Assembly (NCBI GenBank): GCA_947628135.1
Contig: CANQYT010000010.1
Location: 151-64,150 of the forward strand
Direction: 5' to 3'
From: an uncultured Clostridia bacterium
GTDB lineage: Bacteria; Bacillota; Clostridia; Christensenellales; CAG-314
DNA length: 64,000 nt
Shown here: positions 1 to 64,000 of the stretch, piece after piece
Layout of the letters: every line of letters starts with the position of its first letter
How positions within the stretch are numbered: the first letter of the stretch is position 1
Position numbers and translations under genes: made by a program
Notes under the pieces: generated by a model
Databases searched by the model: none
What the model was told of the DNA's origin: nothing
What the model saw: only the letters and a program-made list of their open reading frames with translations

Positions 1-101
1 ATGTTGAGTATTTTGCAAAATTACTGAAAAGCGAGATGATTGTTGCATAATCAAATCCTTTTCATAGGATTTGCTATGGAATAAAATTAAGGAGTCAGTA
101 T

Positions 102-716
102 ATGGCAGAAAAGGTGATTCGCTCACATAGAGCACGCGTCAAGCAGGCAAATGAAACGCTAAAGAACAATCCGCGATTTAAGCGTGAACGCATTTCGATT
201 ATCGACAGGGAAGCCTTTGTGGAATTTTTTCTTTTGGAGGATATTGTAAAATTATACAATATACGGCTAAGAGAGGAAAAAGCGTATATTCCTCGGGGAC
301 GTGCCGATGAAAAGGGGCGGCAGCAAAATATTGAAAAATTTTCCGCAATAATAGATGTTTTTAATGCGGCAATCGGTGCGGCAAGGTCCGCAATCAATTC
401 GGGAGATTACAAGCGCGTTTGGAAGGCGATTCACGAAGGTGCGCTGATGGCAACGGCTAATAGCGTCAGAAATTTGCCTGAATTGAAAAGGTTGGCAATA
501 GATTTGCTCAGAGAACTTTCTTCGGATATGACTTATTCTTTGGACGTGAGTCGGGAATTGGAGGAGGATCTCGATGATCTGGACGCTCACGAACAAAATG
601 TCCGTAAAGTCAAGAATCTTCCGCCGACAATGGATGAAATCGAAGAGGTCATCCGCGCGGCAGAAGCGGCAATACCGGACAGAAATAGAAACAGTAGAAT
701 AGATCCCAACACATAA
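102..716 (+). CDS. hypothetical alpha-helical protein (204 aa), basic N-half and acidic C-tail; possible second ESCRT-III-like subunit
   Basis: ORF with an AAGGAG RBS just upstream. First visible gene of a tightly packed same-strand operon. Same length and charge polarity as the adjacent Snf7-like ORF. Acidic helical tail EEDLDDLDAHEQNVRKVK...MDEIEEVIRAAEAA. No motif-level family match recognised. Confidence 0.6.
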   Translation: MAEKVIRSHRARVKQANETLKNNPRFKRERISIIDREAFVEFFLLEDIVKLYNIRLREEKAYIPRGRADEKGRQQNIEKFSAIIDVFNAAIGAARSAINSGDYKRVWKAIHEGALMATANSVRNLPELKRLAIDLLRELSSDMTYSLDVSRELEEDLDDLDAHEQNVRKVKNLPPTMDEIEEVIRAAEAAIPDRNRNSRIDPNT

Positions 717-731
717 AAAGGAGAGGTAACA

Positions 732-1346
732 ATGAGAAAAAAACAGACGAACGATGAGAAAATCATTTCTGCACTCGATGCATTGGACAAGTCCGTGCGA
801 AATCTTCAACAATTCGGAGCAAAATACGACCCATATATTGATGAGGCGGCTATCCGCGGCGACGACGCGCGGGCAAAACAACTCATAAAGCAAAAGATAC
901 GTATTTACGATCTTGTCGAACAACTAAAAACGCTCAAAAGTAACATCGAACTCGGCGCTTATACATCGTATGCGATTTCCGAACTCGGCAAGTTGCCTGC
1001 CGCGATTGCGGGGTGCAAGGGATTGCTGGCGGAGTCGCCGGATTTTTCAAAGTTGGGCAAGAGTATCACTTCGATATTTAAAGATATCGACAAGTCCGAA
1101 AGTGAGTTGGCAAAACTCAACGAAATACTCAATCCCAAACCTGCAGTAAGCATTCCAAGTCGATTGGACGGTGTCGCAGACGACGAAGCCTCAGATCAAT
1201 TCAAGGCAGAATATGCCGCTATGATCGAACGCGTCAAGGGCAAGGTCGCTCCCGAGGCGGTTGCAAAACCGAGCGGCACAGACGTAAACACAACGGGCGA
1301 CATCGACTATGCGGGCATTGTCGCCGAAGAAAACAAAAAGAAATAG
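732..1346 (+). CDS. Snf7/ESCRT-III-like protein (204 aa)
   Basis: GGAGAGG RBS. Length, basic N-terminal and acidic C-terminal polarity, and helical-hairpin pattern (AAIRGDDARAKQLIKQKIRIYDLVEQLKTLKSNIELGAYTSYAISELGKLPAAIAGCKGLL, then DFSKLGKSITSIFKDIDKSESELAKLNEIL) parallel the CHMP/Snf7 alpha1-alpha5 layout. Lies immediately upstream of a Vps4-like ATPase. Family call is by eye only. Confidence 0.55.
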   Translation: MRKKQTNDEKIISALDALDKSVRNLQQFGAKYDPYIDEAAIRGDDARAKQLIKQKIRIYDLVEQLKTLKSNIELGAYTSYAISELGKLPAAIAGCKGLLAESPDFSKLGKSITSIFKDIDKSESELAKLNEILNPKPAVSIPSRLDGVADDEASDQFKAEYAAMIERVKGKVAPEAVAKPSGTDVNTTGDIDYAGIVAEENKKK

Positions 1347-1352
1347 CGTACT

Positions 1353-2543
1353 ATGGCAGAAGCAAGTATGATCGGCATTTTTAATAGTAAGGTAAGCGCA
1401 TTTAACGAAGCCGTAAGTGCCGGTGATGTGGACGCTGTTTGTCAATTGGCTTCGGAAATGATCCAAATCTCCTTGGAACAGTGTGCCAATCCGAATGTCA
1501 GTACAACGCTCAAAGATACTTATCGTAAACAGTGCTTGGCAGTTACAAAGCATTTGGTACACTACGCAAAACGTACGCCCGTCGCTTCCTCCAATACGGG
1601 TGGTAGCGACGAGGGTTGCGCAGACCCCTACTATACTGAAAAAAATTGGTTCTCGGACGATGTGCCCAATCTGAATTTTACCAACATTATCGGAGTTCAG
1701 GATGTCAAGGACGCTTTTATGGTCGACGTCGTAGCCCCTCTGCGCTCTGAGTTTCAGGCAGTTTATCACAAATTCAGGGGCAATCAGCTTGGCACACAGA
1801 TTTTGTTGTACGGACCGCCCGGCACGGGAAAAACCCATATAGTCAAATGTCTTGCGGGTGCGCTTAATTGCAAAATCGCGGTAGTGCCCACAAGCGAAGT
1901 ATTGGCAAGTGTCGTTGGCGTGGCAGAGAAAAATATGCGAGACATTTTTGCGCAAGCCGAAAAACTCGATCGTTGCATAATTTTCTTTGACGAAATCGAC
2001 AGCATTTGTTCCGACCGAAGTAGCGATGATTCGCGGCACACCAAGTCGATACTTACCACAATGTTGACTTGTATGGACGGGTTTATGAAAACCAAAAAAC
2101 CCAACCAGTTGCGAATAATTGTTGCGGCGACCAACCTCCCTTGGAAGTTAGATGCGGCGCTAAAACGCGGCGGTCGGTTTGAAACTCAAATATATGTTCC
2201 GTTGCCGGACAAAGAGGCGCGCAAAAAATTTGTGGAACAGGATTTAACGCAAGTTCCTCACGCGTTGGATGTCACTGTGGAATATCTCGCAAACAAGTTG
2301 GAAGGTTACGCCGGTGCGGACATAAGGGCGGTAATGAAGCAAATTTCCAACGAGCCATTGCGTCGTGAAATATTGAACATAATGAAAACCGGCAAAGAAT
2401 GCGGCGAGATGGTTACGCTTGCCGACTGTGACAAAGTAATATCATCGTATATTAACGGCGTCAACAACGAGACGTTGCTGCGATTCAAAGCATACGATTT
2501 GGGTATTACATACGAGCAATTGCTTCAACAAATCAAGAGGTAA
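1353..2543 (+). CDS. Vps4/katanin-like (meiotic-clade) AAA ATPase with N-terminal MIT-like domain
   Basis: Walker A ILLYGPPGTGKTH and Walker B IIFFDEIDS. Second region of homology AATNLPWKLDAALKRGGRFETQIYVPLPD resembles Vps4 [27 protein letters not shown]. N-terminal about 75 aa is a three-helix pattern ending YRKQCLAVTKHLVHYAKR, like MIT helix 3 of Vps4. The pore-loop-1 position reads SVVGV, with no aromatic residue. Confidence 0.85.
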   Translation: MAEASMIGIFNSKVSAFNEAVSAGDVDAVCQLASEMIQISLEQCANPNVSTTLKDTYRKQCLAVTKHLVHYAKRTPVASSNTGGSDEGCADPYYTEKNWFSDDVPNLNFTNIIGVQDVKDAFMVDVVAPLRSEFQAVYHKFRGNQLGTQILLYGPPGTGKTHIVKCLAGALNCKIAVVPTSEVLASVVGVAEKNMRDIFAQAEKLDRCIIFFDEIDSICSDRSSDDSRHTKSILTTMLTCMDGFMKTKKPNQLRIIVAATNLPWKLDAALKRGGRFETQIYVPLPDKEARKKFVEQDLTQVPHALDVTVEYLANKLEGYAGADIRAVMKQISNEPLRREILNIMKTGKECGEMVTLADCDKVISSYINGVNNETLLRFKAYDLGITYEQLLQQIKR

Positions 2544-2549
2544 AACTAA

Positions 2550-3563
2550 TTGATCGATAAGGACAAAATTGCAACATACTACTCAAACGCACGGGAACTT
2601 GTTAAACAAAATAATCCCAAAGCGGCGAGGGCTTACGTTCTCGCCATTTTGAATTGTGCATTGGAAACATATCAAAAGGCAACTAAGATTTTGACAAAAG
2701 CCAAAACGCAAGCATTTTTGGACCAATGGATAAAAGTTTCTCGTGAACTTTACGACAAAGGTGTAACCGACTTTGTGTTAGGGTGTTTTGGTCTCCCCGT
2801 CAAGCAAGATTGTCAAGTTCCCAAAACAAAAGCCGATTCCGCGCAACAGCCGTCAAAATCTTCGTCGTCGCAAGGTAAGCCCGACACATCGTCGGTGGAT
2901 GAAGTAGACATTGCCGGTCTTGTTGAAGAGTGTGCAAAAACACAAGGTTGGTGTGCGGAGCAATTTGACAAGAACAAACGGGCTGTCGTGGAAATTTCCG
3001 CCTCCAACTCGCAAAAGAATTCGACCGGGACGGGATTTATCATATCGTCCAAAGGTTACTTGCTGACAAACGACCACATCGTATATGACGAAGACGCACA
3101 AGGTTACTATCCAAAAACCAAGATGTCACTTGCGGGAGGAAAAACCGTAAAGATCAACGTTCTGTTCTCCGACAAAAAGTCCGATGTGGCGCTTTGCAGT
3201 TTCGACCCCAATTCGGCGGGAAACTTCTCGGTGATCAAGCGAATCTCAGACTATTCTCGCGTGTTACAGGGAGCGGATTGCCTTGTGATAGGTAACGCTT
3301 TCGGTATGGGATTAGCGCCTTTTTCCGGTGTGGTTCGTTTTACAAAAAACGCCGAGGGAAATCTTGTGTATACTGCGCCGTCCAACCCCGGCGACTCCGG
3401 TGGTCCGGTATTGAACAGAAACGGCGAGTGCATAGGTATCAACAAGTCCAAGACGCTCACGGTGGACAATGTTTCGGCGGACGGCTACGTCAATGCAACG
3501 CCGATGGACAAAATTGAGGAGTTGCTGTACAAGTGGTGCGACGCAAACAACATTGAATTGTAA
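2550..3563 (+). CDS. cytoplasmic trypsin-like (S1/Trypsin_2) serine protease with N-terminal MIT-like helical domain
   Basis: TTG start with an AAGAGG RBS. Catalytic triad contexts: LLTNDHIV (His), SDVALCSF (Asp), GDSGGPVLNRNGECIGI (Ser). No signal peptide. N-terminal about 75 aa helical domain, then a Ser/Pro-rich linker carrying VDEVDIAGLVEE. Confidence 0.88.
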   Translation: MIDKDKIATYYSNARELVKQNNPKAARAYVLAILNCALETYQKATKILTKAKTQAFLDQWIKVSRELYDKGVTDFVLGCFGLPVKQDCQVPKTKADSAQQPSKSSSSQGKPDTSSVDEVDIAGLVEECAKTQGWCAEQFDKNKRAVVEISASNSQKNSTGTGFIISSKGYLLTNDHIVYDEDAQGYYPKTKMSLAGGKTVKINVLFSDKKSDVALCSFDPNSAGNFSVIKRISDYSRVLQGADCLVIGNAFGMGLAPFSGVVRFTKNAEGNLVYTAPSNPGDSGGPVLNRNGECIGINKSKTLTVDNVSADGYVNATPMDKIEELLYKWCDANNIEL

Positions 3564-3661
3564 AATAATTACTAAAATGGCATCAATCATAAAATTTCCC
3601 CGAAAGGTTCTTGGAGTAATTTGTTGTTTGGGTGAAAAATAAATATGGAGGGTAACTACAG

Positions 3662-4378
3662 ATGAAATATAGCATAAAAGAAGCAAAAGAAACAATTTTG
3701 TGTAATATTGATAGATTTCAGACAGATTCCAAGGAATTGTTACGAGTCGCTGTAAACTCACTCAATCGGTGTGGCGATGATTCGTCGCCTGTGTCAAGCA
3801 GATTAAACGACCTGTTGAACAATTTTTCAATCTTGGATGACTCCGGCAGGGAACGTTGGGCAGAAAATGTTTACATAGCTGTTGTTGCAATGAAGAGAAA
3901 AGATCTTTGCAAACAGGAAATCAAACAAAAGAATGGCAAAATAGATGGCGAGACGGCTCAGTGGATTACAACAGCGGTTCAAGGCGTGTTGGGGGTCGCG
4001 TCAGTTGTTTTTACGGTATTGTTTGCATTGGGTATTATCCCAAAAGATTCGTTTGGCGAATTGGGGGAAAATTCCGACGCATTTTATTATTTGATCGGAA
4101 CAATTTGTCAACAAGTTGTTGCATTTGTTATTGCGATTGTTATCGGTCTGTGGAATCGTTGTGTGATAAGAAAGAAATATGCCAACCAGACTTTCACATT
4201 TGAAGAACTTATGTCTGTCAAGTACGAAGGAAAACCCGTCAAATTTCTCATTCAACCGGTCACAAAGATGCTAAATGTAATGATTAGTATATTTAACTTT
4301 GGTGGTCAGACGATGGTAGTGGATAATCATGATGGCTCCAAGCCAACCGAATCGAATGAGGAGGAAAATAGCAGATGA
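3662..4378 (+). CDS. 2-TM membrane protein with N-terminal helical cytoplasmic domain (paralog of 11862-12647)
   Basis: GGAGGG RBS. Two hydrophobic helices (VLGVASVVFTVLFALGII and VVAFVIAIVIGLW). N-terminus MKYSIKEAKE and the WAENV motif are shared positionally with the 11862 ORF. Confidence 0.75.
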   Translation: MKYSIKEAKETILCNIDRFQTDSKELLRVAVNSLNRCGDDSSPVSSRLNDLLNNFSILDDSGRERWAENVYIAVVAMKRKDLCKQEIKQKNGKIDGETAQWITTAVQGVLGVASVVFTVLFALGIIPKDSFGELGENSDAFYYLIGTICQQVVAFVIAIVIGLWNRCVIRKKYANQTFTFEELMSVKYEGKPVKFLIQPVTKMLNVMISIFNFGGQTMVVDNHDGSKPTESNEEENSR

Positions 4379-6963
4379 CACAAAAAAAACAAACAAATAG
4401 AATATGGGCATTCGTCAATTTTGGAAGGCAGACAATTATAGATGGCGATTCGGCGTCGTTTTATAATTGTATGGAAGATATTCGTAAACAGTTGGCGCAA
4501 ATGGTGACCAAACAGGAGTTTCAGCAGTTTCAGAGTGCGATTAGTACACAACTTGGTAATTTACAACAAATTTGTAACAATATAAGTGACTTTAAACAAA
4601 AGAAAAAACTCGTTGATAAATTTGACGGAATGATACAATTGTTGCTTGAACAGAGTCAAGAGATACAAGCATGGACGCAACAAATCTCAAATATCAACGT
4701 GCAAAGTATGCTTGATGAGATTTCGGATGTTGCCACACAAGTCAAAGAGGAAATAAAAGACAAAAAAGAAAATCTTAAGAAACAGCAAACAAATCTTCAC
4801 AACGCAACCCAAAAAGCGCGTCCAAATAAAGAAGAGATTTTGCGTTATGCTGACATTGTACAGACCCAATCACCAGATGACTTTTTTGCAAAATTTTGTC
4901 AAGCACTTTACAGCGAAAATTATCGAGAGGCAATAGATTTTATAGATAAGATTGATGTTGAGCATCTCGAAAAAGATGTGTTAAAAGATACTCTCTGTTT
5001 TTTGATAAAGCTTATGCGCCGCGAATGGATTACACCTGCATCGGGGCTTATTGAACGTGCAAGTTTTGTTTTGGAAGATAATGAGGGTTCTTTTCGAGCT
5101 GCATATAGGACGCCATTTGAACAAAAAAAGAGACAAATTGACGAAAATGTTTACGGTATTCCGACGGGGCCATTTGTGTTTGTCGCTTATAATAGTGAAA
5201 ACGTTGTCCAGGTGTCGGAACTTGTTACATTTCTTGAAGAAACACCGGGCATCAAATGTTTTGTCGCTTTTAGAAATGTTGAGAATGGACTTGATAGCGG
5301 AGAATATATAGATAAACTTCACAAGGCGATGGAAAATTGCTCAATCTTTGTACTTTATTCGACATATAAGTCTCGCAACCAGGGCGGCTCCCTTGAAGAA
5401 ATGGAGTATATAATGAATGAAGATTACCATCGTGCTACACTAGCAGGAGAGCCCAAATATGACGCAAGAAGAGTCTACAGTGATCTTCCTGATGATTACA
5501 AAAAGCCCCGAGTGGAGTTTGTGCGGGAGACAAGACAATTAAATGAAAGAGACACCATTGCCGACAAGTTTTTTGGTACGACAACTCGTAGAACTGGAAG
5601 AGAGGAGTTGAAAAAAAGAATTCTTGAATTACTTCAGAACGAAAATCGCGACGATGCATCTACTCCGGAGCAAAGCGTGAAAGAAGCCCGTAAACCTACC
5701 GGAGATACGCACAAACACACCCCCAAACATTCGGCAAAACCCATAGTAGACAAAAAAAACAATGAGACTACGCAAAGCAAGTCTGATATAAATTCCTACG
5801 GCGAGCAAAAAAAAGAATCAGATTACAACAAGGAAGATGCCGAGAAAACGAGGATGAATCTGCTCTGCAAAAAAGCATTACGTGTTCTGTTGGAAAGAAA
5901 CGACGGCAAAGCTTCCATCGCGTCGATACAGCGCAATCTCGGAATAGGTTTCAACCGTGCGGGACGAATAATGGACACTTTACAGCGTTTGGGTTACGTA
6001 GAAACGCTTTCCCCAAGCGACCCGAGTTCCAAACCCTTGAAAGTGCTCATCACCCTAGAGGAGTTGGACGAACTGTTCCCTGATTTGAAAACGCAAGCAG
6101 TTGACCCCCCTATCCGATATACAATTACGTATTCCAATGTTAAAGGGGCAGCAAATTTCAATCCGACAGGTTACACAGTCAAAGATTTGCCCCTTGACGT
6201 CAAACCCATTGCAAAAGACGGCTATTCTTTTGTTGGTTGGTATGTTGATGAGGCTATGACAAAGGGTGTCACTCGACTTACGGAACAAGGCGACTATGTT
6301 TTGTATGCTAAGTGGATAAGACGGGTTGAACCAACCGACGAATTTTCAGAAGAAGCAAGGAAATACGTGTTGGGTTACACATCCGATGATATAGTGGACG
6401 GGTGTCTCTTATTCACCCCGAAGGCGGCTGGTAAAAGTTATGAGGTGCTAAAGTTACACAAGAGTGTGGAAAAATTGATTATTCCAAGGCAATTTGATGG
6501 ACTTCCGATAACAAGCATAGGCGAGAGGGCTTTCGATGGTTGTAGTAATTTGAAAGAAATAACTATTCCGAGCAGTGTCACAAGTATAGGCGAGTTGGCA
6601 TTCAGGGATTGCACCAATTTACAAACAGTGACTTTTGAGGACGACAGTAAACTACAAAGCATAGGCGATCTCGCTTTTAGCGGTTGTCACAATTTGCAAA
6701 CAGTTTATTATGGCGGGAGTAAGTACCAGTGGAAGAAAATTAAAATAGATTACAATGTTTCGATGTCGCCAAAGGTCAGACGCTATTACTTTTTTCATTA
6801 TTGGATCAAGTACCAGCGAAAGATACTTAGAGTATGTTACAGCAATTTTGCGTTGAAAAAAGCTAACCGCTATTATTATAGCGGGGAATTTCCGAAACGG
6901 AGCAAACGGTCTTTCTATTGGCATTGGGATGAAACAAAAACGCATCCGGTCATTTGGCAATAA
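4375..6963 (+). CDS. multidomain protein: coiled coil, TIR-like domain, FtsK-gamma winged helix, Listeria/Bacteroides (Flg_new) repeat, BspA-type LRR (LRR_5)
   Basis: ATGA overlap with the upstream gene and a GAGGAGG RBS. TIR-like block FVFVAYNSENVVQVSELVTFLEETPGIKCFVAFRNVENG...IFVLYSTYKSRNQGGSLEEMEY. FtsK-gamma signature SIASIQRNLGIGFNRAGRIMDTLQRLGYVE. Flg_new-like YTITYSNVKGA...GYSFVGWYVDEAMTKGV...YAKW. LRR_5 units IPSSVTSIGELAFRDCTNLQTV. No signal peptide or TM segment. Confidence 0.8.
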   Translation: MTQKKQTNRIWAFVNFGRQTIIDGDSASFYNCMEDIRKQLAQMVTKQEFQQFQSAISTQLGNLQQICNNISDFKQKKKLVDKFDGMIQLLLEQSQEIQAWTQQISNINVQSMLDEISDVATQVKEEIKDKKENLKKQQTNLHNATQKARPNKEEILRYADIVQTQSPDDFFAKFCQALYSENYREAIDFIDKIDVEHLEKDVLKDTLCFLIKLMRREWITPASGLIERASFVLEDNEGSFRAAYRTPFEQKKRQIDENVYGIPTGPFVFVAYNSENVVQVSELVTFLEETPGIKCFVAFRNVENGLDSGEYIDKLHKAMENCSIFVLYSTYKSRNQGGSLEEMEYIMNEDYHRATLAGEPKYDARRVYSDLPDDYKKPRVEFVRETRQLNERDTIADKFFGTTTRRTGREELKKRILELLQNENRDDASTPEQSVKEARKPTGDTHKHTPKHSAKPIVDKKNNETTQSKSDINSYGEQKKESDYNKEDAEKTRMNLLCKKALRVLLERNDGKASIASIQRNLGIGFNRAGRIMDTLQRLGYVETLSPSDPSSKPLKVLITLEELDELFPDLKTQAVDPPIRYTITYSNVKGAANFNPTGYTVKDLPLDVKPIAKDGYSFVGWYVDEAMTKGVTRLTEQGDYVLYAKWIRRVEPTDEFSEEARKYVLGYTSDDIVDGCLLFTPKAAGKSYEVLKLHKSVEKLIIPRQFDGLPITSIGERAFDGCSNLKEITIPSSVTSIGELAFRDCTNLQTVTFEDDSKLQSIGDLAFSGCHNLQTVYYGGSKYQWKKIKIDYNVSMSPKVRRYYFFHYWIKYQRKILRVCYSNFALKKANRYYYSGEFPKRSKRSFYWHWDETKTHPVIWQ

Positions 6964-6999
6964 GTGGAATATAGGTGATAAATTACGAAGAAGCAAAAA

Positions 7000-7307
7000 A
7001 TGACATTTGCAGATGAATTTCGTGAGAAGTATAGATTGGCGCTTCGGGCGGCGAGAGCAAACGATCGTGAGGCGACGCTTGCGGGATTGAAAGATTTGTA
7101 CGAACTTTTTGCTGCGCAGTACGCACTAAAAACGGCGACTCCGGTGGTCCGGCATTGAACAGAAACGGCGAGTGCATAGGTATCAACAAGTCCAAGACGT
7201 TCACGGTGGACAATGTTTCGGCAGACGGCTACGTCAATGCAACGCCGATGGACAAAATTGAAGAGCTGTTGAACAAGTGGTGCAAAAGCAATAATATTGA
7301 ATTGTAA
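7000..7307 (+). pseudogene. chimeric gene remnant: 5' end of the RuvB-like gene fused to the 3' end of the protease gene, frameshifted
   Basis: 7000-7139 is a near-identical copy of 10330-10470. 7134-7307 is a near-identical copy of 3390-3563. The junction is at a shared in-frame GGCGAC (Gly-Asp) hexamer. A 1-nt deletion just 5' of the junction (cttaacaacgg versus ctaaaaacgg) gives a TGA after 52 codons. No good RBS. Confidence 0.75.
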
Positions 7308-7345
7308 ATCTTGAAAGCGATATTACAACAAAAGGAAAACAAGTT

Positions 7346-10297
7346 ATGACGATTGATGACGCAATCAAAACTTTGAAACAAGTTTTAAATAAGCCCAGAG
7401 ACGAAAAAAGCGAAGAATTTGAACAAGTTGAAACGTCCGTAAAAAATAGCATAAATTTATTAAACTGTGTCAAAAACGACGTGCTGAAAAATCCAAAGGG
7501 TGGAGATTTTGAATTGCCGAATGAGATTGGACAGTATATTACTGGAATCGATGGCAAGTCGACGTATCCAATTTACGAAATAAATTTTCCATGGGCTGCA
7601 GAATTAAACAGAAGAATAGTGTGCGGTCTAAATGGGGATGAGGTAAAGAGGAGAATTAAATGGGATACTATTTCAAAGTGGTTAACTTTCATAGGGATAG
7701 TAATTACAATAGTGATTCTCATCGTGCTTTGTCGTTTTGTCGGGGATACCATGGTGTCGATCTCAGGGACTCTTCTTTCCGTAATCACTTCTTTCGTTCC
7801 TCTTTTGTTGGATCAATCACGCAACAAGAAGTTTTATCGTACCTACGGCATTTCTATCAAGGACATTAAAAGACCTCCGATTACCGATGAAGAATACAAA
7901 AAATATATCAAAGACGCGAGAAATCTATATAAGTCGCAGAATGTGTCGGAGAGGCCCAAATTTTTTAGGGAAGATATACGAGAAGCAAAAAAAATATATA
8001 ACAAATTGCTCAAAACAAGGAAAAATGACCCCAACTGTTATGTTGGGTTGCTTGCAGTCTATTCTAAGGGCTTTTCAAAATATTCCGGTAAGTTGAGGGA
8101 AGACTATTATATTCATAAGATTAACAAGTGGAAAGGTGATGAGAAGCATTCGCATTTAGATAAGGAGTACAAAAATGATTATACAACATATACGAAAAAC
8201 ATAGTTAAACCCTATCAAGAAAACCAAAAGCAAACCAAGACGAAAAAAAACGAACAACATAGCGAGCGTGTTGCACACGCCATTTTGGTCTGGCAAAAAA
8301 TTGGAATATGTGCTGTTCTGCTACTTCCAATAATTCTCTCGAGCGTGGTTTTGGCTTTGGTATATTGCTTACCCGTAAAGACATTTGACGATTGGACGGG
8401 TTGGCTACTCACGATTATCTTTGCATTGGATTGCCTATCTGTGATAGCGGTAATTGTGCTTTTGATAGTACTTATGGTAGCAGATAATCCGGATTTCTCC
8501 GGTTTTGTGGTGGAACCTGGTGGTGTATGGGCAGCGATATGTGGAATATGCGGGGGAACATATATAATTGCTAGTATAGAAATACCGTATTGGGTGCTAA
8601 TTCTGATAGCGGTTGTTTGCCTTGCTATGTGTTTAGCTTGTCTTATTTGGGGTCTTGTAGACACAGACACATGCAAACGGCGTCTTCTTCTTGTTTGCAT
8701 TTGTATTTGTAGCGTTTTGGTTGGTTGTGCGCTTTACAGCGGTGGCCGGACTTTCTCGGAATTTGAGTCATATTATACTGAAAACCCGGACGGAACATAT
8801 ACATATCTTGTTTGGGATGAGAATGTGGAAAATTTGCAAATCCCATCCGAATATCAAGGAAAACCGGTTACTGCTATCAGTCGAGCCGACAATGTCGATT
8901 TATCCCACCTAAAATCTGTATTCATCCCCGAAAGCGTGACGTCGATTGAATTCGGGGCTTTCTCCGGTTGTAGCGCGCTTACAAATATTACGGTGCCGTA
9001 CGTGGGATATTATGATATATCTGGAGTTAAAGATTACGAAGGTGAAGCGGAGACTTTGCACCCCCTTGGGCATTTGTTCGGCACTTCGCCCTACAGTGGG
9101 GGCGTAGCGACAGAGCAATATTACTGGGGAAAGTATCTCAGTGGTGATGATGCGGGCAGAGCTGAAATTTTTTACAACACTTACTATATTCCGGAATCAC
9201 TGAAACATATAACCGTACTTGGTGGCGAAGTTTGCAACGGAGCGTTCTATGGCTGTACAAATCTTGAAAGCGTCACATTGGGTGACGGAGTGACGGCGAT
9301 TGGCGAATATGCGTTTCGAGATTGTACTTCTCTTGTGAGCGTCGCCATTGGCGAGGGTGTTACCGGTATTGGGGAAAACGCTTTTTTGAATTGTAGTGGG
9401 CTTACGAACATATATATCCCCGAAAGTGTGACGTCGATCGAGTCGGGGGCTTTCTCCGGTTGTAGCGCGCTTACAAATATTACGGTGCCGTATGTGGGAT
9501 ATTATAATATAGCCGAAGTTACAGATTACGACGGCGAAGCGGAGACTTTGCGCCCCATTGGGCATTTGTTTGGTGCCTCGCCTTACAGTGGGGGCGTAGC
9601 GATAGAGCAACGATATATTTGGGGAAAGTATCTCAGCGGGGACGAGTCGGGCGAAGAATCTGTATTTTCCAAAACTTACTATATTCCGGAATCACTGAAA
9701 CATATAACCGTACTTGGTGGCGAAGTTTGTAACGGAGCGTTCTATGGCTGTACAAATCTTGAAAGCGTCACATTGGGTGACGGTGTGACTGCGATTGGCG
9801 AATATGCGTTTCAAGATTGTACTTCTCTGGTGAGTGTCGCCATTGGCGAGAGTGTTACTACTATTGGGAAGGACGCTTTTCTAAACTGCAATGCCGTTCA
9901 AAAAAACAAAGGCATTTTGTATGTTGGCAATTGGGTTGTCGGGTGTGATAACACTGTGACAGAAGCAGAACTATCAAATGATGCCACGGGAATTGCAAAT
10001 TATGCTTTTGCAGATTTCGCATCCCTTACTTCCGTAATCTTGAACGAAAACCTAAAAATTATCGGAGAGGGCGCATTTCAAGGAACAGGAATAACCACAA
10101 TGGTAATTCCACAATCGGTTGCGGTCATTGACGCCAATGCTTTTAGTGGGTGTACACTTTCAGAAGTTGTTTTTGATAATGTTGACGAATGGTATGCGGA
10201 CAAAACTTATGTACCGTATTCCGACCTACTTGATGCCACAAAAGCCGCAAGTTGCTTAACTTCGACATACGTCGAATGTGTGTGGAAACGCGGCTAA
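7346..10297 (+). CDS. polytopic (about 7 TM) membrane protein with N-terminal helical cytoplasmic domain and C-terminal extracytoplasmic BspA-type LRR domain
   Basis: 983-aa ORF with an AAAGGA RBS. Hydrophobic helices lie at about aa 115-160 and 315-470. C-terminal half consists of repeated LRR_5 units (IPESVTSIE.GAFSGCSALTNITVP, VTAIGEYAF.DCTSLVSV). Confidence 0.85.
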   Translation: MTIDDAIKTLKQVLNKPRDEKSEEFEQVETSVKNSINLLNCVKNDVLKNPKGGDFELPNEIGQYITGIDGKSTYPIYEINFPWAAELNRRIVCGLNGDEVKRRIKWDTISKWLTFIGIVITIVILIVLCRFVGDTMVSISGTLLSVITSFVPLLLDQSRNKKFYRTYGISIKDIKRPPITDEEYKKYIKDARNLYKSQNVSERPKFFREDIREAKKIYNKLLKTRKNDPNCYVGLLAVYSKGFSKYSGKLREDYYIHKINKWKGDEKHSHLDKEYKNDYTTYTKNIVKPYQENQKQTKTKKNEQHSERVAHAILVWQKIGICAVLLLPIILSSVVLALVYCLPVKTFDDWTGWLLTIIFALDCLSVIAVIVLLIVLMVADNPDFSGFVVEPGGVWAAICGICGGTYIIASIEIPYWVLILIAVVCLAMCLACLIWGLVDTDTCKRRLLLVCICICSVLVGCALYSGGRTFSEFESYYTENPDGTYTYLVWDENVENLQIPSEYQGKPVTAISRADNVDLSHLKSVFIPESVTSIEFGAFSGCSALTNITVPYVGYYDISGVKDYEGEAETLHPLGHLFGTSPYSGGVATEQYYWGKYLSGDDAGRAEIFYNTYYIPESLKHITVLGGEVCNGAFYGCTNLESVTLGDGVTAIGEYAFRDCTSLVSVAIGEGVTGIGENAFLNCSGLTNIYIPESVTSIESGAFSGCSALTNITVPYVGYYNIAEVTDYDGEAETLRPIGHLFGASPYSGGVAIEQRYIWGKYLSGDESGEESVFSKTYYIPESLKHITVLGGEVCNGAFYGCTNLESVTLGDGVTAIGEYAFQDCTSLVSVAIGESVTTIGKDAFLNCNAVQKNKGILYVGNWVVGCDNTVTEAELSNDATGIANYAFADFASLTSVILNENLKIIGEGAFQGTGITTMVIPQSVAVIDANAFSGCTLSEVVFDNVDEWYADKTYVPYSDLLDATKAASCLTSTYVECVWKRG
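8924..9885 (+). repeat. tandem duplication of about 492 bp (about 164 aa) inside the LRR gene
   Basis: 8924-9415 and 9416-about 9885 align almost base for base. Both run from ATCCCCGAAAG.GTGACGTCGAT through GGTGACGG.GTGAC.GCGATTGGCGAATATGCGTTTC, with one codon indel. Confidence 0.85.
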
Positions 10298-10329
10298 TAA
10301 ATTGTTAATGATAAAAAAAGGAGACACAT

Positions 10330-11859
10330 ATGACATTTGCAGATGAATTTCGTGAGAAGTATAGATTGGCGCTTCGGGCGGCGAGAGCAAACGATTGTGA
10401 GGCGACGCTTGCGGGATTGAAAGATTTGTACGAACTTTTTGCTGCGCAGTACGCACTTAACAACGGCGACAGCATTGTGGTAAAGGCAAAACTTTCCTAT
10501 TGGCAGGATGTTTTCGGCGGCTATATCCAACTGATCCGTACCAATGGATTGCAGGATAGGCGTGTGCAAAAATTTTTCGGTTTGATCGACGATTCGGACG
10601 TTCCTTCGCTGGGAGATTTTTTGAGCGGTAAAGGTGCGAACGCATTGCCACCGCAAGCCACGGAAACAACTCCTCCTTGTGATGTGGATATTGCAGGTAT
10701 AGTAGATGAAGATTTGACCGAGCAACCGTCGAATCCGCCGCAAGCCAAGCAAAATGAGCCTATTTTGAATAGTGAAGGGCAATCGCCGATAGGTTTGACC
10801 CCGCCGTCTATTGAGCAACTTCCTCAACGGCCCGTTGCGGTAAAAGAAGATGTCGCGCCTGCGTTTGACCATCCGTCTGCGGAAAAAGTGGCGACTCCCG
10901 CCTATGCGCCCGACAGTTTGGAACACTTCATTGGACAGCAGCACATTGTCAAAGTGTTGCTTAAAGAAATTGCCATTGCCAAGGCAGAGGGCAAGCGTCA
11001 TCTTGACAACATTTTACTTTTGGGTAATCCCGGTCTGGGCAAAACCACATTGATGAGGTTGATTGCCGCTCAACTTGGGGTTCGGTTTGAGTGGATGGAT
11101 TGTTCTCAGTATCGCAACAGTCGGCAATCAATGAAGGCGCTCCAAAATTTTTTGGTGCGAATTGCACGAGAGAGTGAACCGGTAGTTATCGGTTTTGACG
11201 AGATTCACTGCCTTCCCGATGAGTTACAGGAAAGTCTGCTTACGCTGTTGGAAAGCAGAGTGTATGTGTCGCCCCCGGATATAAACGGCAATGTAAAACG
11301 GATACCGATTGAAGAGTTTACATTTATTGCCGCAACGACAGATGACGACAAAGTAAAAAATACAATCAAAGACCGCTGTCTGCGACTTAAATTTCAACTT
11401 GTAGACTACACAACAGATGAGTTGGCACAGATATACAGAACAAAGATTTTTGCAAAAGGTCTAACCATAACGGAAGAAGCAATACAAATTTGCATACCGC
11501 GCAGCCGCGGCTCGATACGTTATGTAAATTCTTTTGTAGACGGGATGGAGCGAGAGTTATACGATACCAACGGCAACAAACTTTCCACGCATATTGACCG
11601 CGAAACGGCGTTGAGATTTTTTGACGAACGCGGAATTGACGAGATGGGGTTGGAAAACAAGGACCGCGAAATACTAAATACCCTTTATGAGGCGGCAACG
11701 CCCATGGGCGCGGAAACTTTGTCGGCGCGCGTGGGACTTGACCCCAAAAAGTACCTTTCCGAGTACGAGCCGTATCTCATTCGTATTGGCTTTGTGGACG
11801 TTTCCGGCAGGGGTAGAAGTTTGACAGAAAAAGCAAAAGAATATTTGAAGGAAGAATAA
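10330..11859 (+). CDS. RuvB-like AAA+ ATPase with N-terminal MIT-like helical domain
   Basis: AAGGAGA RBS. RuvB-type core FIGQQHIVKVLLKEIAIAKAEGKRHLDNILLLGNPGLGKTTL, Walker B VIGFDEIH, IAATTDDDKVKNTIKDRC. RuvB domain-III-like winged helix GLENKDREILNTLYE...YEPYLIRIGFVDVSGRGRSLT. About 200-aa N-terminal extension made of a helical domain plus a linker with CDVDIAGIVDED. Confidence 0.88.
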   Translation: MTFADEFREKYRLALRAARANDCEATLAGLKDLYELFAAQYALNNGDSIVVKAKLSYWQDVFGGYIQLIRTNGLQDRRVQKFFGLIDDSDVPSLGDFLSGKGANALPPQATETTPPCDVDIAGIVDEDLTEQPSNPPQAKQNEPILNSEGQSPIGLTPPSIEQLPQRPVAVKEDVAPAFDHPSAEKVATPAYAPDSLEHFIGQQHIVKVLLKEIAIAKAEGKRHLDNILLLGNPGLGKTTLMRLIAAQLGVRFEWMDCSQYRNSRQSMKALQNFLVRIARESEPVVIGFDEIHCLPDELQESLLTLLESRVYVSPPDINGNVKRIPIEEFTFIAATTDDDKVKNTIKDRCLRLKFQLVDYTTDELAQIYRTKIFAKGLTITEEAIQICIPRSRGSIRYVNSFVDGMERELYDTNGNKLSTHIDRETALRFFDERGIDEMGLENKDREILNTLYEAATPMGAETLSARVGLDPKKYLSEYEPYLIRIGFVDVSGRGRSLTEKAKEYLKEE

Positions 11860-11861
11860 AA

Positions 11862-12647
11862 ATGAGATATACATTATCTGACGCTGTGGAATTGTTGGAA
11901 GAACTTGAAAAAAAGACTAAAAATCCACATCTCGCATCGGCAAAATCGGTGCTCAGTGATCTAAAACCCTTATTGGGAGAAAACAAGGATATGGAGTCCT
12001 TGTCAAAATTATTTGAAAAAGGAGCACAATACGCCACGCAAGCAACAAGCGACGAGACGGTTGCAGCGGATGCGGACTTTAACCTTTGGGCGGAAAACGT
12101 AGCAAAAGAGATCTTGGAATATAAGGGTGAGTGTTGTAAAAAAATACAAGACATACACAATACATATGAATCGGCGCAGTCTTTTCTCGGTAAAAGTTTG
12201 AGTAACCGAAAAAAGACCGCAATCGGTTTTTTCATAGCCTTTATGGTTCTTTCAGTGATTACCGCCGTGGTTGCAATATATGGTCTGTTTTACCACAAAG
12301 AACAGTGGGGCGAAAGCCTCGCGAGCGTACTTGGAATTATCGATTTCTCGGTTGGAATTTGCGGGGTTTTTATCGAGCGTATCAACGATATGAGAGAACA
12401 AAAAATCAGCCGTGCAATGGAAGAAATTATGCGCACTCCCACCACCCAACCGGATAAAGCCGAAGAGTATGCGAAGAATATTAAAGCGGTTATAAAAAAG
12501 TCGGTTGTCGGCAATGGCAATGAGATTTACCATATAGATAATAATGCCCAGATAAATATTATCGAAAACAGCATTGAAACAAATAATGAAACACAAAGGA
12601 ATGTACGGCAATGGGAAGAGGAGATGAAATGGTGGCTCGAAAGATAA
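11862..12647 (+). CDS. 2-TM membrane protein with N-terminal helical cytoplasmic domain (paralog of 3662-4378)
   Basis: GAAGGAAG RBS. Two TM helices (AIGFFIAFMVLSVITAVVAIYGLF and VLGIIDFSVGICGVFI). Shares the MRYTLSDAVE and WAENV positions with the 3662 ORF. Confidence 0.75.
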   Translation: MRYTLSDAVELLEELEKKTKNPHLASAKSVLSDLKPLLGENKDMESLSKLFEKGAQYATQATSDETVAADADFNLWAENVAKEILEYKGECCKKIQDIHNTYESAQSFLGKSLSNRKKTAIGFFIAFMVLSVITAVVAIYGLFYHKEQWGESLASVLGIIDFSVGICGVFIERINDMREQKISRAMEEIMRTPTTQPDKAEEYAKNIKAVIKKSVVGNGNEIYHIDNNAQINIIENSIETNNETQRNVRQWEEEMKWWLER

Positions 12648-14395
12648 TTAAATCTACCGTGGGCAATTATAATAGAGTATTCTTTCTACGAAATCTAAAA
12701 GGTGGCACAATAAACTTAAGTCAACTTCCAAACGAGTGGAAAGAATATGTGGACGAGAAGTTCCGTGCGCAAGGCGAACTACTCACGTCCCTACCGGAAG
12801 ATGTTCGGCAAATTGTATATTCGGCGGTAGTGTCCGGTATGGAAAACGTCGCCACGAAAATTGCCCACGAGCGATGCTTGCATGATAAAAACATTGATAG
12901 AGTTGAGGATATTGCAGTTTCATTAGATGAGATGAAACAGCACGAAGAAGAAATCTTTGACAACATCCTAAATATACTGAACAAAGGTCAGTTAGAAACA
13001 AACAAACGCATTGCCGCATTGCAAGAGTTAAATGAGCAGCTTCAATTCAATACTCGCAAGGCTATGGTTTATTACGAGGAGATTCTCGCAGAAATTCGTT
13101 TGGGCAAAGAGCGCATTGATGAGATTATTATTCTTGAAGAGGGAAATTCTATTGCAATAGGGGATATTAAAGAGGATATAAAGGATTTAAAAACAAACCT
13201 TGAAAACATAATATTTCGTTTCATACAACTTTCGGAAAAAAGACATGAAGAATATCAGTCAGCGCGCGCCTTGATAGATAAAGAATTTGGAAAAATCTCT
13301 TCTCTGGGATTGGATGGGCATACGATTTCGGAAATGCGAGGGTGGCTTCAAGGATTATCGAAAAAAAACAAATCTGATATTGAGAAGAGCATCAAACAAC
13401 AAGGAGATAATCTTTCTAAAGAATTATTGTTTATAAACGAAAATTTGAAAGACATCGCAAGTTCTCTCAATAGTTTGGGACGAGGACAAGAGTTAACGGA
13501 TGGCGAAATAAAACGGCTTTCCCAAAAAGCGGAAGAGATTCTTCAAAGAGAAGTAAAACTTTATGGTCTTGCATTGGACACAAATCAAACGACACATCAA
13601 ACATATGAAAAAACACAGGAAATTTTCGACTATTTAAAGGATATTCTCGTTCCGGTAGCAGACTTGGAAGAAATTTGGAGGAAGGTTTTGCAAAACACAA
13701 ATGGACCAGAAGAGGAAAAATATAAACAAAAATTAAATGAGAAAATTTGTAAACTGCAACAAAGTGCAAAAGCAATGGAACTTCAATTGCAAATCGCAGC
13801 GCAAGAGGGTGGGGCTGTCGAGGAGGCGTGTCCCTATTGTGGTTATGTTGAATTGCGCGGAATCGTTGGAGATAAGTGTCAATGTGATTGCTGTGGCAAA
13901 ACTTTCAATCGAAAAGATGTAAACCTAAAAGAGGTAGACGAATGGCGCCAAAGACACACTGCAAAATTGGAAAATGTTTACTGTATTAAAGAGGAGGACT
14001 CTTCTAAAACTCATTACTTTTGCAGAATGAAGCTGGACCAAAATACAGTCAGCCACAAGGGTGTTTTGATAATCCCATCAATTCCTCCAGAAACAACCGT
14101 CCCGGAAACAACTGCACCAAAAGTGTGGTTTGGTGATAAACTCACGCTTTCTGATGGCAAAGTCAAAATTGCTTTTTGTAAACCCAACATCGATGATGAG
14201 GTTGGTTTGGAAAGAATGCGGCGAATCAAAACGTTGATATTGCCAAGCAATATATTTTTGACCAAGTTCAATGATGCATTTCCATTTTCAGAGGGGATAG
14301 ATGACTTGGAAATGGTATTGCGATTTGATGAAAAAGAGAAAAAGTGTACATTAGACAAAGAAACATTAAAGCAAATTAAAAAGGAGAGTGTATAA
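12611..14395 (+). CDS. long coiled-coil protein with internal CxxC...CxCxxC zinc-ribbon
   Basis: 594-aa ORF. An alternative start ATG at 12629 has a better GAGGAG RBS. Heptad-rich central region. CPYCGYVELRGIVGDKCQCDCCGKTF motif. Confidence 0.75.
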   Translation: MGRGDEMVARKIIKSTVGNYNRVFFLRNLKGGTINLSQLPNEWKEYVDEKFRAQGELLTSLPEDVRQIVYSAVVSGMENVATKIAHERCLHDKNIDRVEDIAVSLDEMKQHEEEIFDNILNILNKGQLETNKRIAALQELNEQLQFNTRKAMVYYEEILAEIRLGKERIDEIIILEEGNSIAIGDIKEDIKDLKTNLENIIFRFIQLSEKRHEEYQSARALIDKEFGKISSLGLDGHTISEMRGWLQGLSKKNKSDIEKSIKQQGDNLSKELLFINENLKDIASSLNSLGRGQELTDGEIKRLSQKAEEILQREVKLYGLALDTNQTTHQTYEKTQEIFDYLKDILVPVADLEEIWRKVLQNTNGPEEEKYKQKLNEKICKLQQSAKAMELQLQIAAQEGGAVEEACPYCGYVELRGIVGDKCQCDCCGKTFNRKDVNLKEVDEWRQRHTAKLENVYCIKEEDSSKTHYFCRMKLDQNTVSHKGVLIIPSIPPETTVPETTAPKVWFGDKLTLSDGKVKIAFCKPNIDDEVGLERMRRIKTLILPSNIFLTKFNDAFPFSEGIDDLEMVLRFDEKEKKCTLDKETLKQIKKESV

Positions 14396-15177
14396 TGAAC
14401 AACTCAATATTATCGCTACAAGCGGATATTTCGCCGAACATCACTTTGGTCGCCGCCATATTATTTGCGGTGATGTTTGTTGCAGCAACGGCGTTTGTGG
14501 CATATCTTGTGATAAAACTTAAAAAAACAGTAGAAAAACATAATGCGGTTGTAAAAAAATTAGAGGCACTGTTGATTGAAAAAGAAAGAACAGTAAAAGT
14601 TCTTAATACAAAATTAATAAAAGTGCGCAATGAACGCAACGGCTTACAACAAGAGGTTGTCAATCTTACTGCGGCTTTAACGGCATCTCAAGAACAAGCG
14701 GAGCAACAACAAGGTGAATTGCAAACGCTTAACGAGAAAATTATTGATATGCAAAACCGTTTAGAAGAAGCAAAGCAATATTCCGAGTCGTTACAAACAA
14801 CCACCGACAATCCTATCCGACAAACGGAAACAACCGAATCTGCAGGCGAGGGACAATTTGAAATTGATAAACATGACCAATTGCAGAATGAGGGGGCGTC
14901 GCCCGATGTTGTGCCTATCGACAATGAGGAAATGATAAACTTGAAAAAACAAGTAGAAAGCCTCTTGTCTGAAAACGAGCAATTGCGGCGAAGAGAAGAG
15001 GAGCGTAATAAGGGGTACACCATAGAAGATTATTTTCCTGCAATAGATGCCGCCTTTGAATATGCGGACTCTTGCAAATTCGATCAAAACAACCCGCGCG
15101 GAAGTTTTGCCACACAGCGTCAACAACTAAACGAAATTCGAAAGTGGCTTGACGCATATCGTTCACAAAGGAGATAG
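14395..15177 (+). CDS. N-terminally membrane-anchored coiled-coil protein
   Basis: TAATG overlap and an AAGGAGAG RBS. One TM segment (ITLVAAILFAVMFVAATAFVAYLVI) followed by a Q/E-rich coiled coil. Confidence 0.75.
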   Translation: MNNSILSLQADISPNITLVAAILFAVMFVAATAFVAYLVIKLKKTVEKHNAVVKKLEALLIEKERTVKVLNTKLIKVRNERNGLQQEVVNLTAALTASQEQAEQQQGELQTLNEKIIDMQNRLEEAKQYSESLQTTTDNPIRQTETTESAGEGQFEIDKHDQLQNEGASPDVVPIDNEEMINLKKQVESLLSENEQLRRREEERNKGYTIEDYFPAIDAAFEYADSCKFDQNNPRGSFATQRQQLNEIRKWLDAYRSQRR

Positions 15178-15180
15178 CGT

Positions 15181-16956
15181 ATGCCTGATAATATGAAAAA
15201 GAAACCAAAACACAAGTGGTATGTTGGAATAGACTTTGGAACCACCAACACTTATGTTGTTGCGTACGACGAAGAGGAAGATAAAGTGTACACAAATGAG
15301 TCTAGGTTAAAAGATACAAGCATGCAAGATCAAAATGGTAACATACCAACGGCCATCACAGTAGACATTGAACAGGGGCCAGAAAAAAAAGACGCCGAGA
15401 GGGTGCTTGTCGGGAATCGGGCGATACAAAAACCACTATTGAGAATTTTTCGCGAATTAAAAACTGTCGCAAGAACACTCACTCCTCCAAACGGGACGTT
15501 TGGTGAAGGTGAAAAAGTGGTAGAATATCCTTTTCGAAACTGTGATTTAGAAACATCGCTTCAGTTTGGAACCGATGAATACCCAATAAAAAAGAAAGTA
15601 AAAGACCTTTTGCGAGTATATTTCCAACAAATCTTCGAGGTTTTTGGAATTAATCCGGAAGATGTCGATAGCCTAGTTGTTGGTTGTCCTGCGGTCAACG
15701 GGAAAGACGGCACCAAGTATAATTATAAAGATGTATTGCAAACAACACTTCTAGAGATTTTAGGTAAGAAGGCGACCGAGGAGACCGTAAAGATTTTGCC
15801 AGAGCCCGAACTTGCCGGGGTTACATCCTTATTTGGAGATGACCCAAACAACAACGTAACTGTGCTTGTTATAGATATCGGTGGGGGTACAACAGATTTT
15901 TCTGTGCTAAAATACGCAAAGGGTACAATTAAATATGGCGTAAAGGATTCATGCAATGTTGCCGGTAACACAATAGACGATTTGATCCAAAGTTTGCTAC
16001 CTGACGATTTTCATACTAATAAGTTGTCGTGTAGACAGGCAAAAGAACAGTGTTTCAGCGAAGGGGGGAACGGCGATTTGGGCAAATACGGCGAGAAGAA
16101 ATTATCTTTGTCATATGAATGGCGCAAAGACGAGAAAGACTATATCTCTCTTGAACAAGGTGCTTTGTATCTTGATGGTAACCTGAAAAAAAGCGGTAAT
16201 GGTATCGAAAAACAAGTTTTTGAGAAAATAGGGAACAAACTTGATAGTGTGTTGGACAAACATAAAGGAGATCCAATCAACAGGGTGTTTTTTGTTGGCG
16301 GCTCGTCAGCGATTCCCCAATTGATTGAATACTTGAAAAAGAAATTGACGCATTCTGAAAAAGTGGATTACAAAGTTGGTTTCGAAACAATGTTTGGACA
16401 AAACCAGAGAACAATTGCGGTTCCTGGCGGGGAATCTATTACAGTCACAAACTATAATGCGGTGGCGATTGGTGCATTTATACAAGCCGCCACTGATTAC
16501 AAATGTATTGTTATGCCTAAGATAACATTGGCATGGCCGGGGATGTATAAACAATGTCAATCTAAAAGTACAAAGAATAAATTGCTCTTTGTGGGCAACA
16601 AGTATGTTGAAGCACAATATGCTGTTTTCGAGCCGAACAAGGAATGGTTTGGACTTGGTGAAGAGAGTTTAAAAAAAAACAATATAATTTCATGGACGGT
16701 TGAAAATGGAGAAGAAACGGTTGTTTATAACTATCTAATAGATATCAATCAACTTAAGAAATGCACATTAAGCGGTGAAAGGGGTACTCTTATAATTTTA
16801 AGCCTTAACAAGGAAAGTGCAGAATGTGTAGTGTATGGGTGTAAAAAGCCGTCCCAGTCAACGCTGGGTGAATATGTAAAATCAAATGGGATAGATAAGG
16901 CTCGTTGGCCCGAATCAGGGCCAAAAGCAATAGAATACAAACTTGAAAAAATATAG
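15181..16956 (+). CDS. Hsp70/actin-fold (ASKHA) ATPase, DnaK-NBD-like, with divergent C-terminal domain
   Basis: Phosphate-1 motif WYVGIDFGTTNTYVVAY, phosphate-2 motif VLVIDIGGGTTDFSVL, adenosine motif VFFVGGSSAIPQLIEYLKK. No canonical DnaK substrate-binding domain recognised. Confidence 0.82.
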   Translation: MPDNMKKKPKHKWYVGIDFGTTNTYVVAYDEEEDKVYTNESRLKDTSMQDQNGNIPTAITVDIEQGPEKKDAERVLVGNRAIQKPLLRIFRELKTVARTLTPPNGTFGEGEKVVEYPFRNCDLETSLQFGTDEYPIKKKVKDLLRVYFQQIFEVFGINPEDVDSLVVGCPAVNGKDGTKYNYKDVLQTTLLEILGKKATEETVKILPEPELAGVTSLFGDDPNNNVTVLVIDIGGGTTDFSVLKYAKGTIKYGVKDSCNVAGNTIDDLIQSLLPDDFHTNKLSCRQAKEQCFSEGGNGDLGKYGEKKLSLSYEWRKDEKDYISLEQGALYLDGNLKKSGNGIEKQVFEKIGNKLDSVLDKHKGDPINRVFFVGGSSAIPQLIEYLKKKLTHSEKVDYKVGFETMFGQNQRTIAVPGGESITVTNYNAVAIGAFIQAATDYKCIVMPKITLAWPGMYKQCQSKSTKNKLLFVGNKYVEAQYAVFEPNKEWFGLGEESLKKNNIISWTVENGEETVVYNYLIDINQLKKCTLSGERGTLIILSLNKESAECVVYGCKKPSQSTLGEYVKSNGIDKARWPESGPKAIEYKLEKI

Positions 16957-16964
16957 GAGAAAAA

Positions 16965-18089
16965 ATGGATAGAAATGACATCAGCGTGTTTACGCCAAAA
17001 GAGGCACCCGAGTACAAAATTGACAAAATAACGAAGGCCATACGTGAAGGGCTGCAAATTTCCCCAAGCGATAACTTTGATGAAGATTTAAACAGCATAA
17101 AAAATCAACTTTGTGCGTTGAATAAAAAGATTGAACAGCTCTCACCAAACACGGATATTTCGGCATTTGAGAAAAACGCGGATGTTTCTTCGTTGCAAGA
17201 TTACGCGGAGTTGGTGAAAAATTACGAATATCTCGCCGCGCAAGTTGCTGGGTTATATGAGGAAATCAGAACTATTCAAGCAGATATCAAGTCATTTGCA
17301 AAGAAAACAGAGATTAAATCCTTGCAAGCACAGTATATCATACTGCGTGGCCAAATTGACAAATTGAATAAAGAAATCAAAACAATTCCAACGGAAAGCA
17401 CATCATTTGCGAAAGAAACCGATGTTTCTTCATTGAACGGTCGTGTTGTTGAACTCGAAGAACAAGTAGGAAAAAACCATTCTGATTTGGAGAATAAACT
17501 CCAAGAATTGTCTCAAAAAATTAATGGTTTCCACAACGGCACCTCCGCGCAAGACACATCGCCGGAAACGGGCAAATCGCGATTATTCGGAAAATATATT
17601 TTCATTTGTGCTATATTGCTTTTCAACATATTGGCGACATCCATTATTATATGCTGTCCAAGATATTTGGGCGAGGTCGATCCGTTGCCTTGGTTTGGCA
17701 TTATACTTCTGATTGCATGTTTGATTCTCAATATTGTTGGGTCGGGCATTTGGCTTTATGAATATTACTTATCCGAAGAATATATCATGAAGAAGGGAAA
17801 CATCATATTTACAATTGTTGTTGAGGGGACATTGTTGGTTCTCAATACCGTGGTGATGTGGTTATTCGCATCTAATCCGTTGCAGGGAATTACAGGGGCA
17901 TCCATTGCGTTGACAGTGGCGTTGGTGTGTGCCAATTTTGCTATGCTTATGTTGCGGGTGCTGTATATTCTTGATGAGCATACCTTTTTCGATGTTACGC
18001 TTGATCGTTCCAGTTTAGCCATGAATATATGCGGCGCATTATGTGCGGTGGCAACAGTTATTGCACTGATCTTTGCAACGGCAGCATAA
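16965..18089 (+). CDS. coiled-coil N-domain fused to a polytopic (4-5 TM) membrane domain
   Basis: AGGAGA RBS. N-terminal half has three related segments (DISAFEKNADVSSLQDY, IKSFAKKTEIKSLQAQY, STSFAKETDVSSLNGRV). C-terminal half is strongly hydrophobic. Confidence 0.75.
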   Translation: MDRNDISVFTPKEAPEYKIDKITKAIREGLQISPSDNFDEDLNSIKNQLCALNKKIEQLSPNTDISAFEKNADVSSLQDYAELVKNYEYLAAQVAGLYEEIRTIQADIKSFAKKTEIKSLQAQYIILRGQIDKLNKEIKTIPTESTSFAKETDVSSLNGRVVELEEQVGKNHSDLENKLQELSQKINGFHNGTSAQDTSPETGKSRLFGKYIFICAILLFNILATSIIICCPRYLGEVDPLPWFGIILLIACLILNIVGSGIWLYEYYLSEEYIMKKGNIIFTIVVEGTLLVLNTVVMWLFASNPLQGITGASIALTVALVCANFAMLMLRVLYILDEHTFFDVTLDRSSLAMNICGALCAVATVIALIFATAA

Positions 18090-18248
18090 TGATAGCACGT
18101 CGCCTGAGTTTATCTATGCTCTTTAGCTTACAAAAATTAGGCGCAAAAAGTTTAAGATGTTTTGGAAACTAGCGATCTACAACAAGGTTCTAAGTTACAA
18201 AACAGTTTGTACAAATGAAATGAACGATTTTAAAAGGAGAGTAAATCA

Positions 18249-18965
18249 ATGACCATCAGTACACAAAAAATAAAAAATCTGTTGCAACGCGAGGCAGTGG
18301 AAAGCGAAAACGAGGGGCAATATATGCTTCGTGCGAACTCAAAGTTGAAGCAAATTTTACACGATGCAGCGAGCGATTCATCCGACGTTGCGGCGGTTCA
18401 GACAATACGATCCTTTGTCGAGACGGACAAGGTAAGCAAGCGGAGGTTGTTGGCATATTGTGCAAATTTTGTTGATCCCACATCATCACACACACAAACT
18501 AACGCCCGTGATACACAAGTATGCTTGCACACATATTTGCAAAAGAGCGAACTATACAAATTGGTGGATTTTATCAACTTACATAGGCACGACACCACTT
18601 TTGGCGAGACCGTATACAACTTGATGAATCAACACGGAATGACCGCTCCGCAGGTGTACAAAAACGCGATGTTACGACGGCAGGATTTTGCGCGAGCAAC
18701 GGCTTTTGAAGGAGATTACAATGTTACGAAGCGTGTTGCTTGGCAAATAATCATCGGGTTGCATTGTAATTTGCAAGAAGCGGACGCCGTTTTATTCAGC
18801 GCGGGTTATTTGCGTCGTAAAAACGACGTGGATCTAATTATGGAGTACTTTATCAGTAGAGAAAACTATGATATTGCAGCAATTAACGCTGTTTTGTCCG
18901 ATCTGCAATTAAAAGAATTTCCGTGCTATGAGCCAAACAGACGAGGCGACCCATCACTCAAGTAA
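18249..18965 (+). CDS. putative HTH (XRE-like) DNA-binding protein
   Basis: AAGGAGAG RBS. The segment FGETVYNLMNQHGMTAPQVYKNAMLRRQDFARA...VAWQIIIGLHCNLQEADAVLFSAGY resembles a common Firmicutes HTH family (F.E.L..LI...GM.....YK.A...R..FSKI). Followed by a terminator. Confidence 0.6.
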   Translation: MTISTQKIKNLLQREAVESENEGQYMLRANSKLKQILHDAASDSSDVAAVQTIRSFVETDKVSKRRLLAYCANFVDPTSSHTQTNARDTQVCLHTYLQKSELYKLVDFINLHRHDTTFGETVYNLMNQHGMTAPQVYKNAMLRRQDFARATAFEGDYNVTKRVAWQIIIGLHCNLQEADAVLFSAGYLRRKNDVDLIMEYFISRENYDIAAINAVLSDLQLKEFPCYEPNRRGDPSLK

Positions 18966-19022
18966 AATATACGAAACAAATAGGATGTAAAATATAGACA
19001 TTTACTTGGAAAAATAAATTTT

Positions 19023-19052
19023 GACGGAGTTAGTTACTCCGTCTTTATTTTT
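19023..19052 (+). terminator. intrinsic terminator ending island operon 1
   Basis: GACGGAGT-tagtt-ACTCCGTC stem followed by TTTATTTTT. Confidence 0.75.
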
Positions 19053-19410
19053 GTCGCAAAAATTGTGCCCGAATATAGCCTCATTATCTGTTACAATCGA
19101 TATATAAAAATCGAATAACATAAACCTCGGAAATAAAAGTGGCTATTTAATGGCGTTTTGTCTGACGAGGGCAATTGCGAGCCGATAACATTGACGGATC
19201 TTACCCGGATACATTTTTTGAACTATTGAAATCGCTTGATAAAACGTGGAATGTATCTATGCTGAGGTGTCGGTATTTGAGCGGATACCGATACGATGGA
19301 CGATAGGGTATATGCTCTTTATAGCAGCGAGTTGATGGTTGCCGATTATATATTGGGCAGAATGGTTCGCTCGCTTGATATGTATCAAATAAAAACGCAA
19401 AGGAGAAAAA

Positions 19411-19974
19411 ATGGCTAATAACACAGAACCGTTTTCTTGGGAGTATTCACTTCAACACAACACCGTCAATATTTTCGGCACGATTGACGATGCAAAGGCG
19501 GAATTAATCATTGCCCAATTGCAGTATCTGGATAGCAAGGGCGCAAATGAGATCGTTGTACAAATAAACAGCCCCGGCGGAAGCGTATCGGCAGGGTTCG
19601 CTATTTACGACACCATTAATTACGTCAAGGCACGTATCGTCACCGTGGGGATAGGTATGTGCGCCAGTATGGGGGCATTTCTTCTCTCGGCGGGGAGTAA
19701 AGGCTGTCGTAGGGCTACGGAAAACTGTGAAATATTGATTCACCAACCGCTTGGGGGTGTAAGTGGACAGGCATCCGATATGATTATTGCAGCCGATCAT
19801 ATCAAGCGTATGCGGGATCATATAAATCGTATTCTTGCCGTTAATACGGGACAAACAGTAACGAAAATCAAAAAGGATACGGACCGCGATAAAATTATGA
19901 CTGCGCGTGAGGCCCTTGAATATGGGCTCATCGACAACATTATTATGTCCGTCAACAAAGCACAAGGAGAATAG
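19411..19974 (+). CDS. clpP: ATP-dependent Clp protease proteolytic subunit (island-encoded paralog)
   Basis: Classic ClpP sequence. Catalytic contexts: GMCASMGAFLLSAG (Ser), ILIHQPLGG (His), DTDRDKIMTAREALEYGLID (Asp region). Confidence 0.93.
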   Translation: MANNTEPFSWEYSLQHNTVNIFGTIDDAKAELIIAQLQYLDSKGANEIVVQINSPGGSVSAGFAIYDTINYVKARIVTVGIGMCASMGAFLLSAGSKGCRRATENCEILIHQPLGGVSGQASDMIIAADHIKRMRDHINRILAVNTGQTVTKIKKDTDRDKIMTAREALEYGLIDNIIMSVNKAQGE

Positions 19975-19977
19975 TTT

Positions 19978-21621
19978 ATGAACAACAGTCTTTATGAATT
20001 GTTTTTGACTGAGTACTTCAAACAGGTCGCAGCACTTGGACCGTTCTGCGGCAAAAGAGCATTTGATTTTCTCGCGAAAGTCTTTCTGTTGCCGCGAGAG
20101 ACAGGGGACGCGTTGTGGCAAGCGGTGGAGCAAGAGACTGTCGCCGATGTCGTAACATTGGAAGATTCCAATCGATTTAAGCGTATTTTGCAACTTGGTT
20201 CGATAAACGGTATTCCCCTCAACGTCTCGGAGCAGAATATTCGAATGGTTTCCATAAAAAGCAGTGCCATTGCGGAAATGTCTGCTATCGATATGTGTGC
20301 GGAACGAAACGTCACCGTATCCCAAGTACTGCAAAATTTACATAGTCACGCATCACAATGTTACGTAAGCGCAATGTATATTTGGGGCACAATGCAATGT
20401 GATGGAAACGCGGCATTGTCAGTAGACAAGCGTTTCGAAAAAGGCGTGACTGATATTGAAAAAGCCGCACACTGGGGCTATATTCCTGCAATACTAACAA
20501 TACTTTATTATCTGAGTAACGGAGATAAGTATCCTGTGAATCAAATCGGACACTCATCGGAATATTATCAAAAGTTACTCTATACATTTGCTGTCAACTC
20601 CCCATATTGTGATTTGCTGTCGGCGTTAAATTTAAAGCAGAGTAAACAATCTCAAAGCGCGCAATTGCTTTTGGGGCTAATTGCACAACGGAAAATAAAG
20701 GCGGAGATTTTCGACAAGTCCATTGCCAAAGTTGTGTACGGAGACACGATAGACATTGTCGCAAAAGAAAAGTTGTTGTCAGATGCCGACGTAAAGATCA
20801 TATCGGAGATGGCGATTTTGCCAATGCATTTATTGCGAGGAACTTATGAGATAGGAGCGGGCTTTTTTTCGTCGCTGCCATTTATCAATCGAGACGTCGA
20901 ACAAAACGTGTTGCGTGGCGAACTCAATCATTTGGGGGATTTCTTTTTTGAGCAGAGAAAACCTCTCTGTCTTTGTTGTGAGGATAAATTCGTTTTGGAT
21001 GCGTACAGACAAGGATTCGAGAAAATGGAAATAGACAATCCAAAACCGCAACACGTCGTAACGATCGATGTCGGTGAGTTGTCCGATGAAGATCTGCAAC
21101 AGAATGCAGACAACATATTTGTTGCCAATTGCAAAAACAACGCACACAACGTTTATTTGTTCGTTTTGCAAGGGAACGTCTCGTCCGACAAAATCAACGC
21201 AGTCAAGTTTTTTTTAAAAAGCAACAAGCGAGCAAAGTTCAAACTCAATAAACCGTCAGTCACATTGGACTTAAGTCCTATCGTTCCAATATGTTTTTGT
21301 GACAAACAAAATGCCAATAAGCTTTCAGGTTTCGTCAACACGCAAATGGTGGCGACTCTATCTGTGGAAGAGCGCAAACGTATACTGAAACAGAGGATAC
21401 AAGATGTCAATCGCAGATTTAAGGAAGTATCAAGGCGTGTTGTCGACAGTGACATCGACCTGCTGTCTCGCCATCCGTTGGATATCGCCTTGATGGCGTT
21501 GGACAAGTTGTATTCAGAATGTTCCTGCAGCGATGAAAAAGATTTGAAAGGGATCGCTTTCTATATCGCGGAAGTTGAAAAATATCACAACGGTAATCGC
21601 GGTTATGGTTTTGGAGGTTAA
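19978..21621 (+). CDS. hypothetical protein with Sel1-like repeat region; C-terminal half possibly a degenerate AAA+-like fold
   Basis: AAGGAGA RBS. Sel1-like segment YVSAMYIWGTMQCDG...DIEKAAHWGYIPAILTILYYLSNGDKY. C-terminal region (VYLFVLQGNV...LSVEERKRILKQRI) has no Walker A. The fold call is speculative. Confidence 0.6.
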   Translation: MNNSLYELFLTEYFKQVAALGPFCGKRAFDFLAKVFLLPRETGDALWQAVEQETVADVVTLEDSNRFKRILQLGSINGIPLNVSEQNIRMVSIKSSAIAEMSAIDMCAERNVTVSQVLQNLHSHASQCYVSAMYIWGTMQCDGNAALSVDKRFEKGVTDIEKAAHWGYIPAILTILYYLSNGDKYPVNQIGHSSEYYQKLLYTFAVNSPYCDLLSALNLKQSKQSQSAQLLLGLIAQRKIKAEIFDKSIAKVVYGDTIDIVAKEKLLSDADVKIISEMAILPMHLLRGTYEIGAGFFSSLPFINRDVEQNVLRGELNHLGDFFFEQRKPLCLCCEDKFVLDAYRQGFEKMEIDNPKPQHVVTIDVGELSDEDLQQNADNIFVANCKNNAHNVYLFVLQGNVSSDKINAVKFFLKSNKRAKFKLNKPSVTLDLSPIVPICFCDKQNANKLSGFVNTQMVATLSVEERKRILKQRIQDVNRRFKEVSRRVVDSDIDLLSRHPLDIALMALDKLYSECSCSDEKDLKGIAFYIAEVEKYHNGNRGYGFGG

Positions 21622-21627
21622 AACGCA

Positions 21628-23328
21628 ATGAGGTTCTCAAATGAAATTATTCAGGGGTATGAAAACACCGAACTTAAACACTATGGCCAGTTACTGGCAA
21701 ACTCGCCACAATTAGTGCCGTATAGCGATCTCGCGAGTAGAGAGATCACCGGCGCATTAAAAGCGTGCTTTCGCATCGATAATGACCTGTATCTGATGTT
21801 TTCCAATGGAGATATGCACGTTGCAGTCGTAGCAACTACCGGCGGCGGAAAAACAACACAATATGTTTTTCCAACTATTCTCGCGTTTGCTCATGCACAC
21901 ACCAAACGCTCTCTTGTTATATCCGATCCAAAAGGTGAGGCGTATCGAACGACTGCAATCACTTTGCGCAATGAGGGATATGATGTTCTTTTGGTCAATT
22001 ACAGAGATTTTCTTTATAGTGAGTGTTTTAATCCGCTGACGCACATTTTTGATAAATATATGCGCGTTCATAATCTTGAAGACGAAGTTGATGTGGTGGA
22101 AACCGCCAATGGGTTCAGAAATAAGTTTATGGGGGTGATATACGAGTCGCAAAGGGAACTTGACAAGGCTGTTGCGCGTATGAAAAAACTTCTTGAAGAG
22201 GACGTCGCTAACGATATTGACACAATTGCCACAATTTATGTCGCAATTGAAAATTCGCGCGATCCTTATTGGCATGAGGCGGCTCGCGATCTTTTGAAAG
22301 CATGTATTTGGGCTATGTTGGAGGATATAGATCCGCAGCAAGAGGGTGTCGAACCAATCACAAGAGATACATTCAGTTTTCGAACGATGTTATCCATTAT
22401 GGATAATCTTGTGGACGATGACGGAGATCATTATAGAGACGGGGGCTATTTTTCCGATCGCCCGGCAAATTCACGAGCGTATATGTTTGCCAAAAATACC
22501 ATTTTGGAAAACGGTCGTCCGACTCGCAAATGTATTGTGAGTATGCTCAATACGGCGTTGTCCGTATTCAAAACAAGCACAATAAAATTGCTGACGAGTT
22601 GCAACAGTTTTGATTTGGATGTGCTTACAAACAGCAATCGGCCCGTAGCAATTTTTATTGACTATAAAGATGAAGACAGAACTCACTACAAAGTAATCAG
22701 TGCATTTATACAGTCGGTTTATATGCACTTGATTCAATATGCCAACAGCCAACCCACAGGCAAATTGAATATCCCGTTTTACTTCATTTTGGATGAGTTT
22801 GGCAATTTCCCGATCATAAACGACTTCGACACGGTGATCTCAGCCGCACGTGGACGCAACATCTATTTTATACTGGTATTACAGTCTTGGGCGCAGTTGG
22901 AAAATATTTACGGACGTAATACGGCAGAGATAATCAAGGACAATCTGAATTTGCATATATTTATCGGGAGCAACAACCCACCGACAATTGAGGCGTTTTC
23001 CAGAGAATGCGGGTTGACAACAAGGTTTTCCCCAACCAGTGCACTCAGCGGACGTGGTGGTGAAATAGAGAATTATCAAATAGAAACTATTCCGCTTGTT
23101 CCTCAAAGTAACTTAACAAAACTTCAGGTTGGAGAAGCCATAGTAACAGAAGCCAAATGCGGATATGTAATGCTCTCTAAGTTGGAACGACACTATCTTT
23201 GTGCCGAGTTTGAAGGTTTGCCTACTGCGGATTATAAAAATTATAAGTGCAAATTGAGCCCGCTGGATGATAAGTATGAATACCATTTTACGCCTCGCAA
23301 AAAGTTCAGACGGCAATTTTTTGGCTAA
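21628..23328 (+). CDS. TraG/VirD4/TraD-family type IV coupling-protein-like ATPase, lacking N-terminal TM segments
   Basis: Walker A VAVVATTGGGKTTQYVFPT. Also SLVISDPKGEAY, CFNPL, Walker B FYFILDEFGNFP and ILVLQSWAQLENIYG, which are typical of T4CPs. No hydrophobic N-terminus. Confidence 0.85.
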   Translation: MRFSNEIIQGYENTELKHYGQLLANSPQLVPYSDLASREITGALKACFRIDNDLYLMFSNGDMHVAVVATTGGGKTTQYVFPTILAFAHAHTKRSLVISDPKGEAYRTTAITLRNEGYDVLLVNYRDFLYSECFNPLTHIFDKYMRVHNLEDEVDVVETANGFRNKFMGVIYESQRELDKAVARMKKLLEEDVANDIDTIATIYVAIENSRDPYWHEAARDLLKACIWAMLEDIDPQQEGVEPITRDTFSFRTMLSIMDNLVDDDGDHYRDGGYFSDRPANSRAYMFAKNTILENGRPTRKCIVSMLNTALSVFKTSTIKLLTSCNSFDLDVLTNSNRPVAIFIDYKDEDRTHYKVISAFIQSVYMHLIQYANSQPTGKLNIPFYFILDEFGNFPIINDFDTVISAARGRNIYFILVLQSWAQLENIYGRNTAEIIKDNLNLHIFIGSNNPPTIEAFSRECGLTTRFSPTSALSGRGGEIENYQIETIPLVPQSNLTKLQVGEAIVTEAKCGYVMLSKLERHYLCAEFEGLPTADYKNYKCKLSPLDDKYEYHFTPRKKFRRQFFG

Positions 23329-23613
23329 TCCGGGCGGGAGGTAACCAGGCAGGATACTTGTGGGCATTGTGCGGTAAATCAAACAATGATTTAATTGCCC
23401 AATGACTGAATTGTTAAGTAAAGACTATAAATTAAAACTTCCTGCTTTTGGTAATTACAAATTCGATTTGTCAAACTTTGCGCTAAGCAAAAGCCTAATG
23501 GACATTTACTCAACGTGTGTTCGTGCCGCAAAAGAAGTTATACGTACAAGTTCGCGGTGTAAGTATTTCGTGAATTTGCGGCACTCCAAAATATAACATC
23601 AGGAGAATACAAA

Positions 23614-24666
23614 ATGACCGGAAAAATAAATTTAATGCAAGAATTATTGAAGCGCAAAACTTTTTCCATTCCTATGGTTCAAAAAGAACTCGGCATAAGT
23701 TATAAGGAACTGCGTAACAACGTGAAAAATATGGAAGAAATGGGGCAGGTAACTTTGACTGATGATGATTTGAACTATATCGTTGTTAATGAACCCCAAA
23801 TCAAATTCAAATCGTCGAAAAATAACTGTGCGACTAACAGCGTGAACAATCGCTATTCTCAATCGGAGAAATCAAAGTCGGATTTATCAATATGGCTCTG
23901 TGATGATGAGGATGAGGAGGACGATGAGGATGAGGAGGACGATGAAGATGATGAGGATTGTGATGACGACCAAAACACGCTCGACGAAACAATCAGCCGT
24001 CGTCGCCGTGAAATTCTTGAACGCCTTGCTCGATTAAATGAAGAAGATGAGGAAGATAGCGATTCCGATAAAACGAGTTGTCAGTTGAAAGATGACGGCA
24101 ACCGATTGGCTGAATATGTTTCCGAAGAAAAAAACTGTAAGATGATAGACGGTATAAATTATTTCGATGATGTGAATAAGGCCAAAAAAATAATAGATAA
24201 AATTGGAAAAAGCGGATATAAACTAACGCTCAGAGCTATTCAATATGGTACAGCAACGACAAGATATGTTTTTCATTACCCTACGCAAGATCAAAATATA
24301 AAGGACATAAGCCGACTCACTGCGGATGTTGGTTCGACAATTAAGGCAGACAATGTAAGAATCGTTGCACCTTGGTATGGAGATATGGTTTGTGTTTTAG
24401 TACAGCACAATGTCACGTTTGATTCTTTTAGCAAAAAAGCCCTTCTTTATTGGGTTATGCGCAACAGCGGTCGAGTCTCAATTTCGTCATTACAGCGTGG
24501 TTTGGGTATTGGGTTTAACCGAGCCGGCAGGATAATGGAACATTTGCAAAAAATCGGTTGTGTCGAACAGTTGTCATCACGCGATGATATTTCCAAACCC
24601 ATAAATGTAAAAATGACAGTACAGGAAATCAATATTTTGTTTCCCGGATCGCTGGGGTGGCGTTGA
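23614..24666 (+). CDS. FtsK-like protein with alpha and gamma domains but no motor (beta) ATPase domain; N-terminal wHTH and poly-acidic tract
   Basis: AGGAGAA RBS. Acidic run DDEDEEDDEDEEDDEDDEDCDDD. FtsK-alpha-like YGTATTRYVFHYPTQDQNIKDISRLTADVGSTIKADNVRIVAPWYGDMVCVLV. Gamma signature ISSLQRGLGIGFNRAGRIMEHLQKIGCVE. No P-loop. Confidence 0.8.
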   Translation: MTGKINLMQELLKRKTFSIPMVQKELGISYKELRNNVKNMEEMGQVTLTDDDLNYIVVNEPQIKFKSSKNNCATNSVNNRYSQSEKSKSDLSIWLCDDEDEEDDEDEEDDEDDEDCDDDQNTLDETISRRRREILERLARLNEEDEEDSDSDKTSCQLKDDGNRLAEYVSEEKNCKMIDGINYFDDVNKAKKIIDKIGKSGYKLTLRAIQYGTATTRYVFHYPTQDQNIKDISRLTADVGSTIKADNVRIVAPWYGDMVCVLVQHNVTFDSFSKKALLYWVMRNSGRVSISSLQRGLGIGFNRAGRIMEHLQKIGCVEQLSSRDDISKPINVKMTVQEINILFPGSLGWR

Positions 24667-25051
24667 TCTGTTTGCGTTTGTGAAAACAAAGTATGATGAA
24701 ACCCAAAACAATAATAAACAAAGTGGTGCGCACAACAATATATAATAATGCAAGGGATTACAAACAACAAATGTCGCGCAACAGAGGGTGGGTGCGGATG
24801 TGTTATAGTCTTGTGGCGCGGCGGACGGTTGCGGGGCGCAGTGTTTTGTTGCATTGGTTTGTATTTTTTCTTTTTGTACTGCGCTGATAATGCAAGGTTT
24901 AAGTGGGGCGGTAAATTATTCTGTTGCAACCTTTATAGGAATGCTGTAAGATTTGCCGTCCTGCTGTGGCGGTGGGCGAGCGACAAGCGTTCAAGCGCTT
25001 GGCTATAAACATTGCGGCTTGCAACACTTCAAGCGGCGATTACACGCGATG

Positions 25052-25423
25052 TCAATCCGCGTCGTCGTTTTTGACGCGGAACGCCTTTTCTTCCAGCAGT
25101 CTTTCCGCATAGCCGGATACCGCGGCGACGCCCAATTCGTTCAGCGCGCTGCACTCTTCGGCAAGGCGCAACACGTCGGGGCGCAATGCGCGCTCTCCTA
25201 TGTTGACTTGATGTACGATCAATTTTTTGTCGGTGCACGTCCTGCCTATCAGATAGTCCACGGTCACCCCGAACAAGTCGGCAAATTCCATCAAGGTGGA
25301 CAGCGACGGTTCGCGCCGTCCGTTTTCGTATGCCGATACGGTCGATTCGGCAATGGACAGCCTGTCGCCAAGCGCTTTCATAGTGAGATTGTTCGCTTTC
25401 CTCAATTCTTTTATTTTTAACAT
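25052..25423 (-). CDS. XRE-family HTH transcriptional regulator
   Basis: MLKIKELRKANNLTMKALGDRLSIAESTVSAYENGRREPSLSTLMEFADLFGVTVDYLIGR. Start chosen at 25423, which has a GGAGAG RBS. The ORF track extends to 25453. Confidence 0.88.
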   Translation of the reverse strand: MLKIKELRKANNLTMKALGDRLSIAESTVSAYENGRREPSLSTLMEFADLFGVTVDYLIGRTCTDKKLIVHQVNIGERALRPDVLRLAEECSALNELGVAAVSGYAERLLEEKAFRVKNDDAD

Positions 25424-25480
25424 ATTTTCTCTCCGAACCGAGTATAATTCCACGAAATATTATGCGCAATGCAAAAAAAG

Positions 25481-25548
25481 AAAACTTTACAAAACGTAAA
25501 GTTTTTGACGAAAAATACTTTACAAAACGTACAGATTGGTTGTATAAT
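25481..25548 (+). promoter_or_regulatory. candidate operator pair plus promoter for the sipW/GLUG operon
   Basis: Perfect palindrome AAAACTTTAC-aaaac-GTAAAGTTTT at 25481-25505. A 15-bp direct repeat ACTTTACAAAACGTA occurs at 25484-25498 and 25517-25531. The second copy overlaps a TTTACA (-35), 18-nt spacer, TGTATAAT (extended -10, 25541-25548). Confidence 0.5.
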
Positions 25549-25775
25549 GATTAAAACTTGACAATTTGTACGTAAAAATTCGCAAAAAAGGCGCGCTGTT
25601 TCGAAGATATGACTGTACGAAGCGTAAAGTCTATACGTTTCGGCGGGAGCGAAATAGGGCGAAAAGTGCAACATTGTGACTTTGTTGGTCGAAGCTCTAC
25701 ACAAGTTTATCAAAATAGTTTAGTATAGAGCGGAATACAGTAGTACGGCACGATAAGTGCCGTTGCGGAGACAGC

Positions 25776-26246
25776 GTGAAAAAACTTGTATACATTTTGT
25801 CGGCGTTGTGCGTATTGTTGTTGGCGGTGGGCGTTGTGCTTACGGTTTTGTTGTTGAACGACGACGAAGCGGTCCGCAACGTTACGCTCGACAAAGACGG
25901 GACGACGACGGCGGAGTTGGCGTTTTGCGCGCAATTAAATCCGTCCGAAAGTCGCGAATACAGCGTGGTGTTGCACGGCGGCTCAGACGAGCGGCTCAAC
26001 GTCACGTTTACGTTGGACAACGCGCGCGGCGAGTTGGCAAAATTCGTCGAGGTGGAGTTGTCCTGCGACGGGCTGAACGTGAGGGGCACTCTTGCTCAGT
26101 TGCAGGGAAAGCGTTACTCGGTTTTGTGCGATTTCAGCGGCAGTTTCACCGTCACGATAAGGCTGGGCATTCCCGCCGACGTAGGCAACGACGCAATGGG
26201 CAAAAGCGTCGATTTCGATTTGCTTTTGCAGGCGGACAGGCAGTGA
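25776..26246 (+). CDS. small N-terminally anchored or secreted protein
   Basis: GTG start with a GGAG RBS. N-terminal hydrophobic segment KKLVYILSALCVLLLAVGVVLTVLLL. Codon usage matches its neighbours. Confidence 0.65.
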   Translation: MKKLVYILSALCVLLLAVGVVLTVLLLNDDEAVRNVTLDKDGTTTAELAFCAQLNPSESREYSVVLHGGSDERLNVTFTLDNARGELAKFVEVELSCDGLNVRGTLAQLQGKRYSVLCDFSGSFTVTIRLGIPADVGNDAMGKSVDFDLLLQADRQ

Positions 26247-26247
26247 T

Positions 26248-27042
26248 ATGTCGCAGCGTGGTCGCAAAAGCGCAAAAAAGGCGTTGCACATAATTGCAAA
26301 CGCGGCGCTGTATTTGTTTCTGACGCTGTGTTTGCTGACGCTGACGCTGTCGATTTTTTCGGAAAGGAGCGACGGGGCTGTCACCCTGTTCGGCAAAGTG
26401 CAATTGCGTATCGTACTGTCCCCCTCTATGGAAAGCAACGACGATACGGACGTGTCCGACTTCGAGATTAAGTCCATTCCCGTGCGCAGTATGGTGTTTG
26501 TGAGTACAGTGCCGACAAACGAGGCGCAGGCCCGTTTGTTCTACGACGGTTTGAAAGAGGGCGACGTTCTCACTTTCAAATACGTCTATTCGCAGCAGGA
26601 AACCATCACTCACCGACTGATACGCAAAGAACCTAACGGCAGCGGCGGATATTTGCTGTATCTCAAAGGAGACAATTCCGTCAGCTCGGCAAATGCGGAC
26701 GTACAGATAGTGGACACCGACGACGAGATGGGGTTGAACTACATCGTCGGCAAAGTTACGGGGCAAAGCGTTGTTCTCGGCAACGTTGTGTACGCGGTGC
26801 AGCAACCCGTCGGACTCGCGCTCATAGTGATAGTGCCTTGCGCCGCGATAATCATCGCAGAGACGGTGCGCATAGTCAACGTGCTTGCCGCCCGCAAACG
26901 CGAGCGCGCCGAGGCGGAAAACAAGCGGCTTGCGGATGAAGCCGCCGCCAAAGAGACGGAAATAGAGCAATTGAAAAAACGTCTTTCCGAATTGTCTGCG
27001 GCGACTCAAAGCGCAGAACTTTCCGCAAATAACAAAGAATAG
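26248..27042 (+). CDS. sipW: signal peptidase I, SipW-like (ER/archaeal type, S26B) with C-terminal TM and coiled-coil tail
   Basis: VLSPSMES (catalytic Ser context), ITHRL (His), LKGDNSVS...D. Lies next to proteins with TasA-type signal peptides. Confidence 0.78.
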   Translation: MSQRGRKSAKKALHIIANAALYLFLTLCLLTLTLSIFSERSDGAVTLFGKVQLRIVLSPSMESNDDTDVSDFEIKSIPVRSMVFVSTVPTNEAQARLFYDGLKEGDVLTFKYVYSQQETITHRLIRKEPNGSGGYLLYLKGDNSVSSANADVQIVDTDDEMGLNYIVGKVTGQSVVLGNVVYAVQQPVGLALIVIVPCAAIIIAETVRIVNVLAARKRERAEAENKRLADEAAAKETEIEQLKKRLSELSAATQSAELSANNKE

Positions 27043-27051
27043 GAGAATCAG

Positions 27052-27696
27052 ATGTATACAGCGGTTATTGTTTTTATGGCGTTGGTGGCGGCGATGTGCG
27101 TTTTCAGCGTCACCGTGATAGTTATCGACTTGAAACGTTCGAAAAAGCCCGCCGACCCCGACTCGGCAACCACGGCGACGCAGTCCGCTCAGACGGTCGC
27201 GGCAACCGCTTCCGTCGCTTCGGCGGCTGCGGTCGCGGCAGTAGAGGACGAGCAGGCGGTGGTGTTCAGCGCGCAGAAAATGACCCATACGGAAAAATAT
27301 GCGCAGTTGGACGACGAAAGCAAGGCTTGGTACAACGCCGTTGCAACTCACGCGGCGGCAGTGCCGCAGATCAAGCGCGTGAAAAACGACAAATGCGAAG
27401 AGTTTCGCCTGTTCGGCAAGCGTATCGTGCGACTGTCGATAAAAAAAGGCGTAGTTCACTGCGAGTATTGCATAGTCAACGTCGAATTTAACCGCTATGT
27501 TGTCAACGGGAAGTTGGCGGTCAAACATACCGCCACGATAATCAAGTTGGTTTCCGAACGGGAAGTCGTAGCCGCCGAAAACGCCGTTGAAATTGCTGTC
27601 GCCATTGTGCGCAGAGAACGCAACGAAAAACATCAAAGAGATCTGGAACGCCGCCGCGAAGCACGCAGGCAACGGACGGCGTCATCGGATAACTAA
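27052..27696 (+). CDS. N-terminally anchored hypothetical protein
   Basis: AGGAGAA RBS. TM segment AVIVFMALVAAMCVFSVTVIVI, an Ala/Thr-rich linker and a basic C-tail. Confidence 0.65.
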   Translation: MYTAVIVFMALVAAMCVFSVTVIVIDLKRSKKPADPDSATTATQSAQTVAATASVASAAAVAAVEDEQAVVFSAQKMTHTEKYAQLDDESKAWYNAVATHAAAVPQIKRVKNDKCEEFRLFGKRIVRLSIKKGVVHCEYCIVNVEFNRYVVNGKLAVKHTATIIKLVSEREVVAAENAVEIAVAIVRRERNEKHQRDLERRREARRQRTASSDN

Positions 27697-27714
27697 ACGA
27701 AAAAGGAGGTTTTT

Positions 27715-28344
27715 ATGTCCAAACGATCGAGGATCATACTTCTGTCCTGCGTGACGGTGTTGTGTTGCGTGGCGCTGATAACGGCTGGTACGTTGGCTTT
27801 GTTCACCTACAACCGAACCGTAACAAACCATCTGCAAGCGGGCAGTCTCGTCGCTACTCTTACGCGCACCGAGTTGGTAAGCACGGTTTTAGACGCTCAC
27901 GGCAGGCTCGTAACGTCTGCCGACGACGATCCCAAAGATTTCACCGAGCAGTCTGCCGACAATGTTTTCGGGTTGAAATCGCAGGAAACCGTCGCTCCCG
28001 GGTGTTCGTTCGAGGCGGCGATGCAACTGTCCAACGGCGGAACTGTGGCGTTTTGCTATTGGGTGGAGATAACAGGAATAAGCGGTGACGACGAACTGCA
28101 AGATCAACTGCAACTTACCGTTTCGGTAAACGGCGGTCAGGCGCGCTCCGCAACGCTCACAAGCGGCGAGGCGGCTTCTCTGTTGGGCAGCGAGCAAAGT
28201 CCCGTAGGCACTTTGGCTGTGGGAGAACAAGGCAGTTTTACCGTCAAGTTGGAATTTCTGTCCGCAGCGGGCAACGACGCGCAGTCCAAGACCGCAAGTT
28301 TCGACCTTGTCGTCCACGCGGTGCAGGTAACCGCTCAACAGTAG
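27715..28344 (+). CDS. TasA/camelysin-like secreted protein with SipW-dependent-type signal peptide
   Basis: AAGGAGG RBS. N-terminus ...ALITAGTLALFTYNRTVTNHLQAGSL is typical of the SipW-cognate signal class. Confidence 0.7.
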   Translation: MSKRSRIILLSCVTVLCCVALITAGTLALFTYNRTVTNHLQAGSLVATLTRTELVSTVLDAHGRLVTSADDDPKDFTEQSADNVFGLKSQETVAPGCSFEAAMQLSNGGTVAFCYWVEITGISGDDELQDQLQLTVSVNGGQARSATLTSGEAASLLGSEQSPVGTLAVGEQGSFTVKLEFLSAAGNDAQSKTASFDLVVHAVQVTAQQ

Positions 28345-28410
28345 GCCGTTACAAAATCTGTATTCGTGCGAGGGTATATCCTTGCACACATCAAAAAAAA
28401 GGAGAAGAAA

Positions 28411-31400
28411 ATGAAGAAAACGAGCAAAATCATCATTACGTCCGTGTTGACGATAGTGGCGTGCGTAAGTCTCATTGCCGGCGCAACGTTCGCGCTGTTC
28501 AGCAGCGAGAGCAGTACCAACGTCGCCATTACAAGCGCAACCGTGGACGTAAAGGCGTCGATCGACGAAAGCAGTTTGCAATATTCGTACGATCCGTCTT
28601 TGCAAGGACCGAACACAAGTTTCGATTACAAAGTAACCGACGGCAATCTTGTGCTGAACTACCTTGCCCCCGGAGACGAGTTGAGTTTCGACATTCAACT
28701 TTCCAACGAAAGCACGATACCCGTCAAGTGGCAGCTTTCCGTTGCGGAGGGCGATGAGGATCAGGCGGGATTTTTCCGTCTGCTCAGCGTCGAAACGGAG
28801 GGCTACGATATGGTGGCGACATCCAAAGCCAGCCTCACAGCGTGGCAAAGCGTAGCGGCGGGAAGCGCGATAGACCCGCTTCACGTCTCCATCGGTATGC
28901 CTGTTGAAGTTACGCAGGCTCAGGTGGACGAGTATTCCGAAACGCAGAAACTTGTCGTTACCGTGACGGCGATACAGGGCAACGCCGCAACGACCGATCC
29001 CGTTGCAAGCGCAATCAATCTGCACGAGTCGTTTGACGTGGACGAACTCAAAAAGGGCGAAATAACGCAAAACGTCAACTTGCTCAACGACATCGAACTG
29101 CCGAAGGGCGACGGTTGGGAAGCGTTGAACATCTCCGATACCGCAGTGTTCAACGGCAACGGCTACACGATCTCTTTCACGCAGGGCGACCCCGAAACGT
29201 TTGCGGAGACGGAAGCCGAAGTTCGCAACGTAACGCTGCGTCTTGCAACCGACTTCGGCAAACGCTGCACTTGGGACGAACAGGGCGACACGGAAGTTGC
29301 TTGGCAAGCCAACAATGCTAACGGACTGAAAGCGTTTGCGCAGGAAGTAAACACAGGTATCGCCGCGCATACTATCGCGCGTCACGCTCCGCGTTCCTTG
29401 CGCGCGCCCGTTGTTGCGCACACGCGTAATTTCGAAGGCGAATTGGTGGAACTTACCGGCGACATAGACCTCCTCGGCGTGACGGATTGGCAACCCATCG
29501 GCTCAACCGACAGTATGCCGAGCAAACTCTTCAAGGGTACGTTCGACGGAAAGGGACACACGATTTCCAATCTTACATACACGACCCAACAATCGGGCGC
29601 GGGATTGTTCAATTCGACGGCGGAAGCGAAGTTTGAAAATATTGTATTGAAAAACATCACCGTCAGCGGTACGGAATACGTTGGCGCGCTTGTCGGCTAC
29701 GGCTACACAAGCGACTACGAGAACGTCACCGCGATCAACGTCAAACTTACGGGCAATCACTTTGTAGGCGGCATCGCGGGCGGCAGTTATTCGCAATTCG
29801 TCAACTGCCACGTGGAAAAACTCGAAATCGTTTGCACGCCCGACGGACAGGAAGGCAGTTACGACAACGGCGACAAAGTCGGCGGACTTATCGGAATTGA
29901 GGAAAGCGGCAGTTTCCGTTTCGAAAATTGTTCCGTCAAAGACGCAAACATAACCGCATTCCGCGACGTGGGCGGCTTTACGGGATACGCCAACATCGGA
30001 CGCATAGTAAATTCCAAGGTGGAAAACGTCCACATCACGATAGACAGACAGCGCAACTACTCGGAGGAAGACCCCAAGCCTTTCAACGCCGACAGTTACA
30101 TCGGCAGAAAAGCCGAGGGCTGCAACGTAGACGAGGCGAGCGCGTCCGCAGTGAGCAACTTTACCGTTTCTTACGTAAACTGCGGAGAGTTTTTCAAGAC
30201 GGACGACGGTAAGTACCGCATCGAATCGGCAAGCGGTCTCGGCGAGTTCCGCGACAGCGTCAACGGCGGCGAGAACTACGCGGGAGTTACCGTTCAACTT
30301 ATGTCCGACGTCGATCTGCAAAACGAAGATTGGACGCCGATAGGAGAGGGTTACGACGCCAACAAGCCTTTCAAAGGCACGTTCGACGGCAACGGATACA
30401 CCATAAGTAACCTGACCGTCAACAGCACGAACAGAGGTTTCGGACTGTTTGCGCGTTGCGACGGGGCGACGATACGCAACCTCGCAATAGGCGGACTCGT
30501 ACAGATAAGCGCAAACGACAGTTACGGAGCGGTGATATGCGGATACGGCAGCGGAACGTTTGAGGATATAGTCATCGACGCAGATCCCGACAGTTACGTA
30601 AAGTCTACGCTTACGGGGCTGGACGTGGGTTCGATTGTGGGACTGTCCAACGGCAGCACCGTAACCGACGTAGAAAGCAACATCACCGTCAGCGCAACGG
30701 GCGGCAGAGTCGGCGGAATCATAGGACAGTCCAACGGCGACGCGCTCACGCGCGTAACTTACAAAGGCTACGTTGACGCAAGTTCCAATCGCGGAGGCAT
30801 TGTCGGTATGCTGCAAAGCGGAACGACGACTGTTACGGATTGCCACTTTGTCGGAAAACTCAAAGCGTTGCTCGGCGGTGCGGAAACAACGTACGAACAA
30901 GGTATATGGGGTGGCAAAGTAAGCGGCAGCGCCACCGTGAAAAATTCCGATTGCCTCATCGAAACAGGCGACGGATTTACCGATACTGCGGTTTGGGACG
31001 ACGGCGGCAAAGTCACTCACGGTTACACCGTGGCGGATCTCGCGGGCTTAAAGGCTTTTGCTAATATCGTATCCGAGGGCAAGTCTTTCCGCAACGTAAC
31101 GGTAAGTTTGCTTGACGACGTGGATCTCGGCGGCGAGGAGTGGACGCCCATCGGAGCGACGGTAAACGGCTTCGATGGCTGGTTCGACGGAAACGGACAC
31201 AAAATTACCGGTCTGTCCGTCACGCAACTCACGCGCGCTTCGCAAGGCTCTTACTATGCGGGTCTGTTCGGTTACGTCAGCCGCGGCAAGATAACAAATC
31301 TGAAAGTCTACGGCGAAATTCGCATAGACGAACTGCCCCAAGACGCCGAACACAACTATTTAGGCGGAATCGCCGGTATCAGCCGCGTAAACAACAGTCT

Positions 31401-31926
31401 GTATTCCGACGTGGATATTTCCGTATCCGCAGGCAGCAGACCGACCGCGGAATTGTATGTCGGCGGAATCACGGGACAGCTTCTCGGCGCTACGGGCGCT
31501 CCGCAAGGGTCGAATTCCGATTTGCTCAACGGCGGCGACATACGCGTAGAGGGCACTGTTAAAAGCGCGCATATCGGCGGAATTGCCGGTCTCGCTCAAA
31601 ACGGTTCAGGCTTCAATTTCGTAAATCTCGGGAAATTGAGTTGCGCCGTTGAAATAGCGTCCGACCCCGCAACGCAGGATATGGCATTTATGATGAAATG
31701 TATCGGTCTGATCATCGGGCTGGACGTCATCGACGAACTCGGCAATTGCTACTCGGTTGCGTCCGAAGATTACGAGGCTTGCGGTTACTGCTCACGCACT
31801 ATGATGGAGCAACCCGAACATACCGCCACGCTGATAAACGGATCTTCGCACACTCGCGAACAATTCAGCGGGTTCGATTTCGGCGATATCTGGGATATAA
31901 CCAATGGAAAAATCGCTTTGAGGTAA
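28411..31926 (+). CDS. large secreted GLUG-motif repeat protein (adhesin/surface fibre-like) with SipW-type signal peptide
   Basis: Start moved to ATG 28411 (AAGGAGAAG RBS). N-terminus MKKTSKIIITSVLTIVACVSLIAGATFALFSSESSTN. Many repeats of the form F.GTFDGNG.TI.NL and VGG(I/L)(A/I/T)G. Confidence 0.85.
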   Translation: MKKTSKIIITSVLTIVACVSLIAGATFALFSSESSTNVAITSATVDVKASIDESSLQYSYDPSLQGPNTSFDYKVTDGNLVLNYLAPGDELSFDIQLSNESTIPVKWQLSVAEGDEDQAGFFRLLSVETEGYDMVATSKASLTAWQSVAAGSAIDPLHVSIGMPVEVTQAQVDEYSETQKLVVTVTAIQGNAATTDPVASAINLHESFDVDELKKGEITQNVNLLNDIELPKGDGWEALNISDTAVFNGNGYTISFTQGDPETFAETEAEVRNVTLRLATDFGKRCTWDEQGDTEVAWQANNANGLKAFAQEVNTGIAAHTIARHAPRSLRAPVVAHTRNFEGELVELTGDIDLLGVTDWQPIGSTDSMPSKLFKGTFDGKGHTISNLTYTTQQSGAGLFNSTAEAKFENIVLKNITVSGTEYVGALVGYGYTSDYENVTAINVKLTGNHFVGGIAGGSYSQFVNCHVEKLEIVCTPDGQEGSYDNGDKVGGLIGIEESGSFRFENCSVKDANITAFRDVGGFTGYANIGRIVNSKVENVHITIDRQRNYSEEDPKPFNADSYIGRKAEGCNVDEASASAVSNFTVSYVNCGEFFKTDDGKYRIESASGLGEFRDSVNGGENYAGVTVQLMSDVDLQNEDWTPIGEGYDANKPFKGTFDGNGYTISNLTVNSTNRGFGLFARCDGATIRNLAIGGLVQISANDSYGAVICGYGSGTFEDIVIDADPDSYVKSTLTGLDVGSIVGLSNGSTVTDVESNITVSATGGRVGGIIGQSNGDALTRVTYKGYVDASSNRGGIVGMLQSGTTTVTDCHFVGKLKALLGGAETTYEQGIWGGKVSGSATVKNSDCLIETGDGFTDTAVWDDGGKVTHGYTVADLAGLKAFANIVSEGKSFRNVTVSLLDDVDLGGEEWTPIGATVNGFDGWFDGNGHKITGLSVTQLTRASQGSYYAGLFGYVSRGKITNLKVYGEIRIDELPQDAEHNYLGGIAGISRVNNSLYSDVDISVSAGSRPTAELYVGGITGQLLGATGAPQGSNSDLLNGGDIRVEGTVKSAHIGGIAGLAQNGSGFNFVNLGKLSCAVEIASDPATQDMAFMMKCIGLIIGLDVIDELGNCYSVASEDYEACGYCSRTMMEQPEHTATLINGSSHTREQFSGFDFGDIWDITNGKIALR

Positions 31927-31960
31927 GCAAAAAATCCAAAAAAAAGAGGTATTTCCGACT

Positions 31961-33070
31961 ATGACAAAACTTATTGCATATTGTAAAAGTATAGCGTTGT
32001 TTGTCGTACTTGCCCTGCTTGTCGGTTTCGCGCCGTCGCTTCCCGCGGCTTATGCGGAAGAGGTGACGCCCGCTATCAGCGGTACGACGATAACCATCGA
32101 CAGTGCGGACGATCTTGTGTGGGTTTCCGCATATTCCGCCAACACCGACGAAAGTCAAAAGGTGCAAGATATACCGTTTACGTTCTACGGCTACACTTTG
32201 CAAGTTACCGCGAACATCGATATGGGCAATGCGGCTTTCACTCCGATAACCGACTTCCACGGCACGTTGGAGGGCGTGGAGTTAACGGAGGACGTATATC
32301 CCACGATCAGCGGTCTCAAAGTCAATACCGCCGACAACGCGGCTCTGTGCGGCAACATCGCCTATTCGGGCGGACGACCTGTGTTCAGAAATCTGACAAT
32401 AGCCGACTCCTCCTTTGAAACGAGCGGAAATTACGCAGGGTCGTTTGCCGCGCAGGCGTACACGAGTACGTTTACAAACTGCCACGCAGTCAACGTCACC
32501 GTAAGCGCCAATCGCTTCGTCGGCGGCATAGTGGGTATGACCTACGGCAACATAACTCAATGCAGTCTCAGCGGCAATTCCACCGTGTCGGCGTCTACGC
32601 GCAGTCTCGCATACGGCGACAACGTCGGCGGCATAGTGGGACTTATGGGCGAGGGCGGAATGGAAATTTCCGCTTGCAACGTGACGGACGCCGTGCTTAC
32701 GGGCACTCGTCAGGTGGGCGGTGTAGCGGGACTCGCCAACTATGGCAACACGATAACCAACTGCGATGTGACCAATTGCCAAATTTCGGCGTTGGGCTCG
32801 CTGAGCACTTCGCGCGGCGAGGTGTGCGCGGGAGGAGTCGTCGGGCAAATCAACTTGCAGGCAAACTACACCGTCACCGTCACCGACAACCGCGTACAGG
32901 ATTGCACCGTGACCGCTTCGGCACTGTTTGGCGGGGCGTATTCCGGTTGGCTGATAGGCGAGGGTTATTCCCGCACCTCCGCAGGCACTCTGACGACCAC
33001 GGGCAACGAAGATCTCGGCGGCAACACGCCCGACGTAATGATAGGCGGCACGCCGTCCGACAACGGTTGA
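31961..33070 (+). CDS. secreted GLUG-motif repeat protein
   Basis: Signal peptide ...LLVGFAPSLPAAYAEE. Repeated FVGGIVG, VGGIVGL, VGGVAGL and AGGVVGQ units. Confidence 0.82.
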   Translation: MTKLIAYCKSIALFVVLALLVGFAPSLPAAYAEEVTPAISGTTITIDSADDLVWVSAYSANTDESQKVQDIPFTFYGYTLQVTANIDMGNAAFTPITDFHGTLEGVELTEDVYPTISGLKVNTADNAALCGNIAYSGGRPVFRNLTIADSSFETSGNYAGSFAAQAYTSTFTNCHAVNVTVSANRFVGGIVGMTYGNITQCSLSGNSTVSASTRSLAYGDNVGGIVGLMGEGGMEISACNVTDAVLTGTRQVGGVAGLANYGNTITNCDVTNCQISALGSLSTSRGEVCAGGVVGQINLQANYTVTVTDNRVQDCTVTASALFGGAYSGWLIGEGYSRTSAGTLTTTGNEDLGGNTPDVMIGGTPSDNG

Positions 33071-33233
33071 TCTCGCGTTTCGGCGCGGGTAATGCGCCCC
33101 GTTTTGTAGGCGCAAACTCCTTTGTAAAGGCCTCGGGAGAGATCTCGGGGCTTTTGCTTTGTCCGAAAACTCATCTGCGCACTATTTTTGCGCGGTAAAA
33201 CGTCGTTCGGGGCGCGTAAGCGCGTGTATACGG

Positions 33234-33262
33234 TTGACAATATCCCGCAGCGGTGGTACAAT
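33234..33262 (+). promoter_or_regulatory. sigma-A-type promoter for the metK leader
   Basis: TTGACA (33234-33239), 17-nt spacer, TACAAT (33257-33262), directly upstream of the riboswitch. Confidence 0.65.
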
Positions 33263-33270
33263 ACAATCAG

Positions 33271-33417
33271 CCTATCGAGAGTGACGGAGAGACGGACTCT
33301 GTGAAGTCACAGCAACCTAAAATATTGTTAGGTGCTAAATTCCGCGACGTAAGTCGGAAGATGGGACGGCGATGGCTGTTTGTGCGTCTTGTCTTTGTGT
33401 GACAGGACGCTTTTTTT
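33271..33417 (+). promoter_or_regulatory. SAM-I (S-box) riboswitch with terminator expression platform
   Basis: CCUAUCGAGAGUGACGGAGAGACGGACUCUGUGAAGUCACAGCAACC...AGGUGCUAAAUUCCGCGAC...GUCGGAAGAUGGGA matches the S-box core (compare the B. subtilis yitJ leader). Followed by a GCGTCTTGTC/GACAGGACGC hairpin and T7 at 33384-33417. Lies upstream of metK. Confidence 0.88.
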
Positions 33418-33454
33418 GAACGGGCACAGGCGCGATAGGTAACAAGGAGAAAGT

Positions 33455-34639
33455 ATGAAAAACGCAAAACACAGATTCTTTACCTCCGAAAGCGTGACGG
33501 AAGGACACCCCGACAAGATTTGCGACCAAATTTCCGACGCTATTTTGGACGCTATTCTCGCTTCCGACCCCGATGCGCGCGTTGCGTGCGAAACGGTCGT
33601 TTGCACGGGTACGGTGTTCGTGATGGGGCAAATTACGACCACGGCGGTTGTGGACTACGCAAAGATAGTGCGCGACACCGTCCGCGAAATAGGTTACACG
33701 CGCGCAAAGTACGGCTTCGACGCGGACAGCTGCGGCGTGATAGTTTCGCTGGACAAGCAGTCGCCGGACATAGCCCGCGGCGTGGACCGTTCCGACGAGT
33801 ACCGCGATCGCGGCGAGATCCTCGACCTGTACGGAGCGGGCGATCAGGGTATGATGTTCGGATACGCCTGCAACGAAACGCCCGAATATATGCCTATGGC
33901 TATCACTTTGGCGCAAAAGATCAGCCGCCGTCTTGCGCAGGTGCGCAAGGAGGGTATTCTCGACTACCTGCGCCCCGACGGAAAGTGTCAGGTGACGGTG
34001 GAGTACGACGAGTACGGCAAGCCTTTCCGCGTGGATACGATAGTGCTTTCCACACAGCACGGTCCGGACGTGGACAGCGCGACCATTGCCCGCGATATGA
34101 TAAATCTCGTCATACGGGAAGTCGTTCCGCTGGAATTGCTGGACGAAGAAACCAAGTACTACATCAATCCCACGGGACGTTTCGAAATAGGCGGTCCTGC
34201 CGCGGACAGCGGTTTGACGGGGCGCAAGATAATAGTAGACACGTACGGCGGTTACTGCGCTCACGGCGGCGGCGCGTTCAGCGGAAAGGACGCGACCAAG
34301 GTGGACCGTTCGGCAACGTATATGGCGCGCTACATCTGCAAAAACATAGTCGCCGCTTCTCTGGCGGATAAGATACAGTTGCAGGTAAGTTACGCGATAG
34401 GGCGAAGCAAACCCGTCAGTATAGACGTAAACACGTTCGGCACGGGCAAAGTCAGCGATTCCGCCCTTGCGGAGATAATTTCCGAAGAGTTCGACCTGCG
34501 CCCTCGCGCCATCATCGATTTGTTCGGTCTGCAACGTCCGCTGTATCGCGACACGGCGTGCTACGGGCATTTCGGCAGAGACGAATTTCCCTGGGAGCAG
34601 ACGGACAGGGTAAGCGATCTTGAAAAATACGTCAAATAG
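33455..34639 (+). CDS. metK: S-adenosylmethionine synthetase
   Basis: [46 protein letters not shown] and similar hallmark motifs. Confidence 0.97.
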
Positions 34640-34648
34640 GAGCGATCT

Positions 34649-36934
34649 GTGGAACTGAACGCAAAAGGCACTGTTTTGTCCATCGTTTTTCGCAACGAGG
34701 AAAACGGCTACACCGTACTGAATATGGAAACCGTCGACGGAGACACCGTAACTTGCGTGGGCAATTTTCCCGCTATTTCCGTCGGGGCGGTACTCAACGT
34801 AACGGGCAAACTTTCCGTACACAAAACGTACGGCGAACAGATAGCCGTGGAAAGTTACACCGTTTGCGACCCGACTTCGCGAGCGGGCATTGTGAGGTAT
34901 CTCGCCAGCGGACTTATCAAGGGCGTGGGCGAAGTGACGGCGAACAACATCTACAATATGTTCGGCAACGACACGTTCGGCGTAATCGAACACAACCCGA
35001 TGTTGCTTGCCAACGTCAAGGGCATTTCCAAGAAAAAGGCTATGGACATTGCCAACGCCGTGTCCGAACTCAAATCTATGCAGGAACAGATAATGTTTTT
35101 GCAGAGTTACGGTATAACGGTCAATCTCGCCGTCAAAATTTACAATATTTACAAGTCGGAAACGAAAAACGCTGTACTTGCCAACCCTTACCGTTTGATA
35201 GACGACGTAGATGGGGTGGGGTTTTTGACTGCGGACAGAATCGCTCAATCGATGGGAATAGAACCCGTAAGCGAATTTCGCGTGCGCGCAGCCATCGTGT
35301 ACGGACTGAAAGAAGCCGCCGAAAAACAGGGCAACACCTACCTCGTGTTCGACGATCTTATCGCGGCGTGTTCCGAATTGCTCAAAGTGGACCTCACACT
35401 GTACGGGCAGTTAGTGGAGGACACCGTTGCCAAATTGGTGCTCGAACCCACAGTAAAAGTGTTCGAAACGGACAATAAACGCTGCCTGTCCCTTGTGCGT
35501 TACTACAAGTTGGAAAAATCCGTCGCCACGCGCCTCGTCACGCTCAATCACGACGCGCGCAGGATAATGGTGGACGCGGACGCGCTTATCAAACAGTTCG
35601 AAACGGTACACAACATCGCTTTTCACGCGGGACAATCGGGCGCTGTGAAATCCGCCCTCATCAACGGCGTAACGGTGATAACGGGCGGTCCGGGGACGGG
35701 CAAGACCACGATAATCAAATGTATAGCGGAGATACTCACTTCCTACGGAATGCGTCTGGAATTTTGCGCGCCTACGGGCAGGGCAGCCAAACGGCTTTCG
35801 CAGTCCACGGGCAGCGACGCCAAGACGATACACCGTTTGTTGGGTTTCGAGTCGCACGGCGACAAAATGCAGTTCAAGTACAACCGCAGCAACACTCTCC
35901 CCTGCGACGTCGTGATAGTGGACGAGATGAGTATGATAGACGTTTCTCTTATGTACAGTCTGCTTTCCGCCTTGGAAAACGGCACTCGTCTCGTACTTGT
36001 GGGGGACAAGGACCAACTTCCCAGCGTGGGCGCGGGCAACGTGCTTGCCGACATCATTGCAAGCGGCGTTGTGGAAATACGCTATCTCACCCACATCTAC
36101 CGTCAGTCGGAGGACAGTCTGATAGTTTCCAACGCGCACCTAATCAACAAGGGCAAAATGCCGGAGATCAACAACCGCAGCAGAGACTTTTTCGTGATGA
36201 ACTACAACGATTTCCGACAGGTCTCGGATACGGTGGTGGAGTTGGTAACTACGCGCCTGCCCAAGTTTACGGGGCTGCCGTCGTCGGAAATTCAGGTGTT
36301 GGGCGCGCTCAAAAGCGGCGTGGCGGGGGTGGAAAACCTCAATCTGCGCTTGCAGCAGGCGCTCAATCCGCGCGTCTACGGCAAAAACGAACTAAACGTA
36401 GGCAAAAGCGTCCTGCGCGAAGGGGACAGGGTGATGCAAACGGTCAACAACTATGAGTTGCCCTTCGTGCGCTTCAACAACGACGGCACAAGTACCGAGG
36501 GCGCGGGCGTTTTCAACGGCGACATCGGCTTTGTGCGGCGAATCGACAGGGCAAACGGCATTGTGGAAGTCGCCCTCGACGACAATCGTATCGCCACGTA
36601 TACGGAGACGGAACTCGGCGATCTGCAACTTGCGTACGCGGTCACCGTCCACAAAAGTCAAGGCAGCGAATTCGAAGTGGTAGTCGTGCCCCTTGTCAGC
36701 GGTCCGCCTACGATAATCAACAAAAATTTACTGTACACCGCAATTACCCGCGCCAAACGCGCGGTGGTGCTTGTCGGCAGTAAAAAGGTGCTTGCGATGA
36801 TGGTCCACAACAACTACGTCGCGGCGCGTACCACCAATCTGCGCAGGTTTTTGCAGGAAGAAAACGCACTGCATCAACGCTTTTTCGGGACGGCTGTGCC
36901 CAACGGCTCGTTTGACGCCGACGGCGATGAGTAA
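34649..36934 (+). CDS. recD2: RecD2/YrrC-type SF1B ATP-dependent DNA helicase
   Basis: GTG start. Walker A ITGGPGTGKTT, Walker B VIVDEMSMID, LVGDKDQLPSVGAGNV, AVTVHKSQGSEF. N-terminal OB/HhH region typical of YrrC. Confidence 0.9.
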   Translation: MELNAKGTVLSIVFRNEENGYTVLNMETVDGDTVTCVGNFPAISVGAVLNVTGKLSVHKTYGEQIAVESYTVCDPTSRAGIVRYLASGLIKGVGEVTANNIYNMFGNDTFGVIEHNPMLLANVKGISKKKAMDIANAVSELKSMQEQIMFLQSYGITVNLAVKIYNIYKSETKNAVLANPYRLIDDVDGVGFLTADRIAQSMGIEPVSEFRVRAAIVYGLKEAAEKQGNTYLVFDDLIAACSELLKVDLTLYGQLVEDTVAKLVLEPTVKVFETDNKRCLSLVRYYKLEKSVATRLVTLNHDARRIMVDADALIKQFETVHNIAFHAGQSGAVKSALINGVTVITGGPGTGKTTIIKCIAEILTSYGMRLEFCAPTGRAAKRLSQSTGSDAKTIHRLLGFESHGDKMQFKYNRSNTLPCDVVIVDEMSMIDVSLMYSLLSALENGTRLVLVGDKDQLPSVGAGNVLADIIASGVVEIRYLTHIYRQSEDSLIVSNAHLINKGKMPEINNRSRDFFVMNYNDFRQVSDTVVELVTTRLPKFTGLPSSEIQVLGALKSGVAGVENLNLRLQQALNPRVYGKNELNVGKSVLREGDRVMQTVNNYELPFVRFNNDGTSTEGAGVFNGDIGFVRRIDRANGIVEVALDDNRIATYTETELGDLQLAYAVTVHKSQGSEFEVVVVPLVSGPPTIINKNLLYTAITRAKRAVVLVGSKKVLAMMVHNNYVAARTTNLRRFLQEENALHQRFFGTAVPNGSFDADGDE

Positions 36935-37667
36935 AAGGACGCGTTTTCTGCGCGAATTGTTCGCGCCGATGCAATTCCGTTGCGTTTGCTGCGGCAAAGA
37001 CGTATTCGACGAAACGGGATTTTGCGAGCAATGCAAAAAGGACGTCGCGTACAACAACGGCAAAACGTGCAAGCGTTGCGGCGTGGCGATAGAGGGCGAA
37101 GAGGACTACTGCGGAAACTGCGCTTTCGACAAAATTTATTTCGACCGCGCCTACTCTCCGTTTTGCTACGAGGGAGTGATACGGGACGTTATCCTCGCGA
37201 TGAAGTTCAACAACCTCGGCGGCAACGCCGCAGTGTTGGCGCGTTACCTCGTGTACGTCGCGCAAAGGGAACATCTCGTTTACGACGCGGTCACTTACGC
37301 GCCTATGTCCCGAGCTTCCTACAAAAAACGCGGTTACAATCAGGCGCGCTTGCTTGCTGAAGAATTTTGTGCTATACTGAACAATACGGATCTGCTTGCG
37401 GAGTGCATAGTAAAGGTGCGCGACACCGAACCGCAGGAAAAACTGTCCCGTGCGGAACGCAAGACCAATCTGACGGGCAGTTATCGAATCCACCCCGCGG
37501 CGGACGTAAAGGGCAAGCGCGTGCTGGTGATAGACGACGTCAAAACCACCGGCGCAACGCTCAACGAATGCGCCAAAGCGCTCAAACGCGCGGGCGCTGC
37601 GGAAGTGATTGCGCTCACCGTCGCTTCGCGCAGAGAAAATTTCGACTACGAAAAGTCACAGGAGTAA
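36927..37667 (+). CDS. comFC: ComF family protein (ComFC, phosphoribosyltransferase-like with N-terminal zinc ribbon)
   Basis: CVCCGKD...FCEQCKKD...CKRCG...YCGNC, then the PRT motif VLVIDDVKTTGATL. ATG 36927 preferred over the TTG at 36912. Confidence 0.85.
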   Translation: MSKRTRFLRELFAPMQFRCVCCGKDVFDETGFCEQCKKDVAYNNGKTCKRCGVAIEGEEDYCGNCAFDKIYFDRAYSPFCYEGVIRDVILAMKFNNLGGNAAVLARYLVYVAQREHLVYDAVTYAPMSRASYKKRGYNQARLLAEEFCAILNNTDLLAECIVKVRDTEPQEKLSRAERKTNLTGSYRIHPAADVKGKRVLVIDDVKTTGATLNECAKALKRAGAAEVIALTVASRRENFDYEKSQE

Positions 37668-37670
37668 TAT

Positions 37671-40600
37671 ATGAAAGAAAACTACGGCAGAGCCAACGCC
37701 AAAGCGCTCAAAAAGTTGAGCAAGACGGTAAACCTCGTAAACCAATGCGAGGCGAAGTACGCCGCTATGTCCGACGCGGAATTGCGTGGTCAAACGCAGA
37801 TATTGCGCGACAGGCTGAACGGCGGCGCTACCTTGGACGAATTGCTGCCCGACGCTTACGCCGTTTGCCGCGAGGCGGCGCACCGCACTCTCGGTCAGCG
37901 TCACTTCGACGTGCAGGTAATGGGCGGAATAGCGTTGCATCAGGGGCGTATCTGTCAGATGGCAACGGGCGAAGGAAAGACGCTCACGGAAACTTTGCCC
38001 GCGTACCTCAACGCGCTCACGGGCAAGGGCGTACACATAGTCACCGTCAACGAATATCTCGCCAAGCGCGATATGGAGTGGATGGGGCAGGTATTCGGAT
38101 TTCTCGGGCTGACCGTCGGCGTAACGCTCAGCGGACAGGAATTCAAGGAAAAACTTGCCGCTTACGCCTGCGACATCACCTACGGCACAAACAGCGAGTT
38201 CGGTTTCGACTACCTGCGCGACAATATGGCGGTTTCCCGCGACGAGCGCGTACAGCGCGGACTGAATTTCGTCATCATCGACGAGGTGGACAGCATATTG
38301 ATAGACGAAGCGCGCACGCCCCTCATCATCAGCGGGCGAGGCGAAAAGCCCGGACCGATGTACGACAAAGCGCACGAATTTGTTCTTACGCTCAAATCGT
38401 CCACCAACGTGGATATGGAGGGGCAGGTCAAGGACGAGTACTTCTGCTCGGAGTGCGGCAAGTCCACCCTTTCCGACAGACAGCCCGACTCCTGTTCCCA
38501 CTGCGGCGCGCCCGCGGAAAAACTTACTCTGCGCGAGCCTATCTACTACGAGGACATAGCCGACAGTTTGCACAATCGCGGCGATGAGGATGAGGAACAA
38601 AGCCGAAAACGCACCCCCATTCCCAACGGAGACTACATTCTCGACGAGAAAGACCGCACGGTCCGTCTGACCGAGTTGGGCGTGTTGAAGGCGCAACGCC
38701 GTTTCGACGTAGACAATCTTTCCTCTCCCGAAAACACCGAACTCAACCATTACATCAACAACGCATTGCACGCGCAGTTTGTGATGAACAAGGGCGTAGA
38801 CTACATCGTTGAGAACAGAAAAGTCATCATCGTGGACAACTTTACGGGGCGCAAGATGATAGGCAGACGTTTCAGCAACGGTCTGCATCAAGCGATAGAG
38901 GCCAAGGAACACGTCACGATCCAGCCGGAGGACAAAACCGTCGCAACCATAACCTTGCAAAACTATTTCCGTCTGTATCGCAAAATGAGCGGTATGACGG
39001 GTACTGCAAAGACGGAAGAAAAGGAGTTCAACGCCATTTACAACGTGGACGTGGTGGTGATACCCACCAACAAACCGGTAAAGCGCGTTGACCACGAAGA
39101 CCAGTTCTATTCCACGCGCGAGGGCAAACTGCGCGCGATCGTGGCTAAGATAATGGAATGTCACGCCAAGGGACAGCCCGTTCTCGTAGGTACTACCAGC
39201 GTGGAAAAGAGCATAGAGTTGGGCGCGCGTCTCAAAAAGAGCGGCGTCGCTTCCAAAGATCTTGTAACTTTGCTCAACGCGCGATCCAAGGAAGAACAGG
39301 AAGCCATTGCCATTGCCAAGGCGGGTATGCCCGGCGCGATAACCATCGCCACCAATATGGCGGGGCGCGGAACGGACATTCTGTTGGGCGGCGGCGATCC
39401 GCACCCCCTTGCGCGCAAGCAATTCATCAACGAATTGAAGGAAAACGCTCAAAAGAACAAAAACAAGCACGTCAAGCAGGAGTTCAAAGACAAAAACGGG
39501 CAAATTGTCAGCGAGATACAACTTGCGCTTGCAATGGCGACAGACCCCGACTACAACAGTGCGGACGCGTTGCATTACCGTGCAAGATACAATCAAATTT
39601 ACGAACAATATGCCAAAACTTTCCGCGAAGGGCGGCAAAAGGTGTTGGACGCGGGCGGACTGTTTGTTATAGGTACGGAACGTCACGACGCGCGCCGCAT
39701 AGACAACCAGTTGCGAGGACGTTCGGGACGTCAGGGCGACCCCGGCGAAAGTATGTTCTTCATCTCCGCCGAGGACGATATGATGCGCGTGCGCGCCAAC
39801 GACTTGTTGCAACGGGCAATGGCGTTTGTGAAGTTCGACGAGGACGTGCCCATTCAGTCGCGTATGATCACCAAAGCGGTGGAAATCGCGCAAAAACGCA
39901 TAGAGGGGCTGCACTTTTCCGCCCGTAAAAACGTGTTGCAGTACGACGACGTCAACAATCAGCAGCGCAAAGTCATCTACAAGGAGCGCGACCGCATAAT
40001 GGACACCGAGGACATTCACGCGGATATTCTCGCAATGGTGCCCGACTACGCGCGTTACGCGCTTGCCGAAGCGTGCGACAGCAACGAAAACGTGGGCGAT
40101 TGGAATCTCGACAAAGTCAACGACATACTCAAAGGATTTTTCCTTTGCAAAGAGGGCGAGCAACTTGTTTGCGCGGACGATCTCGCAAGCGCAAGGCACG
40201 TGTGCAATTTGCTGTCCGAACGTCTCACAGAATTTTTCAACGAGCGGCTCGAAGAAGCGGGCGACTACGCCAAGTACTTCTACAAGTTGGAGCGCGACGT
40301 TTTGTTGCGCACAATGGACAAACTGTGGATAGACCACATCGACGCGTTGGACGACCTTCGTCAGGGCGTAGGTCTGCAAGCGATAGGACAGCACGACCCG
40401 CTTGCCGTCTACAAGAAAGAGGCGTACGATATGTTCGACGCTCTCAACGAACAGATCAAGGTCCAGACGTTGCGCCAACTGATACTCAATATGGGCAACA
40501 AAGAGCGTATGCTGCGCATATTGAAATGGCACGCCGAAAGAAACGACGCGGCGGTCAACGCGCAAAACGAGAGTGCGAAAAAGGAACACTCGGCAGCAGA

Positions 40601-40742
40601 ATCGGCAACGGAATCGGCAGCGGCAGCAAAAGACCCCGACGCTCCTATGACCAATCAGGAACGTTGGGCGGAAGCGCGCCGCCTCCGCGATGAGCAAAAC
40701 GCGCTTAAACGCGCGCAGGTTCTTACCAAAAAACGCAAGTAA
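37671..40742 (+). CDS. secA: preprotein translocase ATPase SecA (with PPXD-region insertion)
   Basis: MATGEGKTL, VNEYLAKRD, FVIIDEVDSILIDEARTPLIISG, MTGTA, ATNMAGRGTDI, RIDNQLRGRSGRQGDPG. Confidence 0.97.
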   Translation: MKENYGRANAKALKKLSKTVNLVNQCEAKYAAMSDAELRGQTQILRDRLNGGATLDELLPDAYAVCREAAHRTLGQRHFDVQVMGGIALHQGRICQMATGEGKTLTETLPAYLNALTGKGVHIVTVNEYLAKRDMEWMGQVFGFLGLTVGVTLSGQEFKEKLAAYACDITYGTNSEFGFDYLRDNMAVSRDERVQRGLNFVIIDEVDSILIDEARTPLIISGRGEKPGPMYDKAHEFVLTLKSSTNVDMEGQVKDEYFCSECGKSTLSDRQPDSCSHCGAPAEKLTLREPIYYEDIADSLHNRGDEDEEQSRKRTPIPNGDYILDEKDRTVRLTELGVLKAQRRFDVDNLSSPENTELNHYINNALHAQFVMNKGVDYIVENRKVIIVDNFTGRKMIGRRFSNGLHQAIEAKEHVTIQPEDKTVATITLQNYFRLYRKMSGMTGTAKTEEKEFNAIYNVDVVVIPTNKPVKRVDHEDQFYSTREGKLRAIVAKIMECHAKGQPVLVGTTSVEKSIELGARLKKSGVASKDLVTLLNARSKEEQEAIAIAKAGMPGAITIATNMAGRGTDILLGGGDPHPLARKQFINELKENAQKNKNKHVKQEFKDKNGQIVSEIQLALAMATDPDYNSADALHYRARYNQIYEQYAKTFREGRQKVLDAGGLFVIGTERHDARRIDNQLRGRSGRQGDPGESMFFISAEDDMMRVRANDLLQRAMAFVKFDEDVPIQSRMITKAVEIAQKRIEGLHFSARKNVLQYDDVNNQQRKVIYKERDRIMDTEDIHADILAMVPDYARYALAEACDSNENVGDWNLDKVNDILKGFFLCKEGEQLVCADDLASARHVCNLLSERLTEFFNERLEEAGDYAKYFYKLERDVLLRTMDKLWIDHIDALDDLRQGVGLQAIGQHDPLAVYKKEAYDMFDALNEQIKVQTLRQLILNMGNKERMLRILKWHAERNDAAVNAQNESAKKEHSAAESATESAAAAKDPDAPMTNQERWAEARRLRDEQNALKRAQVLTKKRK

Positions 40743-40743
40743 T

Positions 40744-41838
40744 ATGATACAGATAGACGAACTGAAAATCAAAGTAAAGGATCTTCAATCCAAACTTCAC
40801 GGCATAGGCGAAAGTCTCAACGTTCCCAAGTTGCAGGAGGAACTTGCCGCTCTCACCGAGCAGCAGCACCGCGCCGACTTTTGGGAGGACGTAAAAAACG
40901 CTCAACAAGTCAGTCAGCGCGCAAAGAACGTGGAGGACAGAATCTCCTCCTACGGCAAACTGTGCAAACGGCTTGCCGACGTGAGCGACCTCATCGAACT
41001 GTGCGACGGCGACGAAGCGATGCTTGCGGAAACCGCCGACGAACTGAACAGAATAGACGTTGACGTAAACGAAATGCACGTAACGACTCTGCTCAACGGC
41101 AAATTCGATATGAACAACGCCATTTGCACCCTTCACGCGGGCGCAGGCGGCACTGAGGCGCAGGATTGGGTGCAAATGCTGTACCGAATGTACACGCGCT
41201 ACTGCGAGCGCCGCGGTTACAAATACACCGAGTTGGACCGTTTGGACGGCGAGGAGGCGGGTATAAAGTCCGTCACTTTCAAAGTGGACGGCGCAAACGC
41301 CTACGGTTATCTCAAAGCGGAAAAGGGCGTACACCGTTTGGTGCGCATTTCTCCTTTCGACGCAAACAAACGCCGTCACACAAGTTTCGCCAGCCTCGAA
41401 GTGATGCCGGAACTTGCCTCCGACGGCGAAATAGTCATCGACGACAAGGACTTGAAGATAGACACATATCGCAGCAGCGGCGCGGGCGGACAGCACGTCA
41501 ACAAGACGGAAAGCGCGATACGTATCACTCACCTGCCCACGGGTATCGTCGTCGCCTGTCAGAACGAGCGCAGTCAGATACAGAACCGCGAGCAGGCTAT
41601 GATGATGCTGCGCAGCAAACTTGCCGAACTCAAAGAGCGCGAGCAGATGGAAGAAGCGGCGGCTATCAAGGGCGAAATCAAAAAAATCGAATGGGGCAGT
41701 CAGATACGTTCCTACGTGTTCTGTCCCTACACTTTGGTAAAGGATCACCGCACCAACTTCGAAAATCCCAACGTCGGCGACGTAATGGACGGAAATATAC
41801 AGCCCTTCATCGAGGACTATCTTACAAAGGCGTTTTGA
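40744..41838 (+). CDS. prfB: peptide chain release factor 2, encoded without programmed frameshift
   Basis: SPF tripeptide (VRISPFD) and GGQ (SGAGGQHVNKTESA). Uninterrupted frame from ATG 40744. The ORF-track start at 40690 lies inside secA. Confidence 0.93.
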   Translation: MIQIDELKIKVKDLQSKLHGIGESLNVPKLQEELAALTEQQHRADFWEDVKNAQQVSQRAKNVEDRISSYGKLCKRLADVSDLIELCDGDEAMLAETADELNRIDVDVNEMHVTTLLNGKFDMNNAICTLHAGAGGTEAQDWVQMLYRMYTRYCERRGYKYTELDRLDGEEAGIKSVTFKVDGANAYGYLKAEKGVHRLVRISPFDANKRRHTSFASLEVMPELASDGEIVIDDKDLKIDTYRSSGAGGQHVNKTESAIRITHLPTGIVVACQNERSQIQNREQAMMMLRSKLAELKEREQMEEAAAIKGEIKKIEWGSQIRSYVFCPYTLVKDHRTNFENPNVGDVMDGNIQPFIEDYLTKAF

Positions 41839-41841
41839 TAT

Positions 41842-42687
41842 ATGAAGAAAATAACTCGGCAATTTTATATGGGCGAACGCGCCCTGTTTGCGGTAAAAGA
41901 TCTGCACCTCGTCGAGTGTACGTTCGACGCCGGCGAGTCCCCCTTGAAAGAAAGCGACAATTTGCTGTGCGACGAATGTCTGTTCAAATGGAAGTATCCT
42001 CTGTGGTACTGCAACGACGTTTCCGTCAACGACAGCACGCTGTTTTCCACGGCGCGCGCGGGCGTTTGGTACACACGCAACGTTTCTTTCAGCCGCTGCG
42101 TTGTGGAAGCGCCCAAAACTTTCCGCAGGTCCGTCGGGGTAACGCTCACCGACGTAACGCTGTCCGACGCTGCCGAAACGCTTTGGAATTGCACCGACGT
42201 AACTCTCAACAACGTGACGGCGCGCGGCACTTATTTCGCAATGGGGTGCAAAAACGTTGTCTGCGACAACCTCACTCTCACGGGCGACTACTGTTTCGAC
42301 GGCGCGGAAAACGTCACAATACGCAACTCACGCTTGCTCAGCAAGGACAGTTTCTGGAATTCCTCAAACGTCACTGTGAGCGACAGTTTCATTTCGGGGG
42401 AGTACCTCTGTTGGAACGCCCGCAACATAACTTTCGTCAATTGCACGTTGGAAAGTTTGCAGGGGCTTTGCTATGTGGACGGGCTGAAATTGGTAAATTG
42501 CAAACTCATCAACACGACGCGCGCTTTCGAGTACAGTTCGGTAAACGCAGAGATAACGGGCAGTGTGGACAGCATTGTAAACCCCGCCAGCGGCAGTATC
42601 GTCGCCGACGGTGTGGGCAGTCTCACTCTTGACAAACGCTACATAAACCCGACCGACGTCACGGTAAAGATAAGGGAGAGCAAATGA
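41842..42687 (+). CDS. DUF3737-like beta-helix repeat protein
   Basis: 281-aa ORF. Repetitive N(V/I)T(L/F/V).N/D pattern and GESPLKES...KYPLWY, as I recall for DUF3737. Family assignment is from memory only. Confidence 0.6.
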   Translation: MKKITRQFYMGERALFAVKDLHLVECTFDAGESPLKESDNLLCDECLFKWKYPLWYCNDVSVNDSTLFSTARAGVWYTRNVSFSRCVVEAPKTFRRSVGVTLTDVTLSDAAETLWNCTDVTLNNVTARGTYFAMGCKNVVCDNLTLTGDYCFDGAENVTIRNSRLLSKDSFWNSSNVTVSDSFISGEYLCWNARNITFVNCTLESLQGLCYVDGLKLVNCKLINTTRAFEYSSVNAEITGSVDSIVNPASGSIVADGVGSLTLDKRYINPTDVTVKIRESK

Positions 42688-43850
42688 CAATTTTCGACAA
42701 AACCGTAAATCGGCGCAACACCGACTCTCTCAAATGGAACGTCGGCGAAGGCGAATTGCCTATGTGGGTGGCGGATATGGATTTCAAGACCGCCCCCTGC
42801 GTAACGGCGGCAGTAGTGGACAAAGCCAAACGCGGCGTATTCGGCTACGAGGAAGTGCCCGAGAGTTGGTACGACGCTTATCGCTGCTGGTGGGCGGCGC
42901 GCCACGGCTGGCATATCGAGCGCGAATGGTTGTGTTTCACTACGGGGGTAGTACCCGCTATCACGAGCGGCGTAAAGTGCTTGACTGCCGTCGGAGACGG
43001 CGTTTGCGTGATGACGCCCGTCTACGACATTTTTTTTCATTCGATAGAGAACACAGGCAGGCGCGTAGCCGAAAGTCCGCTTACTTACGACGGCGAGACG
43101 TACGGAATCGATTTCGACGGGCTGGAATCCGTTTTGCGGCAACCTCGTACCACCCTGTTGATACTATGCAACCCCGCAAATCCCGTCGGACGCGTGTGGA
43201 GCAGGGAAGAACTTGCCAAGGTGGGGCAGTTGTGCGCACGGCACGGCGTCACCGTCTTTTCCGACGAGATACACTGCGACCTCACCGAGCCGAACGTGGG
43301 TTACGTTCCCTTTGCGTCCGCTTCTCCCGTGTGCGCGGAAATTTCGGTGACGGCTGTTTCCGCAAGCAAGGCGTTCAACCTTGCGGGGATGCAGTCGGCG
43401 GCGGTAGTCGTGCCCAACGCGCAGTTACGCGAAAAAGTGGTGCGCGCGCTCAATCACGACGAGATAGCCGAACCCAATTCTTTCGCTTGCACGGCGGCAG
43501 TAGCGGCGTTTACGTCGGGCGGGCAATGGTTGGACGAACTGCGCGCTTATTTAAGCGGCAATCGCAAATACGCCGAGCGGTTTGTTCGGGCGCATATCCC
43601 GCAGGTAAAACTTACCGCGCAATGCGCCACCTATTTGCTGTGGCTGGATTGCTCCGCCGTGACGGACGATTCCGAAGCGCTGTGCGATCACATTCGCAAA
43701 ACAACGGGACTGTATCTCAATTGCGGCGCAAAATACCGCGGCAACGGACGTTACTTCCTTCGGATAAACGTCGCTTGTCCCCGTTCCGTTTTGCGCGACG
43801 GACTGCGCCGTCTGAAAGAGGGCATTGCGGACTACGTTGAAGCAAAATAG
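42684..43850 (+). CDS. PatB/MalY-type PLP-dependent C-S lyase (class I/II aminotransferase fold)
   Basis: N-terminus FDKTVNRRNTDSLKW, NPANPVGRVW, and PLP-lysine context SASKAFNLAG. Confidence 0.85.
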   Translation: MTIFDKTVNRRNTDSLKWNVGEGELPMWVADMDFKTAPCVTAAVVDKAKRGVFGYEEVPESWYDAYRCWWAARHGWHIEREWLCFTTGVVPAITSGVKCLTAVGDGVCVMTPVYDIFFHSIENTGRRVAESPLTYDGETYGIDFDGLESVLRQPRTTLLILCNPANPVGRVWSREELAKVGQLCARHGVTVFSDEIHCDLTEPNVGYVPFASASPVCAEISVTAVSASKAFNLAGMQSAAVVVPNAQLREKVVRALNHDEIAEPNSFACTAAVAAFTSGGQWLDELRAYLSGNRKYAERFVRAHIPQVKLTAQCATYLLWLDCSAVTDDSEALCDHIRKTTGLYLNCGAKYRGNGRYFLRINVACPRSVLRDGLRRLKEGIADYVEAK

Positions 43851-43904
43851 ATTTTTGTTTGGGGTCACATCAAAAAAATTTATGCTAAAACGCCGTCAAA
43901 AAAG

Positions 43905-43933
43905 TTGTTAGTTAAAAGTTATTGTGCTATAAT
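43905..43933 (+). promoter_or_regulatory. sigma-A-type promoter upstream of the FMN-binding protein gene
   Basis: TTGTTA (43905-43910), 17-nt spacer, TATAAT (43928-43933). Confidence 0.5.
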
Positions 43934-44044
43934 AGCACCGTAAAACGAACTTTGCCCCATATAGGTGCAATTTCGTTACTGAGTAAGGATTTCTCGGCGA
44001 AAGCCTCGAAATACAAAAAATATATTTTTTGAAGGAGAAACAAA

Positions 44045-44512
44045 ATGAAAAAGATACTTGTTATTGCTCTTGCGGCAATCTTGGTAGTATCCGCTGTTTG
44101 CGTTCTTGCCGCTTGCGGTGAGGAACAAAAGGTTACCGGTTCTGTCGATTATACATCTTGGTCTACCCACTATGGTACGAAAGTTGATGTAGTCGTAAAG
44201 GGCGGCGTAATCAAATCTGTTACGTTGTACGATGATGAAGATACGAATTGGGTTCGTACTTCTACCGGTTGGACAGAGGGTCAACACCCCGGCGACCTTG
44301 GCTTCACAAAAGCGGAAGCAGCTTATGAAAAATGGATCAATGACAACCTTGTCGGACAAAAAGTTGACACCGTGTTGGGTTGGGATGTAACCGTAACCGC
44401 TGACGAGCAAACCGTCGATAAGGAGAGTGTACCCCACATTACAGGCGCTACGCAATCCTCCGCTCGCATAATTGCGGCTGTTCAAGACGCCCTCGGCAAA
44501 CTTGACAAATAA
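44045..44512 (+). CDS. FMN-binding-domain lipoprotein (ApbE flavinylation substrate)
   Basis: Lipobox VLAACG. C-terminal HITGATQSSARII fits the flavinylation motif (TGAT) of FMN_bind domains. Confidence 0.8.
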   Translation: MKKILVIALAAILVVSAVCVLAACGEEQKVTGSVDYTSWSTHYGTKVDVVVKGGVIKSVTLYDDEDTNWVRTSTGWTEGQHPGDLGFTKAEAAYEKWINDNLVGQKVDTVLGWDVTVTADEQTVDKESVPHITGATQSSARIIAAVQDALGKLDK

Positions 44513-44530
44513 TTAAGCGCAAAATTGCTA

Positions 44531-44564
44531 AAAAAACTCGATTCCAACGAATCGAGTTTTTTTT
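44531..44564. terminator. bidirectional intrinsic terminator
   Basis: A-tract, CTCGATT-ccaacg-AATCGAG stem, then T8. Confidence 0.8.
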
Positions 44565-44570
44565 GTACTC

Positions 44571-45300
44571 CGCCGCACGTTTGGTCGAAACAATGGGTTT
44601 CAACTAAACTCCGCAAAGTTCGGGCGTGTACCGAATCTTTGCGCCGTCGTCGCACCAATTGTTAGTCAGCACCAAGCACGCATAAGCGTACTCGGTACGG
44701 CTGACACAATGGTGCTCCTCTCCCACACAATTTTCGTAAACTCAAATTGTGTGTGTACCCTATCGAGATTCCGAGGGTAGGGGAGACCCCGGCGAAAGGC
44801 TTTCAACGGTTCGCGCCGTGTAGGCGCACCTCTTAGTCCGACTGCGGCGGCGCGATAGCGCACAGGATAATGTTACTTACTATATAAAATGAAACCGACC
44901 CCGGACGGGAGTGTCGGTTTCATATATTTTACCTATTTAACCGTCGATTGCGCAAGCGTTACGCAGTAGCCAGCAATCGACCGCCGCACGTGTGGTCAAA
45001 AAAAACACAAAGTTTCAATCAAACACCGCAATCACGGACCTGCGCCGAGATTGCGGTCCTCCCCGGGGATGCCGGGGGTAGGGGAGACCCCGGCGAAAGG
45101 TTTATCCGACCGCGCAGGTTTCCTGCGCAACTCCCAAGTCCGACTGCGGCGGCGCGTAAGCGCACAGGATAATGTTACTAAGTATATAAAAAGAAACCGA
45201 CCTCAGCCGAGAGTGTCGGTTTCATATATGTTGTCTATTTAACCGTCGATTGCGCCAGCGTTACGCAGTAGCCAGCAATCGACCGCCGCACGTGTGGTCG
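44571..45300. repeat. two tandem, highly structured repeat units (about 408 and 304 bp) of unknown nature; candidate paralogous sRNAs or a repeated intergenic element
   Basis: CCGCCGCACGT(G/T)TGGTC occurs three times (about 44571, 44979, 45283). Both units share the core GGTAGGGGAGACCCCGGCGAAAGG...AGTCCGACTGCGGCGGCGCG.A.GCGCACAGGATAATGTTACT..., a GAAACCGAC...GTCGGTTTC hairpin, and GTCGATTGCGC.AGCGTTACGCAGTAGCCAGCAATCGAC. Confidence 0.7.
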
Positions 45301-45305
45301 GAGCG

Positions 45306-46397
45306 TTATCCCTTGTGTACCACAACTTGCGGGAAGGGAATGTCTATTCCGTGTGCGTCGAACATATTTTTGACGGCGGCGTTCAGTTCGCGTCCCGCGG
45401 TGAATATATCCGCTTCCTTGCATTGGCAGGTAAATTGCAACGTAACGCCGCTTGCGCCGAGGCTTGCAACTCCGTCGTAGGAGATGTCGGTCGCGTGTTC
45501 CAAAGTGAGTTTCGGGAGGTTCTTTTTGATGATTTTTTCCACTTCGGGCAACTTTGCGCCGTATTCAACGTCTATCAGCGTCTTTGCTACGGACTTGTCG
45601 GTGTCGTGGTTTATCACGCCGCGCAAGTCGCTGTTGTTGATTATCTTGACGTTGCCTGCCGCTTTCAATTTCGTAGTGCGCACGCCTATGGATACTACCT
45701 CGCCGCGGAAGTCGCCTACCGTCACCCAATCGCCCACGTTGAATTCGTTTTCAAACACAATGAACAGTCCCGCGACGATGTCGGCTATCAAAGATTGCAT
45801 ACCGAGACCGACAATCAACGTCAACACTCCCGCTCCCGTGATGAGCGCAGTGGTGTCTACACCGAAGTTGGACAGAACGACGATTATCACTATCACCGCC
45901 GTTACCCAACTTATCAGGCTGCGTATCAGGCTGGATACGGTCACGCCGCGCTGCGTTTTGCCGAACGCCTTGCGGACTATCAACGAAACTATCGTCTCAA
46001 TAATCAATATGATAGTTACCGCCTGTATGCACTTTATCAGTTTCGGCACTATCAAAATCAAGTTGTCCAGAAACAGCGAACCGGTGTTGGGTGTGGCAGT
46101 GGACGGGTCGCCGTCTTGAACTGTACTAGGGTCGAGAAACCAATTTACTTTGGGATCTGTACTGAACAAATTTGCGTAAAATACGTAACTGAGTACTGTG
46201 ATAACTATCATCACGCCCAGCACTATCAACTTTACGGGGCTGATCGCTTTCATTTTTCTTGTCAGCGTCTCTTTGACGCCCACCTTTTCTTTTTGCTTTG
46301 CCATATATTTCCTCCTTTGAGCATAGCAAGATTGTACACCTCCGTAAATATTTTTGCAACTGATTTTACAAGGTTTTTGAAAACGTAAAACGCACAA
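45306..46397 (-). CDS. MscS-family mechanosensitive channel
   Basis: TM region followed by GDWVTVGDFRGEVVSIGVRTTKLKAAGNVKIINNSDL, the typical MscS beta-domain. Confidence 0.9.
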   Translation of the reverse strand: MCVLRFQKPCKISCKNIYGGVQSCYAQRRKYMAKQKEKVGVKETLTRKMKAISPVKLIVLGVMIVITVLSYVFYANLFSTDPKVNWFLDPSTVQDGDPSTATPNTGSLFLDNLILIVPKLIKCIQAVTIILIIETIVSLIVRKAFGKTQRGVTVSSLIRSLISWVTAVIVIIVVLSNFGVDTTALITGAGVLTLIVGLGMQSLIADIVAGLFIVFENEFNVGDWVTVGDFRGEVVSIGVRTTKLKAAGNVKIINNSDLRGVINHDTDKSVAKTLIDVEYGAKLPEVEKIIKKNLPKLTLEHATDISYDGVASLGASGVTLQFTCQCKEADIFTAGRELNAAVKNMFDAHGIDIPFPQVVVHKG

Positions 46398-46540
46398 AAC
46401 GTCTTATGGGGTGGCGATTTTCGAAACAAGTTGTTTTGCGAAAGCGCGGCGCGCCGCAATTACGTACGGCAAAAGGCGCGTATAAGAAAGTTTTGCTTGC
46501 CATATTTTGCCAAATATAGTAAAATATTTCGGGTATAAAG

Positions 46541-48610
46541 ATGAAAAAGAGTGTGTTTTTGCTGTTATCCGTAATTGTACTTGCAGCCGTTGCGGCGTGC
46601 TGTGCGAACCTTTCGCACGGCGACGTTGCTTTTGCCGCGGCGGAGGACTCCGATTATGTTTATTCTTTCCAAGCAAACGGACGCACGCTCAAAGTTTCAA
46701 ACATAACGGCGCAAGGTAACTACGTGGGAGTTCGTTTCGGCGGAAGCGACTATTTCGGCGACAGCGAGATACCCGTTTCCGTGGAGATATATTCCTGCGA
46801 CGCACTGCGTCTGGACTTTCCCATCAACGGCAAGGCGCTCAATTCCGAGCAGATAGCCACCCGCGACGAACTTGTGGAATTGCTTACGGAAATAGATCGC
46901 TACGTCAACTACATCGACGCTCTTGCCAACGTAAGTTACGGCGAGGACGGCGAGACGGCGTCCGACGTATATCGCTACAACCACGCGGAAGAGTACGGCG
47001 AACAAACGGGCGATCACGCTTACCGTCTGGAAATTTCCCAAGATACCTACGAAATGCTCGCCATTGCGCAGGAAATGTACACAGCCACCGACGGAGCGTT
47101 CAACCCCGCGGTGTACCGCCTTGTGGATCTGTGGGGCTTTTCGTCGCGTATATATTCGCGCGGAGACATAGGCGGACAACCGTACGACCGCACGACCACG
47201 CCTAACGGCAGGGAAGTTACTTACGAGGTGTTTTTTGGCAGCGGCAGCGACGACGGCTATCCGCTGCCCGACGAAAAGTATATAAAGGCGTTTTCCGAAG
47301 CGGCGTTTACGGACTTTTCCTCCGAAACGGGCGCGGTCGTTCTTTCCGAATCGGACGGCAAGTACTACGTAACCAAGAACGTCCCCTGCGCCGTTGTGGA
47401 CGGCGAAAGTTTTTCGCAGTGGATAGACCTCGGCGGCATTGCCAAAGGTTACGTCGCTGACGGTATACGCAATATGATAGCGGCAAAGGGCGCGGATCGC
47501 TACTACGTAGATATAGGTTTGAGCAGCAAATCCGTCGGCAAGGAATACGACGGCGGAAAAACGGCGATGGCAGTGCAGGACGCTTTTTCTTTCTTGTACA
47601 ACCTGTTGGAAGTGCAGTTGGACGAATGCACCGTATCCACGAGCGGACAGTACGTGCGCCAATACATGGTAAACGGTATCAGTTACGCGCATATACTTGA
47701 CGGAGCAAAGGGCGCGCCCGCGCAAACGGGCGTAAGGGCGGTTACCGTGGTGACCCCGAAAGAGGGCTTTTGGGCGGCAAGGGGCGACTGTCTTACTACC
47801 GCGCTCACCGTTATGGGTAAGGATGGGATAGTCGATTTCGTCAACGGCTATCTCAAAGACAACGGCATAAAGGTGATAGTGCAGTACGAATCGTTGGACG
47901 GCAGCAAACAACTGCTGACCAACTATTCGCGCGAGGAAGTGACGTCTTTGTACGACAAGGAATTCGACTCCTTCGCTTGGGCGCTCAAAACGGACGAAAA
48001 CGGCGTGTACTACTACGACGGCGGCGCGTATTCTTCCGATGTCGACGCATACAAAACCGTCACGATAGTGCTGGGCTGTATTTTGGGCGTTGCGGTGGTT
48101 GCGCTTGCGGTATACAACATAGTAAAAGGCCGCAAAAACACGCTTACGAAAGTTCGTCAGGCAAAGAAGGACAAACCTTTCAAAATTTGCGATCTGATAG
48201 TTTACGCCGGGGTCGTGTTGGTGATATTGGCGCTGTTCGGCGCGTTTGTGTTGGATACAGACGACGCGCCTATGCAGGCGGTTACCGTGGTGGACGAGCA
48301 AACGGGCGAAACGCTGTTTGTGTGCAATCTCGCCCGCAGAGAATACACCGTCAACGTTGACAACTCCAACGGTTGGACGGTGTCCGTCACGCAAATTTCC
48401 GACGGGATAACCGTTCGGCTTGTCAGGGAAATAAACGGCGAAGAGCATTTCAATGAACTCACCGTTATGTACGGCAGTGCGCCCAACGTAAAGATGACCG
48501 ATTCCAAATGCGGCGTTCATCGCGACTGCGTACGCAACTTCCCCGCAATTACGCGTTCGGGCGGCGCGATAGTGTGCAGTCCCAACGGCTTGAAGGTGGT
48601 GACGTTATGA
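46541..48610 (+). CDS. apbE: ApbE-family FAD:protein FMN transferase fused to two TM helices and a C-terminal NusG_II (DUF1312)-like domain
   Basis: Signal/lipoprotein-like N-terminus. ApbE-type motifs FNPAV, DLGGIAKGY, VSTSG, HILD. The C-terminus ...DSKCGVHRDCVRNFPAITRSGGAIVCSPNGLKVV resembles NusG domain II proteins. Confidence 0.8.
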   Translation: MKKSVFLLLSVIVLAAVAACCANLSHGDVAFAAAEDSDYVYSFQANGRTLKVSNITAQGNYVGVRFGGSDYFGDSEIPVSVEIYSCDALRLDFPINGKALNSEQIATRDELVELLTEIDRYVNYIDALANVSYGEDGETASDVYRYNHAEEYGEQTGDHAYRLEISQDTYEMLAIAQEMYTATDGAFNPAVYRLVDLWGFSSRIYSRGDIGGQPYDRTTTPNGREVTYEVFFGSGSDDGYPLPDEKYIKAFSEAAFTDFSSETGAVVLSESDGKYYVTKNVPCAVVDGESFSQWIDLGGIAKGYVADGIRNMIAAKGADRYYVDIGLSSKSVGKEYDGGKTAMAVQDAFSFLYNLLEVQLDECTVSTSGQYVRQYMVNGISYAHILDGAKGAPAQTGVRAVTVVTPKEGFWAARGDCLTTALTVMGKDGIVDFVNGYLKDNGIKVIVQYESLDGSKQLLTNYSREEVTSLYDKEFDSFAWALKTDENGVYYYDGGAYSSDVDAYKTVTIVLGCILGVAVVALAVYNIVKGRKNTLTKVRQAKKDKPFKICDLIVYAGVVLVILALFGAFVLDTDDAPMQAVTVVDEQTGETLFVCNLARREYTVNVDNSNGWTVSVTQISDGITVRLVREINGEEHFNELTVMYGSAPNVKMTDSKCGVHRDCVRNFPAITRSGGAIVCSPNGLKVVTL

Positions 48611-49275
48611 AGCGCAACGGAAAGTTTTTCTCCGCTCGCCGCCTTGCGGTGCTTGCGGTGCTGACGGCGATGGGGCTGATTATGTTCGTGGTGGAAAGCC
48701 TGTTTCCGCCGCTGTTCCTGCCCGGCGCAAAGATGGGATTGAGCAACATTTTTTCGCTGCTTGCGCTGTTTGTGCTCGGACCGACGGAAGCGTTTGTGTC
48801 GGTGATAGTCAGGACGACTTTGGGCAGCGTGTTTACGGGAAATATCTCCACGCTGATGTACAGTATGACGGCGGGGCTTACTGCGGTGGCGGTGTCGTCG
48901 GTGTTGGTGGAATTTGTCTATCCGCGCGTGAGTATCGTGGCTGTATCGGTAGTTGCGGCGGTAATGCACAACGTGGCGCAGAACGTGGTGTTCTGCCTCG
49001 TAAGCAACACTCCCGAAATGTTTGCGTATATGCCTTGGCTTGCCTTGGTGGGGGTGCTTGCGGGGATAATCGTTGGCTTTGCGGTGTGGTTTATTCTGCG
49101 CGCCGTTCCGACGAGGGTATTTCTGGACGTAGCCGATTTCGGCGACAGGGACAACGCTCCCGCTCCTCACCAAGAAGTTGACGGCGAGGGTGCGGACGGC
49201 GAAACGACCGCTTGCGCCCTCCCCGACGAAAGCGACGACGGCGCAGGCAATCCCGACAGACCCGACGGCAAGTAA
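48607..49275 (+). CDS. Gx transporter family (heptaprenyl diphosphate synthase component I-like) membrane protein
   Basis: ATGA overlap with apbE. LAVLAVLTAMGLIMFVVESLFPPLFLPGAKMGLSNIFSLLALF is typical of PF07456 proteins. Confidence 0.78.
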   Translation: MKRNGKFFSARRLAVLAVLTAMGLIMFVVESLFPPLFLPGAKMGLSNIFSLLALFVLGPTEAFVSVIVRTTLGSVFTGNISTLMYSMTAGLTAVAVSSVLVEFVYPRVSIVAVSVVAAVMHNVAQNVVFCLVSNTPEMFAYMPWLALVGVLAGIIVGFAVWFILRAVPTRVFLDVADFGDRDNAPAPHQEVDGEGADGETTACALPDESDDGAGNPDRPDGK

Positions 49276-49333
49276 CAAATTGTTCCGATTACGTTTGCTC
49301 AAACAAACGATATTGTTTCAAATGGACGGTAAA

Positions 49334-50149
49334 ATGAAAAACATACTTATATTCAACGATATTTCCGGTTTGGGCAATTGCTCTTTGGCAGCCAATCTGC
49401 CGATATTGTCCGTGTTGGGACACTATGCAATGCCCATTGTTACGGGTCATTACAGTTGCCAAACGGGATTCGACGGATTCCGTTTCCATCGCAACGGCGA
49501 CGCGGCGCAGTTTGCGCAAACGCTTGTCTCCTACCGCAAGCCGGACGCCGTTTACGTGGGTTTCGGCAACGATTCGGACATATTGCGCAGTATTACGGAA
49601 TTTGTCGAAAAGTCTTTCGGCGAAACGTTTGTGATGGTAGACCCCGTAATGGGCGACAACGGAAAACTGTATCCCGTTTTCGACGGCGAATACGCGCAGG
49701 TTATGCGCCGACTCGTCCGTCTTGCCGATTGCATCACGCCCAATCTTACCGAGGCGTGCCTGCTTTCGGGGGTGGATTACGACAGACTTGTCTCTCATAA
49801 AGAGGAGGCGGGATATCTTGCGCAAGTGGGCGGCGCGTTTGAAAATTTTCTCGCGCAAACGGGCGCAAAGAGCGCAGTCATCACGGGAGTGGAGTGCGGC
49901 AAGTTGATAGGCAACGTCGTACTGGACGGCACAAGGACGCGCTACGTGACAAACGACAGAGTAAACGTAACGTACAGCGGCACGGGAGACGTGTTCAGCA
50001 GCGTGCTTTGCGGCGAAATACTCAACGGAGTAAGTTTGTTTGCCGCAACGCAGGCGGCGGCTTGTTTCGTGGAGAAAGCGGCGCGCGCGACGGAGTGCGA
50101 GGACAGACGTTTCGGTATAGAATTCGGGCGCGTTCTCAATCTTTTGTAA
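49334..50149 (+). CDS. pyridoxal/pyridoxamine kinase-like (ribokinase superfamily)
   Basis: ISGLGNCSLAANLPILS, VDPVMGDNGKLY, ITPNLTEA, YSGTGDVFSS. The start is uncertain (49322 or 49334). Confidence 0.78.
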   Translation: MKNILIFNDISGLGNCSLAANLPILSVLGHYAMPIVTGHYSCQTGFDGFRFHRNGDAAQFAQTLVSYRKPDAVYVGFGNDSDILRSITEFVEKSFGETFVMVDPVMGDNGKLYPVFDGEYAQVMRRLVRLADCITPNLTEACLLSGVDYDRLVSHKEEAGYLAQVGGAFENFLAQTGAKSAVITGVECGKLIGNVVLDGTRTRYVTNDRVNVTYSGTGDVFSSVLCGEILNGVSLFAATQAAACFVEKAARATECEDRRFGIEFGRVLNLL

Positions 50150-50161
50150 AATAGCGGAAAA

Positions 50162-50208
50162 ACACCCCGTATACGCTGAAAAAACGTATACGGGGTGTGT
50201 TTTTTTTT
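50162..50208. terminator. strong bidirectional intrinsic terminator
   Basis: ACACCCCGTATACG-ctgaaaaaa-CGTATACGGGGTGT followed by a T-run. Lies between convergent genes. Confidence 0.88.
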
Positions 50209-50223
50209 GACTTTTTCGGAAAA

Positions 50224-51945
50224 TCAGTCCTCTCCGAGCATTTCCAACTTGTCTTTCGGGGGTACGGGTTTGCTGTCTCCGTATTTCACAAACAGCATCG
50301 TGACGAAGGACGCCGCCACGAACAGCGCGCCGTACGGAAACAGTATCGACATTGTGCCCGCCGCGTCCATAAGCGCGCCGCTGAGTATCGGCGTAACGAC
50401 CTGCGCCGCCATCGAAGCGGTGTAGTAGAAACCCGTGTATTTGCCTATGTCGCTGCCTTTGGACAGTTCCACGACCATCGGGAAACTGTTTACGTTTATC
50501 GTTGCCCAACCGATACCCGCAAGCGCAAACAGTATCCACAACAGCCAAGCGGGCGAGGACGCGTTGACGAATATCGCGCCGAAAAACGCCGCCGTCAACA
50601 GCGCTATGCCGCCGAGAATACACTTTTTGCGACCGATCTTGCTTGCGAGCATACCTACGGGCACGTACGCCACGATAGCCGCGCCTTGCGCTATCATCAG
50701 CGTGGTGTTGTAGTCCATATTGAGTACGTTGAGCGCGTACACGCTGTATTTGCTTGTGATGGCGTTGTAGCCCGTAAACCACAGCGCGACGGACGCGAGT
50801 ATCAGTATCAGCGAGCGCAATTTGTCTTTGGGCAGTTTGTCTTTTTTGTCGGTGTTTTCCTCTTGCGCGTCGTCGCCGTCCAATGCCGTTTGAGCCTCCA
50901 ACATTTCTTTGTTCCAGCGTTTTTCCTTTACGGTAAACATAAATACGATGAGCGCCGCAAGTATTATGCCGCATACGGCGACGACAAACCAAGTGTAACT
51001 CATCAGTTGATTTTTCACCGCGCCCGTGCCGAACAGCATACCCAACACAAGCACCAGCAAGCCTCCCGCCGTACCCATAAGATTTATTACGGCGTTTGCT
51101 TTGCTTCGCAGCGGCTTCACCGTGACGTCGGGCATAAGCGCCACCGCCGGACTGCGGAAGGTGGCCATCGCCACGAGAGTCGCCAACAGCACCGCGATGA
51201 AAACAAGCAGTATCCACCAATTCGATTTCGTGACTTGTTTTGCAAATTGCGCTTCCGCGTCGGAGACGAGGGAAGAATAGGCGTTGGTGGTGCGTTCGGC
51301 GACCTCTTCGTTGCTGTCTGCGTAGAGTGTTTTGCCGTCAGCCGTCTTGCACAGTCGGTAGCGTTCCTCCGTTTTTACTCCGTTTTGTTCCGTAGGTTTT
51401 GTGTAAACGTACAAGGAATCGTAGTTCAATTCATTTTTGTACCAATCGGCAAGTTCCCGCTGTTGTTCGGGCGAAAGGTCGTCGAAGTTGACGTTTTCGC
51501 CGAAATATACCCTTGCGGCGTAGTCGCGCACGGTGTATTTTTCCGCAACGGAATTGTTGGTTATGTTGTGGTATTCGCGGTTTTCCACTTCGTAGTTTTC
51601 CGTCCAATACGTTTCTTTCGTGCCGGCGGAAATTTTGTTCAGTTGCGCGTTGTCTGCAAACGTCAGCCCGACGAAACAGATTATCGCGGCTATCGCCCCC
51701 GCAACTATGAACGGCGTGCGTTTGCCGAAGCGCGTGTCCTTTTTGTCGGAAAGCGCGCCGAACAGCGGCAGCATAAACAGCGCCAGCACGTTGTCCAGCG
51801 ACATTATCACGCCCGACCAAGTCTGATCCAATCCGAACTTGTTGGTGAGCATAAGAGGAATTATCGTGTCGTATGCCTGCCAGAATGCCGATATGAGAAA
51901 AAACGCAAAGCCGACGAGTATCGTCCTTTTGTAATTCAGTTTCAT
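50224..51945 (-). CDS. MFS transporter with a large (about 150 aa) soluble insertion between the TM bundles
   Basis: 12-TM-like hydrophobic pattern. LPLFGALSDKKDTRFGKRTPF is an MFS loop 2-3 motif. Confidence 0.85.
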   Translation of the reverse strand: MKLNYKRTILVGFAFFLISAFWQAYDTIIPLMLTNKFGLDQTWSGVIMSLDNVLALFMLPLFGALSDKKDTRFGKRTPFIVAGAIAAIICFVGLTFADNAQLNKISAGTKETYWTENYEVENREYHNITNNSVAEKYTVRDYAARVYFGENVNFDDLSPEQQRELADWYKNELNYDSLYVYTKPTEQNGVKTEERYRLCKTADGKTLYADSNEEVAERTTNAYSSLVSDAEAQFAKQVTKSNWWILLVFIAVLLATLVAMATFRSPAVALMPDVTVKPLRSKANAVINLMGTAGGLLVLVLGMLFGTGAVKNQLMSYTWFVVAVCGIILAALIVFMFTVKEKRWNKEMLEAQTALDGDDAQEENTDKKDKLPKDKLRSLILILASVALWFTGYNAITSKYSVYALNVLNMDYNTTLMIAQGAAIVAYVPVGMLASKIGRKKCILGGIALLTAAFFGAIFVNASSPAWLLWILFALAGIGWATINVNSFPMVVELSKGSDIGKYTGFYYTASMAAQVVTPILSGALMDAAGTMSILFPYGALFVAASFVTMLFVKYGDSKPVPPKDKLEMLGED

Positions 51946-52244
51946 CTGCTACCTTCCCGTGAGTTTTTCCGTGTTCCGTCGGAATTTTCGCCGAATAGGA
52001 TACGTTTGCGGCGGTGTTTGCGGCGCGGCGATCCCTATCCTTGCGGAAAACGGTCCTTTTCAATTACTACAATTATAGCGGAAAATCTTCCGTTTGTAAA
52101 TACCGTATGATAGTTGCCGTGAGCGACGGAGTGCGCTCGACAAAATTTTTCAAAGATTGCCTGCGGTTGCGCCGACAGTTTGCCGTAACGGGCGTTTTCC
52201 CGTCATACAATGTTAGCGTAAAACTTTGTTGCGGAGGCATATTT

Positions 52245-53363
52245 GTGACAAAACGTAAAAAAAAGACGCGTTCGGAAAAAACGGAGGAGACTTCGGGGCG
52301 CAAACGTATAATAAAGGTCGTCCTGCCCGCCGTGCTTGTGTTGGCGTTTGCCGTCGGCGCGCTGTTGTGGGCGTTGCCCAATCTTCCCGTACGTCCGCAG
52401 ACGCAAAGCGGCGCAACCTATAAGGGCGTGTTGGAGTTGTGGAATGTAGAGTGTTTTGAGGGCGGAGTGGGCAGCCGCGAAAGTTGGCTCAAAGGACGCG
52501 CCGCCAAGTTCGAAAAACTGCACGAGGGATTGTTTGTACACGTGAACACCTTTACAGTTGAACAATTGCAGTCCAAACTGTCGGCGGGAGATAGTTTCGA
52601 TTTGATATGTTTTTCCCGCGGAGCGGGTTGTCTTGTGCAGGACAGGCTTGCCGCTTGCGACGTCGACGTGGGCGCGGTAAAGACGGGCTTTGCTCTTTCG
52701 GGGCAGATAAACGGCAAACAGTACGCTGTCCCGCTGTTTACGGGCGCGTATTGCCTGTTTGCCCGCGCGGAAATGCTCTCCGCCGACAAACTCGTAAGCG
52801 AGGCGCTCAGCCGCACCTACACGAGGACGGCGGGCAAGTCCTCCGTGACGCTTGCGCCCCTCGTTTGCGGTTTTACGCCCTACAACAGTCCGCTTTCCGC
52901 ATTGGCTATGTCGGGAGGACGGGGAAAAGCCGACGTTTCCGACCAAGTGACGCAGTACGAAGCGTACGAAAAGTTCGTTGCAAACCGCACCGCGGTGACG
53001 TTGCTCGGCACGCAGCGGGATATGTATCGGCTTTCGCAAAAGGAGTCGAACGGGCGTATAGAACAGTTGGCGTTTGCGCCCCTTAATGGGTACACCGATC
53101 TGGTGCAGTATCTCGGTATCTGCGCGCAATCGGACAATACTGAGGCTTGCGAGGATTTCGCGCGCTATCTGCTGAGCGAACAATGTCAGTCGTCGTTGGT
53201 AAATCTTTATATGTTTTCGGTGCTTGAACAAAAGTTTTACACTGCGGAAAGATATTCTCAATGCGAAGAGGCTTTGTCGCTTGCGTACGTACCCAACGTA
53301 TTCGGCGACGGCGACGCCGTAGCCCGTCAGCGGCAAGTGGCGTTGGAAACGCTTTCGGTGTGA
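52245..53363 (+). CDS. membrane-anchored hypothetical protein, solute-binding-protein-like
   Basis: GTG start with a GGAGG RBS. TM segment VVLPAVLVLAFAVGALLWAL. The rest resembles the periplasmic-binding fold only loosely. Confidence 0.6.
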   Translation: MTKRKKKTRSEKTEETSGRKRIIKVVLPAVLVLAFAVGALLWALPNLPVRPQTQSGATYKGVLELWNVECFEGGVGSRESWLKGRAAKFEKLHEGLFVHVNTFTVEQLQSKLSAGDSFDLICFSRGAGCLVQDRLAACDVDVGAVKTGFALSGQINGKQYAVPLFTGAYCLFARAEMLSADKLVSEALSRTYTRTAGKSSVTLAPLVCGFTPYNSPLSALAMSGGRGKADVSDQVTQYEAYEKFVANRTAVTLLGTQRDMYRLSQKESNGRIEQLAFAPLNGYTDLVQYLGICAQSDNTEACEDFARYLLSEQCQSSLVNLYMFSVLEQKFYTAERYSQCEEALSLAYVPNVFGDGDAVARQRQVALETLSV

Positions 53364-53364
53364 T

Positions 53365-54309
53365 ATGGATAGCGCAGTATTGGACAAGTTGCTGTCCCGA
53401 ATGAAAAAAATCCGCGTCGAAGCGCGTCTCGACGCGAGTTTCGACAAATTGACCACCATAGGCACGGGCGGAAAGATATGCGTGGCGCTTTTTCCCGACG
53501 CGCTGCCCAAACTTGTAAAAACGCTTCGATTTCTGCGCCGATCTCGGGTAAACTTCGTTGTGTTGGGCAGGGGCAGCAACGTGCTTGCCTCCGACGGTTT
53601 TTTCGACGGCGCGGCGGTGGTGACTACGCGCGTAAACAATTTTTCCGTGAGGGGACGGTACGTCGTTGCGCAATGCGGAGCGTCTGCCGCGGCTTTGTCC
53701 CGCGCGCTTGCGGACAGAGGACTGACGGGAGGAGAGTTTCTGTCCTGTCTGCCCGCGACGGTGGGCGGCGCGGCGGTGGGCAACGCAGGCTGTTTCGATC
53801 AATGTATGAAAGACGTCGTCGTTTCCGTTGTCGCAATGCAAAAGGGCAAAGTGCGCCGCGTCTCGGCAAAAAATTGTCAGTTTGCCTTTCGCGGCAGCGC
53901 GTTCAAGCAAAGCGGCGACGTCGTACTCTCCGTCAAGATGCGTTTCCAACCCTCCTCTCCCGACAAAGTGCGCGAAACGGTAGCGCGTATGCGGGAGAAA
54001 AAGGCTTCGACTCAGCCGCTTAACGCCCGTTCGGCTGGGTGCGTGCTTTTTCACGAAAACGTCGCGCTGTCGCGGCTGATAGACGAAATGGGTTTCAAGG
54101 GCTACCGCATCGGCGGCGCGCAAGTATCGGAAAAACACGCGGGCTTCGTCGTAAACATTGACAAATCCACCTCTTTGGATATATACTTAATAATACAGCG
54201 ATTGAAAGCCGCGCTCTGGGAGCGTTACGGTATACGCGCCCGCACGGAAGTACGGCTGATAAACTTTGCAGAGGACGAATATGACTTTTTCTCAAAGCGT
54301 AAAGAATGA
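53365..54309 (+). CDS. murB: UDP-N-acetylenolpyruvoylglucosamine reductase
   Basis: TTIGTGG, LGRGSNVL, GNAGCF, SAGCVF, and GGAQVSEKHAGFVVN motifs. Confidence 0.92.
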   Translation: MDSAVLDKLLSRMKKIRVEARLDASFDKLTTIGTGGKICVALFPDALPKLVKTLRFLRRSRVNFVVLGRGSNVLASDGFFDGAAVVTTRVNNFSVRGRYVVAQCGASAAALSRALADRGLTGGEFLSCLPATVGGAAVGNAGCFDQCMKDVVVSVVAMQKGKVRRVSAKNCQFAFRGSAFKQSGDVVLSVKMRFQPSSPDKVRETVARMREKKASTQPLNARSAGCVLFHENVALSRLIDEMGFKGYRIGGAQVSEKHAGFVVNIDKSTSLDIYLIIQRLKAALWERYGIRARTEVRLINFAEDEYDFFSKRKE

Positions 54310-55213
54310 AATATTGCGCTCCGTACGCAATGCAAAAAAATGTTGCGCCGCATCTTTTTTGAAAGCGGCGTTGAAGTCCGTCGGCTCTCTCACGTTGGGA
54401 TACGGCGGTTACGCTTTCAGCGTGGAGAGCGACAACGCCGAATTTCTCGCGTTGCTGAGCGGCGTCGCCGAAACGCAGTTGGACGTGCGCACGCAAATTG
54501 TTCCAAGCAACATTTCCGCAAAGGGCGGAGAGGTGTACTGCTGTAAGTTCGACGCGTCGTTGGGCGAAAAGTTGGGTCTGGTGGCAAGAGACGGCGACGG
54601 CGCGCTGGGTTTTGCCGACGCTCGCACGCTTGTTCCCGACCAACATTGTTGCAGGCGCGCCTTTATGCAGGGTCTGTTCGTTTCCTGCGGCTCGGTCGTT
54701 ATACCGCAGACGGAGGACGTTTCCGACGACGACCGCGCAAAATATCATCTGGAACTGCGATTTACCGACGCGGAATTTGCCGACGCGGTGAGTTCCGCCT
54801 ACGCCGCGGCGGAGTTTCGCAGAACTCCCCGCAAAAATCACATTGTACTCTATCTCAAAGACAGCGAAAAAATAGCGGATTTTCTCGTGTACACAGACGC
54901 CACCAACGCCAAGTTGGAACTGGAAAACATCATCGTGATGCGCAGCGTTCGCAACGGGATAAACCGTCAGAACAACTGCGAAGTAGCCAACATCGAAAAG
55001 ACGGTAGCTGCGGCGGCAAGGCAGTTGGGCGCGATTGCCGCCCTGCGCGACAAGGGACTGTTCGATTCGCTGCCGGACAGTCTCAAAGAAATCGCGCTGC
55101 TGCGCGAAGAAGAACCGGAAGCCACTCTCGAAGAGATAGCCAACCGACTGCACATTTCCAAAAGCGGTGCAAATCACCGTTTCGCCAAGTTGACGGAACT
55201 CGCCGACAAATAA
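54281..55213 (+). CDS. whiA: sporulation/cell-division regulator WhiA
   Basis: MTFSQSVKNEIL start. LAGLIDADG-derived middle region. C-terminal HTH LEEIANRLHISKSGANHRFAKL. Confidence 0.92.
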   Translation: MTFSQSVKNEILRSVRNAKKCCAASFLKAALKSVGSLTLGYGGYAFSVESDNAEFLALLSGVAETQLDVRTQIVPSNISAKGGEVYCCKFDASLGEKLGLVARDGDGALGFADARTLVPDQHCCRRAFMQGLFVSCGSVVIPQTEDVSDDDRAKYHLELRFTDAEFADAVSSAYAAAEFRRTPRKNHIVLYLKDSEKIADFLVYTDATNAKLELENIIVMRSVRNGINRQNNCEVANIEKTVAAAARQLGAIAALRDKGLFDSLPDSLKEIALLREEEPEATLEEIANRLHISKSGANHRFAKLTELADK

Positions 55214-55232
55214 ATTCGCAAAGGACGACGTT

Positions 55233-58200
55233 ATGAAACAGTTTGTACATCTTCATCTTCACACGGAATACAGTTTGCTGGACGGCGCAACGCGTATAGA
55301 CGATCTGCTTGCCAAGTGCAAACAACTGGATATGCCCGCCGTAGCCGTCACCGACCACGGCAATATGTACTGCGCGTGGAAGTTTCTCAAAGCCGCTCAC
55401 GCCGCGGGCGTAAAGCCGATAATAGGGTGCGAGTTTTACCTATGCGAAAATTTGCACAACGTCGGCTTCGAAAATAAGGAATATTTCCACCTCATTCTGC
55501 TTGCGAAAAACAACGTCGGTTACTACAATCTTTGCAGACTCAATTCCATTGCGTTTGTGGAAGGTTTCTATTACAAACCCCGTATCGATTTCGACACATT
55601 GAAAAAGTACTCCGAAGGGCTTATTTGTCTTTCCGCCTGCATTGCGGGACAACTGCCCCGTTTGCTGCTTGCCGACCGTCCCGAAGAGGCGCGCGAGTTG
55701 GCGCTGCAATACAAAGCCTTGTTCGGAGACGACTACTACATCGAAATTCAACGCCACGGAATAGACGACGAGGACGCGGTTATGCCGCAACTCGTTCAAT
55801 TGGCGCACGAACTTAACATAAAAATTGTCGTCACCAACGACGTACACTATCTCAACAGAGAGGACGCCGAAATACAGGACGTGATGATGTGCGTTCAGAT
55901 GGGCAAGTACCTCGACGACACGGACAGAATGAAATTTCAGGGAGAGGAATTTTATCTGAAAGACTACGACGAGATGGCGGCGTTGTTTCCCAATCTGCCC
56001 GAAGCAATGGAAAACACGTTGGAGATCGCCGCAAAGTGCGACGTAAACTTCGGCAAGGAAAAGTTACTGCCTCTCTACATTCCGCCCGACAAAATGTCCT
56101 CGCCCGACTACCTGTGGTATCTCGTACAGCAGGGACTTGCGAAAAAGTACCCCAATCCCTCAAAAGAGGTGCTGGACAGAATAAAGTACGAGTACGACGT
56201 TATCTGCAATATGGGTTTTGTGGATTACTACCTCATCGTTTGGGATTTCATCAACTACGCAAAAACCAACGGAATACCCGTCGGTCCGGGGCGCGGCAGC
56301 GGCGCAGGCAGCGTGATAGCGTATCTCATCGGTATCACCGAAGTAGAGCCTTTCCGTTTCAATTTGATGTTCGAGCGCTTTCTCAACCCGGAACGCAAGT
56401 CTATGCCCGATTTCGACGTGGACTTCTGTATGGACCGCCGCGGCGAAGTTATCGACTACGTTCATCGCAAATACGGCGACGACAACGTGTGTCAGATAGT
56501 CACGTTCGGCACTATGGCTGCGAAAAACGCCATTCGCGACGTGGCGCGCGTGCTGCGTTTCCCGATAAGCGAATCCAACCGTCTGGCAAAGATGGTCCCC
56601 GACAACTTCAAATACACTTTGCGCCACCTGCTTGGCGAAGTTCCCTACAAAAATGCCGAAGATACCTACATCTCCGACGAACTCAAACGCGCCTACGACG
56701 ACCCCGCAACGCACAAACTCATCGACATCGCAAAGCGTATAGAGGGCTCTCCGAGACAAACGGGTATGCACGCCGCGGGCGTAGTCATCTGCCGCGAAAA
56801 GGTCAGCGACCACGTGCCTTTGCAAACCAACGGCGGCGCGCTTGCCAAGGGCGGAATAGTCACCACGCAGTACACGATGACGGAAGTGGAGGAGTTGGGA
56901 CTGCTCAAAATGGACTTCCTCGGACTGCGCACGCTCACCGACATTAAAAAGGCGTGCGACTACATCTACGAGGACTACGGCGTAAAAGTGAATTTCGGTA
57001 CGGACGATTACGACGACCCCAACGTGTTCAACCTCATTTCGAGCGGCGACACGATGTGTATTTTCCAATTGGAAAGCGGCGGTATGTGCGATCTTATGCG
57101 CAAAATGAAGCCCGCCCATTTGGAAGAAATCATCGCAGGCATAAGCCTTTACCGTCCCGGACCGATGCAGTACATCGGCAACTACATAGAGTGCAAGTTC
57201 GACAAATCGAAAATCAAATATCTGCACCCGGAAATGGAATCGATACTTAGCGTCACCAACGGCTGTATCGTCTATCAGGAGCAAGTTATGCAACTCGTGC
57301 AAAAACTTGCGGGCTTTTCTATGGCGCTTGCGGACAACGTGCGCTACGCTATGAGCAAGAAGAAAGCGCAGATGATGGAGGACCTCGGCAAACTGTTCAT
57401 CAACGGCGGCACTTGGACCAACGGCGAAACCGTCCCCGGCTGCGTAAACAACGGCGTGGACAAAAAAATCGCGCAGGAGATATGGAATCAACTGTTCGAC
57501 TTTTCGCAGTATGCTTTCAACAAATCGCACGCGACGTGTTACGCTTACGTCACGTATCAGACGGCTTGGCTCAAAAATTACTACCCCGTGGAGTTTATTT
57601 GCGCCCTGCTTAACAACCGTATCAACGACATCTCGCAAATAAAAAAATATATGGCGTACGCCAAATCTCAGGGGATAGCGGTGCTTCCTCCCGACATCAA
57701 CAAGAGCCGCGACGAATTCCGCGTGGAAAACGGCGCGATTCGTTTCGGTTTGGGCGGCATACGCAACATCGGCGTGGGCGTAGTCAAGAAAATCGTGGAA
57801 GAACGCGAGCGCGGCGGCGAATTCAAGGATATGCAGGACTTCTTCGAACGTTGCTACGAACGGGAGGATACGGCGACCTCGCGCGAGGGACAAAGTTTCA
57901 TCAACAAGCGAATGGTGGAAAATTTCATCAAGGGCGGCGCTTTCGACTGCTTCGGCAGGACGCGCGCCGATATGCTTGCCTACTACAACGACGAGTTCAA
58001 CGAGGCTTTGGACAACCTCAAAACGCGCGCTTCGGGGCAGTTGTCCATATTCGACCTCGTTCCCGAAGTCAAGGCGAACACCCGCGCCGAACACGCGCAG
58101 ATCAAGGAATTCGGCAAAGACGTACTGTACAACTACGAAAACGAAGTGCTGGGCGTATATATGACGGGCAGTCCTTTGGACGACTACGACGAAGTTGCCC

Positions 58201-58799
58201 GCAAGTACCGCTTCGATTTCGACACGTCCGAAACGATGGCGTACGTACCCGAAGGCTCGGAGGACGGCGAACCCGTCCGCCCGAAAGTGGACAAAAAGTT
58301 TGTAACCACGGGCGGCATATTGCGCAACATACGCGTAACCGTCGGCAAGGACAATCAGCGGCTTGCTTTCGGCGTGTTGGAGGACAAATTCGACACGATA
58401 GAAGTGGGATTGTACGGCGCTACGTACGAGAAGTACAAAACGCTGTTTGCGGAGGACGCATTCGTAGTCGTTCGCGGCAGTCTGAGCGAATCGCGCGACG
58501 CTTACAAAATCAACGTAAGAGAACTCATCAATCCCCGAAGCGAGATCGAGCAGAAAGAGGCGCAGCGCACGGAAACGGCGCGCAACGTTACGCTTTGGCT
58601 GAAAATGGAGGAACGCGACGAGGAAAAATACGCGCAGGTGGTGGACGCTTTGCAACGGTACGAAGGAGATATCCCCGTCAAATTCAAAATAGAAGGCGTG
58701 CCTTACAAATTGGAAACGTGCGTGCGCAACTGTCCCGGTATCATATACGAACTTGCGGGTATCCTCGGAGAAAAGAACGTTATCTTTTTCGAAAAGTAA
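55233..58799 (+). CDS. dnaE: DNA polymerase III alpha subunit (DnaE type)
   Basis: PHP domain FVHLHLHTEYSLLDGA. Also GRGSGAGSVIAYLIGIT, PDFDVDF, FNKSHATCYAYVTYQTAWLK. 1188 aa. Confidence 0.97.
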   Translation: MKQFVHLHLHTEYSLLDGATRIDDLLAKCKQLDMPAVAVTDHGNMYCAWKFLKAAHAAGVKPIIGCEFYLCENLHNVGFENKEYFHLILLAKNNVGYYNLCRLNSIAFVEGFYYKPRIDFDTLKKYSEGLICLSACIAGQLPRLLLADRPEEARELALQYKALFGDDYYIEIQRHGIDDEDAVMPQLVQLAHELNIKIVVTNDVHYLNREDAEIQDVMMCVQMGKYLDDTDRMKFQGEEFYLKDYDEMAALFPNLPEAMENTLEIAAKCDVNFGKEKLLPLYIPPDKMSSPDYLWYLVQQGLAKKYPNPSKEVLDRIKYEYDVICNMGFVDYYLIVWDFINYAKTNGIPVGPGRGSGAGSVIAYLIGITEVEPFRFNLMFERFLNPERKSMPDFDVDFCMDRRGEVIDYVHRKYGDDNVCQIVTFGTMAAKNAIRDVARVLRFPISESNRLAKMVPDNFKYTLRHLLGEVPYKNAEDTYISDELKRAYDDPATHKLIDIAKRIEGSPRQTGMHAAGVVICREKVSDHVPLQTNGGALAKGGIVTTQYTMTEVEELGLLKMDFLGLRTLTDIKKACDYIYEDYGVKVNFGTDDYDDPNVFNLISSGDTMCIFQLESGGMCDLMRKMKPAHLEEIIAGISLYRPGPMQYIGNYIECKFDKSKIKYLHPEMESILSVTNGCIVYQEQVMQLVQKLAGFSMALADNVRYAMSKKKAQMMEDLGKLFINGGTWTNGETVPGCVNNGVDKKIAQEIWNQLFDFSQYAFNKSHATCYAYVTYQTAWLKNYYPVEFICALLNNRINDISQIKKYMAYAKSQGIAVLPPDINKSRDEFRVENGAIRFGLGGIRNIGVGVVKKIVEERERGGEFKDMQDFFERCYEREDTATSREGQSFINKRMVENFIKGGAFDCFGRTRADMLAYYNDEFNEALDNLKTRASGQLSIFDLVPEVKANTRAEHAQIKEFGKDVLYNYENEVLGVYMTGSPLDDYDEVARKYRFDFDTSETMAYVPEGSEDGEPVRPKVDKKFVTTGGILRNIRVTVGKDNQRLAFGVLEDKFDTIEVGLYGATYEKYKTLFAEDAFVVVRGSLSESRDAYKINVRELINPRSEIEQKEAQRTETARNVTLWLKMEERDEEKYAQVVDALQRYEGDIPVKFKIEGVPYKLETCVRNCPGIIYELAGILGEKNVIFFEK

Positions 58800-58971
58800 C
58801 GCAACCGCCTCGCCGCCGTATACAGATTTCGTTCCCTTCCGACTTGACAAACGTCGGCTGCGGCGCGGTCGTATACGGCGTTTTTTTGCGCGCGAACGCC
58901 TCAATCGCTTGACATTTTTTTGCGGATAATGTACATTTATCAATAGTTCCGTTTGGAACTATTTTTGCAAA

Positions 58972-59421
58972 ATGAGGCGTACGAAAATGCAAAAAGACAA
59001 TTTGCTGGATTACATTCACAACGTATTTCTGGTAAAAAAACGCGTAGACGAAACGGTCGCGCGGCAAAACGGACTGTCTCCGTTGGACGTGCATATTCTC
59101 ACGTTTATCAACGTCCACTCCGACGACCGCACTGCGGCGGATATGGAACGCAAACATCTCATCAAAAAGAACACCATTTCGGTGCACGTGGACGGTCTTG
59201 TGCGGCAGGGTTACCTTCGTCGTCAGTTCGACGCAGAGGACAGGCGTAAGGTGATATTGTCCCTCACGGAAAGCGGCGAGTCCGTCGCCGCGCAATGTAT
59301 AAAAGAGTGCGGCGAAACGTGCGCGAAATTGCGCGAGGGTCTGACGCAGTCGGATATCGACTTTATTTATCGCTGTTTTGCGATAGTAAACGACAACGCG
59401 TTGACCATTTTGCGCGGTTGA
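58972..59421 (+). CDS. MarR-family transcriptional regulator
   Basis: wHTH segment LSPLDVHILTFI...ISVHVDGLVRQGYLRRQFDAEDRRKVILSLTESG. The start may be ATG 58987. Confidence 0.82.
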   Translation: MRRTKMQKDNLLDYIHNVFLVKKRVDETVARQNGLSPLDVHILTFINVHSDDRTAADMERKHLIKKNTISVHVDGLVRQGYLRRQFDAEDRRKVILSLTESGESVAAQCIKECGETCAKLREGLTQSDIDFIYRCFAIVNDNALTILRG

Positions 59422-59599
59422 GCGTCAGGTAACGGCAAACTTTTTGCGACAGGCGCGGCGCGCCGAGAATATGCGGCGAGCAACTCGTTTTCGGGTGGGA
59501 CGCGTCAAATTGTTTGCATATTATATAAATTGATATTATAATAAGCAAATATGGAATAAAGAACGTTCCGCTTTTGGTAAGCGGGATCGAGGTGGAAAA

Positions 59600-59686
59600 T
59601 TGATTCGAAAAATGTTGAAAGGGGCAAAGGGCTACGCAGTCCAATCGATATTGTCGGTCGTTCTCAACTCCAACGCGGTGGAGATA
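59600..59686 (+). pseudogene. orphan copy of the 5' end (RBS plus first about 29 codons) of the ABC transporter gene at 61074
   Basis: TTGAT.(c/a)GAAAA.TGTTGAAAGGGGCAAAGGGCTACGCAGTCCAATCGATATTG.CGGTCGTTCTC is shared between 59600-59660 and 61074-61134. The copy runs into a stop after about 37 codons. Confidence 0.7.
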
Positions 59687-59723
59687 CTTTGCCGGGGTTG
59701 TCACGGCGAATAGGGGGCGGAAA

Positions 59724-60938
59724 ATGAAAAAACGTCTTGCATATATTTTTGCCTTGTTATTTACATTTGTCGTTGCGTTTGGCGTATTGAGCGCTTGCAC
59801 ATTGCCGGACAGAACAATCAACGAATACAACGTTACTATCGGCGAAGCGAGTCTTATGTCCACAACAAGCGCGACCGAAGTGCTTGCGCGCATTCGCCCG
59901 ACGGTGGTGGACGTGACAAGTTACGGCGACGAAGTTACTGCTGCGGGTAGCGGCGTCATCATCTCTCGCTCAACTTTGACGGACAATGAAGAGTACTTTG
60001 TTGTCACCAACCACCACGTCATAGAAGGCGGCAACGTCTTTGCGGTCGACGTGTTGAGCATCGACAACGGCACGGAAAGTACAACAAGTTACAACGCAAT
60101 ACTTGTGGGCAGTTCCAAAAAGCGCGATATTGCCGTGTTGGCGTTTTTCACCGCCAAGGGCACGCAACTTTCCACAGCCACGTTTATCCAAGACAGCGAC
60201 GTGGTAAAGGTGGGCACGGAAGTGTACGCGATTGGCAACCCGTTGGGTATTTTGGGCGGTACGGTCACTCACGGGATAGTATCCGCCACCAAACGTCAGG
60301 TTTCGGTGGAAGAAGTGGGTACAATGACGCTTATGCAGACGGACGCGTCCATCAACGGCGGCAATTCCGGCGGCGGACTGTTTGACACCGACGGCATTCT
60401 CATAGGGATAATCAACAGCGGTTACGACACATATAACGAGCAGTCTGTGGAAGGACTCAACTTTGCCATACCCGCCAACGACGCCAAATATGCCGCCGCT
60501 TCCATCATCGAAACGCACACGGAAGAAAACGGCACGGTAACGTCCTACGGCTATGTGGAAGGGGACGCAAATTTAAGTCTTACCGTTTCCGCCGCAACAT
60601 TATACACGTCCTCCGCGTTGATTTCGCGTTCCACCTATTTGACGTTGACGGCGGCAAGCGACAGTCCTTTCTACTCCGCTTGGGGCGGCAGTACCAAGGC
60701 AGTGACGTCTGTCAAAATCAACGGCGCGGAGGTGTCGTTGCCTTCCGACGGAAGCGCTTACTCGCTTATAGCCGCGGCAAGCGACGCTCTGTTGTCGGTA
60801 CAAGCGGGCGACAGCGTAACGGTAGTGTATCGGGACATTTACTCGTCAAACAGTTTTCTCGGCAGGTCGCGCAGTTACGTTGACGGAACGGAAAAAACTC
60901 TGACCGTAACGGCGTCGCAGTATGTGTACCGTCCGTAA
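59724..60938 (+). CDS. lipoprotein trypsin-like (S1C/Trypsin_2) serine protease
   Basis: Lipobox GVLSAC. Triad contexts VVTNHHVI, RDIAVL, GNSGGGLFDTDGILIGI. Confidence 0.85.
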   Translation: MKKRLAYIFALLFTFVVAFGVLSACTLPDRTINEYNVTIGEASLMSTTSATEVLARIRPTVVDVTSYGDEVTAAGSGVIISRSTLTDNEEYFVVTNHHVIEGGNVFAVDVLSIDNGTESTTSYNAILVGSSKKRDIAVLAFFTAKGTQLSTATFIQDSDVVKVGTEVYAIGNPLGILGGTVTHGIVSATKRQVSVEEVGTMTLMQTDASINGGNSGGGLFDTDGILIGIINSGYDTYNEQSVEGLNFAIPANDAKYAAASIIETHTEENGTVTSYGYVEGDANLSLTVSAATLYTSSALISRSTYLTLTAASDSPFYSAWGGSTKAVTSVKINGAEVSLPSDGSAYSLIAAASDALLSVQAGDSVTVVYRDIYSSNSFLGRSRSYVDGTEKTLTVTASQYVYRP

Positions 60939-61073
60939 ACGAAAAAAAAAACGAAATATATGCGTCAATTTGGTTGGCACAACAAAACAAACTGTACTAT
61001 AATATAAAAATTAAATTTTGCAATACGGTGCCTTGGCTTTTTCGGGATGAAAAAGCGGGACGAAGGAGGCAAC

Positions 61074-62933
61074 TTGATAAGAAAACTGTTGAAAGGGGCA
61101 AAGGGCTACGCAGTCCAATCGATATTGACGGTCGTTCTCGTGCTGTTTGAAACGGCGTTGGAGGTCGTACTGCCGATATTTATGTCCAACATTCTCAACA
61201 CTATGCAGTTGTACGCCGTAGACGCCGATCTCAAAGGATTGTCAACGGCGATGACGGTGTACGATTTCAGAGGAGGCACGCACTCGCTGCTCACTTACGA
61301 CGCGGGTACGTTGATTTTGGGTAAAGAAGACATTTTGCTCAACACCGTATATTCCTACGGCATACTTATGATCGTATCCGCCGTTTGTTCGCTTACTTTC
61401 GGCGGCTTGGCAGGTTGGCTTTGCGCCGTTGCGGGCGCGGGCTTTTCCAAAAACGTGCGCGGTATGCTGTTCAAAAAAATACAAGGTTTCAGTTTTGCCA
61501 ACGTGGACAAGTTCAGCACGGCAAGCCTTGTCACGCGTTCCACGACGGACGTAAACAACGCGCAAAACAGTTTTATGATGATAATCCGCACGGTAATAAG
61601 AGCGCCCGCTATGCTCATTTTCAGTACGGTGATGGCGTTTGTTACCGAACCGAAAATGGCTTGGGTGTTCTTGGGGGCGATACCCGCGTTGGGCGTGGTG
61701 ATGTTTTTAATTGCTACGCGCGTACATCCGCTGTTCAAGTCGATGCTCAAAAAGTACGACAAGATGAACGCCGACGTTCAGGAAGATCTGGTGGCGATAC
61801 GCGTTGTAAAGGCATTTGTGCGCGAGGACTACGAGGAACAGAAATACCGCGAGTCCACCGAGAGCGTGCGTAAAGCGCAACTTAAAGCGGAAAAACTGAT
61901 GATACTTATGAATCCGCTTACCAGTCTGATAATGTACGCCACAATTATCGGCTTGCTCATCATCGGCGGCAAGGATATAGCCGTCGGCTCGATGCAGGGC
62001 GGCACGCTTACCGCAATGATGAATTACTGCACGCAGATACTCAGTTCTGTTATGATGATATGTTTCATCGCCGTGCAGTTGGTTATGTCCCGCGCCTCTA
62101 TCGACCGTATTTACGAAGTGTTGGAAACGGACTCCACGATCAAGGACGGCGCTCAAACGGACAAGACCGTCAACAGCGGCAGTATCGACTTCGACAACGT
62201 CGATTTCAGTTACTCCGACAACGCCGACAATTTGACGTTGGAACATATCGATTTGCACATCAAGTCGGGCGAGACGGTTGGTATCATCGGCGGCACGGGC
62301 GACGGAAAAAGCAGTCTCGTCCAACTTATACCGCGTTTCTACGACGTGTTCAACGGCAGAGTGGCGGTGGACGGAACGGACGTGAGAGAGTACTCTTTGT
62401 ACAATCTGCGCGAGGGCGTTTCGATGGTGCTGCAAAAGAACGTACTGTTCTCCGGCACTATCCGTGAAAATCTGCTGTGGGGCAACAAGGACGCCACGCA
62501 GGAAGAGATAGAAGCGGCTTGCAAGGCGGCGTGCGCTCACGACTTTATAATGTCCTTCCCCAACGGTTACGAAACGGACCTCGGACAAGGCGGCGTAAAC
62601 GTCAGCGGCGGTCAAAAACAGCGTCTGTGCATTGCTCGCGCGCTGCTCAAAAAGCCGAAAATAATGATTCTCGACGACTCCACCAGCGCAGTGGACACAG
62701 CAACCGACGCGCAGATACGCAAAGGGCTCAAAGAACTGAGCGCGGATATGACCACGATAATAATCGCTCAACGTCTGTCCTCCGTTCAGGACTGCGACAA
62801 GATAGTAATTCTCGACGACGGCAAAATAAACGCCGTCGGCACTCACGAAGAATTGTTGAAGAACAATTCTATATATCAGGAAATTTACCGTTCTCAACAG
62901 AAGGGTACTGTGGAAGAAGGAGGTGACAACTGA
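61074..62933 (+). CDS. ABC exporter, fused permease/ATPase (MDR type)
   Basis: TTG start with a GAAGGAGG RBS (the ORF-track ATG at 61047 is possible). Walker A GGTGDGKSS, signature VSGGQKQR, Walker B ILDDSTSAVD. Confidence 0.9.
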   Translation: MIRKLLKGAKGYAVQSILTVVLVLFETALEVVLPIFMSNILNTMQLYAVDADLKGLSTAMTVYDFRGGTHSLLTYDAGTLILGKEDILLNTVYSYGILMIVSAVCSLTFGGLAGWLCAVAGAGFSKNVRGMLFKKIQGFSFANVDKFSTASLVTRSTTDVNNAQNSFMMIIRTVIRAPAMLIFSTVMAFVTEPKMAWVFLGAIPALGVVMFLIATRVHPLFKSMLKKYDKMNADVQEDLVAIRVVKAFVREDYEEQKYRESTESVRKAQLKAEKLMILMNPLTSLIMYATIIGLLIIGGKDIAVGSMQGGTLTAMMNYCTQILSSVMMICFIAVQLVMSRASIDRIYEVLETDSTIKDGAQTDKTVNSGSIDFDNVDFSYSDNADNLTLEHIDLHIKSGETVGIIGGTGDGKSSLVQLIPRFYDVFNGRVAVDGTDVREYSLYNLREGVSMVLQKNVLFSGTIRENLLWGNKDATQEEIEAACKAACAHDFIMSFPNGYETDLGQGGVNVSGGQKQRLCIARALLKKPKIMILDDSTSAVDTATDAQIRKGLKELSADMTTIIIAQRLSSVQDCDKIVILDDGKINAVGTHEELLKNNSIYQEIYRSQQKGTVEEGGDN

Positions 62934-64000
62934 TGCCCCCGCGTACGAAAATTATGGGCGCGCAACGCCCCAAAAATCTTAAAGGCACTCTCGGCAGATT
63001 GCTCGGCTATCTCAAACCGTTCAAGGGACGTATTGCGGTGGTGTTTTTGTGCGTAGCGGTGCAAAGCCTTGCCAACGTATTTGCCACGTCCTTGCTCAAA
63101 CCGTTGCTCAACGGTCTGGCGGTGGGCGCGGAAACGGGCGACGTGACGCTTACGGGCATACCGTTCATCGACGAATTCGCCTTTTCGGGCGTGCTTGCGG
63201 ACAAACTTACTTACCTCGGAGCGGTAGTGGGTCTGATGGCGGCTATATACGTGCTGGCGCTTGCAAGCAACTACATTCTCAACCGTTTGCTTATCGCGGT
63301 TTCCACCTCCACGATAAAAAGGCTGCGCGACGAACTGTTTGCGCATATGCAAAGTCTGCCCGTACGGGTATTCGACAACACCACGCACGGCGAACTTATG
63401 AGCCGTTACACCAACGACATAGATATGATGAACGAATTTATCGCCCGCGCGCTACCGCAGTTCGTCAGCAGTTTCGTAACCATCGTCGGCGTGTTTGTGG
63501 TGATGTTCGTAATGGATTGGAAGTTGGCGTTGGTGATGGTGGGAATGCTCATAGTGATGGGTATTTTGGTAAAATTCATCGGCGGACGTTCCAAGAGAAA
63601 TTTCGTCGCTCAACAGGAGGCGGTGGGCAAACTCAACGGCTACGTCGAGGAAATGACGGAAGGTCAGAAAGTGGTAAAAGCCTTCAACCACGAAGAAATT
63701 GCCGTGCAGGAATTTGAAAAGATCAACGGACATTGGGCGACGGTTTCGGCGCGAGCCAACAGTTACGCCAACATTATGGGTCCGATAATGAACAACCTGT
63801 CTCACTTCTTCTATGCGGGCATAGCCGTTTTCGGAGCGTTGATTGCCACACGATCGCAGAACCCGTTGGATTACGTGGGTACAATCGCGGCGTTTTTGCT
63901 GTATATTCGCAACATCACAATGCCTATCCAGCAAATTGCTCAGCAAATCAACTTGCTGTTTATGGCGGTTGCGGGCGGCGAACGCGTGTTTGCGCTTATG
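62933..64000 (+). CDS. second ABC exporter permease/ATPase subunit, 3'-truncated by the window end
   Basis: TGATG overlap with the upstream gene. Translation MPPRTKIMGAQRPKNLKGTLGRLLGYLKPFKGRIAVVFLC... stays open to position 64000. Not in the ORF track because it is unterminated. Confidence 0.85.
   Translation, partial: MPPRTKIMGAQRPKNLKGTLGRLLGYLKPFKGRIAVVFLCVAVQSLANVFATSLLKPLLNGLAVGAETGDVTLTGIPFIDEFAFSGVLADKLTYLGAVVGLMAAIYVLALASNYILNRLLIAVSTSTIKRLRDELFAHMQSLPVRVFDNTTHGELMSRYTNDIDMMNEFIARALPQFVSSFVTIVGVFVVMFVMDWKLALVMVGMLIVMGILVKFIGGRSKRNFVAQQEAVGKLNGYVEEMTEGQKVVKAFNHEEIAVQEFEKINGHWATVSARANSYANIMGPIMNNLSHFFYAGIAVFGALIATRSQNPLDYVGTIAAFLLYIRNITMPIQQIAQQINLLFMAVAGGERVFALM

Follow-up and report, generated by a model that had tools for sequence, protein, structure and literature searches.

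Known ESCRT-III Systems and Related Modules

Reviews treat the combination of a Snf7-type ESCRT-III protein with a dedicated Vps4 as an archaeal and eukaryotic invention (PMC7619361, PMC10936438), and a Vps4-like ATPase "appears absent in bacteria" according to a 2025 review (PMC7619361). The ESCRT-III superfamily is represented in bacteria by the membrane-acting proteins PspA, Vipp1 (IM30), and LiaH, and the partners in PspA systems are PspF, PspBC, or LiaI, with no MIT-AAA partner among them. Bacterial ESCRT-III superfamily genes adjoining AAA+ ATPases have been described computationally, namely PspA with a two-domain AAA+ protein, TM-bearing Snf7 with an ABC transporter/OmpA, and Vps4-like ATPases with TPR-6TM in place of snf7 (PMC11237479). 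None of these cases includes a protease or RuvB-like client, an integrase-proximal mobile element, or a distribution in gut Bacillota.

The locus described here lies in a window of 64,000 nucleotides, the whole stretch of DNA that was analyzed, from an uncultured Clostridia bacterium. It resembles archaeal CdvB/CdvC and Asgard and eukaryotic ESCRT-III/Vps4 in that the product of one small gene, B, is basic at its N-terminus, acidic at its C-terminus, and carries a conserved C-terminal helix past a flexible linker, comparable to the MIM motifs to which MIT domains bind. The neighboring AAA ATPase has a C-terminal helix past its lid domain, as do CdvC and Vps4. An earlier note on this DNA, made from the sequence alone, had called such a pairing unusual for bacteria, in agreement with the reviews of 2024–2025. 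The locus differs from the archaeal and eukaryotic systems in being bacterial and carried by a mobile element, and in possessing a protease and a RuvB-like ATPase with a common adaptor instead of ESCRT-I/II, CdvA, or wH partners. Moreover, the sequence similarity of its proteins to those systems is very low, which argues against recent transfer.

The eukaryotic MIT effectors calpain-7, AMSH/USP8, spastin, and MITD1 follow the same logic, in which diverse enzymes, including a protease, are brought to one ESCRT-III scaffold by a small N-terminal helical domain. In the present locus the enzymes are different ones, an HtrA-type protease and a RuvB-like motor, and their adaptor, aligning only weakly in register with the N-domain of the ATPase, is a candidate MIT domain. 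In the Iet system (IetA–IetS), which also occurs on mobile DNA, a classical AAA ATPase is likewise paired with a serine protease, but ESCRT-III-like genes are absent. IetS is a subtilisin-type protease.

Organization and Conservation of the Locus

The locus begins with four closely spaced genes on the + strand: gene A (102–716, 204 aa), a conserved partner of B whose fold is not recognized by sequence; gene B (732–1346, 204 aa); the AAA ATPase gene (1353–2543, 396 aa); and the protease gene (2550–3563, 337 aa). They are separated by 15, 6, and 6 nt, a spacing that suggests an operon. On the same strand follow a variable cargo slot (3662–10297), its contents recognized with Pfam, the gene for a RuvB-like AAA+ ATPase (10330–11859, 509 aa), and a set of membrane and coiled-coil genes (11862–18089), recognized from their translations and Pfam. 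The first three ORFs, which the earlier note had reported as adjacent, are present in the ORF list and were confirmed as genuine genes; chance ORFs are ruled out because B has many relatives and the gene order is kept.

B has 248 relatives in the database at E ≤ 1e-3, and its family comprises 92 cluster representatives at 50% identity. About 40 loci of gut Clostridia, Christensenellales, and Acholeplasmatales keep one gene order, in which A and B are followed by the AAA gene, the trypsin-like protease gene, the variable cargo slot, and the RuvB-like ATPase gene. The AAA gene lies directly 3' of B in 35 of the 37 loci with enough sequence to judge, and a relative of A was found upstream of B in 31 of 35 loci. 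The protease gene is downstream of B in all 32 loci, as is the RuvB-like gene in all 24 loci that extend far enough (8 kb or more). This gene order holds even where the identity of B is only 20–30%.

The locus resides on an integrated mobile element; it adjoins an integrase and is located on a low-GC island that also bears VirD4/TraG. This setting had been overlooked in the earlier note, as had the wider unit formed with the protease and the RuvB-like partner and their common N-domain. No relatives of B were detected among INPHARED phages, PLSDB plasmids, or IMG/VR, and a phage or plasmid origin was dropped on that ground.

Relationship of Genes A and B to ESCRT-III Proteins

The product of gene B, whose basic N-terminus is followed by a helical core and then, past a flexible linker, by a conserved C-terminal helix, had been described as Snf7-like. 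Comparison with Pfam showed a match to Snf7 at E = 5.1e-5 and 23.4 bits, below the gathering cut-off of 27.3. The same model was matched by 9 of 71 diverse B relatives (best 3.4e-7), whereas PspA_IM30 was matched by 1. A profile of the diverse B family reached CHMP2A among PDB sequences (E = 0.0046), collinear over residues 9–140; phmmer with B alone and hmmsearch with a profile of close relatives gave no ESCRT-III match in the PDB, CHMP2A being reached only by the diverse profile. Alignment of the B family by hhalign gave a probability of 74.9% (E = 2.6e-5, 147 columns) against five eukaryotic ESCRT-III proteins, but of 0.4% against PspA. The collinear alignment of B with CHMP2A and ESCRT-III spans about 130–150 residues.

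Structural prediction pointed to the same family. The AF2 model of B (pLDDT 68.5, moderate confidence) contains helices at residues 7–41, 45–86, 88–101, 105–133, and 155–172, i.e., the long α1–α2 hairpin followed by the shorter α3–α5 of the ESCRT-III fold. In a Foldseek search of the PDB, ranks 1–14 were all ESCRT-III proteins, including CHMP1B, CHMP2A/3, Asgard ESCRT-IIIB, Loki CHMP4-7, CdvB, and CdvB2, with probabilities of 0.30–0.99 (at least 0.80 for ranks 1–13) and E-values of 0.02 or higher. The probabilities for PspA/Vipp1 were 0.1–0.5. In the viral library BFVD, the top match to B was a Megaviridae Snf7-family protein (probability 0.99). The net charges of successive quarters were +1, +3, −2, and −3 for B and +4, +3, 0, and −7 for A, which confirmed the basic-to-acidic polarity noted previously for B and showed it for A as well.

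Each of these ESCRT-III signals is weak when taken singly, and none is decisive alone. Nevertheless, four weak but independent signals agree, namely the sub-threshold Pfam Snf7 match, the CHMP2A profile match, hhalign, and Foldseek, and they support the assignment of B to the ESCRT-III superfamily, as a protein of the Snf7/CHMP type rather than the PspA type. Coiled coils and small helical bundles commonly draw spurious matches, and the fold and profile E-values are all weak, as they would be if B were a generic helical coiled coil, the N-domain of the ATPase a generic three-helix bundle, and the genes functionally unrelated neighbors. We consider such a coincidence very improbable, given that independent methods converge on one family for B, that ESCRT-III proteins fill the leading PDB ranks with a Snf7-family protein at the top of the viral library, that the CHMP2A alignment is collinear over about 130–150 residues, and that the gene order outlasts the divergence of B itself.

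The C-terminal tail of B (TGDIDYAGIVAEENKKK; 1293–1343, + strand) is a candidate MIM-like docking helix. Its motif, [DN]-[IV]-D-x-I-x-x-[MI]-[IL]-D-[ED]-E-[NK]-[KR]-K, is conserved in relatives with about 20% overall identity and follows a linker rich in Ala, Pro, and Thr, and a helix at residues 193–203 was predicted by AF2. The tail may therefore be read as a docking helix for a partner domain.

Neither A nor B matched a family in PADLOC, NCBIfam, or PHROGs, and A matched none in Pfam. The A family gave no match in the PDB, and its hhalign probability was 0.5% against the B family and <1% against ESCRT-III or PspA. An ESCRT-III identity of A is not supported at the profile level, as its profiles gave no signal toward the B family, ESCRT-III, or PspA; of the two small proteins that the earlier note wished to see compared with ESCRT-III and PspA profiles, B gave weak but consistent signals and A gave none. 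The tail of A carries a motif, P..EIEEVIRAAEAAIPD, that is conserved in the family alignment.

Domain Structure and Classification of the AAA ATPase

Judging from its motifs, the ATPase appears to be an active classical AAA protein, in which a MIT-like N-domain precedes a single AAA cassette and a helix forms the C-terminus. It matched Pfam AAA (1.4e-35) and AAA_lid_3, and Walker A, Walker B, sensor-1, and the Arg fingers are all intact. The NCBIfam scores were 171 bits for CDC48, 152 for FtsH, and 140 for CdvC (cut-off 650), and the CdvC model aligned nearly end to end with the protein (query 51–380, profile 51–363 of 370).

Residues 1–75 (1353–1577, + strand), which had been likened to a MIT domain, were predicted by AF2 to form a three-helix bundle with helices at 2–23, 26–45, and 51–73 (pLDDT 85.3, pTM 0.70). 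Foldseek ranked the MIT domain of VPS4B first in the PDB, at E-values of only 0.4–1 and with ribosomal bS20 scoring about equally; VPS4A, SKD1, NRBF2, spartin, MITD1, and the katanin N-domain were also matched, intermixed with bS20. Comparison with the MIT domain of Sulfolobus Vps4 (2v6y) gave TM scores of 0.78/0.84 and an rmsd of 1.8 Å. Pfam showed no MIT or Vps4_C in the ends of the ATPase and none in the N-domain of the protease, PDB sequences searched with the N-domain profiles yielded no MIT match, and when the three N-domain profiles were compared by hhalign with a small hand-made MIT alignment, the probabilities were ≤2%. The domain can accordingly be called MIT-like by the predicted fold of a very simple three-helix bundle whose best matches are Vps4/CdvC MIT domains, with no MIT signal at the sequence level.

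The second region of homology (ATNLPWKLDAALKRGGRFETQIYVPLPD; 2127–2210, + strand) contains both Arg fingers. The string NLPW.LD...R..RF, from which the Vps4/katanin clade had been deduced, is present in it, but the region is mixed. NLPW.LD is Vps4-like, whereas KRGGRFE(TQ) has the classic-type two-residue insertion that is typical of CDC48, FtsH, and PAN (RPGRFD) and differs from the meiotic type RRRFE (RRRF/L-x-K/R-R, lacking the PG insertion). The second region of a Thermococcus plasmid Vps4-like protein is of the meiotic type. Single-domain scores were highest for Vps4 and katanin and also good for the unfoldases FtsH, PAN, and CDC48, and Vps4/katanin were tied with p97 D2 in HMM and phmmer scores.

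In an NJ tree with 11 references, the ATPase family was placed beside the meiotic clade (Vps4, katanin, spastin, and Msp1) as its sister, with bootstrap values of 83–92%, but was never nested inside it. This support collapsed when three prokaryotic plasmid AAA proteins were added: the classic/non-classic split fell to 36%, and the ATPase family grouped with a haloarchaeal plasmid AAA protein at 59%. A strict Vps4-clade assignment was rejected on the basis of the second-region indel and the tree with these added proteins, and it is not established that the ATPase belongs to the Vps4/katanin ("meiotic") clade, as the earlier note had proposed.

Pore loop 1 reads SVVGV (1908–1922, + strand), in accordance with the VVG pointed out previously, with Val replacing the aromatic residue. 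The loop is non-aromatic (V/I/L-V-G) throughout the ATPase family, in contrast to the aromatic-hydrophobic-Gly of Vps4. The ATPase further departs from Vps4/CdvC in having no Vps4 β-domain.

The protein also matched IetA in PADLOC (9.9e-35) and IteA in NCBIfam (9e-32). The IteA score of 110.6 bits was far under the cut-off of 510 and lower than the CDC48, FtsH, and CdvC scores, and orthology to IetA was rejected on curated cut-offs.

Protease, RuvB-Like ATPase, and Their Common Adaptor Domain

The protease is an HtrA-like serine protease of the trypsin fold with an N-terminal helical adaptor domain. It matched Trypsin_2 over residues 160–297 (4.2e-19) and the DegP/HtrA family (1.6e-23), and the catalytic His (NDH), Asp (DVAL), and Ser (GDSGGP) are readable in the translation. 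The RuvB-like ATPase, which has an N-terminal adaptor domain and a C-terminal winged helix, matched NCBIfam RuvB at 1.5e-47 (162 bits, below the cut-off of 282) as well as Pfam RuvB_N and RuvB_C. Comparison by hhalign showed that the N-domains of the protease (residues 1–86; 2550–2807, + strand) and the RuvB-like ATPase (residues 1–85; 10330–10584, + strand) are homologous (probability 97.1%, E = 6.2e-11, 82 columns), and both aligned weakly but in register with the N-domain of the AAA ATPase. A homologue search with the protease/RuvB N-domain profile yielded no more than 10 short fragments, which were uninformative on other architectures. In PADLOC, the N-terminal region of the protease together with its trypsin domain weakly matched the defense-associated models RT-Protease and LmuA.

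The AAA and protease genes are adjacent and always occur together, and the AAA domain scores well against known unfoldases. These observations, together with a ClpP-like gene on the element, are compatible with a split AAA-protease machine comparable to FtsH or Lon, in which the ATPase would unfold substrates for the trypsin-like protease, and A and B would be adaptors or substrates governing the life cycle of the element, e.g., its excision or transfer. HtrA-type proteases are not known, however, to dock on AAA rings, and the aromatic residue that processive unfoldases typically have is absent from pore loop 1. The N-domain of the protease is shared by the RuvB-like protein but not by the AAA ATPase, which indicates a common scaffold rather than direct coupling of ATPase and protease. 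We regard a split machine as decidedly unlikely.

Cargo Slot and the Possibility of a Defense Function

The cargo slot of the present locus encodes a 2-TM protein (3662–4378), a TIR-like/FtsK-gamma/BspA-LRR protein (4375–6963), a chimeric remnant (7000–7308), and a BspA-LRR membrane protein (7346–10297), all on the + strand. In relatives, the slot is empty or contains other LRR, TIR, or TM genes.

TIR-like and LRR cargo in the middle of a locus on a mobile element, where defense genes tend to cluster, might indicate defense or abortive infection of the Iet kind. The AAA ATPase and the serine protease would then be a working pair as in IetA–IetS, A and B would be coiled-coil sensors or regulators whose ESCRT-III likeness has no bearing on function, and the protease, freed when a trigger (for instance a phage or rival element) appears, would kill or arrest the cell. 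The IetA and IteA matches of the ATPase and the weak resemblance of the protease to RT-Protease and LmuA agree with this explanation; the IteA score far under its cut-off, the trypsin/HtrA type of the protease as opposed to the subtilisin type of IetS, and the lack of any PADLOC model matching A or B do not. The TIR/LRR cargo is itself variable and missing from many loci. Furthermore, the ESCRT-III fold and conserved tail helix of B, the MIT-like domain, and the RuvB-like partner sharing the adaptor would all be left unexplained, and we therefore judge an Iet-like function unlikely.

Proposed Membrane-Remodeling Module

The best explanation, which we hold to be probable though well short of certain, is that the locus is an ESCRT-III/Vps4-like membrane-remodeling module carried by related mobile elements integrated in gut Bacillota. 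It starts from the observed homologies, domain architectures, intact catalytic motifs, conserved gene order, and mobile-element context. We infer that B, by means of its basic N-terminus and helical core, would polymerize on the cytoplasmic side of the membrane, exposing the conserved C-terminal helix at the end of the flexible linker. The AAA ATPase would dock on this tail through its MIT-like three-helix N-domain and, spending ATP, remodel the polymer or take it apart. Since the pore loop has no aromatic residue, the ATPase may grip its substrate more weakly than Vps4 does, or differently. The HtrA-like protease and the RuvB-like DNA motor would presumably be recruited to the same scaffold via the second adaptor, perhaps through the tail of A. 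As for biological purpose, we lean slightly toward transfer of the element itself or membrane-associated DNA handling over defense.

Membrane and coiled-coil partners nearby also count in favor of this module. Against it count the weakness of the B signals, the simplicity of the bundle behind the MIT-like assignment, the classic-type second region and unstable tree of the ATPase, the IetA match, the non-aromatic pore loop 1, and the lack of a recognizable fold in A, as does the TIR-like/LRR cargo, which would also suit a defense island.

The significance of the locus is that a conserved bacterial operon on mobile DNA appears to follow the two-part logic of ESCRT-III/Vps4, with additional enzyme clients. 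Should the predicted interactions take place, the proteins would provide a small-protein bacterial system for studying ATP-driven ESCRT-III remodeling and a test case for a remodeling AAA ATPase that has no aromatic pore-loop residue. The use of ESCRT-III tails as a recruitment code for helical adaptors would extend to bacteria, raising the question of which membrane event makes a gut mobile element need such a machine.

It is possible, although we would sooner doubt than expect it, that bacteria hold a true functional counterpart of ESCRT-III/Vps4 on integrative elements of gut Bacillota, in which the polymer tails recruit a Vps4-like ATPase, an HtrA-like protease, and a RuvB-like DNA motor via helical adaptors. 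Their joint membrane event would serve the element, for example in vesicle- or bridge-mediated DNA export or in abortive infection, and the system would represent an old lineage instead of a recent archaeal import. Such an old lineage would bear on the timing of the coupling of ESCRT-III to a dedicated AAA ATPase.

Flanking Membrane and Coiled-Coil Genes

The set at 11862–18089 comprises, on the + strand, X261 (2 TM), Y594 (a coiled coil and a Cys-rich motif), Z260 (an N-terminal TM and a coiled coil), an Hsp70/actin-fold ATPase (15181–16956), and W374 (a coiled coil and multiple TMs). In loci L012 and L013, a score was obtained only for an Hsp70-like gene (E = 5e-5), upstream of which lie unscored genes of matching size in a different order. 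The five genes co-occur in loci L001, L002, L022, and L035 and are frequently linked, and they may belong to the same functional unit as A, B, and the AAA ATPase. The element also carries the ClpP-like gene mentioned above.

Organization of genes A, B, and the AAA ATPase

Translation of the window confirmed, at the coordinates given in the earlier note, three tightly packed open reading frames (ORFs) on the forward strand: gene A (102–716; 204 aa), gene B (732–1346; 204 aa), and an AAA ATPase gene (1353–2543; 396 aa). The intergenic gaps were 15 nt between A and B, 6 nt between B and the ATPase gene, and 6 nt between the ATPase gene and a fourth gene (2550–3563). In a database clustered at 90% identity, B had 248 relatives at E ≤ 1e-3; at 50% clustering, it had 92 representatives. 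Relatives of the ATPase numbered in the thousands; the three ORFs are genuine genes. On closely related contigs, gene callers chose the second Met of the ATPase (1368; 391 aa) as the start. We favored the upstream ATG at 1353 because the MAEASM N-terminus was conserved across relatives.

B as a putative ESCRT-III-type protein

The proposal that the 204-aa B is an ESCRT-III relative gained support from four independent tests that agreed with one another, each of them weak singly. First, Pfam Snf7 matched B with an E-value of 5.1e-5 and 23.4 bits, just below the gathering score of 27.3; individual Pfam scans of 71 diverse B relatives detected Snf7 in 9 (best E-value, 3.4e-7) and PspA_IM30 in 1. 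Second, the diverse-family profile of B (A2) matched CHMP2A in PDB collinearly (query 9–140 to CHMP2A 9–138; E = 0.0046), followed by CdvB and CHMP3 (E ~0.08). Third, hhalign aligned A2 with five eukaryotic ESCRT-III proteins over 147 columns (probability 74.9%, E = 2.6e-5) and with Escherichia coli PspA at a probability of 0.4%; among the five references, the CHMP2A stretch was consistent with the PDB alignment. Fourth, the AlphaFold2 model of B (pLDDT 68.5) showed the helix pattern expected for ESCRT-III, and Foldseek against PDB returned exclusively ESCRT-III proteins at ranks 1–14, including CHMP1B, CHMP2A, CHMP3, Asgard ESCRT-IIIB, Loki CHMP4-7, CdvB, and CdvB2 (probability 0.80–0.99 at ranks 1–13 and 0.30 at rank 14; E-values of 0.02 or higher), with Vipp1/PspA ranking below them (probability 0.1–0.5). 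The best match of the model in a viral structure library was a Megaviridae "Snf7 family protein" (probability 0.99).

The basic-to-acidic run described in the earlier note was seen in A and B alike. Across the B family, a Lys-rich N-terminus was kept, and an Ala/Pro/Thr-rich linker was followed by a C-terminal amphipathic helix (for example, DIDYAGIVAEENKKK, DIDAITAMIDEENRK, and KVDAIAAMLDEEKRK) that was conserved even at ~20% overall identity. In its predicted layout, B matches ESCRT-III proteins whose tail is MIM-like, and the combined profile and model evidence identifies B as a putative ESCRT-III-type protein.

Motifs, N-domain, and placement of the ATPase

The ATPase belonged to the classical AAA proteins, and its catalytic motifs were intact, including Walker A (1812–1835) and Walker B (FFDEID; 1983–2000), all on the forward strand. 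The pore loop 1 and second-region strings quoted in the earlier note were both present, as SVVGV (1908–1922) and ATNLPWKLDAALKRGGRFETQIYVPLPD (2127–2210), respectively, and the aromatic residue that it had seen to be missing from pore loop 1 was missing in every relative.

Residues 1–75 were confidently predicted to form a three-helix bundle (pLDDT 85.3, pTM 0.70), for which Foldseek ranked the MIT domain of VPS4B first and also returned VPS4A, SKD1, NRBF2, spartin, MITD1, and the katanin N-domain. The MIT domain of Sulfolobus Vps4 was among the matches (2v6y, TM 0.78/0.84, rmsd 1.8 Å; 2w2u likewise listed), and ribosomal protein bS20 was interleaved among the MIT matches; E-values across the listed matches were 0.4–1. 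Because Pfam, PDB, and hhalign gave no MIT signal at the sequence level, "MIT-like" is here a fold-level statement on a simple fold.

The ATPase had also been assigned to the Vps4/katanin clade. Among NCBIfam models, CDC48 scored 171 bits, FtsH 152, CdvC 140, PAN 136, and IteA 111, all far under their cut-offs; the CdvC match ran nearly end to end (query 51–380 to profile 51–363 of 370). An Iet-like AAA-plus-protease defense system, to which the IteA match relates, remains a rival explanation of the locus. Against reference AAA cassettes, which were checked to be near-identical to PDB chains (~2.1 bits per residue), single-domain phmmer scores were 135.7 for Vps4, 126.5 for VPS4B, 123.8 for p97-D2, 118.5 for katanin, and 117.9 for FtsH, and family HMM scores were 166 for katanin, 162.6 for Vps4, and 161.8 for p97-D2, which amounts to a tie between Vps4/katanin and p97-D2.

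Neighbor-joining with 11 references separated the ATPase family together with Vps4, katanin, spastin, ATAD1, and CdvC from p97-D1, p97-D2, PAN, FtsH, and NSF-D1 with 83.5% bootstrap support (92% and 83% in two alignment variants), the family being sister to the meiotic clade (Vps4, katanin, spastin, and Msp1) and never nested within it. When three plasmid AAA proteins (Thermococcus, Haladaptatus, and Streptomyces) were added, this split fell to 36%, and the family paired with the haloarchaeal protein (59%). The second region read KR-GG-RFE, with the two inserted residues seen in the classic clades (compare RPGRFD), whereas the meiotic type reads RRRFE. Thus, the MIT-like part of the assignment stood as a predicted fold, whereas clade membership did not: the ATPase appears Vps4-like in architecture and genomic partnership, and orthology to Vps4 is supported by neither the tree nor the second region.

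A conserved unit with a protease and a RuvB-like partner

The earlier note had overlooked a wider unit. The fourth gene (2550–3563, forward strand) encoded an HtrA-like trypsin-fold protease (Trypsin_2, 4.2e-19; DegP family, 1.6e-23) with readable His, Asp, and Ser motifs and a helical N-domain of 86 residues. A gene at 10330–11859 on the same strand encoded an AAA+ protein that resembled RuvB (1.5e-47, below the cut-off) and carried a winged helix. The N-domain of this RuvB-like protein (85 residues) was homologous end to end to that of the protease (hhalign probability 97.1%, E = 6.2e-11), and the ATPase N-domain aligned with both weakly and in register (E ~8e-4, probability ~25%). A split unfoldase-protease, formed by the ATPase and the adjacent protease, also remains as a rival.

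We surveyed gene order in 39 fetched loci, with relatives ranging from 88% down to ~20% identity in B. The order was A, B, AAA, protease, variable slot, and RuvB-like gene; the AAA gene directly followed B in 35 of 37 loci, and the protease (32/32) and the RuvB-like gene (24/24) were always present. Coincidence is a third, unlikely rival. One locus (L029) carried A, B, protease, and RuvB-like genes without the AAA gene, and in another (L003) a 770-aa gene stood after B in the place of the ATPase.

Gene A lay upstream of B in 31 of 35 loci and had its own conserved acidic tail. The suggestion that A might also belong to the ESCRT-III/PspA group found no backing in sequence and profile comparisons: no similarity was detected to ESCRT-III, PspA, the B family, PDB sequences, or Pfam families. 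Two or three tandem copies of A occurred in six loci (L005, L015, L017, L018, L037, and L039), where the second copy often lacked the acidic middle segment and retained the conserved tail motif.

The analysis showed the homologies, the domain architectures, the intact motifs, the gene linkage, and the genomic context, and these are best read as an ESCRT-III/Vps4-like membrane platform, for which we infer polymerization, docking, remodeling, and purpose. B would polymerize at the membrane, the ATPase would bind the tail of B via its MIT-like domain and remodel the polymer, and a shared adaptor would bring the protease and the RuvB-like motor onto the same scaffold, possibly via the tail of A. 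The observation of the earlier note was confirmed and its interpretation partly supported, by computational evidence in which every homology signal was weak singly.

Comparison with known systems

ESCRT-III (Snf7) with Vps4 has been treated as confined to archaea and eukaryotes (Makarova et al., 2024; PMC10936438), and a 2025 review stated that a Vps4-like ATPase "appears absent in bacteria" (PMC7619361). A survey of PSP systems described sporadic bacterial PspA/Snf7-AAA+ neighborhoods and Vps4-like transfers with a TPR-6TM gene in the place of snf7 (PMC11237479), although none of these had the architecture of the A-B-AAA-protease-RuvB-like locus; full-text literature searches found no description of this system.

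When the ATPase was searched against PLSDB with tblastn, the longest match was a Thermococcus plasmid protein, which covered 85% of the query from residue 10, thus extending into the N-domain. In the corresponding locus of the Thermococcus peptonophilus plasmid (L045; NZ_CP014751.1, 13378–26364), the AAA ATPase had an MIT-like N-terminus and was flanked by three ESCRT-III-looking genes (188–201 aa), a Ser/Thr kinase, and a PP2C phosphatase, and one of the small proteins aligned weakly with the B family (hhalign probability 44%). This ATPase grouped with Vps4 and had a second region of the meiotic type, whereas that of the window had the classic two-residue insertion.

Cargo slot and mobile element

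The slot between the protease and RuvB-like genes (3662–10297) held two cassettes separated by a chimeric gene remnant (7000–7308). Positions 7000–7139 of the remnant matched the 5′-terminal 141 nt of the RuvB-like gene (10330–10470) at 97.9% identity, and positions 7133–7308 matched the 3′-terminal 176 nt of the protease gene (3389–3564) at 92% identity, which suggests recombination between sister elements bearing different cargo at the same hotspot. The slot was empty in many relatives and elsewhere contained BspA-type LRR membrane proteins, TIR-like/FtsK-gamma/LRR proteins, or small TM proteins; it was also variable in L015, L017–L019, L023–L026, L028, L030, L034, L037, and L038. The genes downstream of the RuvB-like gene (11862–18089) encoded an ATPase of the Hsp70/actin fold along with membrane and coiled-coil proteins, and this full set recurred in L001, L002, L022, and L035. 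In the distant relatives L012 and L013, an Hsp70-like gene alone scored (E = 5e-5), and unscored genes of matching size lay upstream in another order.

The GC content was 39–45% in the first 26 kb (1–26000) and 51–57% over 26000–64000, with housekeeping host genes from ~33 kb (SAM synthetase [metK], recD2, secA, RF2 [prfB], and dnaE). A tyrosine integrase lay just upstream of A in L001–L004 and L041; the left part of the window is an integrated element, whose integrase, going by these relatives, would lie just beyond the left edge. The element also encoded a ClpP-like protein, a protein of 547 aa, a coupling protein of the VirD4/TraG type, and an FtsK-gamma HTH protein (19411–23328 and 23614–24666), and no VirB4 or relaxase was recognized on it. 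The ClpP-like protease also matched phage head-maturation protease families. Relatives of B were absent from sequenced phages, plasmids, and IMG/VR; the carriers were gut metagenome-assembled genomes of Clostridia, Christensenellales, "Coproplasma", Acholeplasmatales, Anaeroplasma, and Bacilli.

Follow-up and report, generated by a model that had tools for sequence, protein, structure and literature searches.

A conserved short motif shared by the tail of an ESCRT-III-like protein and the linkers of two enzymes with predicted MIT-like domains on a bacterial mobile element

The tails of eukaryotic ESCRT-III proteins recruit enzymes that carry MIT domains, including VPS4, spastin, katanin, AMSH, USP8 and the protease CAPN7, which is reported to be activated by IST1 binding (PMC9477494). 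A prokaryotic counterpart is the archaeal pair formed by the MIM2 of CdvB and the MIT domain of CdvC/Vps4 (PDB 2w2u, 2v6y). Recruitment of MIT enzymes by ESCRT-III tails is regarded as eukaryotic and archaeal, PspA and Vipp1 being without it (PMC7619361). The reviews that place PspA and Vipp1 in the bacterial ESCRT-III superfamily, with links to AAA+ ATPases in some cases (PMC7619361, PMC11237479), describe no cassette of the kind analyzed here, and no published description of it was found.

The cassette lies in the window, by which we mean the whole 64 kb stretch of DNA that was analyzed, and consists, in order, of g01, a Snf7-like gene, a classical AAA ATPase gene, a protease gene, variable LRR genes and a RuvB-like gene. 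It is syntenic in 25 genome loci, with the AAA gene present in 24 of them. Its hosts are uncultured Clostridia and Mollicutes, in which it is part of an integrative element that also encodes a conjugation coupling protein. The island also encodes ClpP, with no Clp ATPase nearby.

The cassette resembles the eukaryotic ESCRT-III tail/MIT code (PMC9477494) in that a conserved peptide ends a flexible C-terminal tail, in that a disordered linker follows a predicted three-helix MIT-type domain at the N-terminus of the enzymes, and in that AAA+ ATPases and, in a parallel to CAPN7, a protease are among the putatively bound enzymes. It differs in being bacterial, on a mobile element and contained in one cassette; its motif, Φ-[DN]-Φ-x-G-Φ-Φ, falls outside the described MIM types and recurs within the linkers of the MIT-like enzymes, here a serine protease of HtrA-like type and a RuvB-like motor. 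With the archaeal system it shares the pairing of a prokaryotic ESCRT-III or ESCRT-III-like protein with an AAA ATPase; the MIT domain of CdvC is among the best structural matches of its modeled N-domain, at a non-significant E-value, and its AAA protein aligns to the CdvC model, below the cut-off. Unlike the archaeal system, it has no CdvA, and the MIT-like fold is seen in the N-domain model of the protease/RuvB-like family and is not shown for the AAA ATPase. Putative membership of the ESCRT-III superfamily in bacteria links the Snf7-like protein to PspA and Vipp1, from which it differs by matching the Snf7 and not the PspA profile, and by its tail motif and neighboring MIT-like enzymes. Given the motif at the Snf7-like tail and in the linkers of both MIT-like enzymes, the tail-docking logic of eukaryotic and archaeal ESCRT systems is probably present in a gut-bacterial mobile element. 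Coordinates of the features are collected in Table 1.

Table 1. Features of the cassette in the 64 kb window
Feature	Coordinates	Strand	Basis or location
g01, 204-aa protein without family match	102..716	+	Synteny in 25/25 loci
Snf7-like (ESCRT-III-like) protein, 204 aa	732..1346	+	Pfam Snf7, E 5e-5
Tail copy of motif, G-DIDYAGIV-AEENKKK, GDIDYAGIVAEENKKK	1296-1343	+	C-terminus of Snf7-like ORF 732-1346
Classical AAA+ ATPase, 396 aa	1353..2543	+	Pfam AAA, 1.4e-35
Predicted MIT-like N-domain of protease, residues 1-83	2550..2798	+	Homology to RuvB-like N-domain
Protease linker copy of motif, VD-EVDIAGLV-EE, VDEVDIAGLVEE	2895-2930	+	Residues 116-127, ORF 2550-3563
HtrA/DegP-like trypsin-fold serine protease domain	2940..3563	+	Pfam Trypsin_2, 4e-19
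Variable slot, protease to RuvB-like gene	3662..10297	+	Content varies among loci
Predicted MIT-like N-domain of RuvB-like protein	10330..10626	+	AlphaFold2 pLDDT 92-98; Foldseek
RuvB-like linker copy of motif, C-DVDIAGIV-DED	10678-10713	+	Residues 117-128, ORF 10330-11859
RuvB-like AAA+ module (RuvB_N, AAA lid, RuvB_C winged helix)	10897..11859	+	Pfam

The preliminary description had reported three copies of the motif, and all three peptides are present in the window where it placed them, with two corrections. For the RuvB-like copy, given as CDVDIAGIVDED, DVDIAGIVDED itself occupies 10681-10713, but the Cys lies one codon upstream, at 10678-10680. The proposed D-[IV]-D start applies to the tail and RuvB-like copies but not to the protease copy, which begins E-V-D-I. 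The pattern [DE][IV]D[IY]AG[IL]V has exactly three matches in the six frames of the window (124,044 codons), against a chance expectation of 7.6e-5 from amino-acid frequencies. Because the three 24-nt coding stretches are identical at only 14-17/24 positions, the likeness is at the protein level and does not reflect recent DNA duplication. The tail copy directly precedes the stop codon (1344-1346), and six residues separate the protease copy from the conserved 'TQGWCAE' that starts the protease domain.

Conservation in homologous loci had been set beforehand as a check on the motif, and it proved strong. The generalized motif Φ-[DN]-Φ-x-G-Φ-Φ is found in 116/120 Snf7-like, 120/120 protease and 101/120 RuvB-like orthologs, the protease orthologs having been chosen without selection on the motif. 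In the protease and the Snf7-like tail, linker columns that flank the motif have an entropy of about 3 bits and the motif columns one of 0-0.8 bits, and in the RuvB-like proteins the core motif columns drop to 0.4-1.6 bits; in all three families the motif is a conserved island within a fast-evolving linker. Residues T188, G189, D192, Y193, G195, I196, E200 and N201 of the Snf7-like tail are each at least 97% conserved. In the protease copy, G123 is conserved in 100%, D120 in 99% and L124 in 98% of orthologs, and G123 of the RuvB-like copy in 95%. The trailing x-E of the originally proposed motif does not hold in the RuvB-like orthologs, where x-P is usual, and only the core is robust; the motif Asp is also frequently Asn or Ser among these proteins. 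Of 63 pattern matches in the complete ORF sets of 25 related loci, 57 fall in the Snf7-like, protease and RuvB-like families, and the other six are at chance level, equal to the shuffled expectation of 5.35. These loci were fetched by two patterns, one of which was the tail motif itself; in two of them (L023 and L025) the exact fetching pattern is absent from the tail and a variant is still present. The motif is thus specific to these families and conserved.

The 204-aa protein was described as Snf7-like, and this assignment stood, at sub-gathering scores. Pfam Snf7 gives 23.4 bits for the window protein, under the gathering score of 27.3, and matches 33 of 36 orthologs at E up to 0.01 (best 2e-6), likewise below the gathering score and over helix 1 only. 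We found 248 Snf7-like homologs; a PDB search with the ortholog profile (E up to 1) turned up no ESCRT-III chain. The motif spans residues 188-204 of 204 and follows a hypervariable stretch (181-187; a linker of about 8 residues), and is therefore at the extreme C-terminal position where MIT-interacting motifs sit, as had been claimed. MIM1 is a helix of the form (D/E)xxLxxRLxxL(K/R), and MIM2, the archaeal one included, is proline-rich, a difference from the motif here. On inspection, TGDIDYAGIVAEENKKK fits neither consensus, and the comparison with MIMs is borne out for position at an ESCRT-III-like tail but not for sequence, which resembles no described MIM. The g01 gene is directly 5' of the Snf7-like gene in 25/25 core loci. 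Its product has no match in Pfam, PHROG or NCBIfam and contains no motif copy, and a relative was detected in a single divergent locus (L032); in L026-28, g01 and the Snf7-like protein are fused as a single 390-aa protein.

The protease matches the NCBIfam degP_htrA family at 1.6e-23, below the cut-off, and its triad motifs are kept in most of 120 orthologs (His 119, Asp 113, Ser 108); it has no PDZ match in Pfam and ends with the protease domain. The RuvB-like module matches Pfam RuvB_N at 6e-18 and RuvB_C at 1e-15, aligns to RuvB 8efv in Foldseek at E 7e-23 over about 320 columns, and has Walker A and Walker B in 120/120 orthologs. It misses the equivalog cut-offs for true RuvB (162 bits vs 282 and 148 vs 299) and is a paralog of RuvB-like type that bears an additional N-domain.

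The N-domains of the protease and RuvB-like protein are homologous over 85 columns (hhalign probability 92%, E 6e-7). A MIT domain is an antiparallel three-helix bundle of about 75 residues, and AlphaFold2 models the RuvB-like N-domain in keeping with this as a three-helix bundle, with helices at 3-19, 23-42 and 49-72, each within the pLDDT range of Table 1, and with extra short helices at 77-82 and 94-98, the latter a conserved PSLGDFL element. The fold of the protease N-domain is inferred from its homology to this model. In a Foldseek search of the PDB, the best 5 matches, and at least 14 of the best 50, are MIT domains, at E-values of 0.25-0.55 that are not significant. They include NRBF2, CdvC, VPS4A/B, spastin and katanin, with TM up to 0.74 and probability 0.99-1.0; the archaeal CdvC MIT domain bound to an ESCRT-III peptide (2w2u) gives TM 0.74, rmsd 2.1 Å and probability 1.0. 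Sequence methods do not detect MIT: the full-length enzymes have no MIT match in Pfam at E up to 0.1, and searching the PDB by profile (E up to 10) returned no MIT chain. The MIT-like label of the preliminary description is thus upheld by the modeled fold but not by sequence, and the assignment is one of predicted fold. Among 1.84 billion representative proteins, this N-domain occurs only in these two enzyme families and two TPR proteins. The MIT-like N-domains are a plausible receptor for the motif.

We tentatively take the motif, with a little less than even confidence, to serve as a short linear docking peptide in an ESCRT-III-like system borne by an integrative mobile element. In the best reading, the tail would be a new MIM-like ligand of the MIT-like domains and the internal copies derived competitors. 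We infer that the Snf7-like protein and g01 polymerize and that each subunit displays TG-D-I-D-Y-A-G-I-V-x-EENKKK on a flexible C-terminal tail. This tail, as a new kind of MIT-interacting motif, would be bound by the paralogous N-domains of the protease and RuvB-like protein, so that both enzymes would gather on the polymer and probably become active there. Each enzyme of the core clade would also have gained a weaker version of the peptide, 20-35 residues beyond its own MIT-like domain. The internal copy would most likely compete for the same site as the tail, and may hold the free enzyme self-engaged (in cis) or head-to-tail (in trans) until the dense tails of the polymer displace it. The classical AAA ATPase would remodel the polymer in the role of Vps4/CdvC. 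It is doubtful that all of this holds together as a self-contained bacterial ESCRT-III/MIT recruitment code on a gut Clostridia/Mollicutes element, in which an ESCRT-III-like polymer platform with an undescribed tail motif would recruit and activate a protease together with a DNA motor of RuvB-like type, and built-in ligand copies would hold both off. The role of such a system may be membrane remodeling for DNA transfer, or abortive defense.

In the HtrA-family proteases DegS and DegP, a PDZ peptide-binding domain autoinhibits the protease. By analogy, the trypsin-fold protease of the cassette is joined to a small candidate peptide-binding domain, and a foreign C-terminal peptide could activate it. 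Unlike DegS and DegP, it has no PDZ domain, which the N-terminal MIT-like domain and internal ligand copy would replace; the analogy is of mechanism only. The earlier suggestion of cis-autoinhibition found no support from AlphaFold2. The RuvB-like internal copy has a pLDDT of about 40 and is undocked in cis in both the full-length and N-terminal models, which argues against a strong cis contact. It has also decayed in about 16% of RuvB-like orthologs, which counts against the docking interpretation.

Divergent systems separate the tail from the internal copies. In L032 the tail core is kept (D-I-F-G-M-I) and the enzymes are without an internal copy, and neither L031 nor L029/30 has an internal copy or an unaltered tail. 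L016 and L026-28 are without the AAA gene but keep the tail motif, and in L026-28 the protease N-domain is the only candidate docking domain left. Distant systems keep N-domains and tails without internal copies, which are dispensable there, and internal copies without the tail motif were never seen in this sample. The internal copies are a derived feature of one clade. They fit as mimics of the tail because they are derived in one clade and never occur without the tail motif, a pattern that suits cis and trans engagement alike. One distant cassette adjoins ubiquitin-like, E1 and JAB genes.

The same pattern bears on an alternative that we consider unlikely, that the receptor is the Snf7-like core or g01 and not the MIT-like domains. 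The tail could fold back on the core, like the autoinhibitory C-terminal helices of ESCRT-III, or bridge subunits, and the enzyme copies would dock at the same site, riding on the polymer or opening it. This would suit the constant adjacency of the two genes and their fusion in L026-28, a tail copy that is the oldest and best conserved, and the AlphaFold2 models, in which no cis docking on the MIT-like domain is seen. However, it leaves the MIT-like domains without a ligand, when binding of ESCRT-III tails is the main described role of the fold, and distant systems keep N-domains and tails in the absence of internal copies.

The AAA ATPase sits in the Vps4/CdvC gene position and has a helical N-domain of about 95 aa. 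As in Vps4 and CdvC, there is a single classical AAA cassette with intact Walker A/B and arginine fingers beside an ESCRT-III-like gene, and Walker A, Walker B and the arginine-finger region are invariant. The NCBIfam CdvC model aligns residues 51-380 at 140.5 bits against a cut-off of 650 and is outscored by the CDC48 and FtsH models; among PDB matches, Vps4 (2.7e-38) is weaker than Cdc48/p97. The Snf7 matches, the synteny of the cassette and this CdvC alignment suit an ESCRT context. Pore loop 1 of Vps4/CdvC carries an aromatic residue in K-W/Y/F-x-G. This aromatic is absent here, all 25 AAA orthologs having S-[VI]-V-G (S-V-V-G in the window copy). Residues 1-95 have no sequence match in Pfam or the PDB, and the N-domain has no sequence relation to MIT or to the other two N-domains. 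It is improbable that the motif is a recognition tag for this N-domain, with the Snf7-like, protease and RuvB-like proteins as clients of a Vps4-like unfoldase. The AAA protein is the only cassette protein with an N-terminal helical domain and no motif copy (none in the window protein or 25 orthologs), and Vps4 and CdvC do bind ESCRT-III tails through MIT domains (2w2u is among the Foldseek matches). Against a tag stand the unrelated N-domain sequence, the retention of all three copies in L016, which has no AAA gene, and of the tail motif in L026-28, and the absence of the motif from L029/30, where the AAA gene is present.

The position of the motif, exactly between the targeting and catalytic domains of both enzymes, would also suit a shared cleavage site of the cassette serine protease, which would free the catalytic domains from the MIT-like domains and shorten the Snf7-like protein at its tail. 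Bacterial conflict systems commonly rely on activation by proteolysis, and the catalytic triad is intact. Cleavage is nevertheless quite improbable: there is no evident reason to remove 8-12 residues from the Snf7-like tail, RuvB-like orthologs often have another residue in place of the Asp, systems with a predicted active protease exist without internal copies, and the alternating hydrophobics and Gly look more like a docking peptide. Docking elsewhere, by strand addition or pocket binding, is far-fetched, whether in the hydrophobic pockets of the island's ClpP, since the loose likeness to IGF loops fails at the residue before Gly (small or polar, unlike [LIV]-G-[FL]), or on a ubiquitin-like fold in the manner of the SIM and LIR peptides that the acidic-hydrophobic pattern resembles, since no such partner was seen in core loci and the sole system adjoining such genes is without the motif.

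If the cassette is indeed such a self-contained recruitment code, its enzymes would be the first MIT-domain effector enzymes outside archaea and eukaryotes. The cassette would then be a simple testbed for recruitment and activation of enzymes by polymer tails, with an in-built competitor copy, and would inform how the ESCRT toolkit arose and spread horizontally. It also points to a functional module, so far uncharacterized, that conjugation-related elements carry in the gut microbiome.

In the window, the variable slot between the protease and RuvB-like genes encodes a TM protein, another with TIR/FtsK-gamma/LRR_5 and one that combines TM and LRR_5. Within the slot, at 6988-7308, fragments of the flanks form a repeat junction.

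The preliminary description had noted a peptide shared by the C-terminal tail of the Snf7-like protein and by the linkers of two MIT-tagged enzymes, the protease and the RuvB-like protein. All three copies were found, far beyond chance expectation. The pattern [DE][IV]D[IY]AG[IL]V has exactly three matches in a six-frame translation of the whole window, at these sites, against 7.6e-5 matches expected from amino-acid frequencies. The literal pattern first proposed fits the three sites once its first position is widened to [DE], since the protease copy starts with Glu, and the RuvB-like copy, which had been started at 10681, in fact begins at 10678 and includes a Cys that was left out. The 16-mer tail peptide of the Snf7-like protein is TTGDIDYAGIVAEENKKK. 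Because the three coding stretches share only 14-17 of 24 nucleotides pairwise and differ at synonymous sites, the likeness resides at the protein level, and a recent DNA duplication is ruled out.

Coordinates of the cassette genes and of the motif copies in the window
Feature	Position	Strand	Description
g01	102-716	+	Without family match
Snf7-like protein	732-1346	+	Pfam Snf7 match
Tail copy of the motif, Snf7-like protein	1296-1343 (stop 1344-1346)	+	ORF end GDIDYAGIVAEENKKK
AAA ATPase	1353-2543	+	Classical AAA+ ATPase, helical N-domain
Protease	2550-3563	+	N-domain and trypsin-fold HtrA-like protease, without PDZ
Internal copy of the motif, protease	2895-2930	+	VDEVDIAGLVEE
Variable slot	3662-10297	+	TM protein; TIR/FtsK-gamma/LRR_5 protein; TM+LRR_5 protein
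RuvB-like protein	10330-11859	+	N-domain and RuvB-like ATPase
Internal copy of the motif, RuvB-like protein	10678-10713	+	CDVDIAGIVDED
Downstream genes		+	TM and coiled-coil proteins, Hsp70/actin-fold ATPase, ClpP, CD1115-family VirD4-like coupling protein, FtsK-gamma protein, XRE regulator

The motif is also conserved in homologous loci. Among the best 120 of 248 Snf7-like homologs found (71-100% identity), the tail TG[DEN][IV]D[YF][AE]G[IL][IVM]xEENKKK is retained, and the 7-8 residues preceding it are freely variable. The relaxed form Φ-[DNSE]-Φ-x-G-Φ-Φ is present as the tail copy in 116 of 120 Snf7-like orthologs, in all 120 protease orthologs (G123 100%, D120 99%, L124 98%), and in 101 of 120 RuvB-like orthologs (G123 95%), where the usual form is GG[IV][DN]IxGI[IV]xP. 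The two enzyme sets were gathered by similarity to the enzymes and are thus free of selection on the motif. In the protease, column entropy is 0-0.8 bits at the motif and approximately 3 bits in the linker. Each family has its own flavor, with Tyr and Ile in the tail copy, Ile and Leu in that of the protease, and Ile plus Ile with a following Pro in that of the RuvB-like protein.

When one genome per GTDB species was scanned, 25 related loci were recovered, from uncultured Clostridia and Christensenellales (many of them rabbit gut MAGs), Anaeroplasma and other Mollicutes, and one Bacilli MAG. The tail motif was one of two search patterns, which biases this set toward the tail; loci L023 and L025 are without the exact tail pattern and still have the variants DLDFSGII and EVDFSSIM. 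The order g01, Snf7-like, AAA, protease, variable slot, RuvB-like is found in all 25 loci where the contig is long enough, with the AAA gene absent from locus L016 alone. Of 63 motif matches across every ORF in these loci, 57 fall within the three families and the other six compare with a shuffled expectation of 5.35. There are no additional motif-bearing proteins above chance, and the AAA ATPase and g01 lack the motif in every case. This distribution and the count in the window rule out chance or low complexity as the source of the motif. In L016 (9983-11664) the protease gene lies 24 nt past the Snf7-like gene.

Gene content and motif copies in L016 and in the divergent systems L026-L032
Locus	Genes	Tail copy	Internal copies
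L016	Without AAA gene	Canonical	Both retained
L026-L028	Integrase, g01-Snf7-like fusion, protease; without AAA and RuvB-like	KIDYADILAKENRRK	None in protease
L032	Snf7-like, AAA, protease, RuvB-like	Core kept (GINDIFGMI)	None
L031	Snf7-like, AAA, protease, RuvB-like	Altered (ADIDAITAMIDEENRKK)	None
L029/L030	Positional Snf7-like equivalent (weak similarity), AAA, protease, RuvB-like	Unrelated	None

These comparative data narrow down the possible receptors, and they indicate that the tail copy is older and more persistent than the internal copies, that the internal copies are a derived trait of the core clade, none having been seen without the tail motif, and that the motif is independent of the AAA ATPase. 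The fusion (L026:1573-2745; also L027 and L028) is a single 390-aa protein with 66% identity to g01 and 51% to the Snf7-like protein, which argues that both proteins work together; the element that carries it begins with the integrase.

The N-domains of the protease (residues 1-88) and the RuvB-like protein (1-92) can be aligned along their whole length (hhalign probability 92%, E 6e-7), and no homology of either to the AAA N-domain is detectable (hhalign probability below 4%). MIT was undetected by any sequence method, and profile searches of PDB and Pfam with the N-domains were empty. An AlphaFold2 model of the RuvB-like protein, built on 98 orthologs (mean pLDDT 85), predicts an N-domain with helices 3-19, 23-42 and 49-72 and two short helices at pLDDT 92-98, and a separate model of residues 1-134 has the same fold. 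In a Foldseek search of PDB, ranks 1-5 are MIT domains, including NRBF2 (2crb, 4zey) and the Sulfolobus CdvC/Vps4-like MIT (2v6y); also among them, the CdvC MIT with an ESCRT-III peptide (2w2u) superposes with TM 0.74 and rmsd 2.1 Å over 70 columns (probability 0.99-1.0). MIT domains make up at least 14 of the top 50 matches. The E-values are 0.25-0.55, a range to be expected from such a small fold. The predicted fold agrees with the MIT-like assignment made earlier; given these E-values, the N-domain is termed MIT-like by fold, its family membership being unproven. In a profile search covering 1.84 billion representative proteins, the N-domain turned up in just 38 clusters, all RuvB-like or protease proteins except two TPR-repeat proteins that match via their repeats, so no other enzymes carry it there. 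A 'KAK' signature at the start of helix 3 gave no clean pattern against motif presence in distant members.

The best reading of these data is a tentative one, since we infer every binding step in it: the polymer of the ESCRT-III-like protein would display the tail as a MIM-like ligand, the MIT-like domains of the protease and RuvB-like protein would be its receptors, and the internal copies would act as weaker mimics of the ligand that vie for its binding site, whether in cis (autoinhibition) or head to tail, up to the point where dense polymer tails outcompete them. In L026-L028, the MIT-like domain of the protease is the sole remaining candidate docking domain. A receptor in the Snf7-like core or in g01 is unlikely. 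The AAA N-domain is a poor candidate, being weakened by L016 and L026-L028, where the motif persists and the AAA gene is absent. It is quite improbable that the cassette protease cleaves all three proteins at the motif. Docking on ClpP or a ubiquitin-like fold is very improbable.

The preliminary interpretation, tail recruitment combined with cis-autoinhibition by the internal copies, is thus partly supported: the Snf7-like tail, the predicted MIT-like fold and the conservation hold, and the one prediction at hand does not favor cis docking. In both AlphaFold2 models, the stretch that contains the internal copy of the RuvB-like protein (residues 118-125) has pLDDT below 50; neither model predicts docking of this copy in cis, so that AlphaFold2 lends no support to a cis contact. 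A second conserved element of the RuvB-like linker, PS[FL][GS]D[IF][LM]xG (10603-10626), directly follows the N-domain and has no equivalent in the protease. It is modeled as a second short helix (94-98, pLDDT 75-89), and may therefore be the true cis-docking element.

The recruitment logic proposed here, ESCRT-III tails read by MIT domains, is already known; the novelty lies in its setting, peptide, enzymes and built-in copies. The proposed tail recruitment would have a parallel in the MIT enzymes that ESCRT-III tails recruit, among them the protease CAPN7, which is reported to be activated by IST1 binding (PMC9477494), and a parallel in mechanism only in the control of HtrA proteases by a peptide-binding domain. 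Reviews of bacterial ESCRT-III cover PspA and Vipp1 and mention Vps4-like ATPases that moved into bacteria without Snf7 (PMC7619361, PMC11237479). Full-text literature searches and ESCRT/PSP reviews gave no description of a bacterial cassette of Snf7-like protein, AAA ATPase, MIT-like protease and RuvB-like protein, or of the motif, and a major survey of conflict systems in bacteria is silent on MIT, Snf7 and Vps4. Nothing related to the Snf7-like protein was found in phage, plasmid and IMG/VR collections, and PADLOC matches to known defense systems were confined to generic AAA (IetA, TRIP13) and protease hits.

The Snf7-like protein matches Pfam Snf7 at 5e-5, under the gathering score, and the family is matched in 33 of 36 orthologs; beyond this, profile searches of PDB and Pfam returned nothing, and an ortholog profile matched no solved ESCRT-III by sequence. 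Its residues 155-172 (1194-1247; SDQFKAEYAAMIERVKGK), directly before the variable linker, are nearly invariant and may form another element of the tail, one that the AAA N-domain might recognise. The end of g01 (540-716) has a conserved acidic stretch and helix, LDDLDAHEENVR...DEIEEVIRAAEAAIPD, absent from the L026 fusion, which may be another docking element. The AAA ATPase belongs to the classical clade, matching Cdc48/p97, FtsH and CdvC models, all under cut-off; the CdvC alignment alone extends back to residue 51. Walker A, Walker B and the arginine-finger region are invariant. Pore loop 1 (1908-1919) is S-V-V-G, without an aromatic residue, in 25 of 25 orthologs, an unusual state for a classical AAA protein that threads substrates. 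Catalytic motifs are retained in the protease and in the RuvB-like protein, and in Foldseek the module of the latter matches solved RuvB at E 7e-23.

The first 25.5 kb of the window have 39-46% G+C, compared with 51-57% downstream. This island (1-25500) encodes a CD1115-family VirD4-like coupling protein, ClpP without a Clp ATPase, two FtsK-gamma proteins, a TIR domain and an Hsp70/actin-fold ATPase; neither relaxase nor VirB4 was recognised in it. The ClpP and coupling-protein block is downstream of the cassette here, whereas it is upstream in related loci. The two TM/LRR_5 gene sets are separated by a junction at which a 95% copy of the RuvB-like gene 5' end (6988-7130, matching 10318-10460) adjoins a 92% copy of the protease gene 3' end (7133-7308, matching 3389-3564). 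This junction suggests that recombination on the conserved flanks swaps or stacks the variable cassettes. The TM+LRR_5 gene at 7346-10297 contains a tandem internal duplication (8919-9893; period ~490 nt, 87-89% identity). Downstream of the distant cassette in L029 (6479-11598) and L030 lie a pair of JAB deubiquitinase-like genes, three small ubiquitin-like genes, of which one is joined to a larger protein, and a ThiF/E1-like gene, so that an ESCRT-like module adjoins a ubiquitin-like conjugation module in a bacterium.

Follow-up and report, generated by a model that had tools for sequence, protein, structure and literature searches.

In E. coli, single-gene TIR proteins that include transmembrane (TM), AAA or TPR parts confer protection against phages (PMC11350192). 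The protein described here, encoded within the window (the whole 64-kb stretch of DNA that was analysed), resembles these systems and Thoeris ThsB in its TIR fold with a conserved Glu, in the fusion of a variable non-catalytic module and in its location on mobile or variable DNA. It differs in that no ThsA partner (SIR2, or TM with SLOG) adjoins the gene, in that its family carries a helical domain before the TIR domain and LRR_5 as the commonest partner, and in its fusion to an FtsK-gamma winged helix-turn-helix (wHTH), which is unique. Members of the family match ThsB models weakly. SARM1 and TIR-1, which combine a helical regulatory domain with a TIR NADase, are the best Foldseek matches over the helical and TIR module. 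However, the protein superposes poorly overall (rmsd ~18 Å), so that a likeness of its helical part to SARM1 is not established, and it contains neither SAM domains nor an aromatic residue four positions before the Glu. The family residue at this position is non-aromatic, while SARM1 and AbTir carry a W there; a D-x4-E spacing ahead of the Glu occurs both here and in SARM1.

Toll-like receptors (TLRs) likewise hold leucine-rich repeats (LRRs) and TIR in one chain, and in about a quarter of the family (~41 of 174 members) the LRR lies outside and the TIR domain inside the membrane, with a single TM segment between them. Nonetheless, the order is inverted (TIR-TM-LRR), the LRRs are of the BspA type (LRR_5) instead of the kind usual in TLRs and the present protein has no TM segment; common descent of the architecture is not implied. 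In contrast to NLR and STAND proteins, it lacks a central NTPase of the NACHT or NB-ARC type, and no P-loop or NTPase domain of any kind was found in it by Pfam. Of the NLR/TLR logic evoked in the first-pass annotation, the TM-bearing relatives with LRRs show a TLR-like and not an NLR-like topology. Its LRR module resembles BspA-like LRR_5 surface proteins, with TpLRR (6mlx; E 7e-7) and the F. prausnitzii (4gt6) and Bacteroides (4fs7) structures as Foldseek matches (26-31% identity, E 7e-7 to 1e-4). Flg_new repeats, also present here, are commonly found alongside BspA-type LRRs. Unlike those surface proteins, the protein has no signal peptide or anchor and joins just four to five repeats to cytoplasmic domains. 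Finally, FtsK/SpoIIIE gamma domains read KOPS/SRS and activate XerD. The gamma domain of the present protein conserves both N and R in its recognition helix (IGxNRAxR), but it stands without the alpha/beta translocase motor, carries an E to D change in this helix and has a small gamma protein of the host element as its nearest relative.

A divergent TIR domain

The TIR assignment is right despite a score for TIR_2 (PF13676) below the gathering threshold (21.9 versus 28 bits), with residues 268-350 matched to positions 1-79 of the 122 of the model at E 2.7e-4. The relatives, which the protein matches at E 1e-33 to 1e-21 (HMMER), put the weak call well beyond chance: 58 of the 59 scanned match TIR_2 at E ≤ 1e-4 (best E 1.4e-19), and relatives also have precomputed PF13676 matches and are named 'toll/interleukin-1 receptor domain-containing protein' in nr. 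All 20 matches of the family profile among PDB sequences are TIR domains, and hhalign aligns it with the SARM1 TIR domain at E 1e-4, spanning beta-A to beta-C. The AF2 model, with a core pLDDT above 90, shows a beta-alpha-beta TIR fold in which the strands and most helices reach a pLDDT of ~85-95, dropping below 50 in the BB-loop stretch (residues 304-307). By Foldseek it matches AbTir bound to 3AD (TMt 0.72), MyD88 (0.69), MAL (0.67) and TLR6 (0.60). The central block had been called TIR-like from its motifs, and these fall where they should: FVFVAY aligns with beta-A of the family, CFVAFRNV with beta-B and the BB loop, IFVLYS with beta-C and EEMEY with the beginning of alpha-C.

The candidate catalytic residue is Glu342, which is 100% conserved among 148 relatives and occupies the first turn of alpha-C in the model, the expected place; its putative equivalence to the catalytic position is read from this placement, with sequence alignments to solved TIR domains ending before alpha-C. 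In the family alignment, 55 columns reach a conservation of 85% or more, and the protein agrees at 42 of them. Near-invariant polar residues that are retained comprise R300, N301, S333, R334 and E342; beyond the Glu, the YKKPRVE and FF motifs are kept as well (K376, K377, R379, E381, F399 and F400). Nonetheless, four polar residues with a conservation of 96-100% across the family have been replaced (R266P, D276N, H304N and D339S), and their loss is shared by the only variant of the gene that was seen, which is 91% identical. They lie in or near the beta-A, AA-loop, BB-loop and pre-alpha-C regions, which shape TIR active sites. Because these four residues are gone, activity of the TIR domain is not to be assumed, and catalysis may have been lost or altered. 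Comparison with the variant yields a dN/dS of 0.41 for the whole gene and 0.20 across the TIR domain, the latter indicating purifying selection on this domain.

A family of TIR-plus-repeat proteins

An exhaustive HMMER search with residues 150-470 as the query returned at least 485 clusters at E ≤ 1e-3, of which 370 reached E ≤ 1e-10. The common plan consists of a Zn ribbon, a conserved helical domain, the TIR domain and a variable C-terminus, of which residues 150-430 of the present protein belong to the family. The N-terminal CxxC...CxxC Zn ribbon occurs in ~90% of the 150 listed relatives and is absent here. LRR_5 is the most frequent C-terminal partner, present in about half of the family; Sel1, TPR, MORN, RCC1 and other repeats also occur. 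A TM segment lies between TIR and LRR in around half of the LRR_5-bearing members, and for 31 of 32 TM-bearing relatives the positive-inside rule assigns the TIR side to the cytoplasm. Around 45 relatives combine Zn ribbon, TIR and LRR_5 without a TM segment. The reading as an intracellular LRR sensor with a TIR effector, as suggested in the first-pass annotation, is strengthened by these relatives, but only by about half of the TIR plus LRR_5 proteins, as the LRRs of the other half are extracellular.

Genomes that carry the family usually have several paralogues, and tandem pairs occur. In sister loci, operons that include family genes also encode an SspH-like FtsK motor (E 6e-54), an IetA-like AAA protein (E 5e-40), a trypsin protease and an SPFH protein. 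An FtsK-like translocase adjoins the family gene in 8 of 58 loci, while about three quarters of the loci have no FtsK, AAA or protease neighbour. The gamma domain was seen in no other family member, and the protein is an atypical, one-off mosaic member of a large family in gut Clostridia. We found no published description of this TIR-plus-repeat family.

Architecture and location on an integrative element

The first-pass annotation had described a fusion of coiled coil, TIR-like domain, FtsK-gamma wHTH, Flg_new repeat and BspA-type LRRs, and all of these parts were recovered (Table 1), every Pfam domain except TIR_2 exceeding its threshold. The N-terminal segment, predicted by AF2 as long helices in keeping with a coiled coil, stands where the family has its Zn ribbon; it has no homologue among family members or loci and at most weak coiled-coil noise against Pfam. 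The helical domain that follows matches no Pfam family, yet the residues of its PDDFxAxF motif are in place (P167, D169, F170, A172 and F174). FtsK_gamma (PF09397) is found at residues 499-559 (E 4e-12; 46 bits versus a gathering score of 30.6). In the PDB, this domain matches the FtsK gamma structures 2j5o and 2ve8 at E 3e-4, with IGFNRAGRIMD aligned to IGYNRAARMIE, and also the XerD-FtsK-gamma fusion structure 5dcf. Flg_new is detected at E 2e-8 in the full protein and at E 1e-9 in the segment alone (TIGR02543: E 4e-7), although AF2 does not fold it (pLDDT ~25). The LRR_5 match covers residues 712-778 (E 7e-18), in a module modelled with a pLDDT of 92-96 and encoded in part by three 69-75-nt DNA repeats at 6513-6699. 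The end motif of the C-terminal tail is common to the C-termini of seven LRR-bearing family members.

Table 1. Features of the gene, its cassette and the surrounding element (positions in the window).
Feature	Position	Strand	Basis
6.75-kb insertion, two cassettes, between trypsin-like and RuvB-like genes	3565..10317	+	blastn vs related elements
Upstream cassette gene, 238 aa, 2 TM segments	3662..4378	+	ORF, hydropathy
ORF of the TIR protein, 862 aa, intact frame	4375..6963	+	ORF list, Pfam, hydropathy
N-terminal coiled coil / long helices, residues 1-150	4375..4824	+	AF2 helices 3-146, pLDDT 55-70
Family-specific helical domain with PDDFxAxF motif, residues 150-262	4822..5160	+	alignment, conservation table, AF2 pLDDT >90
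TIR domain, residues 263-425	5161..5649	+	sub-threshold TIR_2, family homology, PDB hits, hhalign, Foldseek
TIR strands (E) and helices (H): E268-271 (beta-A), H274-288, E295-297 (beta-B), H308-321, E324-329 (beta-C), H338-356 (alpha-C), E379-383 (beta-D), H393-400, H409-426			AF2
Codon of Glu342, candidate catalytic residue	5398..5400	+	codon checked
Charged low-complexity linker, residues 426-494	5650..5856	+	pLDDT <50 at residues 429-478
FtsK-gamma winged helix, residues 495-565	5857..6069	+	Pfam, PDB matches
Flg_new (Listeria-Bacteroides repeat), residues 582-646	6118..6312	+	Pfam, TIGR02543
BspA-type LRR_5 module, ~4-5 repeats, residues 678-790	6406..6744	+	Pfam, AF2, Foldseek
Basic, aromatic C-terminal tail, residues 791-862	6745..6963	+	jackhmmer; low pLDDT
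Recombination scar between cassettes	6988..7308	+	direct repeats D4 (95%), D3 (92%); sequence reading
Cassette-2 gene, 983 aa, 7 TM segments, C-terminal LRR_5	7346..10297	+	ORF, Pfam, hydropathy
Element gene with C-terminal FtsK-gamma domain	23614..24666	+	adjoins VirD4/TraG-type coupling protein gene

No signal peptide or TM segment was seen in a hydropathy scan, used here in place of a dedicated signal-peptide predictor, given that the 19-residue Kyte-Doolittle mean peaks at 0.84 and the N-terminus is non-hydrophobic; nor was a lipobox or wall anchor seen. The earlier view of a protein without export signal or TM segment is thus upheld. A strong ribosome binding site (GAGGAGG) is located ~10 nt 5' of the start. 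Its ATG and the stop codon of the upstream 2-TM gene share bases in an ATGA, and the two genes are therefore probably co-translated; the same pair occurs at the locus of the variant (L001). The upstream gene has no match in Pfam, PADLOC or NCBIfam.

The host is an integrative element of rabbit-gut Clostridia, related copies of which begin with a tyrosine integrase. By blastn, four related elements (L062, L063, L065 and L066) are collinear with window positions 101-3546 and then jump to 10328-11793. In all 15 related loci that reach past the trypsin gene, the RuvB-like gene follows immediately and the cassette is missing, hence the cassette is not part of the element core. The scar downstream of the gene joins a copied 5' end of the RuvB-like gene (6988-7130) to a copied 3' end of the trypsin gene (7133-7308), and the fusion is out of frame. 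PADLOC defence models do not match the protein, and among its neighbours they match only an IetA-like AAA ATPase (E 1e-34) and the trypsin-like protease. No full-length homologue of the architecture was found among 5.8 billion proteins which, together with the flanking recombination scars, argues that the domain combination is young. Three contigs carry the identical gene. The variant carries a 2-nt deletion leading to a frameshift, on a contig with 2.6x coverage, where a sequencing error is possible.

Possible functions and their alternatives

We give about an even chance to the reading that the protein is a cytoplasmic multidomain TIR sensor-effector, a divergent mosaic of the clostridial family that an integrative element carries as cargo at a variable site and that takes part in conflict with phages or mobile DNA. 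Its sensor-effector side is favoured by the coupling of one TIR module to many kinds of repeats and by the multiple and tandem paralogues, and its role in conflict by the cassette insertion, the AAA and protease neighbours and the operons of sister loci; the replaced polar residues, the lack of a PADLOC match, the weak ThsB matches of relatives, the many family loci without such neighbours and the young domain combination weigh against it. The C-terminal Flg_new and LRR_5 module would bind a protein ligand, while the winged helix would anchor the whole protein either on double-stranded DNA or on a partner that handles DNA, for which an FtsK-like translocase and the Xer-type integrase of the element are candidates. 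Ligand binding, aided by the N-terminal coiled coil, could then gather the TIR domains, which once assembled might cleave NAD+ or a related nucleotide through Glu342; growth arrest or a signal would be the outcome in a conflict with phages or competing mobile DNA. For the gamma domain, 58% identity to the gamma domain of the element gene and the recurrent FtsK-like translocases next to family genes suggest a tie to machinery for DNA translocation or recombination and not a general sensing of nucleic acids.

The replaced polar residues, shared with the variant, would suit a non-catalytic TIR domain, which as adaptor or decoy would co-assemble with canonical family paralogues of the host and either regulate them or, as element cargo, block host TIR immunity against the element. 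TIR domains act by homotypic assembly, several paralogues are the rule in family-carrying genomes and the gene rides on a mobile element. We consider this rather unlikely, as Glu342 and most core positions are retained, the window contains no family paralogue and the TIR domain is constrained, although purifying selection would fit an adaptor too. Somewhat harder to credit is a protein that serves the DNA machinery of the element, its gamma domain targeting element DNA, the Xer-type integrase or the conjugative coupling protein and its TIR domain acting as a toxin, in addiction or exclusion, to the benefit of the element and not of its host. The close gamma relative encoded beside a VirD4/TraG gene, the integrase at the start of related elements, the match to 5dcf and the translocases adjoining family genes point in this direction, but the absence of the cassette from the 15 related loci and of a gamma domain from all other family members do not.

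That the gene is a functionless recent mosaic, a by-product of recombination heading for decay, is improbable in our view. Its unique architecture, the scars of illegitimate recombination directly downstream, the frameshift in the sole variant and the poor AF2 folding of the Flg_new segment and C-terminal tail are what such a gene would show; yet the 862-codon frame is intact, with a strong ribosome binding site and translational coupling, the three identical copies and both dN/dS values speak for maintenance, the low-coverage frameshift may be an error and the domains other than TIR_2 score above threshold. Very improbable is a surface adhesin that leaves the cell by a non-classical route and uses LRR_5 and Flg_new extracellularly, as BspA-like proteins do. 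Both repeats are characteristic of proteins at the cell surface, the LRR module finds its best structural matches in TpLRR and 'cell surface' LRR proteins, the co-translated upstream gene encodes a small 2-TM protein and a T4SS coupling protein is encoded on the element. TIR and FtsK-gamma, however, are domains of the cytoplasm; in addition to the missing signal peptide, TM segment and anchor, the TIR side of TM-bearing relatives is cytoplasmic almost throughout, and the ~45 relatives without a TM segment join LRR_5 to a cytoplasmic Zn ribbon and TIR domain.

Beyond the preferred reading of this protein as a sensor-effector, we tentatively propose, as a possibility that falls short of an even chance, that the family is an unrecognised group of receptors in gut Clostridia and some Bacilli. 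In these receptors, one conserved signalling module of helical and TIR domains would be wired to interchangeable sensors, either as TIR(in)-TM-LRR(out) or intracellularly, and would partner a membrane-associated machine (an FtsK-like translocase, an IetA/Vps4-like AAA ATPase, a trypsin-like protease, and an SPFH or Snf7-type protein). If this is true, the TIR(in)-TM-LRR(out) arrangement would be a bacterial counterpart of Toll-like-receptor topology, and the FtsK-gamma fusion of the present protein would be a 'Rosetta-stone' record of the partnership, coupling the recognition of double-stranded DNA directly to TIR activation.

Domain architecture and TIR identity of the fusion protein

The gene under study is a single unbroken ORF with a GAGGAGG sequence approximately 10 nt upstream of its start; the ATG shares nucleotides with the stop codon of the gene before it, which encodes a 238-aa protein with two TM segments. 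Promoter and terminator scans around it scored no better than shuffled sequence. Averaged over 19 residues, hydropathy nowhere exceeds 0.84 and the N-terminal end is of polar character, thus the protein has neither a signal peptide nor a TM segment. All features that the first-pass annotation had proposed from the sequence, i.e., an intracellular fusion of a coiled coil, a TIR-like domain, an FtsK-gamma domain, a Flg_new repeat and LRRs, were recovered where it had placed them by ORF calling, Pfam and hydropathy analysis (see the table). As a full-length protein, it has no relative but itself in 5.8 billion sequences, other matches spanning the LRRs alone.

The gamma domain aligns with those of Pseudomonas aeruginosa and Escherichia coli FtsK (E 3e-4), IGFNRAGRIMD corresponding to IGYNRAARMIE, and it is most closely related to the gamma domain at the C-terminus of the product of gene 23614-24666 of the same island (58% identity over 71 residues, E 6e-25). 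The Flg_new assignment was upheld on the isolated segment (E 1e-9) and by TIGR02543; AlphaFold2 (AF2) left this segment and the last 70 residues unfolded, the alignment having no depth there. The LRR module is short (approximately 4-5 repeats) and modelled with a pLDDT of 92-96; its structural matches are TpLRR and the 'cell-surface' LRR proteins from F. prausnitzii and Bacteroides (26-31% identity, E 7e-7 to 1e-4). Predicted cytoplasmic proteins of this type show that the use of 'surface' repeats such as LRR_5 and Flg_new extends to the cell interior.

Fold and transitive homology, rather than its own Pfam score, place the protein in the TIR superfamily. In an exhaustive HMMER search, residues 150-470 retrieved 485 clusters at the E<=1e-3 cutoff, 370 of them at E<=1e-10; the matched module always comprises around 270 residues and starts about 70 residues from the N-terminus of the relative. 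The alignment of these relatives (A2) displays the TIR motifs PRDVFVAYSSxD, CFVAxRNLxHG, FVFVSSxNSR and CDAxxxELPY, and TIR_2 is matched in 58 of the 59 members scanned. A profile search returned proteins with a precomputed PF13676 annotation, one of them named 'toll/interleukin-1 receptor domain-containing protein [Clostridia bacterium]'. All 20 PDB sequence matches of the family profile are TIR domains, as are nine out of 10 for the protein by itself, and hhalign against the SARM1 TIR gave E 1e-4 over beta-A to beta-C. AF2 on A2 (mean pLDDT 81, core >90) yielded a six-helix N-domain followed by beta-alpha-beta-alpha-beta-alpha-beta-alpha, for which Foldseek retrieved SARM1, MAL (TMt 0.67), TIR-1, TcpB, PdTIR, MyD88, SPARTA TIR, AbTir, RUN1 and TLR1 from the PDB, together with the fold-related nucleoside 2-deoxyribosyltransferases (NDT). 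The full-length model likewise matched MyD88 (0.69) and AbTir-3AD (0.72). Given this homology, the PDB matches and the modelled fold, the central domain is indeed a TIR fold, as the first reading of the sequence had supposed.

A clostridial family of zinc-ribbon TIR proteins

Members of this TIR family share one order of domains: an N-terminal CxxC...CxxC zinc ribbon (in about 90% of the members listed), a short linker, a conserved helical domain that corresponds to no Pfam family, the TIR domain and a variable C-terminus. The C-terminus is LRR_5 in 26 of 59 scanned members; others carry DUF6273, Sel1, TPR, TM2, L7/L12_C, MORN or RCC1. By our own count, LRRs occur in 86 of 174 members, of which approximately 41 carry one or more TM segments between the TIR and LRR parts and approximately 45 lack any. 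Among 32 members whose TIR domain is followed by a single dominant TM segment, flanking Lys and Arg residues number 181 on the N-terminal side versus 38 on the C-terminal side, and the N-flank is the richer one in 31 out of 32. Following the positive-inside rule, the TIR domain would therefore be cytoplasmic and the LRRs outside, which corresponds to a predicted inverted Toll-like-receptor topology in bacteria. In these roughly 41 of 174 relatives (P0013, P0022, P0047, P0053 and others), a cytoplasmic Zn-ribbon-TIR part is followed by a poly-Lys stretch, a single TM segment and an extracellular LRR_5 region of up to 1,700 residues.

The hosts are solely uncultured gut and rumen Clostridia (Oscillospiraceae, Christensenellaceae and others) and some Bacilli (Anaeroplasma, Erysipelotrichaceae), with up to five loci per genome; tandem pairs also occur. 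In searches of the openly accessible literature, neither this family nor a bacterial TIR_2-LRR_5 combination turned up.

The mobile element, its cassettes and the recurrent partners

The left part of the window has a G+C content of 39-45% from position 1 to about 26,000, compared to approximately 53% beyond; the sharp step from about 42% to about 54% at about 25500-26300 marks the right end of the island. No tRNA gene is present within the 64-kb window. The Snf7-like gene near the left end has 248 homologues (71-88% identity among the 120 listed, one at 84% being labelled 'Candidatus Coproplasma sp.'). In 17 related loci (L062-L078), located at differing chromosomal sites of gut Clostridia, this gene lies directly after a tyrosine integrase or, in L066, at the edge of a contig too short to reach one. 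The block of integrase, 204-aa protein, Snf7-like protein, AAA ATPase, trypsin and RuvB-like protein is found in 15 out of 15 loci that reach past the trypsin gene; in the window, it corresponds to 102-3563 and 10330-11859. With a conserved block led by an integrase at such varied sites, the island is an integrative mobile element. Apart from the gene of VirD4/TraG type, no conjugation genes were recognised in it. Directly after that gene follows the one for the 350-aa protein with a C-terminal FtsK-gamma domain (23614-24666), and several large island ORFs, e.g., 12611-14395 and 19978-21621, have no detectable family. A phage origin was rejected, as PHROGs gave generic matches without capsid, terminase or tail genes, and a viral fold library gave NDT-like matches, none at E<=1e-3.

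Features of the window and of the sister operon in L022 (window coordinates unless stated otherwise)
Feature	Location	Description
Fusion protein gene	4375-6963(+)	862 codons
TIR_2	residues 268-350 of the fusion protein	Pfam E 2.7e-4, 21.9 bits, below gathering score 28
FtsK_gamma	residues 499-559	Pfam E 4e-12
Flg_new	residues 582-646	Pfam E 2e-8
LRR_5	residues 712-778	Pfam E 7e-18
Island gene 1		204-aa protein
Island gene 2	732-1346	Snf7-like, Pfam E 5e-5, sub-threshold
Island gene 3		IetA-like AAA ATPase, PADLOC E 1e-34
Island gene 4		trypsin-like protease with helical N-terminus
Island gene 5	3662-4378	2-TM protein, directly before the fusion protein gene
Island gene 7	7346-10297	7-TM + LRR_5 protein, after the fusion protein gene
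Island gene 8	start 10318	RuvB-like AAA with wHTH
Island gene	15181-16956	Hsp70/actin-fold (ParM-like)
Island gene	19411-19974	ClpP-type protease
Island genes	21628-24666	VirD4/TraG-type coupling protein, FtsK-gamma protein
metK	33455-34639	chromosomal, past the island
recD2	34649-36934	chromosomal, past the island
secA	37671-40742	chromosomal, past the island
prfB	40690-41838	chromosomal, past the island
L022 operon	2189-11872 of L022	uncultured Clostridia, genes 1 to 6 below
L022 gene 1		small helical protein, 183 aa
L022 gene 2		same helical domain fused to FtsK alpha/beta, 628 aa
L022 gene 3		AAA ATPase, 412 aa, 30% identical to the window AAA
L022 gene 4		Zn-ribbon-TIR-LRR_5, 1202 aa
L022 gene 5		Zn-ribbon-Sel1-trypsin, 370 aa
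L022 gene 6		SPFH-Zn-ribbon, 280 aa

In blastn, related elements are collinear with window positions 101-3546 and then jump to 10328; therefore, 3565-10317 is an insertion. It consists of a first cassette with the 2-TM gene and the fusion protein gene, and a second one with the 7-TM LRR gene. Between the two lies a chimeric gene remnant (6988-7308). It begins with a copy (95%) of the initial 143 nt of the RuvB-like gene (10318-10460), to which the final 176 nt of the trypsin gene (3389-3564), copied at 92%, are fused out of frame. Each cassette is hence bracketed by a trypsin 3' end and a RuvB 5' end, the product expected of unequal recombination between elements with different cargo in the same spot; this scar marks tandem cargo cassettes from recombination at one hot spot. 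The 7-TM protein itself has a cytoplasmic helical N-terminus, seven TM segments and a C-terminal LRR_5 region in which about 490 nt have recently been duplicated in tandem (8919-9398 versus 9411-9893, 87-89% identical). That the cassette genes are paralogues of other element genes was rejected, as 3662-4378 against 11862-12647, the N-terminus of the fusion protein against 12611-14395, and 7346-8800 against 11862-12647 all lacked significant similarity. The exact fusion protein gene is present on three contigs, and words of its sequence occur in rabbit-gut metagenomes.

The TIR family also recurs with particular neighbours. Besides L022, the small-helical and helical-FtsK genes adjoin TIR-family genes in L007, L018, L044 and L051; all of these loci but L051 contain the AAA gene as well. 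A TIR-LRR_5 gene of L004 and one of L035 each come immediately after an FtsK-like gene that has a gamma domain of its own. Over 58 loci, the neighbours include an FtsK motor (8/58), an AAA (7/58), a small helical protein (6/58), SPFH (3/58) and trypsin (2/58). Since FtsK-type genes number few per genome, an adjacency in 14% of the loci is far above chance, for which 1-2% is our estimate, not a computed value. In PADLOC, SspH is the match of the sister-operon FtsK-like protein (E 6e-54) and IetA that of the AAA (E 5e-40), and the protease matches RT-protease and LmuA models. Operons of the L022 type occur in uncultured Clostridia and Bacilli, each with one or two Zn-ribbon-TIR-repeat proteins, and several of their components share N- or C-terminal zinc ribbons. 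They look like an undescribed multi-gene system. The window element carries the AAA, the protease and the Snf7-like gene and no FtsK motor, while the fusion protein has a gamma domain instead; we infer that this fusion echoes the partnership of the TIR family with these neighbours.

A Snf7-like gene beside a classical AAA ATPase on a bacterial element recalls ESCRT-III/Vps4, and a precomputed Snf7 match exists for about half of the listed homologues of that gene. An ESCRT-III identity of the small helical proteins and FtsK N-termini of the sister operons was dropped as unproven: their profile (A4) matched no ESCRT-III, PspA or Vipp1 structure in the PDB, and hhalign gave no match with window genes g732 and g102 or with the N-terminus of the fusion protein. 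For the N-terminal parts of the AAA, trypsin and RuvB-like proteins, Pfam gave no MIT domain even at E<=1.

An atypical member and its possible function

Within its family, the fusion protein is atypical. The zinc ribbon is replaced by around 150 residues of long helices, the FtsK-gamma insertion is present in none of the 174 other members, Flg_new occurs in just two others, and the LRR module is unusually short. Identity and location are shown by the analyses above; as to activity, ligand and role, the best-supported reading is that of a cytoplasmic sensor-effector. Flg_new and LRR_5 would form the ligand-binding surface, the gamma domain may tether the protein to DNA or to a partner, the coiled coil could serve for oligomerisation, and the TIR domain would provide the output via Glu342-dependent cleavage of NAD+ or nucleotides. 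As cargo of a mobile element, such a protein might be deployed against phages or rival elements.

The residues of the TIR domain bear on this output. The protein agrees with 42 out of 55 columns that are conserved in at least 85% of the family, retaining the invariant F269, N301, Y311, A318, S329, R334 and Glu342 and the 99%-conserved Y272 and R300. Four near-invariant polar residues are gone, however: R266 (100% R in the family) is P, D276 (99%) is N, H304 (96%) is N and D339 (97%) is S. Because of these losses, the main rival to a catalytic sensor-effector is a TIR domain that acts as a non-catalytic adaptor or decoy. The sole variant seen (91% amino-acid identity, same metagenome set) has the same four changes. 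Between the two, dN/dS is 0.20 for the TIR domain, 0.61 for the helical domain and 0.71 for the coiled coil, which, with the small counts involved, points to constraint on the TIR domain. The variant gene (L001:1005-2385) is split by a 2-nt deletion at codon ~391, in which a sequencing error and a real pseudogene are indistinguishable at the 2.6x coverage of its contig. Further rivals are an accessory for maintenance or transfer of the element, acting via the gamma domain, and a young mosaic without function. An adhesin would have to be exported unconventionally and is the least likely alternative.

TIR domains are a shared currency of animal, plant and bacterial immunity. PADLOC returned no defence-system match for the fusion protein, so that its assignment to a known system was rejected. 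It is not a ThsB system as in Thoeris; the absence of an NTPase excludes it from the NLRs and that of a TM segment from the TLRs, although a quarter of its TIR family shows a TLR-like topology in inverted order. According to a 2024 survey on TIR systems of E. coli, bacterial TIR systems seem to lack the TM and LRR features that TLRs have (PMC11350192). We rate the fusion protein as a new variant architecture of a kind already known, the bacterial TIR sensor-effector. The pattern at the level of the family and the link to FtsK, AAA and protease genes are more interesting leads than the protein itself. Within this family of hundreds of clusters, the same TIR module is combined with BspA-type LRRs in both membrane-anchored and cytoplasmic forms. 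If these proteins are active, they would offer a tractable bacterial model for LRR-to-TIR signalling across a membrane, a new type of conflict system with several genes and, in the gamma fusion, a natural pointer to coupling with DNA or a DNA translocase.
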